Numbered from the stretch's first letter, positions 1 through 64,000 are shown. The stretch is DNA of 64,000 nucleotides from Torpedo marmorata (GCA_977017645.1 OZ360226.1:134602001-134666000), one strand, 5' to 3'. The notes: generated by a model from the sequence alone, not told the origin. Numbers and translations: made by a program.

Positions 1-830
1 GAAGGGAAAACCAAAGGTGTACAATTCAGTGATCATTGGGGGATCAGAGGTGGAGAGGGTGAGCAAATTTAAATTCCTGGGAGTCACTATCTCAGAGGAC
101 CTTTCCTGGACCAAACACACTAATGTCATCGCGAAGTAAACACGTCAGTACCTCTACTTCCTCAGGAGTTTGCAGAGGTTTGATATGACATCGAAAACCA
201 TGTCAAACCTCTACAGATGTGTAGAGGAAAGTATGCTGACCGGCTGCATCACAGCCTGGTATGAGGGCACCAATACCTCTGAGCCCTGCAAAAGTTCGTG
301 GACACAGACCAGTACATCACAGGAAAAACTCTCCCTTCCATTGAGAACATTTACATGGAACGCTGCCGTCAGAGAGTAGCAGTGATCATCAAGGATCCAC
401 ACCACCCAGGGCATGCTCTGTTCTCCCCTCTTCCTTCAGGAAAGAGGTATAGATGCCACAAGACTTATACTACCAGGTTCAGAATCAGAATCAGAATTTA
501 TTGTGATGAACAAGTCATGAAATTCGGTGTTCAGAAACAGTTGCTATCCCTGTACCATCAGACTGCTAAACAACAAACTTAATCAGAGACTCATTTAAGG
601 ACTCTTACTTTGCACATTTTTTATTATTTGAATATTTATTTTCTGTATTGCACAGTCAGATTGTTTACATTTCTCTCTCTGTTTACATTTCTCTTTTGTA
701 TACCAATCTTTACTTGAGTAGTTTTATGCACTACCGATAAGTAGAAATTCTGCCTGGCCCGCAGGAAAAAGAATCTCAGGGTTGTATGTGATGTCATGTG
801 TATACTCTGACAATAAATCTAAACTTTGAC
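1..830 (+). mobile_element. Rex1/Babar-type non-LTR retrotransposon, decayed 3' end
   Basis: Broken frames give the Rex1 C-terminal motifs KFLGVTISEDLSW, ESMLTGCITAWY, IIKDPHHPGHALFSPLPSGKRYR. Ends in AATAAA plus a short repeat near 812-830. Same subfamily as 37835-40297. Confidence 0.85.
485..528 (-). mobile_element. 44-bp 3' tail of a second Rex1 subfamily nested in the first
   Basis: TCAGAATCAGAATTTATTGTGATGAACAAGTCATGAAATTCG matches the tail at ~47934-47975. Flanked by direct GTTCAGAA at 477-484 and 529-536. Confidence 0.75.
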
Positions 831-3234
831 TCAGAAATAATTTAGAGAGTGAATTACATGAGTTCAGTTTTACTGCCATTGCCACTCATCTTTTGGAGTA
901 TTCTACTCCTTCCAATACTAATGCTGATATGACTTTAAAAATTATGTGAAGATGCATTGTATAAACTCCATATTATATTCTCAGTGCTTTTTTTCCTTTA
1001 TGACTTCTGTCAGTAAAAGATTTGGGAACAGGAATACCAAAAACATGCAATTTTGGCAGACATGCTTTGCTTAGATAGCATCTTTGTAATGTGCTATCCA
1101 GAAGGTGGCTCTTCATAACATGTATATGCTGGCCAAAATTGACAATATTGATCCGACTTCTCAGCTTTTCATGCATATCCATACAGATCATGGCTCTTTA
1201 ATTGTTCACTCAGATACTTTTTAAAATAATGATTACTACTGTCTCTGCCATCCATTCAAGCTGTGAATTCCAGACTCACCACTTGTGAATTATTTTTTCC
1301 TCAACCATTCTTAGCATTCTACACATTATCTTAAAATCTATGCCTTCTAATTTCTCTGCCAAGAAAAATTGTTTTTTATAATTACCCTGTCTGAGCCACT
1401 CGTAATTTTTCAAGCTCCAATTAAATCTCATTGCTGTCTCCTTTTGTTTCAGGAAAAGACAGTTTGTCCTTGTAACTATAAATGTCTATCCCAGGAAACA
1501 TCCTCCCGTACCATTTGACAGAAACACATGGATACCCAAAGTAAACAGCTAACAAGTGCTCCACCTCCTGAATTACCCTCTTGCTTGTCGTAGACACTCG
1601 TCGTGTGCCCCATGTTGCCCATCTTGAAACACACAGAACTGGAGTGGAAGCAAGTCATGCTTGATCCTGGAATACTGAAGAAGAAAAAGAGATTTTCTTG
1701 TTTATTTTCCTTTCCAAAGTACATTACTTGTACATCTAATTTCTGTTTAACCCTTTGGTGCCCATTTAACCAATCTATTGATTTCTTCCTTTTGCCTTGA
1801 AATTTTTTTTTTCATTTCAACCCCACTGACAATTTTGGTATCTTCAGCAAACTTCTCAATTGTGGCAGTTATATTTTATCCAAAATTTTACTCCAAAATT
1901 CAGTCCGATGGAACTCCACTTCTTGCAACTTTCTGGTCTCATCAGCCATTCCCATTTCTTTATGGCACTGACCACGCTTTTAATTCCAGTTGCTACTTTC
2001 CCTCGCATCCGATGGGCTTTGCGATTTTGATCAATGTCTTTAGCAAATTATATGAGAGGCTACCATTGTAACAACAGAATGTCGAAGTGAAGTTGCAATC
2101 TGATCAACCATGATTTTGTATGGTAGAGCAGGCTTGAGGGATTAGGCAGCCTATTCCTGTTTCTAATTAATTTGTGTGTATTTGTTTGTCTGCTGTTCTG
2201 ATGTAATGGTTCAGTTATAACTGAAGCATTGATCCTTGCTCATGATGGAGTTCCACCAGAGCAACTAGAAAATTTAAATTCAGGTAATTAAATACATCCT
2301 GGAATTTAAAAAAAAACTGTGTCTTAATAACAGTGACTGGGCAACTCTGACATTCTTTTAAAATCCTATCTGCTTCACTGATGTTCTTCATGAAAGAAAA
2401 TGTGCAACCCTTGTCTGGCCCATATGCAAGTTTGGATCCACCAATTGGGTGAACTCTTAACTAGTAACTTGGCTTGAGGCAATTGGGAATGAACAGTAAA
2501 TTCTGCATTTCCACCATTCATTCCACCTTTTTCTTGTAACCATTTCATTGTTCTGCATTTAATTCTTATTTGTCTTTTCACATTCTTGCATCTTGAATTA
2601 TCGCTCCTTTTGACATGTTAAAGACAGTTTAACTTTTCTAGTTGATGAAGAAGCATCAATTTACATCAATGATAACTTTGTTTCTCTCTCCATAAATGCT
2701 TCCTGACCTGGAGCATTTGTGGCATTTTATTATTCCTACAAATGGTGGAAATTTAGAAAATATTTATTTCTTATTTGGGATAATTCATTAAAATTAAACT
2801 CTGCAAGTAGAATAAGCAAGTGAGAATAATTAACACGGTGTTCAGAGAAGGTAGTTGAGATGTTTAGAAATGTTTAAAAATATTTATGAACTACAATATG
2901 GAAATACTACCAGTAATAACCTGCATAGATGACCCAATTGGCATAAAGTTGTAGTTTAAACCAAGATTAATAATGTTTTTTAAAAAAAAATATTTTATTT
3001 AAAATTTTAAATCACAAAATACATAAGGTAAAATGTAAAATTATCAAAATACATGTGATACATTTTCACCCCCCCTCCCTCCCTCCCCTCCCACCCCTTC
3101 TAATCTACTAAAATAAAAAAGAAAGAAAGAAAGAAAAAGATAGAATAAGGAGAATGTCAATCTAAAAAATACATCTATAACTAATTTTATTATGGAGGAT
3201 AGGTTCGCCAGTCAGATCCGATGTCCAGAGATCT

Positions 3235-6200
3235 TCAAATCCTTAAACCAACAACCTTCATATATGGGCTCCATATTTTCAAAAAGAAATGATATTTATT
3301 ACGTAAATTATAAGTAATTTTTTCAAGTGGTATACATGAACGAAGTTCTGCATGCCATCTTTCTAACCCTAAATCTACGTCAGATTTCCAAGTAATAGCA
3401 ATACATTTCTTAGATACCGCTAAAGCAATTCGCAGAAATTCTATTTGATACATATTTAATTTCATCTTAATACTAACTCTTTTAATATCTCCAAACAAAA
3501 ATATCATAGGGTCCATTGGGAATGTAATTTTTAATACTTTATCTAAATAATTTTTAACTTTCAACCAAAAATCATAAACTTTTGGACAGGACCATGTAGA
3601 ATGTACAAAAGAACCTTCCTCTCTATTACATCTAAAACATAAGCCTGATAATGTCGCGTTAAATTTCTTTAACTTTTTAGGTGTTAAATATAATTGATGA
3701 AAAAAGTTATATTGAACTAATCTATATATAACATTAATAATCTTTGTCATACTTAGTTTACATAATTCTTTCCAATGATCTTCATCTATTGTTACATTCA
3801 AATCTAATTCCCACTTTAATCTTGATTTATGAATTCCTACTTTAGGGATTTTTCTCTGAAACAGTCTATACATTTGAGAAATAAATGTATTTACATCTCT
3901 GTTAGTAACTAATAATTCTAATTCACTCTGTCTTGGTAAAGTCAAACTATAGCCTAATTTCCCAAACAAAAATGCTCTAATTTGAAAATAAGCAAAAAGT
4001 GTATTATCCAATATATTAAATTTATCTTTCATTCTTTGAAAAGTAATAAATTTACCAGCTTCAAAACAATCATTTATTTTCTTAATTCCTTTTTGAAACC
4101 AAATTTTAAATAGTTGATTATTAACAGTAAATGGAATAAGTTTATTTTGATATAGAGGCATTTTTGGAGAAATCAACCCTTTTCCTTCTATTTCCTTATC
4201 CACTCTATTCCATATTTCTAGCAAACGTTTAAAGATAGGAGAATTCTTCCTTCTTGTTAATATTAATTAAAAATTCCATTTATAAATAACTTCTTCTTTG
4301 GAATCTTCTCCTATACTATTTAATTCTATTCTAATCCAAGCAGAAGACTTAGTTAAATCAAAAAGTTCATTAACAAATTTTAGTTGAGCTGCTTTATAAT
4401 AATTTTGAAAATTAGGAAGTTGTAAACCACCCATTTCATAATTCCAAGTTAATTTTTCTATACCTACTCTAACCAACTTTCCTTTCCACAAAAACTTCCT
4501 AATAATTAAGTTTAAATCTTTAAAAGAAATTTTAGGAATTTCATAAGGAATTGATTGAAAAAGATATTGAATTCTTGGAAAAACATTCATTTTGATACAA
4601 TTTACCCTTCCCATTAAAGTTATAGGTAAATCCTTCCAACTCTCTAAATCTTTTTTAATTTTGATAAATAATGGTAAATAATTTAATTTATACAAATTAA
4701 CTAATTTTGTATCAATCTTTATTCCCAAATATTTAATTCCTTCTTTTGACCATTTAAATTGTGTAATTTCTTTACATTTGCTATAATCCCCTAGCGTTAA
4801 TGCCATAATTTCACTTTTATCAGAATTATTCTTATAACCAGATATTTCCCCGTATTCTCTCAATAAAGCAGTCAGTTGTATTAAAGAAGTAATAGGTTTT
4901 GTCATATATATCAATACATCGTCTGCAAATAAACTAATTTTATGCTCTTCCCTTCCAACTTTAATACCTGCAATCTTAACATCTTGTCTAATTAATTCTG
5001 CCAAAGGTTCTATCGCTAAAGTAAACAATGCTGGTGACAAAGGACATCCTTGTCTAGTTGACCTAGTCAAAGGGAATCTTGAAGAAATTTGTCCATTTGT
5101 AACCACTTTAGCAGATGGTTCTTTATATATAGTTTTAATCCAGTTAATAAATGTAATTCCAAAACCAAATTTCTCCAATACCTTAAATAAAAAATTCCAC
5201 TCTAATCTATCAAAAGCCTTTTCAGCATCTAACGTTAATACTAATGCTAAATCATCCTTTTTTATGCACATTAATTAAACTAATTAATCTAGCTATATTA
5301 TCCTTTGAATATCTTTTTAATAAAACCAGCTTGATCTACATGGATTAAATCTGGTAGATAATTAGCCACTCTATTTGCTAAATTTTTTGCCATTATCTTA
5401 TAATCCACATTTAACAATGAAATTGGTCTATATGATTCTGTTTTCAACACATCTCTATCTTTTTTAGGTATAACTGTAATTATTGCATTTGAAAATGTAT
5501 CCGGTAACGAATGAGTTTCCGTTATTTGTTTCAACACATCCATAAATGTAGGTATCAATAAATCTTTAAACTCCTTATAAAATTCTGATGGAAAACCATC
5601 TTCCCCTGGAGATTTACCACTCGTTAAAGAAGTAAGAACCTCATTAACTTCCCTCATTGAGAAAGACGAGTCCAAAAATTCTTTACTTTGAGTATTTAAT
5701 CTAGGTAACTTAATTTTAGATAAAAATCTATTAATTTTAGAATCATCGATCAATCTGAGATTTATATAAATTCAAGTAATAATCTTGAAAAGAGTCATTT
5801 ATTTCTCGAGGTTTATACGTTATTTTCGTAAAATTCTTTTTTATAGCATATATAGTTCTAGAAGTTTGATCTTTCTTTAATTGCCACACCAACACTTTGT
5901 GTGCTCTTTCTCCCAGTTCATAATATCTTTGTTTAGTTCTTTCAATTAATTTTTCCATTTTATATGTTTGTAACAAATTATAATGCAATTTTTTTCCAAC
6001 TAAATTATTCCTTTTTTCGTCTGATCTCTTTTTTTGCAAATCCTTCTCCAAACATTCAATCTCCCTCTCCAAATTATCCACCTCTCGAAGATAGTCCATC
6101 TTAATTTTTGCTGAATAACTTATTATTTGACCTCTTAAATAAACCTTTAAAGCTTCCCAAATAATAAATTTATTATCAGTCGAATTAGAATTTATTTGTA

Positions 6201-7016
6201 AAATTCCTGAATTTCCCTTCTTATATAATCACAAAAATACATTCTTTTTAATAAAGAAGAATTAAATCTCCACCTATATATAGTTTTTTCTTTTTCCAGA
6301 ATTATACAAGACATTAATAAAGGTGAATGATCAGAAATTATTCTCGCTTTATAAGATGCTTGTGTTACTTTGTCTTGAACTTGTGAAGACAATAAAAACA
6401 AATCTATCCTAGAATATGAATCATGTCTAAAAGAGTAAAAGGAATAATCTTTTTCTCTGGGATTCAATTTTCTCCAAATATCTATTAAATTTAAGTCTTT
6501 CATCAAAGTAAGAACTCTTTTAGCAGTTTTAGATTTAGCAACTGATCTTGATGTTTTATCCATTATCGGATCTAAACAACAATTAAAATCCCCACCAATT
6601 AAAATATTATCATTAACTTCTGACAAATGCAAAAAAGAATCTTGAATAAGTTGTTCATCATCTGCATTTGGTACATATATATTCATAAGTGTCCACAATT
6701 CCGAGTATATCTGACAATGTATTAAAACATATCTACCTACCACATCTATAACCACAGATTGTATTTTAAAAGGTAACTTTTTATTAACTAATATGGCTAC
6801 TCCTCTTGCTTTAGAATTAAATGAAGAAGCAACCACTTGACAAACCCATTCTCTTTTTAACTTCTGATGTTCCAAATCTGTCAAATGTGTCTCTTGTAAA
6901 AAAGCTATATCTACATTTAACTTTTTAATATGCGCTAAAGTTCTATTCCTTTTAATCGGGTTATTTAGCCCGTTTATATTAATACTTACTACATTTATTG
7001 TTTTACTATCCATCAT
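3235..7016 (-). pseudogene. L1 ORF2 (APE endonuclease, reverse transcriptase, C-terminal Cys/His domain) split into 5 ORFs
   Basis: FLQETH, GGDFN and SDH (endonuclease); YRPISLLNVDYK, LDAEKAFD, QGCPLSP and FADD (RT); CFRC...HSTWSC (C-terminus). Confidence 0.95.
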
Positions 7017-7441
7017 TACTAAATTTTATTAAATCTCTCTCCATCAAATCCACCAGCACCTTCCTCCAGAATCGTAATCTATTTGACATCTCCTTAAAAA
7101 GAAAAAAACAAAAGAAGAGAATAGAAAAGAAACAAAACCCCAATGAATACAATACTGGTGAAATTACCCCAGTATTACCCACCTCCATTACTCGAGAAGT
7201 GGCCCTCGCCACTAAGGTGGTATGTGGCTAGGAAGGAGGAACAAAAAGTCCACCCCCCCAACAGATTTTACACAGCATTTATTATCATAACTTCATTTAG
7301 CTTCTTCAAGGTCCTTAAGTACTTGATCTTCATCAATCTCGACCTCGGTCTCCTCCTCTTTTCCTGAAGTACTTGGCAAAGAAACTTGCGACGGTGAAAT
7401 CTCTTGAACTTGGTGATGATCCATCAAATCTTGATCTTTCT

Positions 7442-8105
7442 TCAAATAAGGAAGAGAATTTGCATATTGGAACGCTTGTTGGCAATCCGTAAAAAACGAG
7501 ATTGATTTTCTTCAGACTGAACCTTCAAAACCGCAGGATATCTAAAAGAAAACTTATATCCCTTTTTCCAAAAAATCGCTTTTGCTGGGTTAAATTCCTT
7601 TCGTCTTTTAACTATAGCTGAACTCAAATCAGGATAAAAGAAAATCTGTTTCCCTTAACCATCAGTGGAGTCTTATATGTTTTAGCATTTTGGATAGCTG
7701 CTTTCAATACTTTATGTCCGGATATCGAAGACATTTAACCAAAACTGATCGTGGTCTCTGATCCGCATACTGATTCCGTCTTCCAACTCTATGCGCTCTC
7801 TCTAACTCCAATTCATTATCTACACCCAGAACTTCTGAAATCCATTTCTGAAAAAATTCAGTCGTATCGTAACTTTCAAAATTTTCAGGAAGTCCCACAA
7901 TTTTAATATTATTCCTCCGGCTTTGATTTTCCAATACATCCAACTTTTGTAAAAGTTCATTTCTTTGTTGTACCCAACCTGTAAATGAGTCTTCTATTTT
8001 ATCAACTCTATCCTTATAATTCACCATTTCTTCATAGTTTTCTTTAACTTCTTTATCAATTTCTTGAACTTTCACTGTATTCACAATATTTGTCTGTCTT
8101 TTCAT
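7442..8105 (-). pseudogene. L1 ORF1 remnant (coiled coil plus RRM-like)
   Basis: LENQSRRNNIKIVGLPE, LERAHR, PRSVLVK and YPAVLKV are typical L1 ORF1 motifs. Confidence 0.85.
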
Positions 8106-8443
8106 ATCTTGTTAAGATTAATAATGTTAATAATCCTATATTTTAACATTGGAAGAAACTTACAATTTTTAAAGATGGAAATTATGAGGTGGTTTAGTCC
8201 AAGTACATTAGAATAGCCACTGAATAGCCTGGATTTTGTGCTCATTGGCAAAGCAACAGAGTTTGAATGGATCTCGAAGATGAGTACCAATGTGACCTCC
8301 GCTTAGTTTGTTGCTTTCGGCCTGAGATAAACTCAGGCATCAAGCAACATGGATATCGTCAAGATGGCTGGGTGAGCAATAACATTGAGGTATTCTTGAA
8401 ACAAATTGGGAAGTAACAAGTAGGTTTTATCATTAACTTTTTT

Positions 8444-9620
8444 TTGAATATTTTATTTTAAATTTTCACACAGTAATACATACGTGAATAATATACATTG
8501 TTAATTTCAGAGATATCCTTAATAATTATATTTGTATTACATAGTGTATCTACCCCTTCCCTTATAACATTTTCCAAATATTTCAAATTAAAATTATTAC
8601 TTAATATTTTTAATCCCACCCTCCACCCATTCCCACCCCTTAAATTCCTTCCCCTTCCTAAAAAACTAAAAAAGAAAGAAGGAAAAAGAAAGTAATCTAG
8701 TATTACTTATAAAAAACATCTATATGGATCGCCTGGGCATTCACAGTTCAACGCAAGGTTTTCAACAGTATTTTTATTATTTAAATTTGAGAGAGTCAAC
8801 AGGGCCTAGGATATGGAATAACACTTTTACATACTTATGCCTAATGTCTGGATATATGGACGCCAAATTTGCAAAAATACCCCATATTTATTTCTCATAT
8901 GTTATTTTTTCCAAAGGAATACAACTCTGCATCTCTGTATTCCATCTTTGCATACCTAAGTTTGTATCTGATTTCCAAGTTACTGCTATACACTTCCTCG
9001 CTACCGCTAAAGCGATTTTAACAAATTTCAATTGATATATTGATAACTTCAATTTTGGTCTAGTTCCTTCAACATTCCCTCATAAAAATAAATCAGGGTT
9101 TTGTGGAAGTGTAACACCCGTAATTTGTTTTAACAGATTCCCTAATTCCATCCAAAAGAATTTTACCTTACAGCAAAACCAAGTTGAATGTAAAAAAAGT
9201 TCCCCCTTCTTCACCACATCTAAAACATTTGCTTGATAATGTAGATTTCATTTTATTCAATTTTTGTGGTGTAAGATATAGTTGATGTAAAAATTATACT
9301 GTACTAATCTATATCTTACATTAATAGTAATAATAATTAAAAAATAAATATAGAATACCGAATAATACTCTTTTTTGTTATTTTCAATTAAGAGGATATT
9401 TAAGGAAAAATTAGGTTCAGATATGTTGTTACAAAATTGTAGTGAAGTGGAAACTCTTATTAGGAAAGGAAATACTAGGAAATTTACTTCTATAAAATAT
9501 TCCTTGTTACAAAGAGGAGCCCTTAAACAAGGACTTCATAAATCTAGACAGAGATGGGAAGAAGATCTTAATGTAACAATTGATGAAAAAAGATGGTCGG
9601 ATTTATGTCAAGATAGCATG
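8444..9620 (-). mobile_element. L1 family B, 5'-inverted (twin-primed) insertion
   Basis: TSD ATCATTAACTTTTTT at 8429-8443 and 9621-9635. 8444-~9335 is the ORF2 end and 3' UTR on minus. ~9336-9620 is the immediately preceding ORF2 segment on plus (..WEEDLNVTIDEKRWSDLCQDSM). Confidence 0.9.
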
Positions 9621-9842
9621 ATCATTAACTTTTTTGATAATTTTATAGGAAGTGAAGTCAGGATTGGGAAATTAATATGGGGTTAGGATAGAACATTATA
9701 CTTTATTCAAATTGTATTGTTTTGAAATATTTTAAGGAATAAAATATCTCTACATGCAAGTATCGTTTTAATTGGTGAAAATGGTTGCCTTGATGAAGTT
9801 GTGACTTAATCTGCCAATGAAATCCCACATGGACCTCTTAGA

Positions 9843-10190
9843 GCCATAGAACTATGGGGTTATACAGCATAGAACAGGCCCTTTGCCCATCTTGTCCACA
9901 CTGACCAAGTTGGTATTCTGGGCTCGCCCCGTTTGCATGCATTTGATCCATATCCTTCTAAACCCTTCCGATCCACATATCTGTCCAATGTTTTTTGAAC
10001 ATTGTAATTGTATCCACTTCTATACCTCCCTCTGGCAGCTTGTTCCAGATACTAACTACCCTCTATGTGGAAAAAGTTGTTCATCAGGCCCCTCTTAAAT
10101 CTCTCCCCTTCATGTTAAACCAGTCCCCTATAGTTCTAGAATTGTCTATCCTGGAAAAAAGTCTGAACATTCAGTTTATCCATGTTCCTA
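9843..10190 (-). mobile_element. CR1-type LINE 3' fragment
   Basis: Resembles the other CR1 3' ends in the window (CATAGAAC..ACAGGCCCTT..CCCATC..ACCCTCT..GAAAAAG). Boundaries approximate. Confidence 0.6.
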
Positions 10191-10449
10191 ATGATAAAGT
10201 GAATGGATATATTGTTCACTGGCTCTGTCATTCCAATTACAAAGAAGGGCCTCCTAATTTTTCTTTTTTTAATATTTAATAACATGGATGCTTAATATAA
10301 TGTAAACCAGAAAGTCTGCAGACGCTGCGATTAATCCCTTCATCAGGCCCGAAATGTTGGTTATGTTTCTTTAACTTTGCTGCATAAAGAACGCTGCATG
10401 ACTTGCTGAGTTTCTCTTGCATTCTTGTGTAAGGTGTTCAATATGAGAC

Positions 10450-10776
10450 TGTAGCAGTCCGCGGCCTACTCCGTAGGCCGACACAGGAAGCAATGGTCGA
10501 ACGCGACGATCACGCAGGCGGCATGTGATCCAAACGGCCCGTTTCGATAGGCCACAACAGCAGGGGGGAAACAAGCCAATCCCCGACGGCGGATCGTGGC
10601 CCGACCAATCCTGGTCGACAGATCGCAAGCCACGCCTACCAGTAACGTGGCAGCCAGGCTCAGCCAGCCTATAAAAGGCAGAGCAGATAGCCGAATAAAC
10701 TAGTGTTGACTCAACTCTCGGTGTGTGAGCATCTTCTTCCAGAGCTCCAGAGCTATCACCGTAGCGATGCGCTACA
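10450..10776 (+). repeat. Gypsy 5' LTR (327 bp)
   Basis: TGTAGC...GCTACA termini, internal TATAAAA and AATAAA. About 15 substitutions and one 8-bp duplication relative to the 3' LTR (hand count). Confidence 0.95.
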
Positions 10777-10777
10777 G

Positions 10778-10790
10778 TGGTGACCCCGAC
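10778..10790 (+). promoter_or_regulatory. Primer binding site complementary to the tRNA-Trp 3' end
   Basis: TGGTGACCCCGAC, one base after the LTR, is complementary to ...GUCGGGGUCACCA of vertebrate tRNA-Trp. Confidence 0.85.
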
Positions 10791-10818
10791 TAGTCCAAAC
10801 GGCAATTTGGACCTGAAG

Positions 10819-11287
10819 ATGAACGAACAACCTACAATCAACACGGTTTTAGTTGAAGCTACCGAGCTTCTGGACGTCGCAACCACTGGTGTGGTTCGAA
10901 CAGGCCGAGGCACAGTTCGCAGTTCTTCAGATCTCCGCTGACGCCACATGCTACTACCACGTGATGAGCGCCCTTGAGCAGGAGATGGCGGCCAGGATCA
11001 TCGACTTCCTGCGGTATCCTCCAGAGCAGGGGAAGTATGTGGCCATCAAAGAGCTCTTAACCTGTACTTTCGGGCTCTCGAATCACAAGCGCGCGGCCCG
11101 ATTGCTGCATATGGACGGTTTGGGGGACAGGGCCCCTTCTGCCCTCATGAGCAACATGCTCGCTTTGACCGACGGCCACAGACCTTGCCTGCTCTTCGAG
11201 CAGATCTTTCTGGAGCGATTGCCAGAAGACATCCAGCTGCTGCTCACGGAGGAGGATTTCGGCAACCCCAGGAAGGTAGCTGCCTGA
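10819..11287 (+). pseudogene. Gypsy gag-like ORF with frameshift and premature stop
   Basis: ATG at 10819 (MNEQPTINTV), then a shifted frame KLPSFW..PLVWFEQAEAQF..LGDRAPSALM, typical of small-gag Gypsy elements. Confidence 0.8.
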
Positions 11288-11439
11288 GCAGACGTGCTCT
11301 GGGCGGCGAAGAAGGCCGCCTGTGCGACGCTGGAGCAGGTGACCATGCCTCGACCGCAGCAAACGACCAGACGGCTTTCCGACCGGACGACCCACCGACC
11401 GACAGACCCCACCGGTGAGCAGTACTGTTTCTATCACCA

Positions 11440-14400
11440 ATGGTGGGGTTCCGAGGCCCGTTGATGCCACTCCCCCTGTGCGTTCCAGGGAAACGCCAGA
11501 GCCGGCCGTCGCAAGCATCAACGACGGCCAGCCTACATCACAACCTCCTCCACATACGGGACTCCCTGTCGGGCCGCCGGTTCCTGGTCGACACCGGGGC
11601 CGAAATCAGCGTTTTTCCCCCTTCCAGCTCCGATGTCCACAGCAGCAGGGTTGGACAAGCCCTGAGAGCGGCCAATAATTCAAACATTCGTACCTTCGGC
11701 ACCCGCACCATCCCCCTCCGTTTCGGAGACAGCCATTTCACTTGTAAGTTCACGTTGGCGGCCGTGCAACACCCATTTCTGGGTGCGGATTTCCTTAGGG
11801 CCAAATCTCTAGGGGCAGAGACTGGTGCACGCCACAACCTTTCAGACTCTTTCCCTGGGTGGAACCGAACTCACTGTCCCCCGCCTACACTCGGTAACAG
11901 CCGGCAACAACGAGTTTGCGCGGATTGTCACCGAATTCCCCGCCATCGCAATGCCACACTTCTCCTCGGCAGAACCTAAGCACGGGGTTAGGCACCATAT
12001 CCTTACAACGGGACCTCCCCTTCACGCCAGGGGCCTCCCCCCTGAAAAACTCAACCTCGCCAAGGAAGAGTTTCGAAAAATGGAAGAGCTCGGTATCGTG
12101 CGGCGCTCTGACAGCCCCTGGGCCTCCCCACTCCACATTGTGCTCAAGGCGGCAGGGGGTTGGAGACCATGCGGGGATTACCGCCGTCTCAACAAGGCCA
12201 CCACGCTGGACAGATATCCATTGCCCTACATCCAGGACTTCATCGCCAACCTACAAGGGGCTCGGATATTCTCGAAGGTGGACCTCATCAGAGGCTATCA
12301 CCAGATCCCAGTCCACCCGGAAGACATTGCCAAGACTGCCATAATCACCCCCTTTGGTCTGTTTGAGTTTCTCCGAATGCCGTTCGGCCTGAAGAATGCA
12401 GCTCAAACCTTCCAGAGGTTGATGGACGCAGTGGGCCGGGATCTCAAATATACCTTCATCTACTTGGATGACATATTGATAGCCAGCCGCAACCGTGCCG
12501 AACATGCCACCCACATAAGGCAATTGTGCACCCGCCTTAGTGAGTTCGGTTTAACAATCAACCCAGCCAAATGGCAGTTCGGGCGAGAGTCCATAGATTT
12601 CCTGGGGCATCGTATTAACAAAGATGGGGCCAGGCCGCTGCCCAAGAAGGTGGAGGCCATCCGGTCGTACACACAGCCAACAACAGTAAAGGGCCTTCAG
12701 GAGTTCACTGGTATGGTTAACTTTTATCACCGTTTCATACCGGCAGCAGCCTGCATCATGCGGCCCTTGTTCTCCCTCATGACAGGTCCAAAGAGGGAGA
12801 TCGAGTGGACGCAGGAAGCATCAGAGGCTTTCCAAACAGCCAAAGACGCCCTGGCATACGCCACTCTCCTGGTGCATCCAAGGACAGACACCCCGATCGC
12901 CCTCACTGTGGACGCCTCCAACACAGCGGTCGGGGGAGTACTTGAGCAGCTTGTCGCTGGACAATGGCAGCCGCTAGCCTTTTTCAGTAAGCACCTCCGC
13001 CCACCGGAGCTCAAGTACAGTGCTTTTGATTGGGAGCTCTTAGCTTTATACCTGGCGGTCTGGCATTTCCGATACTTCCTGGAGGGCAGGAAGTTCAAGA
13101 TATTCACGGACTACAAACCGCTCACCTTTGCTTTCGGCAAGGTATCAGACCCATGGTCAGCCAGGCAACAAAGGCACCTGTCCTACGTATCTGAGTTCTC
13201 CACAGATATCACACACATTGCCGGGAAGTCGAATGTGGTGGCCGACGCACTATCACGGCCAGCCATACTGGCCGTGCACGCCCCCGCCCCAGGCATCGAC
13301 TACACAGCCCTGGCTGAGGCACAGCAAGCAGACCCCGACATGCCCGCATACCGGACTGCGATAACCGGTCTCCGCCTAGAGGACGTACGCATCGGCTCAG
13401 GGAAACAGACGCTTCTGTGTGACACCTCGACCAGTACGCCTAGACCTATCATACCTGCAGCATGGAGGAAGCGAGTCTTCGACACAGTCCACAACCTGGC
13501 GCACCCGGCCATCAGAACCACAGTTAAGATGGTGGCCAGCAGATACGTATGGCACGGTCTTCGCAAAGAAGTCAGTCAGTGGGCCAAGACCTGCACACAT
13601 TGCCAGGCATCAAAGGTGCACACGCACATTAGAGCCCCTCCCCAGTCATTTGAACCGGCACGGCAGAGGTTCAGCCATGTGCACATAGACATTGTAGGCC
13701 CTCTACCGGTATCAAGAGGTGCCCGATACCTCTTGACGATGATAGATCATCTGACCAGATGGCCGGAAGCAGTCCCACTAGCGGAAACATCCACAGAGTC
13801 GTGTGCTAGAGCCCTGCTAAGCACCTGGGTGGCACGGTTTGGGGTCCCGGAACAGCTTACATCAGACAGAGGTGCTCAGTTTACTTCCAACCTTTGGGCG
13901 ACCTTGGCCAACACCCTGGGAATGCAACTCCACCCTCAGGCCAACAGGTTGGCGGAGAGGTTCCACAGGCACCTCAAGGCAGCCTCATGGCCCGGCTCAC
14001 AGGATCCCACTGGGCCGACGAACTTCCTTGGGTCCTCCTAGTCATCCGCAATGCTCCCAAAGAGGATTTTGACGTGTCTGCAGCAGAGATGGTCTACGGC
14101 GCACCCCTGGTCATCCCGGGCGAATTCCTGGCTGGCGCCGGGAACACGGAACAAACTCCAGCGGCAACCCTGACTCGTCTGCGGGAACGACTAGGTACGC
14201 TGGCCCCGGCACAACCCAGGGCATATGGCCAGCCCAAAATATTCGTCCCGAAGGACTTAAAGGACTGCAAACACGTTTTTGTAAGGCGCGGAGCACATCG
14301 GCCACCACACCAATGGCCGTACGAAGGACCGTACCGTGTACTCAGGCACAACGGCTCCACCTGTGTAATACATATTGGCAGCAGAGAAGAAACTTTCACG

Positions 14401-14523
14401 GTTGACCGGCTCAAACCAGCGCACCTGGACCCTGGCCAACCGGTCACTCATCCTATCCCAGGGTTGCCTCCCAAATACAAAACCGCCACACAGATCGCCG
14501 GTTCTGGGGGGGGGGTCGTGTAG
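11440..14523 (+). pseudogene. Gypsy pol (protease, RT, RNase H, integrase) broken across three ORFs
   Basis: FLVDTGAEIS (protease); WRPCGDYR, MPFGLKNA and YLDD (RT); VDAS and NVVADALSR (RNase H); H..H..C..C, HIDIVGP and SDRG (integrase); GPY motif. Confidence 0.95.
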
Positions 14524-14837
14524 CGGTCCGCGGCCTACTCCGTAGGCCGACACAGGAAGCAATGGTCGAACGCGACGATCACGCAGGTGGCACGTGATCC
14601 AAACGGCACGTTTCCGTAGGCCACAACAGCAGGGGGAAAACAAGCCAATCCCCGACGGCGGATCGTGGCCCGACCAATCCTGGTCGACGGATTGCAATCC
14701 ACGCCCACCAGTGACGTGGCAGCCAGGCTCAGCCAGCCTATAAAAGGCAGAGCAGATAGCCGAATAAACTAGTGTTGACTCAACTCTCGGTGTGTGAGCA
14801 TCTTCTTCCAGAGCTATAACCGTAGCGACGTGCTACA
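14519..14837 (+). repeat. Gypsy 3' LTR (319 bp)
   Basis: Direct repeat of 10450-10776, preceded by a poly-G PPT and followed by TSD AGAC. Confidence 0.95.
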
Positions 14838-16344
14838 AGACCTGTTTTAAAGTTCAAATATGAATAGAAATAATTATTTAAGAGTATGGCTTCTTAAAAA
14901 ATTTATCAGCAAATAAAAATATTTTAACACTGTATAGGTGGGGAATCTGACAACTAATTAATGTAAATTTTTGAAAACTTATTGTTGCCTTCAATCAAGA
15001 TAGATTTTTAGAGATAACTATCAACAGATATTGAATTTTTAAAAATTCAGTGCAATACTTATAAAGGTCTAGTGATCCAGTTTTGCTCAGTTTTTAATTT
15101 AAAATAAGAAAATGGCATACAGATTCTAAATAAACGAAGGATTATAATGTGACATAAATAACATTGGCAGGCGCATGTCAGAAAAAAGGCTCTTTTCTTT
15201 GCACAATATTTCCTTTGTGTTTACTCTGTGCAGTGTTTTTGTTATGTGACCTGACCCTCTTGATCTATTTTCCACAGGAAATATTGATGTGTCTAGCAAA
15301 AGCATTATGGGCAGAATTTTCCCCTCATGCATAATTAATGAGAGGAAAATACTGTGTAGTTATGACATTCTCCAATGATACAGTCTGTCAAGAGTCTGTC
15401 CTTTGATGCAAGATAGCTAATTTAACCAATAAATGTTGTAACTTACTGGGTAAATAATTCTTAAACAGTCTTATTAAACTATTATTATTAGATACACTGT
15501 CAGGTTTTTAGAAATGGGTGCAGGAGTAGCCCATCTCGCCGTTCGAACCTGCTCTGCTATTCAATAAGATCATGGCTGATCTGGCCATATCCAGCTCCAC
15601 TTACCCCTCCTTCCCAAAGTGTATGAATTGTTATGGGATGAGTTAATCTTTTAACAATTAGTTTTTAATTTCACAAGTTTAAATTTTTTTTTAATCACGT
15701 GGGTACTCCAAGATGTCCTTGGAATTTCTGTGACTGTTTTAGAAGGTGACAAGAATGTACAATTATTTGTTCCCACAGTAGTATATTTACATAAAGTAAA
15801 TGGAGAAAAATGGTCTGAGAAGGACATAGAAATTTGTTCAGCCTGATGTGAGATTTATCATGGAATTAATCCAAACATTTAAAAAATTTGATGGTTTGGA
15901 ATTTGGGCAGATAAAACTGAGTTTGAAGGCAAGTAATTGGGGAGCAGGTCCTAGTGCCATATACATGGAAGCAAAACATCTCTGAAGTCATTAAACAGGC
16001 GGAATACCATCAGATTAAAGAATTCCCAGGTGGCAAACCAGTAAAAAAAAAGTCTGGATTCTAATTTGTTTTTTAATCAGTTTACAAAAAAGCAAAGTAA
16101 AAATCAGGGGATGCACATGGGATTCCACTTCAATTTGATAAACCAAACTTCAAAGTTCAAATTGATTTTTTATTATTTTTAAATATCATGGAAGCTTCAA
16201 ATATTTGCCCAACTACACTAATCATTTGTTTGTATTGGGACCATGTCCTTCTGTGCTTTGCTAATTTAACTATCTAAATTCTGCTTTTCCCCTTCAAATC
16301 AAACGTGTGCTGGTGTGATAATTGCAGTAGGGAAAGGGATGGTG

Positions 16345-16780
16345 GTGCTTGTAAGAGTGCAGAAGAGATGTTTCCTGGAATGGAAGGTGTTGAAAGGAGA
16401 GATTGGATAGTCTGGGATTGTTTTTATTTGAAATAAAGGAGACTGAAGAGTAGCCTTACAGAGGTTTATGGAATTGTGAAGGGCATGGAGGAGGAGAAGG
16501 TCACTGTCCTTTTTCCACAGTGTAGGGGAGTCTTAAACTGGATGGGTGAGGTTTAAGGTGAGTGGGGAAAGATTTAAAGAGGACTGAGGGGGAGTTTTTT
16601 TTCCACACAGAGGGTGATGAGTCTATGGAACAAACTGCTAAAGGAGGTGCTAAGGGTCAGTACAATCTAAGCAAAAGGCAAGGAAAAGAGGCAGATGGGG
16701 AAAATGCAGGAACCTGGGATTATCAGAGACTACCATGGCAGGAAAGAGTCAGACTGAAGGGCCTGTGTCTGTGCTGTAGG
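16345..16780 (+). mobile_element. Old CR1-type LINE 3' fragment
   Basis: Decayed CR1 terminal motifs (GTGCAGAAGAGA, GGGGAGTC, GGGGAAAGATTTAAA, TTCCACACAGAGGGTG, GAAGGGCCTGT). Confidence 0.6.
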
Positions 16781-16931
16781 ATTCGAAATATTATTCTGAG
16801 GGAATGATATCCCACATTCATGACATTAGTTTTTCAGAGATGAAGTTGTAATTATAAGTTAGTTCTAAACTTGCATCTTGTTTAACAAGATTAATAATTT
16901 AATTTGCCTTTAAAATGCAAATTGTGCACAT

Positions 16932-17440
16932 TTCAAGATTCAAGATTCCTTTATTGTCATGTAATAGTATAGAACACGTAAAATTACATGAAATTGCTTT
17001 CTGTCTGCCGTAAGGCAGACAAAGAATCACCATTCGTGTCGCCTGGTGCCCCTTGCAGTAAGAGAGAAAGAGAAGCAAAAGAGAGTCCCTTCAGAGTCAC
17101 TGAGTGTCCGTGGATTTACCTCCAGCATTCCTGCAGCCTCTGCAACCGCATAGACTCCTGTTCAGTTCATCGGCAACCCAAGCTCCAGGTCCAAACGTCC
17201 AACACGATCAGGAAGCCTTCAGAGCCCAAGGCCCTTCGGGAGTTCTTCTTGCCTTCAGCACCCCCTTGAATCCTGGCTTCAATACCTGGTTCCCGCAGCC
17301 TGCTGTGAGTCCTTTGATTGCAAGTCGCCCACAGCCTGTTTGAGTCACTCAGCCTCTGAGCTCCTTGCTAGTCTACTGCCATGGTCACCTTCCTGTAGAG
17401 TCGTCTCCTTGAAGTTTAAATCAAATCTCTGACTCTCTGC
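16932..17440 (-). mobile_element. Non-coding retroposon fragment with a (TCTTGAA)n tail
   Basis: Begins TTCAAGATTCAAGATTCCTTTATTGTCATG on plus. A clearly related copy lies at 61843-62190. Confidence 0.65.
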
Positions 17441-17921
17441 TGATTGCATTCGCATAAGTACACACCAGAGAAGAGGCAACCCCTTGGCAGCAGCTTTAGG
17501 ATTGAATGTGTGACTGTGGGTGTAAACCAGAAGTTGTTTGAAAGTAATTGGGATAACAGGCACAAATCTTGGGCTATTTACTTTGACTGTATCTCCAGCT
17601 AAGTCTTTCTAAATTATTATCCAATCACAATTCTATTTGACTTTTTAAACTCTTTGCTATACTAAAACGGCTATATAAATTTAAGGTGTGGTTAATGGCT
17701 TGCAAATATTAGAAAATATATACAATATGTTTGTGACACACCACATAGCTCTGTGCCACAAATCTACCAGTAATTAATGGCTCGAATGCTTTGAGAAGAG
17801 CCAGTGCTATTAAGTACAATTGTGAGTGATCTTGGAACACAAGGCCTACTCCTGACTAACTTCTTCAACTGACAAACTCTTTAATCTGCTGTTGCCTGAT
17901 TATGTTTCTGGACAGTATTAC

Positions 17922-19468
17922 TTCAAGTTCAAGTTTATTTATTATCTGATTGTAACAGTACAACCTGACGAAACAGCATTCTCCGGTCCACGCTGCAAAA
18001 ACAGTTCAAGTGCACATAAAGAAATAACACACATACAGACAAATGGTACATATACACAGAACCTATCTACATGTCTTATATACATATATTAAAAATAAAT
18101 ATTATTAATAAATAGTAGAGTCACAGGGAGTTGTTTTAGCAGTTCAGCAGTCTTATTGCCCATGGGAAGAAGCAGTTCCTCAGCCTGGTGGATCTGGCTC
18201 TAATACTCTTTCCCGACAGGAGTCGCTGGAAGATGCTGTGTGTGAGGTGGTAGGGGTCCTTACAGATTTTGCGAACTCTCTTTAAACAACAATTCCAGTA
18301 AATCACATCAATGGGGAGGAGAGAGACCTCAGTGATGTTCTCTGCCACTTTTATGGTCCTGTGGATTGATCTCCAATCTGATGCTTTACAGCAACTGTGC
18401 CACACTGTGATGCAGGCGGCCAGGACGCTCTCGATAGAGCTCCTGTAGAAAGTTGACAGAATTGTAGCCGGTAGTTTTGCCCGCCTCAGTCTTCTGAGGA
18501 AGTGTAGTTGCAGTTGTGCCATTCTAACAAGTGAGATGTTCTATGACCAGGATAGGTCACTTCTTAAGTGGACACCGAGGATCTTGGTGCTCTCCACTCT
18601 CTCCACTATCAAGTTATTAATGTGTAGTGGAGAATGGTCATCTCTGGTCCTCCTGAACACCACAATCATCTCCTTTGTTTTGTCCACTTTGAAACTCAGG
18701 TTGTTATTCTCGCACCATTTCATGAGATTTTCCACCTCTTCTCAGTATTGCAACTCATCGGTGTTGTTGATGTGGCCAACTACTGTTGTGTCATCTGCAA
18801 ACTTGATGACTCTGTTGGAGCTGGATCTGGTGTTGCAGTTATGAGTCAACAGCATGAACAGGAGCAGGCTGAGCACACAGCCCTGAGGTGCACCAGTGCT
18901 CAGCGTGATGGTGCTCAACGTTCTGCTGCCAATCTGGACAGACTGTGGTTTTTCCGTTAGGAAGTCCAGTATCCAGTTACGGAAAAAGGTGTTGATCCCA
19001 GCGAGGACAGCTTCATCACCAGCCTCTGGAGTATGATTGTATTAAATGCTGAGCTGAAGTCAATGAACAGCAGCCTGGTGTATGAGGCGTCGTTCTCCAG
19101 GTGGGTCAGCACGGAACGGAGGGACAAGGCTATAGCATCGTCAGTGGAACGGTTCCATTTGTAGGCGAACTGAAATGGGTCCAGTGTCTCTGAGAGACTT
19201 TGATAAGTTCCATCACCAGATGCATGAAGCATTTCATAATGGTGGAGGTCAGTGCAATTAGGCAGTAGTCATTGAGGCCTGTTACTGTTGATCTCTTTGG
19301 TACTGGGATGATGGTAGCTGCCTTAAAACCTGCGGGGATGATGGATTGCTGCAATGACGTGTTGAAGATGTCCGTAAGGACCTTGGTCAGTTGGTTAGCA
19401 CAGTCCTTCAGGATCCAACCAGGTATGTTGTCTGGTCCCTCTGCCTTGTGTGGGTTGTGCAACATTTG
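17922..19468 (-). mobile_element. Rex1/Babar LINE, 5'-truncated, RT region frameshifted
   Basis: [53 protein letters not shown]. Tail is (TTGAAC)n after AATAAA. Confidence 0.9.
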
Positions 19469-21841
19469 ATCTTCTGATGGAAGCATTCAAACTATTAAAG
19501 GTTTTTTTCCAACCCTTCAGGCACTTGAGTATGAATCGATGTTAAAGTAGAATAAAAATGCAAAGTCATGGCAAAACAAATCTGAAGGAGAAAATAGAAA
19601 AAATGGCTTGCTGAATTAGTGAAATTTGCTGACAAATCATTCATCATTTCTCATGTACATTACAGTTTTTAGCATTATTTTGATATAATGCCAGGAGCAG
19701 TCAACCACTCTGCTGCTCCAACTATTGGGAGACAGCTCCAATTTCAATCTTGCTGTCTTTCTTTTTCACTTGCTGTTTTATTTCTCTCGCCCACCTCCCC
19801 CCCCCCAAGAAAAAGATTAGCATCATCGATTTTTTTCTTGCTTACCCCATTTTTTTTCTTGTGTACTCTTACTCTCCCACCCTTTCTGGAACTATGCAGC
19901 TCTCGCAGATGGACAGTGGAGGAGCATATATGGAATGTTATCTTACTTCCCTTGCTGAGTTCAAATGGACATCCAAAATGTCAGGTGCAGTACAGGAGTT
20001 GATAGAATTCATTCCATAGATTTTTGGATGTATTTTGCCCACTAAATGAGGATTCCAACATCTCTGCAGACTAGTTCTGTGGACAATCGAAAAGTTGCTT
20101 TGTATCGGTTTAACATTGTGTTAATAAGATTCAGATCTTCTGTAAAATTTGTTTCTTGTTTCACCATGTAATTCTTTCATGTAAAAAAATACAGCAGATT
20201 CCTGACGACTGCTCATACTTTGTCTCTGGCACTTTTGTTGATCGTCTATTTCTCCAGATCCACTTGTTGAGTCAACAAATGCAAGCTAATTTCACAATAA
20301 CAAATAAATAATATTTTTAATCATTTGTACACCCACCCATACACTGCAACAACACTGAGACAATTTAGTTTTGTGAATAAAGTGGTATCTAGCCATCATC
20401 CAAATTATAATCTCCATAATCTTGCTAATTAGGTGAACTCAGATTGCTAGAAGTTAACATTTATATGAGATTTCATTTAACATTTGGGAAACCTTTTATC
20501 ATAACAAGTATTCATTATATGGGGTTCACAGCATGTTAAAACTGCCTGATGTGTAATGATCCTGATTTTAACTGATTATGAGCATAATGACACATCTGAC
20601 ACAAATTTAAAAATGTAAAAATCAAGGAAAATTATTATCTGCTTAAAAAATGCTGCTGTAGACATCAATTATGGAGTTACGGAATCCTGTTTAGTAAGAA
20701 GCTGCTCTTCCCAAATACACACTCTAGGGAATTACTATATATGCTGCCTACCCAGGATATTAATTAAAAATGTTCATTATTCTGTGCTACATTCCCTCAA
20801 GAATCAAATGGAACTTAGCAGAGTTGAAGGTGGTCCTTCTTCTGCATCCTCAGACTGATGTTCCTGAATCGCCTGATTGTGGTAATGCTCAACATTGTCA
20901 GTGGCCTGTATATTTCATGTTGCCACATGCTGATTAATATGCTCTGTAATACTGAAATGAGGTGATCACTTATTATGTTGCTTCGTAGTGAAGATAACAA
21001 TGACATGAGGCTGACTGACACGTCTACTCTGATGCCGACGCCGTAATCTTTCATTGGCTTGCTAATCAGTCTGATATAGACAATATTTCTTCCTGAAATC
21101 CTAAATCTGAACATGCATATTCTCAATTGAATAAATAGATCAGTTATTATATTACTGTCACAGCATGATACTTGTACTTAATGCTGTAAGTGGTAATTGA
21201 TTAACATGATTGTCCCTTGGGATGTCAACTGCTAGCAATACATTAGCACTGCACTGCAAGGAATTGTACATTGTTATGAGCTCATTGTTTGCTTTGTGAA
21301 AGGAACTAGTAACCTGAGCACTGTTATGGTGCTCAGGTTACTAGTCATGTTACTCATCTCTTCCACACTGCTGTCTGAATCTCCAAGTACAAGCCCTCTT
21401 AGAACGAGAAAAGAAGGGTAAAGCACTGTTTGTAAATCATACCATGCAAACCTGCAGCCACAGTGCACAAGACAACTTTTTTCACTGCTTTTGTCAAACA
21501 GAAATACAAAATGCAAAATCATTATCTCATTGGGTGAGTGTTGTATCTTTGGAATAGGCTTCCAGGAGAGATGGGGGAAGCAGACTGTTAATTCATTCCA
21601 TGCATATTCAATCTTTTATTTTGGGAAATAATGTTTAGGAGTAGTTTGACACAAGTGTTGGGTGAATCAGATGATTATGGGCTAAGACTCTGAAAACAGC
21701 TTTGAAATGTAGGTTCTTCTTTCCTTGTAATTGATGAGGATTTGCTCGATTGGTCATTAATAGTGTTATTGTGTGATTGTGGTCTCATGGAATATTTCTT
21801 TTTTATCAGTTCTTTTGTTTAACTGAATTTCACATAGTTTT

Positions 21842-22540
21842 TAGAACATAGAACATGTTGTGCTGACCGATGTAAACTTACTCCACAACAATCCAATCCT
21901 TCTCTATCTCACACCCATAACCCTCTTACATCCATGTGCCTGTCTAAGAGTCTTTTGAATGTCCTTATTGTACCAGCCTCCACCACCACCCCTGGTAATG
22001 CATCTCAGGCACCCACCACTCTTTTTTGAGTAAAAAAAAAATTACCTCTGATATCTCCCGTAAACTTTCCTCCACTCACCTTAAACTCATGTCCTCTGGT
22101 ATTTGCTATTGTTACCCTAGGAAAAAGGTGCTGGCTGTCCATCCTCACAATCTTGTATATTTCTCTTAAGTCACCTCTCATCCTTTGAGGTTCCTGGCAC
22201 TAAGTGACACCAGCATCACTCTCTGCCACTTTGCTGCCCAAGAGTGAAGGAGTTGTCTTCTGTTGGAAAAAATGTCAGAGTTTCACCGAACGTAAGTAGA
22301 CCCAACTTGTCCATGCTGTCCAAGTTGGCGTCTACCCAAGCTAGTCCCATTTGTCTGCATTCGGCCTATATCTCTCTAAACATTTTTTACCCATGTACCT
22401 GTCTAAATGTCTCTTAAATGTTACAATTTTATCTGGATCCCTCAGTGAGGAAAAAGATGCCCATCAAGTCCTTTTTGAATTTTTCCCCTCTCAATCTCTG
22501 GCCTCTAGTCTTAGTCTTTTTCCCAGGGGTAGGGGAGTCT
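21842..22540 (-). mobile_element. Cluster of CR1-type 3' fragments
   Basis: TAGAACATAGAACA tail and CR1 3' UTR-like sequence, with a second fragment from ~22290. Confidence 0.6.
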
Positions 22541-22542
22541 AT

Positions 22543-24268
22543 TATGTTTTTTACACAGCAATCCCATGATATTTCCGTAATGAAGACCCTCCAATATTCC
22601 GGCATTGGTCGTTCACACTAAAAAGAACAAAGCCGGCATTTTTCCAGGTCAGTGCGTCTTTTTACAGAGCAAGCCGGCATTCCGTGAACAAAAGGGGTGG
22701 GACATGTAACTCAACAGCGTCGGCGTCTAGTGTCACGTATAACACCGTATTTGACAACATGTTAGACCCACTTGTTTTTCCCAAAAAATGGCTCAAAAAT
22801 ATTCCCACGGTCTTATATGCCAGGTTGAAATTAGGGTGATAATGGTGAGTAACACCGACAGTAACGCTGTCGGTCCTCGCACTGGTCATTGTTTTGAGAA
22901 AGTGTCAGGTCCGTGAGAGACGAGTCTGGATACAAGGGTTTGCTATCAAACGTTACTTTAATAGAAGAGCGTGGGAAAATCGTAGCGGGAATAAAACACA
23001 CACGCGCACAATTAATAGAAGAGCGTGTGAAAAAACGCGCACAATTTAATAAGACATATGCGCACAATGTATAAAAGAGCGTGGGAAAATACACGCATAA
23101 TTTAAGACATACGCGCACAATTTATAAAAGAGCGTGGGAAAATCTGCAAGTATTGATCTATAGCAGTGGATTTCAAACTTTTTCTTTCCACTCACATACC
23201 ACCTTAAGTAATCCCTTACTAATCACCGCTACCTATTGTTGGGGGCTGGTGGCGGGCTATCGGTGGGGGAACGGGGCGGTGGGCTTCAGATTGTTCAAAC
23301 TGAGGACAAACCCACAGACCAGCTTGCTCACAATCTGGCAGACCAAGTGTCAAATCTTTGTGCTTTGTGATTGCCCTCACAATCTGGCAGACCTAGTGTC
23401 AAATCTAGGGTTAGGGTTCAGGTTAGTTTGTCAATATGCGGGCAGCAGGATAATCATCCCTCTTGTGTTCACTGGTGTCCTCTCTCAGAGGTTCTGTGTC
23501 ACTATAAACTGCCACTTTTGGTTGGCCCATGCTTTCATTACCTTGTGCCTGTTTCTAGCTCGAAGTGGGATCAGTGCCTTACTTTCTTTCCGGTACTTTT
23601 TGTGCATTTTGATATGTCCTGGGGTAAGTTTATTGTCTGCATAGTGGGTGACCTTATATTCACCCCTTAGGGTTAGGTGTGGGATTTGGGATAGGGTTAG
23701 GTTTTGGGTTAGGGTTAGGTGTGGGGCGAGAGTTAGGCTTAGGGTTATGGATAGGGTTCTGGTTAGTGTTCGGTGTGGGGTTTCAGAGTAGGGTTGGGTG
23801 TGGGGTTAGGGTAGGTTCCGGTTCGGGTTAGGTATGAGGTTCAGGGTTAGGGGTTCAGGTTGGGTGTGGGGATCAGTTTAGGATTAGGGTTCAGGTTAAG
23901 CTTAGCGGCCCACAGCAACAAAGAGCAGGACCGCCGGGACAGAGCGGGACAACGGGCCGCGGGAGAGAGCAGGCAGTGGACCGCCGGGACAGCGGGCCGC
24001 GGGAGAGAGCAGGCAGCAGTAAAAAAATTATGGTGCACAATATACTTAGAAAATTACAGTACACAATACACATCATGATCCGAGTTGGTCCCGGAATGCC
24101 AGAAGTGCAGTTTACACTGCAGGCATTCCGGGAATTTTACAAGTCCCTTTGCGGTAAAAAGACGGGACTGGAATGGCACCCCCATTCTGTTTCCGTGCTT
24201 TTTACACAACACACGTTCCGGAAAAAAGGAGAAAATGTCCCGGAACGAAGTGGATGTGTAAAAGCATA
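22543..24268 (+). mobile_element. Composite non-autonomous TIR element, copy A (PIF/Harbinger-like termini)
   Basis: Ends TATGTTTTTTACACAGC and GTGTAAAAGCATA. No transposase. Whole length is an inverted match to 24376-26233. Strand is arbitrary. Confidence 0.7.
23667..23900 (+). repeat. Degenerate telomere-like (TTAGGG/GGTTAG) tract in copy A
   Basis: Repeated GGGTTAGGGTTAGG variants. Confidence 0.85.
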
Positions 24269-24630
24269 TTTGACTTATCTCTTCTCATCAAGATTTGTGA
24301 GTGGTGGGTGCCTGAGATGGATTGCCAGGGGTGGTGGTGGAGGCTGGTACAATAAGGACATTCAAAAGACTCTTATATGCTTTTTACACAGCACTTCGTT
24401 CCAGGACATTATTCCCTTTTTTCTGGAATGTGTGCCGTGTAAAAAGCACGGAACCGGAATAGGGGTGCCATTCCAGTCCCGTCTTTTTTTCGCCAAGGCA
24501 CCTTGTAAAATTCTCGAACCGCCTTCAGTGTAAACTGCACTTCTGGCATTCCGGGACCAACTCGGGTCATGATGTGTATGGTGTACCGTAATTTTCTTAG
24601 TATATTGTGTACTGTAATTTTTTTAGTGCG

Positions 24631-24922
24631 ACCTGCTCTCTCCTGCGGCCCGCTGTCCCGCTCTTTCCCAGTGGTCCGCTGCCTGCTCTCTCCCGCGTTT
24701 GCTGTCCCGCTCTGCCCCACCGGTCCGCTGCCTGCTCTCTCCAGTGGCCCGCTGTCCCGCTCTGTCCCAGTGGTCCACTGCCTGCTCTCTCCCGCGGCCC
24801 GCTGTCCCGCTCAGCCCCGGCAGTTTGCTGCCCGCTGTCCCGCTCAGCCCCGGCGGCCTGCTGCCTGCTCTCTCCCGTGGCACGCTGTCCCGCTCTGTCC
24901 CGGCGGTCCGCTGCCTGCTCTC
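24631..24922. repeat. GC-rich ~50-bp minisatellite (about 6 units here, about 2 in copy A at 23921-24018)
   Basis: Recurring CCTGCTCTCTCCCGCGGCCCGCTGTCCCGCTCTGTCCC..GGTCCGCTG. Confidence 0.85.
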
Positions 24923-24941
24923 TGTTGCTGTGGGCCACTAA

Positions 24942-25135
24942 GCCTAACCCTAACCCTACCCTGAAACCACACACCTAACCTGATCCCCTCGCCTAACCCA
25001 AACCAGAACCCCACGCCTAACTCTAACCTGAACCCCACGCCTAACCCTAACCAGAACCCCAAGCCTAACCCTAACCAGAACCCCAACCATAGCCCTCACC
25101 CTTACCCTATCCCGAATCCCACACCTCGCCCTAAG
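24942..25135 (-). repeat. Degenerate telomere-like (CCCTAA) tract in copy B
   Basis: CCTAACCCTAACCCTA variants, mirroring 23667-23900. Confidence 0.85.
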
Positions 25136-26334
25136 GTGTGAATATAAGGTCACCCACTATGCAGACAATAAACTCACCCAGGACATATCAAAAAGCACAA
25201 CAAGTACCGACCGGAAAGGAAATAAGGCACTGATCCCACTTTGAGATAGAAACAGGCACAGGGTCATGAAAGCATGGGCCAACCAAAAGTGGCAGTTTAT
25301 AGTGACACAGAACCTCTGAGAGAGGAGACCAGTGAGGGATGATTATCCTGCTGCCCGCATATTGACAAACTAACCTGAACTCTAACCCTAGATTTGACAC
25401 TGGGTCTGCCAGATTGTGAGCAAGCTGGTCTGTGGGTTTGTCCTCAGTTTGAACAGTCTGAAGCCCACCGCCCCGCTCCCCCACCAACAGCCCGCCACCA
25501 GCCCCCAACGATAGGTAGCGGTGATTAGTAAGGGATTACTTAAGGTGGTATGTGAGTGGAAAGAAAAAGTTTGAAATCCACTTCTATAGATCAATATTTG
25601 CAGTAGATTTTCCCACGCTCTTTTATAAATTGTGCGTATGTTTTATTAAATTGTGCGTGTATTTTCCCATGCTCCTTTATACATTGTGCGCGTATGTCTT
25701 ATTAAATTGTGCGCGTTTTTTCCCACTCTCTTTCATAAATTGTGCGCGTGTGCTTTATTCCCGCTACGATTTTCCCACGCTCTTCTATTAATTGTGTGTT
25801 AATAAAAATAACGTTTGATAGCAAACCCTTGTGTCCAGACTTGGCTCTCACGGACCTGACACTTTCTCAACACAACAATGACCAGTGCGGGGACCGACAG
25901 CGTTACTGTTGGCGTTACTCACCATTATCACCCTAATTTCAACCTGGCATATAAAACCGGGGGAATATTTTTGAGCCATTTTTTGGGAAAAACAAGTGGG
26001 TCTAACATGCCGTCAAATACGGTATGTTATACGTGACATTAGACGCAGATGCCGACGCTGTTGAGTTACACGTCCCACCTCTTTTGTTCGCGGAATGCTG
26101 GTATGCTGTATAAAAAGGTGGACAGATATGGAAAATTGCAGGTTTTGGTCGTTCCAGTGCAAACGGCCAATGCCGGCATATTGGAGGCTCTTCATAACGG
26201 AAAAATCGTGCGAATGCTGTGTAAAAAAACACATTTGACAGGCACATGGATGTAAGAGGGTTATGGGTGTGAGATAGAGAAGGATTGGATTGTTGTGGAG
26301 TAAGTTTACATCGGTTGGCACAACATGTTCTATC

Positions 26335-27510
26335 ATCCCCTATCTTCCCCCATCTTTCTGTGATCACAGGGAAAAGTCCCAGTTTATCCAATCTCCCGTT
26401 ATAACTCAAGTCTGCCAGTCTCAGTAACACGCTCATGAATCTTTTCTGATCCTTTCCAGCTTAAATTGACATTGCTTTTATTGCTGGGTGACCAGGACTG
26501 CGCATAATACTCCAGATGATGACTCTCAATGTCTTGCACAGTTGTAAATGATACCTCAACTCCTGTCTTCAATGCCCTGATCGAGGAAAGCAATTAGACC
26601 AGAAACCACTTTCATCATCCTCTCTACCTGTGTGTACAATTTCAGAGAACTATGTACCTGCACCCCTTGGTCTCTTATTCTACGACAATCTCCAGGGCCC
26701 TACCAATTACAGTGCTGTAAAGTTTTGCCTTGGTTTAACATACTAAAATACAACACTTCAAATTTGTCTGAGTTTAATTCCACCTGTCTTTCTGTGGCCC
26801 ACTTTCCTATTATATCACTAATTTTGATGTCATCCATAGATTTAACAACAATGCCAACTACTCTGTAATCCAAGTTGTCAATGTAGATGACAAACAACAG
26901 TGAACCAACACTGATCCCTATGGCATACCACTGGTCACTGAGTAGGGCAACGAGTATAAGAGTAAAGAAGTCTCCTGTAGCTATATGAAACTGGTTGGAC
27001 TGCACTTGAAGTATTGTGCGCATTTCTAGTTGCCCCATTGCGGAAGAATATGGAGGCTTTGGAAGAGGTTTACCAGGATGTTGCTGAGATTGAAGGGTAT
27101 CACTTATGGGGAAAGGTTGGACAAACTTGATTTGTTTTCTCTGAAGGAGGTTTAAAAAATTGAAAGGCATTGATAGGGTAGATGGTCAAAATCTTTTTCC
27201 TTGTGTAAAAATGTCACATACTGCAGGACGTGCATTTAAGGTGAGGGTGAGAAAGTTTAAAGATGATGTGTGGGACAATTTAATTTACGTTGAATGGTAG
27301 GTGCCTGGAACAGTCCGCTATGAGTAGTGGTGGAAGCAGATATGATGGCAGGGTTTAAGAGACTTCTGGATAGACGCGTGAATGTGCGGGAAGAAGAGAG
27401 ATATGTATCCTGTGCAAGCAGCAGAGTTTTAGTTTCACTTGGGCAACATGTTCTGTGCAGACATGTGGACAGAATGGCCTGTTCCTGTGCTATTCTATGT
27501 TCTATGTAAC
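26335..27510. mobile_element. Two divergently oriented CR1 fragments (minus ~26335-26940, plus ~26941-27510)
   Basis: Minus frames give LLFVIYIDNLD..KSMDDIKI and HLEYYAQSWSP. The plus part ends in a CTATGTTCTATG tail. Confidence 0.7.
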
Positions 27511-27645
27511 TTTTAAAGCAGATGTGAGCCTTTTTACTCAGAGCTGTATGAAACAAAATGAATACCAATTGCAAGAGTTGCAAGCAGGAAGAGGTGGTGC
27601 TGTTTTAATACTTGCATTTGTGTTAGTGATGGGACCATATTTGGA

Positions 27646-27992
27646 TTAATGCTGTACACCATAATGCTGTAGAAACTCAGCAGGTCTCAGGTCACACAGC
27701 ATTAATAGAAAGTAAAAGGCAGTTGATGTTTCGGATCTGAGCCCTTCTTCAGGAATATCGAAAATCAGGAAGATGTCAGAATAAAAAAGTGGTGGTCGGG
27801 GGTGGGGGGGAGGTGTTGGTGGTGCCTGGGCTGAGAACTTGAGAGCAGTGGGGATAACAGAAGAGCAGCAGTGAGACAGACTCTCACAGAACTCCCTTCG
27901 AAGAGAGGAGAACTTCTCAGGAAGGCGCCAATCGACGAGACTTCGCAGTGGAGCAGCCAAGTGGAGGCAAACAAGAAAATCTGCAGATGCTT
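27646..27992 (-). mobile_element. Penelope terminal-repeat remnant with a hammerhead-like core
   Basis: Minus strand reads CCTGAAGAAGGGCTCAGATCCGAAACATC then CCTGCTGAGTTTCT, like the Penelope end at 56280-56390. Confidence 0.65.
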
Positions 27993-30900
27993 GGACGAGT
28001 GTGTGTCATCATGGGTGTGTTTGAAGTAATCTGCATTTTCTCATAAATTTCTTTTTTTCTCTCCTTTTGCAGAATATATTCTTTTCCGATCCTAAGTTGA
28101 CCCTTCACTGCAGCGGTGAGAGAGCGCACACTTTCAGAGGCGCGTTTCTTTGCATTGCATGTTAAATTAAGATCCCCAATGCATTTCTTCAGAAATATTT
28201 TGAAGAGAAGCTGGAAAATTTTCCCTTGGTCAGTATGTACCTCCCAATTCTGAAACTGATAGAGCATGGAAACAGGCCCTTCGACTCAACTTGCCCACGC
28301 TGACCAAAATGTCCCATCCACATTTGTCCCACCTGCCTATGTTTGACACACATCCGTCCAATTTTTTTTCTGAAACGTTGCAATAGCACCTGCCTCAACC
28401 ACCTCCTCCGCATCCCTTTTGTTTTGTTTTTTTGAATGTTTTATTTTTTTCATTTTTCACAAAAAGATTAACAATTTAAACATAATCGTACAATTTCCAA
28501 TTGTATACAACATTATTTTAAAATTTCCCTTCCCTCCCCCCCCAACTAAAGAGGGAAAAAAAACAAAAAACAAAGCCTAAAAAATAGAAATTACAAATAA
28601 AAGAAAAGAAAATTAAACGTACCGTCAGTGCTTACATTGCTTTTCCCATCTTTTTGGAGATGTCACACCATTAATTTGCTATACATTACATTTTATTGTA
28701 CCTTGGAGTTTGACTTATAAGTGGGCCCCAATGTACTCCAGATATGGTTGCCACACGTTAACAAATGTATCGTATTTATTCCTGATACTATATGTAATTT
28801 TCTCCATGGGAATACAGCTGTGCATTTCTGTTGACCATCGAGTGATAAGAAGGGGGGAGTCGGACTTCCAAGTTATTGCTATACATTTCTTTGCCACGGA
28901 CAAAGCAACCTTTACGAATTGAATTTGAAATTTAGATAATTTATAGCTTATGTCCATTAAATTTCCTAAAAGATACAACTCCGGGTCCAGCGGAAAGTTT
29001 ACCCCTGTAATTCTGGTTAGTGTATTAGATATATCATGCCAAAAGGGGCGCACCTTTACGCAGGACCAAGTGGAGTGCAGAAAAGTTCCAGTTCCTACAC
29101 CACATCTGAAGCACATCTCCGATATTTCGGGTTTAGACTTATGTAACTTTTGTGGTGTAAGATATAATTGGTGTAAGAAGTTATACTGGATCAGTCTGTA
29201 TCTGGCATTAATAACTACCGTCATACTATGCCTACACCAGTCTGACCAGCAACGTTCGTGAATTGTACCCAGGTCCGACTCCCACCTCTCCATCGACCTA
29301 TCTATGCCTGGTTTAGGGCTTTCACTCTGTAAAACAAAGTACATTCTGGATGTAAATTTGAGTGAGTTTCCCAGTCGAAGTATCTGCTCCACCTCGTTGC
29401 TAATAGGTGGGGTCATTGTAGGGCCCCACCTTTCTCGCAAAAAGGATCTTAATTGGAGAAAACAGTAAAAGGTTCTATTAGACAAATCATATTTATCTCT
29501 AAGTTGTTCAAAGGACATGAGTTTTCCATTGTGATAGCAATCCTCAATATAACGAATCCCCTTTTGGTACCAATTTTCCCATATTTTGTTGCCCAGAATC
29601 ATGGGTATAAGTTCGTTTTGAAACAGGTGTATTGGGAGATATTTCAACTTTTTCTCCAATACAGTCGTTAAGTTCTTGCCAGATCTTAACCATATGCTTC
29701 AGAATGGGATTATCCGTTCTTTTGGATATTAGCTTGGTATTCCATATGTAAACAAAATCTTTAGCTATTTTCTCCCCTATAGCGTTTAGTCTAATTTGGA
29801 CCCATGGAGGGGTATCACCCTCTTCAAAAAAGGTTGGAAGAAACCTCGACTGGGCTACTAAATAGTACTTCTTAAAATCCGGTAATCGTAAACCCCCCAG
29901 TTTATAATCCCACGTCATCTTTTCCATGGAGATTCTAGAAACTTTGCCATTCCAAATAAACTGTCTTACACATCCATTGAGTGTTTTAAAAAAGGTTTGC
30001 GGCAAAGGTATAAGTAAAGATTGAAAGAGATATTGGAGTTTCGGCATCACCACCATTTTGATACAGTTTACCCTGCCCACTAATGTGATGGGCAGGCTTC
30101 TCCATCTAAGTAAATCATCCTCGATCTTTCCAAGCATCGGGAGGTAGTTAAGTTTGTACAAATTCTGTAAATTATTGTCAATCATTATTCCTAAATATTT
30201 CATACCTTCTAGTTGCCATTTAAAGCAACTCCCCTGTTGATATTTCCTATGGTCAAATTTCTTAAGTGGTATAATTTCACTTTTGTCTATATTTATTTTG
30301 TAACCTGAAATCATTCCATAATCCTCCAGTGTAGTCTGCAATTTGGTCAAAGACTCAGCCAGGTCTGTTAGGTAGAACAATACATCATCTGCAAACAGGT
30401 TAATCTTGTGTTCCACCTGATCCACCTTGAAACCCTTTATTTCTGGATCCCTCCTGATAGTTTCCGCCAAAGGTTCGATTGCTAGCACAAAAAGCCCTGG
30501 AGACAGTGGACAACACTGCCTGCTAGATCTACTCAATGAAAATGTCGACGATATTTGCCCATTTGTTATAATTTTGGCCCGGGGTTTATGATAAAGTGTT
30601 TTTACCCATTGAACAAATGATTGTCCAAGTCCAAACTTTTCGAGTACTTTAAATAAAAAAGGCCATTCCAACCTATCGAAAGCCTTTTCCGCGCCTAAAG
30701 ACACGGCTATGCTTGGGTCTATTTTGGGTTGTGCCAAATGTATTATACTAAGTAGTCTACCCAAGTTATTGGCAGAGTGTCTCCTCTTCACAAACCCAAC
30801 TTGGTCTGAATTTATCAATTTTGGTAAATATTGACCTAGTCTGTTAGCCAATGCTTTGGCTATTATCTTGTCATCAGCATTTAGTAATGAAATAGGTCTA

Positions 30901-31775
30901 TATGAGGACGGCTTTATTGGGTCTCTATTTTTCTTAGGTATGAACGTAATGATAGCTGTTGAAAAAGATTCCGGGAGAGTCTGTGTTTCTGCCGCCCGAT
31001 CGACCACATCCATAATAAGAGGCATCAACAAATCTTTAGAATTCGGGCGGGAAACCATCCTCCCCCAGTGATTTATTAGTTTGTAATGTACTCAAGGCTT
31101 TTTTGATATCCGCACTAGAGAAAGGGGAATTCAATTTCGCCTGATCATCTTGGTCCAATCTGGGCAAATCGACCTTGGACAAAAAATCATCTATCTTAGA
31201 TAAATCTTGAGGTAACTCCGATTTGTATAATTCTGTGTAGAACTGCTTAAATGTGTCATTTATCTCTCTTGGGTTATGTGTTATTTTATCTGGCCCTGAT
31301 TCAATTGCATTAATTATCCTGGATGTCTCTTCTGCTTTCAATTGCCAAGCCAGGACCTTATGGGCTCTTTCGCCCAGTTCATAATACTTTTGCTTGGTTC
31401 TCAAAATGGTTTTCTCCACCTGATATGTCGGCAAAGTATTGTATTTAAGTTTTTTGTTTACCAGAGTTTGGTATTTTTCCTTTGAGCCAGATTGTTGATA
31501 TTCCTTTTCCAATTCCAGGATTTCTCGTTCGAGATCATTTACTTCCACCAAATATTTCTTTTTAACATTTTTGGTGTACGAAATTATTTTCCCCCTTAAA
31601 TAAGCCTTCAAAGTATCCCATATTAAGAAACTATTATTAGTGGAGGGGCAATTTGTCTCACAGAACAAATTTATCTGACCCCTTATAAAGTTACAAAAAT
31701 CTGTCCTTTTCAACAGCGTAGGATTAAGGCGCCATCTATATACATTTGCCTGTTTTTCTGGGATTACTATAGATA

Positions 31776-32200
31776 AGCTGTTTCAAAGAAATGCATTGCT
31801 ATTACATGGAAATCTGATGTAGATTTAGGGTTAGAAAGATGGCATGCAGAACTTCGTTCAGCTATACCACTTGAAAAAATACTTATAATTTACGTAACAA
31901 ATATCATTTCTTTTTGGAAAATATGGAGCCCATATATAAAAACTGTGGGTCTAAGGATTTGAAGATCTCTGGATATCAGATCGGACGGGCGAACCTGTGT
32001 TCCACAATAAAATTATCTTATAGTTGTTCTTTTTAGTTTGACATTCTCCATACTCTATCTTTTTCTTTCTTTTTTTCTTTCTATATTAGAATAGTAAGGG
32101 TGGGAGGGAGGGGGGGGTGAAAATATATCACATGTATTTTGATAATTTTGCATTTTATAAATATGTATTATCGAGTGATTTAAAATAAAATATTTTTTAA
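31776..32200 (+). mobile_element. Nested L1 family A 3' fragment
   Basis: Closely matches 45290-45754 and interrupts the host endonuclease just after SDHAL. No clear TSD. Confidence 0.85.
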
Positions 32201-32537
32201 AAAGTGCATGATCTGATAATAGTCTAGCTCGGTATTCCGATTCGATCACTCTGCCTTCCAACTGTGCCGACATTAAAAAGTAGTCAATTCTGGTATAAGA
32301 ATCATGGGGTTTGAAATAAAAGGAGTAATCTCTGGCTTGTGGGTGCAACCATCTCCATGCATCTATTAGATTTAGATCTTTCATGAAGGTCATGGTGGTT
32401 TTGGCCGCCCTGGCCTTCGTTACTGTCTTTGCAGACTTATCCAGGATGGGATCCAGACAAAAATTAAAATCCCCTCCTATTAACACATTCTGTCTCCCGC
32501 CCCCCCCCCCCCCCGACACCTTCAGAAATATATCTTG

Positions 32538-32807
32538 TGACCCAGCAGCGATCCGTTCAGTTGTATTGGATAAGAAATATTAATGCCTTCTTTTCTATTT
32601 TTTTCTTTTAGTTTTTAGAAGGGGAGGGAATTAAGGGAGGGGAAGGGTGGAGGGTGGGCAACTTTATAGAGGGTGGGTTATGAGAGGGGTTAGATACACT
32701 GTAATACAAATTATGGTTTTTTTTAATGTACCGGAATTAATAATGTATACTACGTATGTTGTATTACTGTGAGAAAATTTAAAATTTAAAATAAAATATA
32801 AAAAAAA
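32538..32807 (+). mobile_element. Nested L1 family B 3' UTR with A-tail
   Basis: 14-bp TSD AGAAATATATCTTG at 32524-32537 and 32808-32821. Similar to the reverse complement of 8444-8740. Confidence 0.88.
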
Positions 32808-34640
32808 AGAAATATATCTTGCATAAAAATCTCATCATCAAAATTTGGTGCGTAGAGGTTCAGAAGTGTCCATGGTTCTGAGTAAATTTGACAATGTATC
32901 ATCACAAATCTCCCAGCTGAGTCAATAACCGTATCATCCACTGCCACTGGAACCTTTTTATTTATTAAAATAGCCACCCCCCTAGCCTTGGAATTAAAAG
33001 AAGACGCGATCACCTGTCCCACCCAATCCCTTTTCAATTTGGTATGTTCCTTATTCGTAAGGTGAGTTTCCTGTAGAAAAACTATATCCGCTTGTATTTT
33101 TTTAACGTGTGCCAGAACTCTTTTTCTTTTTATGGGCCCATTTAATCCATTGACATTAAAACTAATAAATTTAATGGTCTTATTCATTGTAGTATTTCCA
33201 CATTGTTATATTACTTTCTTAAATCCTTCGTTCATTTCTTCCTCGGTGTGCGTTCTCCATTACAAAATAACCCGTATGTTTCCCCTGCACTGACGGTGAC
33301 GTAAACAGAAAACCCCAAAAGCCCGTGAAAAAAGGCTGCGGAACAAAAAGAAATACCCTCCCCTTTGCTTCAGCGCCATCTTGCAAGATACCTCGTCCCC
33401 TGGCGCCATCAACCCCCTTAAACCGGGGTACAGTTCGTACCCGTTCTACCATAGCTTCCCAGCCATTCCCAGGCTCCTCTTATATCTCTATAATATTCTT
33501 ATTTAAATAAAAAAGACGAGCCTAGGCAAACCCAACATTCTCGCAATTAAGTATTTAAAATTCAGCTCGTAGTCCCTCTTTTACCCAACGTCTCAGTATA
33601 GTTCTTTAACCGTCTTCAATCTTCGCTTCTTCTCCTCCCCTTCCGATCTTAGGATCTCTCCTTGAGACCCCGAATGAAATCCTCCGCCTCCCGAGGTGTG
33701 TTGAGGAACTTTCTCTCACCCTCTGGCAATTCCAGCCTCAGCGCCGCAGGATAGAGCATTGCATACGAAATGTTCTTTATCCTCAGCTGCCTCTTCACCG
33801 CATCATACTCCTTGCGACGTCTCACAAAGGCCGCACTAAGGTCCTGAAAGAAAAGAATCTTGACGCTGTCGAATTCGACGGACCCGCCTGTTTCTTCAGC
33901 GCGTGCCGCAGCCGCATGCAGAATATTTCTCCCGGTCCCGGTACCTCAGCAGGCGTACCAGCACCGGTCGCGGTCGCTGATCGGGTGATCTCCGGGGGCC
34001 GAGGGTCCGGTGGGCCCTCTCCACGTTCTTGTCCCAGAACTTCTGGGATCCATTTCTCAAAGAATCCCACCGGGTCTCTTCCCTCAGTCCCTTCCTTCAG
34101 TCCAATTATTGTGTCATTATTTCTTCTGCTGAAGTTCTCCATGTGGTCTAATTTGTCGAGGATCTCCTTTTTTTTCCAAGCTTCCCAGCCTGGTTTGTAT
34201 TGCCTCCGATGTCTGCTCCACCTTCTCCACACGGGAGGTCAAAATGATCATTGAGCTTTTAAGCTCTTTGATTGCATCGAGCACCTCCTTAAGACAAGTC
34301 TCCACTCTTCCAAATCTGCTGGCCAAGTTTCCCACAGCCTCCGTTATATCTGGGGATGAGTGTATCAACTCCCCACTTGTCTTCTTCTTGGCCAGCGCCA
34401 TTGCAGAGGCTTGCACTTCGCTGCTCCCGTGTGTATTTTCAATTGTCGAATCTGTTGAACTGGGAGATCCTCCTGTTTCCAAAAGTTGAGATTTATTTTC
34501 TTTACCGTTATATTAGTGTTTTTTTGCTTTAAATCAACGAGTTGGGAGCTTTAACTCGCTTTAAATTAAATTTAAACGGAGAGCCCAAGAATCCACGTCC
34601 TCCTAGCTGCTTCGCATCACGTTACCCTGCACATCCCTTT

Positions 34641-35961
34641 TGTGATGTGAGGATCCAGTTCAGCGAGTCCGAGAACCAACGAGTCTGGACACGAATTGAT
34701 TATAACAAAAGACCTTCATTCGCCATAGGGATCACACACACACACACACACACACACGCAGAGACACGCACACACACGCAGAGACAAACAAACACTCACG
34801 CAGAGAAAAAAACACGCAGAGACGCACACGCACGCAGAGACAAACACGCATGCAGAGACAAACACTCGCAGAGACAAACAAACACGCAGAGACAATCGCA
34901 CGCAGAGACACGCACACATGCAGAGAAAAACATGCACGCATGCAGAGACGCACACACAGAGAAAAACACGCACGCAGAGATGCACACACACAAATACACA
35001 CACTCGCACGCAGAGACGCACACGCAGAGAAAAACACGCACACAGACGCACGCAGAGAAAAACACGCACACGCAGAGAAAAATGCGCAGAGACACGCACA
35101 CACAGAGACACGCGGAGAAAAACGCACACGCAGAGACATGCACACACGCAGAGACACAGACGCGCGCAGAGGGACTCGCACGCAGAGATACTCGCACGCA
35201 GACACTCGCACGCAGAGACACTCACGCAAAGACACTCGCATGCAGAGATACTCGCATGCAGAGACACACGCAAAGACAGAGAGAGAGAGAGATACACGCA
35301 GAGATACACACAAAGAGACGCGCCCACGTGCTGAGACGTACATGCGCGCACACGATAAGCAATACAGCCGCATCGGATGCAACTAAACAATCAATACTCG
35401 CTACAACCGACAGATAGCTGTTACTCGCAGTTCCCATGGTTAAACTCACAGATGGCTGCTAATCACGGTTCCCACACTTAAATGTACAGATAGCTCCTAA
35501 TCACGGTTCCCACGGTAAAACATGCAGATGAAACAACCCATACCCACCACCCCAAGACCCGGTGTAGGTTCAGCACTATGATTAATTTGAAGTTGAGAAA
35601 TACGTCACAACAATAGTTTGTTAATGTGCACCACAATAAGCCCCCCACCCGTTACTGGCACACAACTTGGGATTGATTCTCCAGTGTCATCTCTGGCTCG
35701 TGACCTGGAGTGGAGCTCGGGTTCGTTCCTCAGGGAAAAGGGACACAGCTGTTCTACGTATTGGGCTTTATACCCCATGCCGGCCCAGCTCGGCCCAAAC
35801 TAGGGCAGATGATTAAAGGAGCCAGTGGCGATGTGTGTGTTCTTTTAAAGGGGCCAATGGCAAGGTGACTGCTCAGCGTGGGTGGTCCTGACCTTGATTG
35901 ACAGATGTGGTGGCTTCCGACCAGGTTCCTGCCGGAGAGGTCACATGACCATCCACACTAC
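34641..35961 (-). mobile_element. Probable solo-LTR-like insertion splitting a CR1 fragment
   Basis: TGTGATGTG start and ..ATCCACACTAC end form an imperfect inverted terminus. CR1 sequence stops at ~28410 and resumes at ~35963. No clean TSD. Confidence 0.45.
34733..35350. repeat. Compound CA-rich micro/minisatellite
   Basis: (CA)n grading into ~14-22-bp units with core CACGCAGAGA. Confidence 0.95.
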
Positions 35962-37147
35962 GCCATTCCAAACACTCGCCACCCTCTGTGTAAATTTTTT
36001 TTTTAAATTACCCCTCCGGTTCCTGTAAAATCTCTTGTGCCCCCCCCACCCCTTCACCTTATACCTATGTCCTCTGGTTATTCATTCCCCTACTCTGGGC
36101 AAAAGACTCTGTGTTCACCCAATCTGTTCCTCTCATGATTTTGTGTACCTCTGTGAGATCACCCCCATCCTCCTGTGCTCCAAGGAATAAAAACCTAGCC
36201 TGCTCAACCTCTCTCTGTAGCTCAGGCCACTGAGTCCTGGCAACATGTTTGTGATGATTGTCAGCTTGCTGCGTCTGTTCATGGATCAGTTCATTGGTGC
36301 TTGCTGTATGTTCTAATTCACTGACCTTTTAATGTTATAACAGTGATTGCAGTTCAACATTCCCTTGTCTGCACAATGCTTTGGCATGCTGAGATTATGA
36401 AATATAGCTTATATTTCCAGATGTTTGCCTAAATTCAGTGCAGCTCATTGACCTCTCTGTTAAATGAAAAGCGTCTATCCTTTCCCCTCCTCCACTAAAT
36501 GCATTTCAGAATTGTATGTAATGTAATTAATCTTCCCTTTGCTTACTCTATTTTAAAGAAGCTAACTCTATCCAACATCCTTCTGAAACTCTCTGCAGCC
36601 TTCACTTTTTACTCCTTGACTTCCCTAGGTAGCCTTAGGACAAATTATTGCAGCTTTGGGTAAAAATAACAGTCCAAAAATAACAGGAGAACGAGGTTTT
36701 TAAGTAACAAGGCATATGAAACAAACATTTTGTGGATACTGATATTTAAAACAGTTCATTTTAATTGAATATAATTAATTCATTTTAGTCATTTAGAATT
36801 TCAGTTTAACATTTGTTGGAGATCATTTTCTGTAATTTATGGAGAAACTAATCATGTGCAACCCCGTGGCCAGATCATGCAATTAGCACTACCAGATTGC
36901 ATAGACTATTTGCAGCACCATCTAGCACATTGTATCAGTTATTTCTCATTAACTACAAAATACTTCTTTATTTCTAAGTCATTTATATTTTGCTCTTTTT
37001 GCTTTCCAGTCTCGTCATTTTTTTCTCATTCATTTTCAGGTTGTTTTATGCAAGTTCATGGGAGCTGTCTCATTGATGGTCTTGTATCATATCAAAATAT
37101 CTCATTTAATCCACAAGAGCAGACTATGTTTCTTTTATGCATACTCA

Positions 37148-37830
37148 GGTCAAGTTTATTATCATCTGATTGCACAAGTACAACCCGACGAAACAGCGTT
37201 CTCCGGTCCTCGGTGCAAAACACGCAGACACACAACCAGACATAACACACATACAGCCAAACAATACACATGCAGGACAAATATTCATATATACAAATAA
37301 ATAAGTATTGTTTCATGAATATGAGAGTCTCGGATGGTTAATGTGAGCAGTTCCTTTGGTCGTTCAGCATTCTCGCTGCCTGTGGGAAGAAGCTGTTCCT
37401 CAGCCTGGTGGTGCTGGCTCCTGTATCTCTTTCCCGACAGGAGAAGCTGAAAGATGCTTTGTGCGGGGTGGAAGGGGACCTCAATGATTTTGCGCGCCCT
37501 CTTCAGTCAACGATCCCGGTAGATCACGTCGATGGGGGGAAGGGAGACTTCAGTGATCCTCTCTGCTTTTCTTATGGTCCTGTGGATTGACCTCCGATCC
37601 ATATCTCTGCAGCAACCGTACGACACTGTGATGCAGCCGGCCAGGACGCTCTCGATAGAGCTCCTGTAGACGGTTGACATAATGGTGGCCGGTAGCATTG
37701 CCCGCTTCAGTCTTCTCAGGAGGTGCAGTCACTGTTGCACCTTCCTGACAAGTGAGAAGATGTTGTGTGTCCACGATAGGTCACTAGTTAAGTGAACTCC
37801 AAGGAACTTGGTGTTCTCCACTGCAGAGTT
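37148..37830 (-). mobile_element. Rex1/Babar 3' fragment
   Basis: SIESVLAGCITVSYG..IDVIYRDR, tail GTCAAGTTTATT. Same subfamily as 17922 and 53112. Confidence 0.85.
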
Positions 37831-38473
37831 GTTAAGGGAAAACTAGAGCTGTACAATCCAGTGATCATTGGGGGTTTAGAGATGGAGAGGATGAGCAAAT
37901 TTAAGTTCCTGGGGGTCACTATCTCAGAGGACCTTTCCTGGACATAACACACGAATGTCATCATGAAGATAGCACGTCAACACCTCCACTTCCACAGGAG
38001 TTTGCAGAGGTTTGTTATGACATTGAAAACTTTGTCAAACTTCTACAGAGGTATAGTGGAAAGTCTGCTGACTGGCTGCTTCACGACCTGTCATGGGGGC
38101 ACCAATACCGCTGAGCGGAAAGCCCTGCAAAAGGTAGTGGACACAGCCAGTACATCAGAGGCAAAACTCTCCCCACCATTGAGAAAATCTACGTGGAACA
38201 CTGCCGTTGGAGAGCAGCAGCAATCATCAAGGATCCATACCACCCAGGACGAACTCTGTTCTCGCTGCTGCCATCAGGGAAGAGATATAGGTGCCACAAA
38301 ACCTGTACTATCAGATTCAGCATTAGTTGCTACCACTCTACTATAAGACTCCTAAACAAGCTCAATCCGAGACTCATTTAGTGACCCTAACTTTTCACAT
38401 TATTTATTACTTAATATTTTTTCTGCATTTGCACAGTTTGTTTACATTTCTTTCTTTGTTTACGTTTATCTCT

Positions 38474-39208
38474 TTCACTTGTGAATCTGCAGGGATAACA
38501 CTTCACTTGTGAATCTGCAGGGGTCATCTACTGTATCCAGTAATCCCGTTGTGGTCTCCTTTACATCGGAGAGACTGGACGCAGACTGGGAGATCGCTTT
38601 GTTCAACACCTTCGCTCTGTCCGCTGCAATAGAGGGGATCTCCCAGTGGCAACCCATTTCAATCCCCCAATGCCGACATGTCTGTCCATGGTCTCATGCA
38701 CTGCCAGACCAAGACCACCCGCATCTCATTATGTCTGGGCACCCTCCAACCAGATGGGATTAACATCAACTTCTCCGGTTTCCGTTAGCTCCCTGCCCCC
38801 GCCCCCAGCCATCCCCTTGTCCCATCCCTATTTTTCCTTTCCTCTTACTCTTTCTATCTCTCTTTCCCTTTCCCTCTGTCTCCTTTCCTCCAGCTCTGCA
38901 TTTACAGAGCCACCCCTCCCCCTGATCAATTCTCACCTTTCCTCTCCTGTCCTATCCATATCCAATTATCTCCTTTTGTCTATTGGCCTGTGCCTCTCCC
39001 CCACCCCCTGCCCTTTCCTCCCTTCTTCCCCCAGCCTTTATATTCAGCCGCTTGCCTGCTTTTTGCTCATACCTTTAAGTAGGGCTCAGGCCCGAAACAT
39101 CACTTGTATATCTTTACCTTCTATGGACGCTGCAAGACCTGCTAAGTTCCTCCAGCATATCTATGCCTTTACTATAATCACAGCGTCTGCAGACTTTTGT
39201 GTTTCACT
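38474..39208 (+). mobile_element. Penelope-like 3' fragment (GIY-YIG remnant and terminal repeat)
   Basis: Similar to 55760-56390 (TACATCGGAGAGACTGG = YIGETG). 21-bp local duplication TTCACTTGTGAATCTGCAGGG at its 5' junction. Confidence 0.8.
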
Positions 39209-39325
39209 CTTTTTCATTTTTGTATATGTATCTTCTTCTTGAGTACAGTTTTACACTATCAATAAGTAGAAATTCTGCCAGGCCCGCAGGAAAAAGAATC
39301 TCAGGGTTGTTTGTAATGTCATGTA

Positions 39326-40264
39326 CAGTTCCCTCCATAACGTTTCGGACAAAAAAATTCCTTTATCAAACAATTCACATGTAATTAAAGTACACCTTCC
39401 AGATTTTATTCAAGGTTATTTGTTTACATTTTGGTTTGACCATGTAGAAATGTCAGCACTTTTTATACATTGCCCCCCCCCCTCCCCTCTCCATTTCAGG
39501 GCACCATAATGTTTGGGACATATGGTTTCACAGGTGTTTGTGAGTACTCAGGTATGTTTAATTGCTTCATTGGTGCAGGTATAAGAGAGCTACGCTTGCT
39601 TCTAAGCTTTTGATCACCTTTGGAATCTGTAGTTGCTGTTTTTCAAAATGAGGACAAGAGTTGTGCCAATGAAAGTCAAAGAAGCCATTATGAGTCTGAA
39701 AAACAAGAATAAAACAGTAAGAGACATCACCCAAACCTTAGGATTACTAAAATCAACAGTTTGGAACATCATTAAGAAGAAAGTGCGTATTGGTGACCTC
39801 AGTAATCACAAAGGGACTGGTATTCCAAGGAAGTCCTCCACTGCTGATGACAGAAGAATTCTGCTGATGACAGAAGAATTCTCATCATAATGAAGAAAAA
39901 TCCCCAAACGCCTGTCCAACAGATCAGAAACACTCTTCAGGAGGCAGGTGCGGATGTGTCGATGACAACTGTCCGTGGAAGACTTCATGAACAGAAATAC
40001 AGAGGCTACACTGCAAGATGCAAACCTCTAGTTAGCCACAGAAACAGGATGAGCAGATTAGATTGCCAAGAAGTTTTTATGTATAAAAAGTGCTGTAATT
40101 TCTACATGGTCAAATCAAAATCTACAAAAATACCTTTTGTTAAAATCTGGAATGTGCACTTAATCACATATGAATTATTTGATTACAAATTTAAAACTGT
40201 GGAGCACAGTTTTAAAGGAAGGAAAGAAATTGTGTCTTTGTCCCAGACATAATGGAGGGCACTG
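39326..40264 (+). mobile_element. Tc1-family DNA transposon, internally deleted
   Basis: TA-CAGTTCCCTCCATAA ... ATAATGGAGGGCACTG-TA termini. N-terminal HTH remnant (STVWNIIKK, TGIPRK, VSMTTVR..ARCKPL). DDE domain missing. Confidence 0.9.
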
Positions 40265-40719
40265 TATGTAGTCTGACAATAAATTTTGAACTTGAAATTG
40301 TATCCACTGAGTCTCTTTGGATCTCAGCTTGTGTTGATGGCTAATTGGCTGTTGATCCTGTTCCCTTGAATAATAACATTTCACAATACAGGTATTTGAT
40401 TATCAGATATAGACATAGAGAACAAATCAGTAATCAGAACAGGACCATCAAACCTACTTCACCCAATGTAGCTCAACCAGCTCATGTTGATCAACGTGTT
40501 TTCCTTCCAAGAGGAATACAAGCTTCTGGAAGGAAAATAAACTCTGGATAATTTTTTAATTGTTTCATCAAAATTGGCAAGTTCCAGGATACAATGACTG
40601 GTATCATTATCCCAGTTGTCATACTACTGTAACTCCCATGTCTTCCACTGTAGAATCTGTTTCTGCCCACTCATAGGTACTTGCAGTATATTTGCACTCA
40701 TTATGAACAACTTGAAGAA

Positions 40720-40957
40720 GGGCAGCACAGGTAGCACTACCCTATTAGAGCACCAGTAATCTGGGTTTGAATCCAGCGCTGTCTGGAAGGAGTTTGTACA
40801 TTCTTCCTGTGTCTGCGTGGGTTTCCTCTGGATGCTCCGGTTTCCTCCCGCATTCCAAAGATATACAGGCTGAGTAGGTCAATTGGTCACATGGGTGTAA
40901 TTTAGCTGTGTGGGCTGGAAGGGCCTGTTACCATGCTGTATCTCTAAATTAAAGTAA
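40720..40957 (+). mobile_element. tRNA-derived V-SINE (HE1-like)
   Basis: B-box-like GGTTTGAATCC, V-domain GCGTGGGTTTCCTCTGGATGCTCCGGTTTCCTCCC, CR1-like tail GAAGGGCCTGTTACC. Confidence 0.8.
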
Positions 40958-41982
40958 AAGAATGACTTGGCATTTAACTCAATTCTGTTTTTGTAAAGTT
41001 GCTTTTGTTTGTATGTCCAACACTTGTATATCAAATCTGATCGCTACCAATATTGAATAACATTAACATTTGTGGAGATATTTAATATCACCATTAAATT
41101 TCCTTATCTGGAATTTCTTTTTGCACTGGGCCTGCTACAGGGAACTCAAGCAGGAAAGGTGAGACATCATGGACCAAAAGATGGATTAGGGTTAGCTTCC
41201 AGAGGTCAATACATGGGAGGCCTGTCATTAAAGACCAGATTAGTTATTGGTAGAGTCTCTTGATGGGGAATGAGGAAGTTAAGTGATTGGGGTGAGGCTA
41301 ACGAGTTTGGTGAGGTTTATGAGCTATGGGGGATTTGGGTATTGATATTGGGGTAGGGGTGGGATGTTGCTGCATGGGGAGCCTGAATAACTTGAAAGGA
41401 ATGTCTCTGACTATAATTCCCAATACAGCACTGATCTGAAACATTAATTATGTGGCTGCAATTATATGACCAATGATTTGCTCCTGGGATCAATGTGATA
41501 TAATTGTTCGTGACAACTCTCAAAATGAGAATTCAATTGACTGATGCCATTGTTATGTGTGCATCCAAAGTGGAAAACGAGGATAATTTATCATGGCAAA
41601 TGCTTGGGATAGTTTCTGGGCTGATGATGTTTGTCCAAGAAGTTTTATTTTGGTATCACATACATACAGGTATATGGATTTTTGTGTGTAAAATTAAAAA
41701 TAGTGGCATATGACGAAGGCACTAAACACACAGTTGTTTGAGTCTATAATATTTTAGCATCAAATATTTTTAAAGTCAGATTTGGGAGATAAAGATGTAT
41801 TTTTCTACGTTAGTTTTAGAATCCATCTTTTTGCACTAATTTAATTAAACACTTTTTGATCTTGCCTTGGATTGAAGTTATTTTGCCCATCAATGTGCCT
41901 TTTATATTATTCTCTGTAAAGATGACTCCCCCTCCCCTTTCTAATATGGTATCTGCACCTTTTATTAATGAACACCTAAATA

Positions 41983-43881
41983 CCGTATATTTTGGCGTAT
42001 AAGTCGACTCGCAGATAAGTCAACCCCCCTTTTTCAGCCTCATTTTAATGGTTTTATTGTATATCCGGCGTATAAGTCGACCCCCAAAAATTGCAATGCC
42101 TGAGATGCTGAGCGTTGACCGGCGTATAAGTCGACCCCCAAAAATCGCGATGATTGAGCTGCTGGGCGTTGACCGGCATATAGGTCGACCCACAACGATC
42201 GCGCTGATTGAGCTGCTGGCCGTTGGCTGGAGGTGATTGTTATCATGGAGGCTCAATTGAAACGACGAAAGTATGAGGCGAGTTTTAAATTAAAAGTGAT
42301 AGAAATGGCCAAGAAAACCAACAACTGTGCTGCTGCAAGAAAATTTGATATATATGAGAAGTTGGTAAGAGATTGGAGGAAGAAAGAAGATACATTAAGA
42401 AAAATACCAAAAAGGCAATGTTCGATGAGAAAAGGAATCACTCGTTGGCCAGTGTTGGAAAATCACGTCGCAGCATGGGTACGTGAAGAGGGGCAAGATT
42501 GCTACATAGTCACCCGAAATAAAATAAGAACATTTGCACTAAAGTGGGCAAAGTCACACCCAGAACTCAGTAAAGATTTTGAAGCTACAGTAGGCTGGTG
42601 CAACCGTTTCATGAACAGGAAAAATCTGGTTTTACGACAAAAAACAAAAATTGCTCAGAAACTCCCAAAAGGTCTTGATCATAAAGTTGTAAGTTTTCAC
42701 CAGTTTATTTTACGTAACCGGCAGAAACACAAGTTTGCATTGGCAAATATTGGAAATATGGACGAAACCCCCATGAATTTTGACATGATAGGCAATAGAA
42801 CAGTGGAATGGAAAGGTGTGAAAACTGTGCAAACGAGGAGTACAGGCCATGAAAGGACCAGGTTTACTGTGGTGTTATCGTGCATGGCCGACGGGACAAA
42901 GTTAAGATCCATGGTAATCTTCAAACGTAAATTTAAACCTAAAATAAAATTCCCTGCGGGTACTTTTGTACATTTTCATGAAAAAGGATGGATGGATGAA
43001 AATGGTGTAAAACTATGGATAGACAATGTGTGGAACAGGCGGCCAGGCGGTTTACGCAAGGAACGGAGTTTGCTGGTCTGGGATATGTTTCGTAGCCACT
43101 TAACTGAGAAGACTAAAAGTAGATTAACACAACATAATACTTACATGACGGTTATCCCGGGTGGTTTGACGTCTATATTGCAACCTCTCGATGTCTGCTT
43201 GAACAAGCCATTCAAAGACCATGTGCGTGAAGAGTGGAATACATGGATGTCGAGTGCAGAAAAATCATTTACAAAAGGCGGGGCAATGCGTGCTGCATCG
43301 CTTGATGTTCTGTGTGACTTCGTGCTCAAGGCATGGGACAAAGTGAAAGTAGAGACTATAATAAAATCGTTTAAAAAGTGCGGTATCTCTTGTGCAATTG
43401 ATGGTACGGAAGATGATTTATTGTGGGATACTGACGACGAAGCTGAAGCCGCCTCATCAGATACAGACTGGGACCCGTATGATGACTGTTTAAACAGTGA
43501 GACCCTGGATGTGCTTGCCGAGATCTTTGCCTTAGACGATGATAGCGAAAGTGATTTTGAAGGGTTCTAAATGTCTTGTTGTTTTCAATAAAAATGTCAA
43601 TGAAAATTTGTTGCAGTCAGGTTTTTTTTTGGTTTTTAAGGGTCGACTTATACGCCGAATCGGGTTTTCAAGGGTCGACTTATACGTCGAATCGGGTTTT
43701 CAGGGGTCGACTTATATGCCGAATCGGGTTTTCAAGGGTTGACTTATACGCCGAATCGGCGTGGAGTGGTTTTTGAGCTGATTTTAAGGTCTCAAAAGTA
43801 TATCCGGCGTATAAGTCGACCCCTGTTTTTTGAGAGATTTTTGAGGGTTTCAAGACTCGAGTTATACGCCGAAATATACGG
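41983..43881 (+). mobile_element. pogo-superfamily (Passer/POGK-like, DD35D) DNA transposon, full length
   Basis: TA-CCGTATATTTTGGCGTATAA ... TTATACGCCGAAATATACGG-TA termini, repeated subterminal GGCGTATAAGTCGACC motifs, single ORF. Confidence 0.95.
42245..43570 (+). CDS. pogo-type transposase, 441 aa, uninterrupted
   Basis: Brinker-like N-terminus (YEASFKLKVI..AAARKF..VRDW), CENP-B-type HTH (GWCNRFM), triad NMDET / VWD / QPLD with 35 residues between the last two Asp, acidic tail. Confidence 0.93.
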   Translation: MEAQLKRRKYEASFKLKVIEMAKKTNNCAAARKFDIYEKLVRDWRKKEDTLRKIPKRQCSMRKGITRWPVLENHVAAWVREEGQDCYIVTRNKIRTFALKWAKSHPELSKDFEATVGWCNRFMNRKNLVLRQKTKIAQKLPKGLDHKVVSFHQFILRNRQKHKFALANIGNMDETPMNFDMIGNRTVEWKGVKTVQTRSTGHERTRFTVVLSCMADGTKLRSMVIFKRKFKPKIKFPAGTFVHFHEKGWMDENGVKLWIDNVWNRRPGGLRKERSLLVWDMFRSHLTEKTKSRLTQHNTYMTVIPGGLTSILQPLDVCLNKPFKDHVREEWNTWMSSAEKSFTKGGAMRAASLDVLCDFVLKAWDKVKVETIIKSFKKCGISCAIDGTEDDLLWDTDDEAEAASSDTDWDPYDDCLNSETLDVLAEIFALDDDSESDFEGF

Positions 43882-43970
43882 TATTTGTGCTCAAGTCTTT
43901 TGGAGCTTGAATAAAACTCATCAATCCACTTTTGAGCCCCTTATATCCATGTCTTATAAAGTGGATTCTT

Positions 43971-45754
43971 AATTAAATATTTGGGAATAAGGGTTGATAC
44001 AAAATTGGCTAATTTATACAAATTAAATTATCTACCATTATTTGTGAAAATAAAGAAAGATTTAGAAAATTGGAAAGATTTACCTATAACTTTAATGGGA
44101 AGAGTAAACTGTATTAAAATGAATGTTTTTCCAAGAATTCAATATCTTTTTCAATCAATTCCTTATGGAATTCCTCAAAAAATTTTTAAAGATTTAAATT
44201 CAATTATTAGAAAATTTTTATGGAAAGGAAAGTTAGCAAGAGTAGGTATGGAAAAATTAACTTGGAATTATGAAATGGGTGGTTTACAACTTCCTAATTT
44301 CCAAAATTATTATAAAGCAGCTCAATTAAAATTTGTTAATGAATTTTTTGATTCAACTAAATCTTCTGCTTGGATTAAAATAGAATTAAATAATATAGGA
44401 GAAGATTCCAAAGAAGAAATTATTTATAAATGGGATTCTAAATGAATATCAACAAGAAAGAAAAATTCGCCTATTTTTAAACATTTGTTAGAAATATGGA
44501 ACAAGACGGATAAGGAAATAGGAGGAAAAGGATTGATTTCTTCAAGGATGCCTTTATATCAAAATGAACTTATTCCATTTACTATTAATGATCAATTATT
44601 TAAAATTTGGTTTCAAAAAGGAATTAAGAAGATTAATGATTGTTTTGAAGCTGGGAAATTTATTACTTTTCAAAGAATGAAAGATAAATTTAATATATTA
44701 GATAATACACTTTTTGCTTATTATCAAATTAGAGCTTTTCTGATTGAGAAATTAGGTTATGCTTTGATTTTACCAAGACAAAATGAATTAGAATTATTAG
44801 TTACTAATGGAGATGTTAATAAATTTATTTCTCAAATGTATAAATTGTTTCAGAGGAAAATGCCTAAAGTAGGATTGCATAAATCAAGATTAAAATGGGA
44901 ATTAGATTTGAATGTAAGAATAGATGAAAATCATTGGAAAGAATTATGTAAATTAAGTATGACAAAGATTATTAATGTTAGATATAGATTAGTTCAATAC
45001 AATTTTTTTCATCAATTATATTTAACACCTAAAAAATTAAAGAAATTTAATTCGACACTATCAGGTTTATGTTTTAGATGTAATAAAGAGGAAGGGTCTT
45101 TTGTACATTCTACATGGTTTTGTCCAAAAGTTTATGATTTTTGGTTGAAAGTTAAAAATTTTTTAGATAAAGTATTTAAGATTACATTTCCAATGGATCC
45201 TATGATATTTTTGTTTGGAGATATTAGAAAACTTAGTATTAAGATGAAATTAAATATGTATCAAATAGAATTTTTGCGAATTGCTTTAGCTGTTTCAAAG
45301 AAATGCATTGCTATTACTTGGAAATCTGATGTAGATTTAGGATTAGAAAGATGGCATGCAGAACTTCGTTCGTGTATACCACTTGAAAAAATTACTTATA
45401 ATTTACGTAATAAATATAATTTCTTCTTAAAAATTTGGAGCCCATATATGAAAGTTGATGGTTTAAGGATTTGAAGATCTCTGGATATCGGATCTACTGC
45501 CATACTTGACCTCCATAATAGAATTAGTTTATAGATTGGCATTCCCCTTACTCTATCTTTTTCTTTCTTTTTCTTCTTCTTTTTCTATTTTTATTTTATA
45601 TATATATATTTTTTTTATTAGATTAGTGGGGTTGGGAGAGTTGGGGAGGGGAGGGAGGGAGGGGGGTGAAAATGTATCACAAATAATTTGATAATTTTAT
45701 ATTTTATTTTATGTATTTTGTGATTTAAACATTTTAAATAAAATATTTTTTTTT
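43971..45754 (+). mobile_element. L1 family A, 5'-truncated
   Basis: 14-bp TSD TAAAGTGGATTCTT at 43957-43970 and 45755-45768. ORFs 43981-44445 and 44485-45474 closely match the 3' part of ORF2 in the 2978-8113 copy. Confidence 0.95.
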
Positions 45755-46829
45755 TAAAGTGGATTCTTGCAGACACAATTGAAAGGATAACAGAAAATAT
45801 ATATATATATATTCTAAGAAATAGAAACTTGAGTGGGACAATTAGCTCTAGGATTCTGCTCTTAAATTAAACCATGGCTGATTATGTACCTCCAAGTACA
45901 CATTTTACACATATCCTCTGAATTTCTGTGCAATCAAAAATATATTATTTTTCTGGTCTTGAATTTAATAACGACTCAGTACCCACAATGCTATGAAAGA
46001 AAATTCAGCTCAATAGTCAAGTGTATCACAGTAGTTGTATGTTTACATTTCATTGCTTCAAAATATTTCAACTTGTGAAGTGCAAAAAAAAGCTATGTAA
46101 TCCTGCATGGGTGCTAGTTAACTTCAAACTTACCTACATTTATGCAAAATGAGAGGCTAAATAACTAGTGGGTCATTTAAGTTCATCTTTGCAAAAAGAG
46201 AGACTACCGGTATATTAACAAGTCAGCCGCAAGGTAGGAAATCTAGATTTAACATGCCCAATTCAAGTTCTGCTTTCAATTTGATTGTTTCATTAGATAT
46301 ATTTTTATTCTGAATTCAAAAATAAAAAAGGAAATTGCTCAATCTGTGATCTGCTTCCTTGAAAATAATCAATTTGGAGGAAAATGTTTGTAGGAAAGGA
46401 AAGTAAGATTAAATATTTTTAAATGGGTGAACAAATGAAATAATTTATTGCAGAATGGTATTGTAGGATTTTTTTTCTCTGCATTAATTTCTTCCTCATT
46501 TCCCAGTACAAAACTCTTCCTTTGAATTAAACTGATGTTAAGTTTGTAATTTGCTGAAGTTGATCTCTTCAATACAATTAAATTACAGAAACTGCAATTC
46601 ATGCCTTGTGAGTTAATACAAGGTTCACAAAGAATGTGAGACATGAGTATGTTTTTTGTATTGTTATTCATTCAGTAAACCTTAAACAATGTACAGAACA
46701 GGAAATATATAATTAAAGAGTGGAATTGTAGGAGAAATTTACTTTTTAATCTGTCCACTATTGAAATGAAATTACAGTAGCTTAATCTGTCTATAGTTTG
46801 AAATTAATATTAATGGATGCTTTATATTA

Positions 46830-47360
46830 AGTCAAGTGCCTGGTGTGACCACGTGGAATATTGTGTATCGGTTTCCCTCCCTATGGAAAGGTGTTCTTGC
46901 CACAGGAGGAGTGCAAAGGACCATTTGGGAGATTCTTGGGATGTTGTAATTTATTTGGGAGGAGCGATTAAGCAGATTAGGCCAATGTTCTGCAGAGTTT
47001 AAAGGAATAAGAAGTGATCTTGTAAAAACTTTCAACATTCTTACAAGGCTCAATAAGAATAATGTTTCTCCTGGTTAGGTGTCCAAGACCCAGCAGCGTC
47101 TCAGGATAAGATGGCTGTCATTTCAAATTGAGATGGGAAGGATTGTTTTGACCAAGAGTGTAGTTAATATGTGGTATTCTCTACCAAAGATGCAGTGGTG
47201 GCTCAATTGCTGAGTCCAGTCAGTATGGGGACAGATGAGGTTTTGGATGTTAATGGACATGAGGGATATGGGATTAGTGCAGGAATGTAGCATGAACGTT
47301 AATGAACATCAATGAACTCGATGAATAATGCGTGGGTCTGAAGGATTGACTACTGGCCTG
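46830..47360 (+). mobile_element. Old CR1-type fragment
   Basis: DHVEYCVSV (decayed HLEYCVQFW) followed by CR1-like 3' sequence. Confidence 0.55.
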
Positions 47361-47864
47361 ATTTTACTTCAGTTTTATAATCTCGTTCAGTAACTTAGAA
47401 GTTTAGAATGGATGCATAAACAAATACTGATATCAAATTTTCACGAACTGAGCTATATGCTGTTGGCTGTATTATACAGTTTAAAAGCAGATGCAATTGT
47501 TTGAAATTTGAGCTGGTTTATGATCTTCATCCATTGCACCTAAGTAAGGGCAAATAATTTATGATGCTTTGGCAATGAGTTTTGTATGTATTCAGATTGG
47601 TTTTTATTGTATTTTTAAATTTGGTCAGTAAAACTATTGTATTGACTTTATCATTAGTGCAAAAACAATTTTTTAGAGTGCTTTTTACCTATGTGATGGA
47701 GCATCGGTCGATCAGAAGATCAATGCAAAATCTATAACAGAACAGAGGTAGAAAGCAGCAAAGTAAAAGTGGTCTATGGAGAAATAAAAGGAAAGCAGTG
47801 GGGAATTGAAGAAGGAAGAGAGACAAAAGACAGGAAATTATAGGCCAGTTGGTAAGATTTTAAA

Positions 47865-48919
47865 TAAAAAATTAAATTTAAATACAGCACGGTAACAGGC
47901 CCTTTCGGCCCACGAGCCCGGGCCACCCAATTACAGAATCAGAATTTATTGTCATGAACAAGTCATGAAATTCGATGTTTTGCGGCAGCATCATAGTGCA
48001 AACATTCATATTATAATGATCTTACGACATTACTATAAAAAATATATATAAATAATAGTGCACGAAAGGTAAGGCAGTGTCTTTGGTTCATTGATTATTC
48101 AGGAATCTGATGGCAGCGGGGAAGAAGCTGTCCTTGTGCCGTTGAGTGCTCGTCTTTAGGCTCCTGTACCTTTTTCCCGATGGTAGCAGAGTGAAGAGGG
48201 CATGGCCTGGGATTGGGGGTCTTTGAGGATAGAGGCTGCTTTTTTAAGTCACCGCCTCATGTAGATGTCCTCGATGGAGTGAAGTCTGGTGCCTGTGATG
48301 TCACAGGCCGAGTTAACAACCCTCTGGAGTTTATTCTTGTCCTGAGAGTTGGCGCCTCCATACCAGGCAGTGATGCAACCAGCCAGAATGCTCTCCACGG
48401 TACACCTGTAGATGTTTACGTGAGTCTTCGGTGACATACCGAATCTCCTCAGACACCTCACAAAGTATAGCCGCTGGCGAGCCTTCTTTGTGATTGCATC
48501 AACGTGGATGCTCCAGGACAGATCCTCGGAGATGTTGACACCCAGGAATTTGAAGTTCTTGACCCTCTCCACTACTGAGCCCTCGATGAGGACTGGGTCG
48601 TGTTCCCTTGACTTCCTCCTGAAGTCCACAATCATTTCCTTGGTTTTGCTGACGTTGAGCTCAAGGTTGTTGTCGTTACACCATTCAACGAGCTGATCTA
48701 TCTCCCTCCTGTACGCTTCCTCATTGACCGATTGACCTACCCGATTGACCTACACCCCCGTTACGGTTTTTGAAGGGTGGGAAGAAACCGGAGCCCACGG
48801 GGAAAACCCACGCAGACACGGGGACAAACTCCTTAAAGACCGCGTGAGATTCGAACTCCGGTACCGATTGCTGATGCTGTAACAGCATTGCGCTAACCGC
48901 TACGCTAACTGTGCCGCCC
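47865..48919 (-). mobile_element. V-SINE split by a Rex1 insertion
   Basis: Tail at 47865-47933 and head/V-domain at 48725-48919, matching the intact copy at 61060-61312. Confidence 0.8.
47934..48724 (-). mobile_element. Rex1/Babar 3' fragment with (TTCTGA)n tail
   Basis: IVDFRR..FKFLGVNISEDLSW..KKARQRLYF..ESILAGCITAWYG. Confidence 0.9.
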
Positions 48920-48994
48920 TTTCGATTTTAGAGTCCATTGTTAAGAATTAGATTTCGTGTTGCTTGAAAGCAGATGATAAAATTGGATATCGGA

Positions 48995-49365
48995 AATCTT
49001 GCCTGACAAACTGTTGGAATTCTTTTGAGGAGCTAATGAGCAGAATAGACAAAGGAGAGTCAGTTGATGTAGTTAACTTGGATTTTCAGAAGGCCTTTGA
49101 CAAGGTGGCCAGTTCTTGAGAACAGAGATGAGGACAAACCTCTTCAGCCAGAGGGTGGTGAATCTGTGGAATTCTTTGCCACAGATGGGTATGGAGACCA
49201 AATCTTTAGGTATTTTTAAAGTGGAGGTTGATAGGTTCTTGAGCAGTAAGGGTATCAACGGTTACGTGAAGTCAGGAGAATGGGGGTTGAAAGGAACAAT
49301 ATATCAGCCGAGATTCAAATGGCAGAGGAGACTGAATGGCCTAATTTTGCCTCTGTCTTATGGAT
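48995..49365 (+). mobile_element. CR1 fragments with internal deletion
   Basis: LDFQKAFDKV-type sequence joined directly to the CR1 ORF2 end (FSQRVVNLWNSLP..FKVEVDRFL). Confidence 0.75.
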
Positions 49366-50464
49366 ATAAATGATGCATTTTGACCGGTACAGAAACAGCT
49401 TTCCCCTTATGCCATGTAACCAGTAGTTTTGTGTGAATGCTTTAATGCATCTTGCATTAAAATTAAAATTTTAAAGGTAGCCGGGTCGTCCTTTGAGAGA
49501 CAAAAAAAATCCCATCCTTCAAAAGAAAAATTTTGACTTATAATTGAATCAGATGCAATCGGGGAAAAAACCCCAGAAAATAAGGATAATTTTACTATTG
49601 ATGGTTAATCGGAGCTATAAAATGGTAAATATAATAACTCCACTCGTAGCCTTCGGAAAGGATTCATTTATCTTCCAGCTTGTGATCTTATAGGATAAAC
49701 ACCCATGTGTTTTTTCTTGTGAGATGAGTGACTTCCAACTTGTATTTAACCATACTTATTGCCCTACTTGCAGCTATTTTTATTCATATCATTTGATTTT
49801 GAATACTTTTTTCAAAATTCTGCTCCAAACACCTCTTTCTCACAATTGCAGTATCCTCCAGTTTCAGATGATTCCAGAGTTTATGTCTCCACTGTCTGTT
49901 GTGAACCTATTTTTAAAATCATCACAAGTAATGAAAGAAAGAATTGTTGATATTAAAATAGTTTCATAAATTTAATTGTCCTTTGTCCTCCACCTGCAAC
50001 TTGAACTAATTTACTTGAATATTTCCTTGCCTTGGCATCAATGTTTGACACATGGGTCAAAGGGCCTGTTCCCATGCTGTCCTGTTCTATGTTCGGTGAT
50101 ATTTGAATTTTATATTTCACAATAGTAAATATTGAATGAACTTGCAAAGTTCTTGTTGAAAGTGGAATTCTCATCACTGCTTTGTGTAAGCAATAGTGAT
50201 TAAGTTTAAAGAACGTACTGTATATTTAACTGAATATTTTACTTGACATGCGCCTTGTTACAGATAATTTAGTTGATGATCCATTTGTAGTTTATTTCAG
50301 GTTGAATTTGGATGTGATTGCGATTACTGCAAACACTTGAGATTTAATTCCAAAATGGTGCATCTTATGTGATAGATCTTTTTTAATTTATGGAAAGTTA
50401 CAAATTCTTTCAGCACTAATTGTATTTTCTCCATCTGGATTTTCTATTGCTATTGTACAATTGT

Positions 50465-50787
50465 ACTTTTGTACCCTACAATGTGCGGACACTGTGGTTC
50501 CACCCCACCAGCCTCTGCACTTGACATATTATTGTCCCACGATTTTGCCAAGTTCAGGACAATCACAACAGCAGCCACAACTTCCCCTCCCCATCCATTT
50601 TTGCTTTTGACAGGGATCAGTCTCACTTCCCATTGTAATTGCAGAAAGCACAAAACTTGTCCCTACACGCCCCCCCCCCCAACCCCATCACCCACCTTTC
50701 CATGGCAACAAACAGAACTTCCAGGTGAAGCAAAGCTTTCCGTGCATGTCGTCAAACCTAAACTGTGTTCAATGTACGTGGTGTGGC
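50465..50787 (+). mobile_element. Old Penelope fragment (Cys-rich linker region)
   Basis: HCNCRKHKTCPYT and TTCCAGGTGAAGCA resemble 55670-55770. Confidence 0.55.
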
Positions 50788-53111
50788 CAGGGGCGTAGCC
50801 AGGTTCTAACGTTAGGGGGAGCGAGCACATAAAAAAGGTGCCACGACACATACCAGATGGTGAGTCAGTGGTTGAGTGGTGGGCTGCACTGAGTTTTCGG
50901 TGGGGGGGGGGGGGGGTGGCGGCGGCGCCACGTCCACAACGCATACCAGATTATTTTTAATTCATTATACATTTTTATTTTGTATTTAACATCAAAACAC
51001 AACTAATTTAAGTAAGATACAGTTTTAAAGGATTATATTATTTTTATCGCACTTACACCTTTTATCACTAACTTATTATAATTTTGAAAGCCAAGGAGAA
51101 ATAAATACCTTCGGAGCTATTCCTCCCCAGATGCCAGTGGCCAGTGCCCCTGAGCACATTCTTCAAAAGTAGCGCCTTTTTCAGCTGTGTGCTCATTGCT
51201 CAGTCTCCTGTGATATCATTTTTGCTTATTTTATAAATGTTAAAATTATTTTAACACAATATTCCTGATCGAAAAAGGATGCAGTTATACAATCTAATTT
51301 TATAATATGAAGGATGACATACATTGAGATGGTAAACGTGAATGAATTGCATCCATTTGTGTAGCTTTCATAGATTGAAAAGCTGATTGTAAACTAGCAT
51401 CTTCATCAACTGGAAAAATCTGGTAAATTTCTTTGATTTAAAAAAAATGTAGATTGTAGTTGAATGTTTTGGATTTGAATGGAGAATAGTCAAGGGAGCA
51501 AGAGGTAGTTCTCAGTGATCCTGAACAATTGTGGAGCCTGGAGGGGATAAGAGCATGTAAATTGATGCTGTAATTGAATTGCAGAACTGGAAAAGATTAA
51601 TGGGATGTTCTGAAAGTGTCCTTTACAAACTGTAGTTTATGCACTGACTTTGGGAATTCCTGATCTATGACTGCTCAGTACAGAGAAGGAGCATTGGGAA
51701 TAATATTGAGAATGTCGTCTGATCATCTTGAGCACACAGAAGTCCAAGAAAGATGGCAGAAGGAGTACATCACCTTCTAAATTCCCCACCTACCCATGAA
51801 GCAGTTCCTGCTTGATATGACAACCAGCATGTCCTTATTGGCTTCAGAACTGGAGAGGAAGCACGGCATTTTCAACCATGAGGGCTCCTAAGTGGGAGAG
51901 TATTAATTGGGGTTGTAGTTGACATTTTCCTCTGTGTAGTTCTGCCATCAGATTCCTGTTTTATAAAATCAGCTACAGCATAATCAAGACCGACAAGTCG
52001 TATTAAAATCATTTAAAAATACATAATTTAAAATTCTTGTTGTATTTTAGCATAAAACAGAGAGCCATTCTGCCCTTTGAGCCTGCTTCACCATTTCATA
52101 TGATCGTGGCTGATCATATGATTTCAATACCCCATACCCGCTTTCTCTCTATACCCTTAATTCCTGCAGCTGTAGGAGCCACATCCAACAAACACCCTTT
52201 TGAATATATCTAATGAACTTTTTGTGGTAGGGAGTTCCACAAGTTTATAACTCTCTGAGTGAAAAAGGTTTCTCCTTATCTGAGCCCTAAATGTTACCCT
52301 TATCTGATGAGCCTTGTTCTGGACTTGCCTGGTATTGGGAATCTGTAACTAATCTGTCCAATGCTGTCAGAATTTTGTATGCCTGGATGAGATCGATAAA
52401 GTGTGGACCCATGAATCAATGCAATTCAAAGCCACTGAACTGGGGAGCCTGGTTGTATCTTAGAAACTCATCAAGGGTAATAATATGTTCAACAAACCGA
52501 GAAGCTGGAGGGGCCAAGCAGGTCAGGCAGTATCCATGGAGAGAAATGGACAGACAATGTTTTCGGTTGAGATACTTTATGGAGACTGAAAAAAAATTCA
52601 GCCATTGTTTTGATAAACCATGTTGGTCTTGCATAGTACGTTGGAAGATAAATTATATCAAGCTCTGTTTTGGAATGCACACATTCTCTTTGAAAAAAAC
52701 TCCAGCTGCAGTAGCAAATCTTTCTGTTTCAGAAATGCACTTTTCCTCAAATTCTGGTATACATGTAATTTACATGGCCAAAAAAACTTTGAAAATGCAC
52801 AGAGACTTTCGCGCTTCAGTATGACGTGCAGATTCTTTGCAGGAACTTAAAAATCATGCTTTATTAAAATTCAGCTAAAACTCCAAACTTGCAGATTATG
52901 TAGCATTCAGACATGAATCAACTTAAAAGGTGTTATATCAAGTCCGAGTGTGATAGGGATAGTACAATTGGGCCCTCTTGCCCTCCTCGCTGCTGTGCTG
53001 GGAACCTATGTAGCCAGAGAGTGGTACTTGCATTTGCATCGTGACTGTTTGTACCTCAACGCCAGATATCCACCTCAACATGATAACCCTTGATATCCAC
53101 CAGAAACTTCC

Positions 53112-53556
53112 AGTCAAGTCAAGTTTATTGTCATCTGATTGTACAAGTACTGTACAACCCGACGAAACAGAGTTCTCCGGTCCTCGGTACAAAACACACA
53201 GACATACAACCAGACATAACACACATACAGACAAACAATACATATGCAGGACAAGTATTCATCTATATATATATAAATAAATATTATTTCATGAATATGA
53301 GAGTCTCTGATGGTTAGTGTGAGCTGTTCCTTTGGTCATTCAGCATTCTCATTGCCTGTGGGAAGAAGCTGTTCTTCAGCCTGGTGGTGCTAGCTCTGAT
53401 ATTCCTGCATCTCTTTCCCGATGGGAGCAACTGAAAGATGCTGTGTGCAGGGTGGAAAGGGTCCTCAATGGTTTTGTGTGCCTTCTTCAGACGACGATCC
53501 CGGTAGATCACGTCGATGGAGGAGAGGGAGACTCCAGTGATCCTCTCTTCCACTCT
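53112..53556 (-). mobile_element. Rex1/Babar 3' fragment, interrupted by the Penelope insertion
   Basis: Near match to 37148-37570. The sequence resumes briefly at 56391-56411. Confidence 0.85.
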
Positions 53557-53660
53557 AGTAAAACATGAAAATCTGCAGACACCATGGTTGAAGTAAAAAC
53601 ACAATGCTGGAGAAACTCAGCAGGTCAAGCAGTGTCCTTTATATAGCAAAGATAAAAATA

Positions 53661-53701
53661 CATAACCGACGTTTCGGGCTAGAGCCCTTCATCAAGGTAT
53701 G
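53661..53701 (-). ncRNA. Minimal type I hammerhead ribozyme-like motif (U at position 3)
   Basis: Minus strand CAUACC-UUGAUGA-A-GGGC-UCUA-GCCC-GAAAC-GUC-GGUUAUG: helix I, 4-bp helix II, palindromic ACGU in place of helix III, as described for Penelope terminal repeats. Confidence 0.65.
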
Positions 53702-54398
53702 GAAAAATGTCGGCAGGCGTCTGAACAAAATAATGGGGGAGGTGTGGTCGCAAAGGCTGGAGGTGATAGGTGGAGAAGGGAGGGAGTGGGACAGCAGCGA
53801 TCAAGGGGAGGAGGGATGGCTAGGTGAATAGAGGGGGAAGGGAGCGAGGAGAACTGGGAAGGGGAGGGGGAAGAGGAGAGCAGGTTAGCAGAAACCTGAA
53901 AAGTCGATGTTAATGCCATCTAGCTGGAGAGTGCCCAGATGGAAAATCAGGTGTTGTTCCTCCAATTTGCGGGTGGTCTTGGTGGGATAATACATAAGGC
54001 CATGGACAGACATGTGAGTATGGGTGTGTGACACAGAACTGAAATGGTTGGCTACTGGGAGGTCTCTGTCACTGGTGCGGACGGGGAGCGAAGGTGCTCA
54101 GCGAAGCGATCTCTCAATCTGCGCCCAGTCTCTCCGATGTAGAGAAAGCCACAAAGGGAGCACCGGATGTAGTAAATCAGTCCTGCGGATACACAAGTGA
54201 AGTGTTGCTTCACTTGAAAGGCCTGTTTAGGGCCCCGGACTGTGGTGAGGGAGGAGGTGTGGGCGCAGGTGCCACACCTGTGTATCTTGGGTAGAAGGTA
54301 GAAACGAGCAGTGCGGGGATGGGAGACAATGAGGTTGGCGGCCGTGGGAGGGAGGTGACCAGAGGTGATGAGGTTGGAAATGGTGTTGGAGTGTATCT

Positions 54399-56080
54399 AC
54401 CCCTCCCACAGGACCCCACCACGGCACATCAAGCCACTGTCTCCAACCTCATCGCCTCTGATCACCTTCCTCCCACGGCCACCAACCTCATTGTCTCCCA
54501 TCCCTGCAATGCCCGTTTCTACTTTCTACCCAAGATACACAAGCCCAACCATCCGGGTAGACCCATTGTTTCTGCCTGCTCTTGTCCCACCGAACTAGTT
54601 TCATCTTACCTTGACTATCTTTTCTCCCCTGGTCCAATCCCTCCCCACCTACATCCGCGATACCTCACATGCCCTCCATCTTTTCAATGAATTCAGATTC
54701 CCCAAACTGGACCGCCTCATCTTCACGAAGGATGTCCAATCCCTTTATACCTCCATCCACCATATAGAAGGTCTTAAAGCACTTCGCTTCTTTCTGGACC
54801 AAAGACCCGACCAGTCACCCTCTACCACCACCCTCCACCGCCTGGCAGAACTTGTCCTCACTTTAAGCAACTTCTCCTTTAACTCGTCTCACTTCCTCCA
54901 AATCAAAGGAGTAGCCATGGGTACCCGCATGGGTCCCAGCTTACGTCTGCCTGTTTGTGGGCTTTGTAGAGCAATCCATGCTGCAAGCCTACACAGGTAA
55001 GACCCCTCAACTCTTCCTCCGGTATATCGATGACTACATCGGGGCTGCCTCATGCACCCGCGATGAGCTTGTCAACTTCATCCACTTCGCGGCCAACTTC
55101 CACCCTGATCTCAAACTCACCTGGTCCATCTCTGACAACACTCTCCCCTTCCTGGATCTCTCTGTCTCCATCTCGGGAAACAAGCTTTCCACCGACATAT
55201 ACTACAAACCCACTAACTCCCACAACTACCTGACTACACTTCCTCACACCCTGTCCCCTGCAAGGATTCTATCCCCTTCTCTCAATTTCTACATCTCCGC
55301 CGCATCTGTTCCCAAGATGAGGTGTTCCAGTCCAGATCTTCTGAAATGTCTGCCTTCTTCCACAAACGTGGCTTCCCCTCCACCACCATCAACTCAGCCC
55401 TCACCTGCATCTCCTCCATTTCCCGCTCATCTGCCCTGGCTCCCTCTGCCCCCAGATGCAACAAACATAGAATCCCACTTATCCTCACCTACCACCCCAC
55501 CGGCCTCCGCATCCAACACATTATCCTCCAGATTTTCCGGCACTTACAACAGGATCTCACTACCAGACACATCTTCCCCTCTCCTCCCCTCTCTGCCTTC
55601 CATAGGGACTGTTCCCTATGTGACTCCCTCGTGCACTCATCCCTCCCCACCAATCGCCCCCCCGGCACCTTCCCCTGTGGCCGCAGGAGGTGCCACACCT
55701 GCGCCCACACCTCCTCCCTCACCACGGTCCGGGGCCCCAAACAGGCCTTTCAAGTGAAGCAACACTTCACTTGTGTATCCGTAGGACTGATTTACTGCAT
55801 CCGGTACTCCCTTTGTGGCCTTCTCTACATCGGAGAGACTGGGCGCAGATTGGGAGATCGCTTCGCTGAGCACCTTCGCTCCGTCGGCACCAGTGACAGA
55901 GACCTCCCAGTAGCCAACCATTTCAGTCCTGTGTCACACTCCCATACTCACATGTCTGTCCATGGCCTTATGTATTATCCCATCAAGACCACCCGTAAAT
56001 TGGAGGAACAACACCTGATTTTCTGTCTGGGCACTCTCCAGCCAGATGGCATTAACATCAACTTTTCAGGTTTCTGCTAA
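54399..56080 (+). pseudogene. Penelope reverse transcriptase plus GIY-YIG endonuclease, frameshifted
   Basis: FYFLPKIHK..GRPIVS, DVQSLYTSI, GVAMGTRMGP, LRYIDD, LPFLD, Cys linker PCGRRRCHTC, LIYCI..LYIGETGRRL.DRFAEH. Confidence 0.92.
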
Positions 56081-57745
56081 CCTGCTCTCCTCTTCTCCCT
56101 CCCCCCTTCCCTTCCCCTTTCCAGTTCTCCTCTCTCCCTTCCCCCTCTATTCACCTAGCCATCCCTCCTTCCCTTGAAAACTGCTGCTGTCCCCTCCCTC
56201 CCTTCTCCACCTATCACCTCCAGCCTTTGCGACCACACCTCCCCACCTACTCTTTTGTTTGGATGCCTGCCGACATTTTTCCATTCCTTGATGAAGGGCT
56301 CTAGCCCAAAACGTCGATTATGTATTTCTTACCTTTTCTATATAAAGGACACTGCTTGACCTGCTGAGTTTCTCCAGCTTTGTGTTTTTACTCTCTGCCA
56401 CTCTTATGGTCTATATATCTATCAGAGTTAATTTTTTTTATTTCCCTTGACCCAACAGATGTGGTCTAATCAGTTGATCAAATGCATGAGATAACATTAG
56501 TTTTTGGACCTTTCCTAATTCTTAGACCTCTCAAATCCTTTTACTTCACATTTCTCAGTTTACAGTACTGTACTCTGATCCATCTTTCCCAGGTAGAAGT
56601 GGATGATCTCTGATGAAACTTCCATTGGTATTGATAATCAACTATCTTCCTTCCATCCAGGCTACTTACAACTGCACGTAACGTGGTGTCATCTGGAATG
56701 TGCATCTGCATTATCTGTTTCTTCATTTCAGTATGGGGAAACAGCACATTCTGTTGATTAGACGACTGATTACTGCTCCTCTCTGATCCCTCCATACACT
56801 TGCTCAAATTGCAGAATATGCTATTTGATCTTTCTCTTTTCCCAAAATGCCATGCCGTAATCTCCAATCAAGAGAACATATAAAGTATTCCTAAACCTCA
56901 CAAAGTCATGGTAAAAATTACCCATATCGACTCTTTTCAGTTTTGTCCTCTCATTTCCACTGTATTATAATTTATCAGTCGAACTGTTATGATGCCGATC
57001 ATTGATATGGAATTGTCTCAATCCTATCAAGTCTTACCATTTTCTCTTTGAAAACTAGCTTTGCTTGAGGCAATACTTGACAACATTTTGAATGTTATTA
57101 GAACTGCAATGACAAAGCTTGACTACTGCAGATATTGAAGTATTTACTGTCAAAGGTACAGAGCTATCATGTCGCTAGACTTAATCGAAATGAAAATCGA
57201 ATCTAATCCATAGTTATACTGACAGATGGCCTTGCTGTGAATACTGCAACAAAGTTCTGAGGATTCCAGGATATTGGAAAGGGAAATCCTTAATATTACA
57301 TTAGTGTCCACTTAAGTATCCTTTATCAGCTTGCATAATTTATTACACTGGTTGAGTGGAAATGTACTTGGTCAGGCATGTGCTTACGTTGCAGCTATTT
57401 ATCTGACAGGGGTACTGGCAATACACTGGTGCAGCTTGCATTTCCATCAATGCCTGTCTTCTCATTGGTCTAACAAAATAATTCCTTTTGTACTAATAGC
57501 CGTTTTGTCGCTCAGAAGGTTATTTATTTTGTAAACCTGAACGGCTGCTGATAGCTGTGTGTGGGTGCCCAGAAGCAATGAACAATACATGCCTGTCAGT
57601 GTGAGCATTGTGACAATTTTAGCAGCTTAATTTACTGTGAGTACAGTCCTGATGCTTTATCAAACTTTTGTCATGTAGTATCAGTAAAATACACATTCTG
57701 TTCACTTCAAATCACTGAGCAGGTTCTTTTTCGTCTGAACACCAG

Positions 57746-57878
57746 GCTGTTCATCCTCGGGTTACGAGAAAGCTGATGATGAGATGTCTGGAACTGCAAG
57801 TACAGAGTTGGATCAAGCAGTCAGAATTATTAATATTAATCTACCTCAGATAACTAAATTTTGTGACAATCATATCAG
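57746..57878 (+). CDS. ATP8A2: Coding exon of a P4-ATPase phospholipid flippase (N-terminal region; ATP8A2 exon 2 equivalent)
   Basis: Acceptor TTCTTTTTCGTCTGAACACCAG|, donor AG|GTAAGA, 133 bp, phase 1 to phase 2. Reads xCSSSGYEKADDEMSGTASTELDQAVRIININLPQITKFCDNHI(S), aligning from memory with ATP8A2 GYKKAEDEMS..ARTIYLNQP..KFRDNQIS. The DEMS motif favours ATP8A2 over ATP8A1. Confidence 0.82.
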
Positions 57879-59597
57879 GTAAGAACATTTTGGAAATTTT
57901 AAATACATTTTGTTTGTGGGTGGAGTGATTAGAGATGCATATTATCAAGGAACATTTAATTTTTCTCCACAGATGTTTGCTTTGAATTATTTATTGATGC
58001 TTATATGTCCCACTTGTTGCAAAATACATTGTTAATAGGAATAAATTGTTTAATTTTGTTGTTCTTCAAAAGAACTAAGTTTCTGTAATCCATCAAGTTC
58101 AGAAGTTTGAGTAAAAATATTCTTTGGCAACCAGTAGCTGCTCAAAGATTTTGCGCTGCATTAGTAGGTACAGGCTTTCTATATTAGTAAATTTACTTGT
58201 TAAAAGTGCTCTTTAATTAAAACTCCAGGTATATTTCCAATTGTCATTATTTCAGGTCAGTTATCCTTTACTTTGGATTCAGTCAATCTTGCTATAAATT
58301 GCAATATTTGCACAGAAAGGGGTTGTGTTCGTCTTTTACCTGTAGGTTTTGAACTGGATCTGGGATTTTTGCACAGAGCAAAATGCACAACTCGCCATCC
58401 TCGTTTGGGAATTTTCTTTTGACTTACTGGGATGCTGTTTTAATTGTTGTAAGTTAATTGCAAAAGTTATTTACTGCAGTTGTTTCCGATGTGTTGCTCA
58501 TGGTGTATAATAACATTCTGCCCCAAATTGAGTTTTAGGGAGACATTTTGGAATTTTATTTGCTCTCCAGTAGGATATCAAACTTGTTCAGGGTATCTGA
58601 AATTAAAATAGTTGAAACGACTGGTTTAAATGTCCTTTGAATAATTTGCATTTTGCTTGCTCAGCTTCAGATAATGGCAAGAGAAATAATAACTACAATT
58701 TTTTGGGTGGAAACGGGATTTGAAACTGGAGAAAATATTTCACAGCCAGAAATTGTTATTTTTAACAAGAGGACTGCAATTAATATTTTCAGGAAATGAA
58801 TGATGGCATCATTGTACATGATCTTACTTCATGGAGAAGCCAGCCTACTTAGTTTCTTTTGGATGCTCAAGTAATAATCCAACTCTGTAAACTGTATTTT
58901 TAAATATCTCCAGAAATCAAAAATGCAGATAAATTAATCTGGTGACTGTGATTGGAAAAGATCTTAAAGTAGAGTATACCATCAATCAAATAACAATCTT
59001 GAAATAGTATCGTGCCCACCTGTTCAATTAATGTTTTTGTATGTTTCTAATATTTTATGGAAAAAAATGCCAATTTTTTTAACATGATCAATTTACAACA
59101 CAAGAAGTGTGCTGTGCAGTAAAATTCTCTGATCTGTGTATTGAAAGAACATTTGAATATGGAGGTTCATAGAAAAAATACAATCAATGAAAATCTGAAT
59201 TATCTGGAATGACAGTAAATCCTGCTACATTCTATAAACAAATAAAACAAAGAGCCCATGGAATTGTTGGTGTTAACACAGTAGCTTCAGAAATGAATAT
59301 GAAAATCCTGGACCAACCTCACTTAAGGAGAATTTAAAATGTTTGTAAAACTACGTGAAAGAATCCTGTTAAAACTGCTTGTTGTTAGTCTGGAAGGATA
59401 GCAATGGTTTAGGAAGTGAGATATACAAAGATAATCATTTGTGATTAAGTTGAATTTAGCAGATGCTGCTCATTGTATTGAGTGTGCTTTATTTCTGCAC
59501 TAGTTACTTAAAATTTTGCATTAAGTAGATTATCTTGAGCAGCATGGAACAAATGAACTGAATTTGTTAAATCCCTGTCAACATTTACAAGTTTTAC

Positions 59598-59840
59598 ATT
59601 TCAAGAGTCAGTTAACAGAAGGAAAGAAGCTATTCTTGAATCTGTAGGTTTGTGTTTTCAAACTCGTGTATCTTGTGTCCGAAGGGCGGGGGTTGACTGG
59701 GTGGGATGTGCCCCTTAATATGTTGGCTGCTTTGCAAGGCAGTAGGAAGCAAAGATTGAGTCAATGGAGGGAAGGCTGGTTTGTGTGATGGCTTGAACTA
59801 CGTTCACAACTCTGCAGCTTCTTGTAGTCTTGGCAGAGAA
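59598..59840 (-). mobile_element. Old Rex1-like fragment
   Basis: GAAAGAAGCTATTCTTGAATCTG and TCAATGGAGGG..GTGATG motifs, as in younger Rex1 copies. Confidence 0.5.
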
Positions 59841-61059
59841 ATTCTGAGAGGGAAAAAAATGTCATGTTATCTCTGTCCTAAATAGATGATCCCTGTATTT
59901 TTATACGGTGACCACAATTTGTAAATTTTCCCAGAAGAGGACACGTCCAATAGCTTAAGATTCCTCAGAATCTTGTATGTTTCAATCAAGTTGTCTTTCA
60001 CTCTTTGAAATGCCAGGAGATAAAAGTCTCCTTGTGCAATCTTTCCCTTATAAGACAACCACTCACTTGCTGGATGTTTCAGTAAGCACTGATTCCTCTG
60101 CAGTTCATAATATGAGAAATATTAGTTTGTTGGCTTGCTATTGACTGAGGAATTCAGCTGGTACAAAGTTGTTGAAATCAATGAATAGGATATCCCTCAG
60201 ATTCTTGTCCATTTCCACTAAATGGATCAATTCATTATTTCTATTATCTTGAGAAGTTCCTGGAATGGTTTCAAATGCAAGGGGGAATGACAATTGTTTA
60301 TTTAGGGTAGTATTGTCAAGATTTGTGTTTCTTATAAAAATTGTGGAGCAGCAACTATGTGTGATCATTGAAAATTATGCTGAAGGAGTTCTGTTATGCT
60401 TGAGCAGATTTTCTTTTGGAAGCCTAGAGTTGGCAATGTTCTGGTATAAATAAGACTAAACAGTGAAAATATAATTTTTAAATCTTTTCATCTTAAGCAT
60501 ATAAGGATTGGCCAAAGACATTTTCAAACATGCAGTATCTAAACAAGGAGAACTGTCCTTTTCTGTGAGACTAATTTCACAAGCTGATGTCAGAATGACT
60601 GAAATGTTCCATTAGATCAGTGATGCACCATTTAATTGTAGTTCTTTTGTTACTTAGTTGTGCAAAAGGTTACGCTCAAATTCAATTGAGAGGCAAGCAT
60701 GTAATTACAGCTACTCATATCACTGCTATTCAGAAATATCTTGGAAATTCATCTACTGCAATATAACTTTGTGCATTTATATAACACCTTTCACAAGATG
60801 AAACATCCCAGTCACTTTGCAAAAAACATTATCAAACAACATTGCATGCTAGATGGGAGAAAATGAGAAGAATTCTCTGACGTGCGGTCTCTTGTGCCCT
60901 CATCTCAGAGTTGCAATTTGTGTCAGCAAAGTTTATGTAAAGCTGGCTGGACCAGTGGTGACCTCTATGCTGTAATGGAAATGTTATCAGGTGGAGATGG
61001 CTGCAGAAGTGGTTCTTGTGTACAATGATGATTCTAATATTGAAGACAAACCACATAAA

Positions 61060-61312
61060 ATTTTATTTTTAATTTAAAGATATAGCACGGTAACAAGCCC
61101 TTCCTGCCCATGAGCCCACTCTGCCCAATTACACCCACGTGACCAATTAACCTTCTAACCCCATACGTCTTTAGAATATGGGAGAAACAGGAGCACCCGG
61201 AGGAAATGCACGTGGGAGAACGTACAAACTCCTTACAGACAATACCGGATTTGAACCCGGGTCACTGGCCCTGAAATGGTGTTGTGCTAACCGCTACACT
61301 AACCATGCTGTT
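61060..61312 (-). mobile_element. V-SINE
   Basis: Reverse-strand V-domain (GAAACAGGAGCACCCGGAGGAAA) and tRNA-like head (TTTGAACCCGGGTC..CTAACCGCTACACT). Confidence 0.8.
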
Positions 61313-61842
61313 CTAAGATATAGGAGTCTTGTAAAATGAGCCATTGAGAGATCACTAAGTGAAACTCCAATTTTCTCCAGTGACAGTAGATTCCCAGAAA
61401 AGACACAATTTTAAACATTCATGCTAGAGAAGGCTTCAGATGGTGGAGGTGGTGATGTGTTGATTGCTGAGGTCATTGGAGGTGATCAGATTTATATCCT
61501 CAATGTTGAAAAAGAATGGAGTCATGATTTGGGAAATGTACTGTAAATTGCTATTGCTGGTCTCTTTATTTGCCATTGTTGTACAAAGTGCAAAGCAACA
61601 GTGATATCAAAAAACGGCAGAAAAACACTTTAAAAACAACTTAACCACAGTAAAAAACATTAAAGAAAAAGTTGGTCACCATTTCTTGATAAGAACTAGG
61701 AATTCTAATTTTTCTATGTCAACCATTTTTCAGTGATTAATGCTAAATGGAGCATCTGTCTGTTGTTAACTAGAACTGCTTAAACAAATGAAGATGCACA
61801 TAACAGTGCACAGACTATTTGCCTCATCTAAATGATACTGAA

Positions 61843-62190
61843 GATTTAAGAATCCTTTATTGTCATGTAATAGAACAGAATATGTAATATTACACGAAAT
61901 TGCCTTCTGCCTGCCATAAGTCAGACAAAGAGTCGCCATTAGTATTGTCCGGCACCCCTTAAAGTAAGAGAGAAAGAGAAGCGAAAGAGAGTGCCTTCAG
62001 AGTCACTGAGTGTCTGTGCATTCGCCTCCAGCACTCCCGCAGCCTCTGCAGCCGCAAAGACTCGTGTTCGATTCATCGACAACCCGAGCTCAGATCCAAA
62101 CCTCCAATGTGACCAGGAAGCCTTCGGCGCCTGAGGCCCTTCGGGAGCCCTTCATCCCCTCAGCACCCTCTCAAATCCTGGTTCTGGTTT
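61843..62190 (-). mobile_element. Second copy of the non-coding retroposon at 16932-17440
   Basis: Shared CCTTTATTGTCATGTAATAG..GTAAGAGAGAAAGAGAAGC..CTTCAGAGTCACTGAGTGTC. Confidence 0.7.
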
Positions 62191-62336
62191 AAATGTAGAG
62201 ATTTAAAGACTACCAGAGCAGGAAGCTTTTTTCCAGGAGTCAACCAGCTCGTTTTTTCCCCACTATGCAGTGTGCTTCCAATCCAGTTGCAGCCCTGGAC
62301 TGATTGTGGAGGAAAAACTGGGAGAATGCATTCCAT

Positions 62337-63780
62337 TGTGGCGGGTCAAGCCACTTAGATCTCAAACCATCATTCGGTGGAGTCGGGCACTCGCGAGAGC
62401 TCGAGCGCTCGCGGGAGCTAGAGCACTGGCTCTTATCTGAAAGAGCAGCTGACACGACGTACGGGACCACAGCGCGCCTTCTTGACTTTTGCGGCCAGCA
62501 AGTTAAAGCGTCCCTTGTCCGGTGACAGTTTTGTTGAGCTGTAATGTTAACCATTAAACTCAGTGTTTAGACAAAACGCGAACGACTTCAATGGTGACCC
62601 CGACGATCCAAAACGGCCTCTTTTGGATTTCATAATGCTTGGAGGAGACAACCCAGATCAACAGATTCACAAGGTGGCCGGAGGCCGTCCCGCTCTTGGA
62701 TACCTCCACTGTGACCTGTGCACGTGCCCTCATCGCCCACTGGATCACTCGCTTTGGCGTGCCGGCAGACATCTCCTCCGACAGAGGTGCGCAGTTCACC
62801 TCCGAGCTGTGGTCAGCAATGGCGCGGCTGCTTGGCACTAAGCTGCACCACACAACGGCCTACCACCCGCAATCAAACGTCATAGTGGGACGTTTTCACC
62901 GGCACATGAAGGCATCCCTCAAAGCACGGCTCACAGGCCCAAACTGGATGGACAAATTGCCGTGGATCATGCTAGGTATACGCACTGCCCCTAAGGAGGA
63001 CCTGGCAACTTCCTCGGCCGAGCTGGTGTACGGTCCCAGGGGACTTCATCCCGGCGGCGCGTGCACATCAAGAAACGCCCGTGACCATGCTGACACGCCT
63101 CCGTGAGAAGGTGGGCACGCTTTCTCCAGTCCCAACGTCCCGACACGGTCTCACAGCCGCGTACATCCCACCCAACCTCAAGGACTGCCAGTACGTTTTC
63201 CTTCGCTGAGATTCTCACCGTACACCTCTGCAAAAGCCTTACGAGGGACTCTTCAGAGTACTGCAAAATGACGCCACGGCTTTCATTATTGACATGGGTG
63301 GCAGACACGAGACGGTCACCGTAGACCGTCTTAAGCTGGCACACTTGGACATTGACCAACCAGTGCAGGTGGCACAACCCCGCTGCAGAGGGCGTCCACC
63401 CTCACGACCAAACCCGCCCTCAACTCAACCAGCTGCAACCCCGAACACGGGAGACACATGCACAAGATCACGCCGCCTCACTCGACAGCCTAACCGTCTC
63501 CATTACTCTGGTTCTGGGGGGGGTCATGTGGTGGATCGAGCCACTTAGATCTCAAACCGTCATTCGGCGGGATCGGGCACTCGCGAGAGCTTGAGCACTC
63601 GCGGGAGCTAGAGCACTGGCTCTTATCTGAAAGAGCAGCTGACACGACGTACGGGACCACAGCGCGCCTTCTTGACTTTTGCGGCCAGCAAGTTAAAGCG
63701 TCCCTTGTCCGGTGACAGTTTTGTTGAGCTGTAATGTTAACCATTAAACTCAGTGTTTAGACAAAACGCGAACGACTTCA
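62337..63780 (+). mobile_element. Internally deleted Gypsy element (two 254-bp LTRs, partial integrase only)
   Basis: LTRs at 62337-62590 and 63527-63780, TSD CCAT, tRNA-Trp PBS TGGTGACCCCGACG at 62592, poly-G PPT, RFTRWPEAVP..SDRGAQF..YHPQSN. Confidence 0.95.
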
Positions 63781-64000
63781 CCATGCTGAGAGCTTAGCAG
63801 CTCCGTGAGGAATGAATGTTACAAGTGAGTGAATTTCTAAAGGTGAACCATTTGCTGATCTGTAATGGATGCACTGTTCCACCAAGAAAAGATGATACAA
63901 GTGGATATGGGCCAAATTGTCAAACTAATCAATTTATTATCAGTTTAGTGAACGTCCCTTTGCACCTCCAAATTTTTAATTTTCTCCCCATCCAAATAAT

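Follow-up and report, generated by a model that had tools for sequence, protein, structure and literature searches.

The window analysed here, a stretch of 64,000 nucleotides of Torpedo marmorata DNA (GCA_977017645.1 OZ360226.1:134602001-134666000), contains a 3.7-kb palindrome, which is a real feature and consists of two MITEs from one Harbinger family in inverted arrangement. Judged by their sequences, its two arms, copies A and B (Table 1), are members of different subfamilies that inserted independently. We consider it probable that the second element arrived beside the first through a preference of the family for targets within about 100 bp of existing ends.

Copies A and B lie tail to tail. 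Comparison of the window with itself gives an inverted match of 22547-24269 with 26228-24375. In a global alignment of A with the reverse complement of B, 1474 columns match, 147 mismatch and 342 contain gaps, so that identity is 90.9% when gap columns are ignored and 75% when they are counted. Identity per 100-column block is about 0.79-1.0 and lower at the ends, and most gaps are differences in the copy number of tandem repeats. An earlier note on this DNA had estimated by eye that the arms are 85-95% identical around a 107-bp spacer and had named a self dot-plot as the check; the self-comparison and the alignment bear this out. The order of the cargo that it had described is likewise confirmed. 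The elements terminate in TATG..CATA (with TTTTTACAC), and the left end of B reads TGTG instead. As a side observation, an inverted repeat with 9% divergence between its arms has evidently persisted at this locus.

Table 1. Features of the palindrome and its surroundings (positions in the window).
Feature	Position	Strand	Remarks
x, LINE-tail segment	21848..22021	.	inverted copy x' = 24299-24375 + 26237-26333
26-bp micro-inversion in LINE, directly left of A	22514..22539	.	
TSD of A	TAT 22540..22542; TTT 24269-24271	+	1 mismatch; GTC-..-GAC site
Copy A	22543..24268	+	1726-bp non-autonomous PIF/Harbinger element; 'A-type' left end (CAGCAATCCC)
A left end, common to autonomous Harbinger	22543..22744	+	86%; imperfect TIR ~18 bp + TTTACAC/CCGG motifs
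GAGCGTGGGAAAA / GCGCACAATT tandem repeats	A: 22958..23143; B: 25607-25759	+ (A)	copy number differs among family members
End of very abundant nested MITE	23164..23226	+	CAGTGG terminus
Family-internal unique segment (~240 bp)	23425..23665	+	no match in Pfam, Rfam
Degenerate TTAGGG-like tract	A: 23667..23898; B: 24938-25113	+ (A)	
25-bp GC minisatellite	A: 23928..24018; B: 24632-24923	+ (A)	expanded in B
A right end, common to autonomous Harbinger	24080..24268	+	95%
107-bp spacer	24269..24375	.	30 bp rearranged LINE sequence + 77 bp of inverted duplication x'
TSD of B	TTA 24373..24375; TTT 26234-26236	+	1 mismatch
Copy B	24376..26233	-	1858-bp element, same family as A; 'B-type' left end (CAGCATTCGC)
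B right end, common to autonomous Harbinger	24376..24565	-	89%
B left end, common to autonomous Harbinger	26022..26233	-	82%

Both copies belong to a family that is dispersed through the 6.2 Gb genome. A first look returned 3039 candidates for the left end of A, 1102 for an interior piece and 2631 for the left end of B, which are not copy numbers; 40 candidates were scored for each of these three family queries. Exact matches to the 20-base right terminus number 249 genome-wide. The 14-base termini of both ends together occur 2807 times compared with 121 for a reversed control, so that about a thousand elements, sister subfamilies included, would carry these ends. Other genomic copies, for which the earlier note had proposed a search, are thus plentiful. 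They are mostly 0.9-2.1 kb long and differ by internal deletions and by later retroelement insertions.

The first 19 long loci that we checked as candidates for an autonomous element contained retroelement or satellite insertions, with the exception of one (L098), in which the right end of the family continues into a Myb-like reading frame. This locus provided the route to the Myb gene. A search with the Myb-like frame, in which 40 matches were scored and 18 loci extended, led to an autonomous element with both ends in 9 of the 18 fetched loci. It is 3.2-5.0 kb long, about 3.3 kb in clean copies, and has two convergent genes, of which one encodes a transposase in several exons and the other a Myb-like protein. 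In natural copies, Pfam identifies DDE_Tnp_4 (PF13359, E 5e-19) on exon 3 of L146 and Myb_DNA-bind_4 (PF13837, E 2.5e-12) on L141:523-1137. Two N-terminal stretches of the transposase, taken alone, had no Pfam match, and the motif GAIDGTHI is present in two of the four natural transposase stretches checked. The protein closest to the transposase exon, with 78% identity along 99% of the query, is annotated as 'Putative nuclease HARBI1' in the electric ray Narcine bancroftii (P0001), which fits a ray host; most other HARBI1-named relatives, from fish and frog, are 47-62% identical. These names are automatic annotation and describe neither the transposon nor its target site or derived MITEs.

Copy A matches the autonomous element over its first 202 bp (86%) and its last 189 bp (95%), with nothing in common between. 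The equivalent of the right end of A in the autonomous element precedes the Myb-like gene. The proposal that A and B represent a non-autonomous PIF/Harbinger family is borne out by this partner with its DDE_Tnp_4 and Myb_DNA-bind_4 domains. The 3.3-kb element presumably mobilised A and B in trans.

The target site of the family is distinctive. Both ends could be recognised in 35 copies. A perfect target site duplication (TSD) of 3 bp flanks 21 of these and one with a single mismatch flanks another 9, and none of the 35 has a TSD of 4, 5, 6 or 8 bp. The consensus over 171 flanks is WC-WNW-GW, with the C (or the G on the right) present in 142 of them. The TWA duplication that had been assumed in the earlier note does not hold for this family: TTA and TAA together account for 14 of the 171 flank triplets, and AAT, ATT, TTT, ACT and TCT are commoner. 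The commonest class is ANT (67/171), while TNA accounts for 15/171.

According to the available parts of two surveys, PIF/Harbinger elements encode a DDE transposase and a Myb/SANT protein and have short TIRs and a 3-bp TSD (PMC4482050, PMC9179366). The family described here resembles this group in its two genes (DDE_Tnp_4 and a Myb/SANT second ORF), its short, imperfect TIR of ~18 bp, its 3-bp TSD, its length of ~3.3 kb and its derivatives that retain only the ends, and it thus falls within PIF/Harbinger in the broad sense (PHIS). It differs in having WNW within WC-WNW-GW where the strict definition has 5'-TWA-3' (Han 2015; PMC4482050, in part), and in its termini, TAT..ATA. In addition, its derivatives hold 1-1.5 kb that is made up of nested MITEs and satellites, unlike those described in the available text of both surveys.

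Two of the PHIS groups come close. As NuwaII is characterised in the accessible portion of PMC4482050, it shares the conserved C and G around a 3-bp TSD and the Myb/SANT second gene; unlike the present family, it requires TNA and has mostly GG termini. Pangu, in the same portion, shares ANT, the commonest triplet class here, and differs in its AG/GG termini and in a second ORF without known motif, where our family has TAT termini and Myb/SANT. Judged on these sequence features, the C-WNW-G target is not an exact fit to any of the six PHIS groups. The sequences TATGTTTT, TATGCTTT and TTTTACAC are absent from three supplement files of PMC4482050, which may hold no TIR sequences. Academ was considered from the TAT termini and dropped because the elements proved to have a Harbinger partner and a TSD of 3 bp. 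IS3EU/GingerRoot was considered for its TA..TA termini, and the 6-bp TSD that belongs to its definition (PMC10045372, in the part available) was seen in 0 of 35 copies.

The interior of the elements had been described as cargo. It is common to the whole family, and its traceable parts are debris of nested transposons and satellites. The nested MITE with the CAGTGG terminus, a putative hAT element, is very abundant as read from a depth peak and loose ends in contigs, and a sister subfamily has additional inverted copies of this MITE end. We found no Rfam match in 21500-27000 and no Pfam match among five chance ORFs in the arms. For the ~240-bp unique segment, 29 other loci were fetched; every one of them matched more of the element, and none provided a source outside the family. 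Nothing indicates that the segment originated by capture of a host gene.

The adjacency of A and B is not an isolated case. A genome-wide search for pairs of exact 14-mer termini that face outwards and are separated by 3-300 bp returned 4 loci, with spacers of 39, 45, 67 and 224 bp, where 0.094 pairs are expected from 1443 + 1364 termini. This amounts to a ~40-fold excess (P 3e-6); P is 1.4e-3 at 5x local density and 0.016 at 10x. Genome-wide, no locus had adjacent termini 301-500 bp apart, which is a weak control (P 0.07 if the 42x excess were flat). Neither the window pair (107 bp) nor L096 (65 bp) fits the exact pattern; both were found as additional pairs by alignment. L098 was left out of the pair counts, being a single insertion mirrored across an N gap, and outside the six pairs stand L097 (3.5 kb apart) and L099 (a truncated partner at ~170 bp). 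The excess of same-terminus adjacency is solid. Five of the six pairs are inverted (p 0.11) and four join right end to right end (p 0.04, post hoc), so the orientation bias is suggestive only. Use of the nearest target was rejected as a rule: it holds in three of the six spacers, and the other three contain unused consensus targets.

What could place a new element so close to an old one? In the mechanism we propose, the Myb-like protein would bind the end of a resident element and there recruit and hold an incoming transposition complex. The held complex would then insert at a nearby matching target. B occupies the first consensus target beyond the right end of A. Where the two elements happen to be in inverted orientation, a palindrome would result incidentally, and we imply no function for it. 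In zebrafish Harbinger3, the Myb-like ORF1 protein binds both the TIRs and the transposase, as described in the available part of PMC2836001.

A parallel is found in plants. In the accessible part of PMC5172404, Tourist MITEs of rice and maize are adjacent or nested far above expectation; the rice multimers arose by independent insertions, and self-insertion is described for some Tourist families. The same-terminus pairs reported here are likewise independent adjacent copies above chance. They differ from the Tourist multimers of that source in that the host is a vertebrate, the elements are 1-2 kb long and mostly adjacent rather than nested, and five of six same-terminus pairs are inverted, giving kilobase-long palindromes. 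Inverted Alu pairs are similar in being kilobase-scale or shorter pairs of one family formed by independent insertions; when closely spaced, they are depleted relative to direct pairs (PMC3215922, in the part available), whereas inverted pairs are the majority here (5/6, p 0.11).

By itself, the locus is ordinary and consists of two dead transposons. Long closely spaced inverted repeats are usually regarded as unstable and selected against. As a trait of the family, insertion preference alone can repeatedly yield such repeats. If tethering is true, it would offer a mechanism for the rice MITE multimers. It would also supply Harbinger systems, which attract interest as tools for gene insertion, with a natural rule for targeting. 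With the autonomous partner in hand, tethering is directly testable in cells. What the family would add to the known Harbinger kind is modest: its target signature and its preference for neighbours. A wider generalisation, that vertebrate Harbingers home via a Myb-like tether to resident ends of the same or a related family (within ~100 bp, preferentially right end to right end) and so systematically build kilobase-long palindromes, and that C-WNW-G defines a class beyond the six PHIS groups, is tentative and in our view rather doubtful. The literature covered, which excludes subscription papers, contained nothing on this family or on adjacent vertebrate Harbinger pairs.

Elements of other families bear on how such neighbours are chosen. 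From the first 100 right-terminus sites of the listing, 80 entered a first census, with the left end located in 57; of the remaining 20 sites, 6 lie inside loci fetched earlier and 14 were left out. The library of neighbours was built from the same loci and used leave-one-out. Nine Harbinger-type neighbours were recorded, and five of them lie within 300 bp (p 5e-4), a space of 41 kb or 8.8% of the flank, compared with four in the 424 kb of the next 3.2 kb. The neighbours include other Harbinger-type families at ~3, 14 and 47 bp, whose different termini mean that they are not obtainable by self-hop, and one neighbour is nested (L204). A second census of 101 loci, scored by script, placed one of six neighbours within 300 bp (p 0.75); with two distances corrected by hand the count is three of six (p 0.10), the three loci being already known beforehand. 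Around 29 copies of a second MITE family, no Harbinger neighbour lies within 300 bp. The same-terminus excess is thus solid, whereas the cross-family excess is unreplicated, because the second census did not repeat the first.

Cross-family neighbours fit equally well with a model that dispenses with tethering, in which poly-T and protein-bound element ends keep the adjacent DNA open or bendable for any transposon. An unrelated MITE with CAGTG ends, 82 bp from the focal end in L221, is in line with this. What such general accessibility would not lead one to expect is the behaviour of the hAT-piece control, which has no excess within 300 bp (1/6, p 0.43, in the first census and 1/8 in the second; small counts). 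We regard open DNA as an unlikely explanation.

Tethered insertion also has to be weighed against classical local hopping, in which a copy is excised from a replicated chromatid, reinserted by its sister copy and then diverges. The earlier note had suggested that the family hopped locally. Such behaviour is known for Sleeping Beauty, Tc1, P, Tol2 and Ac/Ds, on a scale of 200 kb to a chromosome and not of 100 bp, as far as the available part of PMC3878927 describes it. In three of the four genome-wide pairs (L239, L240, L242), the facing ends are of the same subfamily type and ~89% alike, and local hopping may be the source of same-subfamily pairs of this kind elsewhere. It is unlikely for the window pair. 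Diagnostic sites were defined by comparing 30 copies of the A-type with 26 of the B-type: A carries the A-type allele at 18/18 of these in the left end and 8/9 in the right end, and B carries the B-type allele at 18/18 and 8/9, respectively. Over seven segments, with 59-142 other copies per segment, A carries 30 rare alleles and B 24, and one is common to both. Because the copies belong to different subfamilies and share almost no derived alleles, B would not be a local copy of A. Pairs of different families also speak against local hopping, which we judge improbable overall; the part of the suggestion that stands is the non-random adjacency seen across the family. Gene conversion between the arms is unsupported, given the single rare allele in common. 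Diagnostic sites in the interior are mixed, with A being B-type at 6/6 sites in A 835-1000, and the reference set there is small, so that a short early conversion tract between A and B may have occurred.

Chance juxtaposition of two abundant repeats, conceivable in a repeat-rich genome with about a thousand copies of the family and a non-significant second census, is very improbable, as the genome-wide excess, with the window pair and L096 uncounted, refutes it, except if the variation in local density were greater than 10-fold.

The DNA around A and B records a sequence of events. Segments x and x' differ at 4 positions in 174 bp. Both carry a deletion of 8 bp and 5 substitutions that are lacking in 8 other copies, the best of which is at most 83% alike. 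A local templated duplication therefore came first, and B inserted into it afterwards. B lies inside x', and x itself is empty of B. The empty site of B is found in the window at ~21945-21947 and also in paralogous LINE contigs, which continue GACAGGCAC at 24375. Since B has its own empty site, the reading of A and B as one composite transposon was rejected. A may have inserted before B.

As with chance juxtaposition, we give very little credence to a single rearrangement (inverted duplication, fold-back repair, composite transposition or assembly error) as the source of both arms. Its appeal lies in the local inverted duplication x/x' and the micro-inversion around A, in the mirrored insertion of L098, and in L240, where the outer flanks (AGT/AAT) resemble a single target more than the inner flanks do. 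No independent contig bridges the spacer, so the A-B junction rests on the assembly; positions 24274-24294 are uncovered in four contig sets, which is not evidence of absence. The left junction of A is bridged by one contig from another run, and the window contains no N. Against a single event, the arms differ by 9% and x/x' by 2.3%, x is empty of B, and each arm has a TSD of its own, with one mismatch, and flanks unlike those of the other arm. The subfamily data also speak against a duplication.

The inverted segment of the micro-inversion is tracked to 22539 by one contig, from another organism, which then departs from the stretch; this suggests that the inversion predates A. A was therefore rejected as its cause; on this one contig, the micro-inversion is probably older than A.

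The earlier note had also raised the possibility that the palindrome, if transcribed within an intron, would form dsRNA. No host exon was recognised by eye in the list of ORFs of the window, which are of transposon type only. The pairing itself is upheld by prediction: folding of 400 bases per arm together with the spacer gives 349 predicted pairs across the spacer, and a transcript, if made, would therefore form a long hairpin.

In one host repeat, a single short stretch around AGTCCTTAAATGAGTC has been hit by several independent insertions of the focal family, the non-autonomous PIF/Harbinger family whose inverted copies form the palindrome of the window. These insertions are seen in the flanks of L007, L013, L019, L038, L069, L086 and L238, all loci elsewhere in the same genome. 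The stretch is thus a recurring target hotspot for the family.

Paired or mirrored Harbinger copies at L240 and L098 also stand out (see table). In L240, the outer flanks (AGT/AAT) fit a single target better than the inner flanks do, and the pair may have moved as a single composite element. The mirror image in L098 is an inverted duplication or a scaffolding artefact.

Among autonomous-type copies, L136, L148/L176 and L184 have one arm internally inverted, so that a left end faces inwards; they are possible autointegration products. In two autonomous copies, L156 and L157, expansion of a 42-bp minisatellite has produced an array of about 1 kb or longer within the Myb-like gene.

A second abundant Harbinger-type MITE family, of ~495 bp with CCCCTTTTACACAG termini, is found in L110 and L244-L272. 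The genome search returned 2656 first-look hits for it, which are candidates rather than a copy number. More related Harbinger-type families occur in L183, L224, L236 and L238.

The window holds several other repeats. Its inverted arms at 53592-56392 look like a head-to-head Penelope insertion, a label given by eye. Outside the window, the intronless stretch in L109 presumably resembles the C-terminal part of isoleucyl-tRNA synthetase and is probably a processed pseudogene.

Repeats and related features in the window and at other loci
Feature	Position	Identity	Remarks
Inverted arms	window 53592-54279 and 55688-56392	91.5%	flank RT and GIY-YIG-like frames
LTR retroelement, gypsy type by eye	window 10450-14837	93% (LTRs)	742-codon pol stretch
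Transposase frame, presumably pogo-like	window 42212-43567		452 codons; adjoins 32- and 54-bp tandem repeats
Presumed Tc1-like fragment	window 39851-40249
Two L1/Tx1-like LINE copies	window 2978-4738 and 43971-45758	88.5%	opposite orientation, 39 kb apart
Inverted pair, L240	G000:C57, about 60.65 Mb		39 bp apart
Mirrored single Harbinger insertion, L098	G000:C11:6493000-6500300		identical flanks, N gap between
Second MITE family, L110 copy	L110:4006-4500
Stretch without introns	L109:4071-5466 (-)
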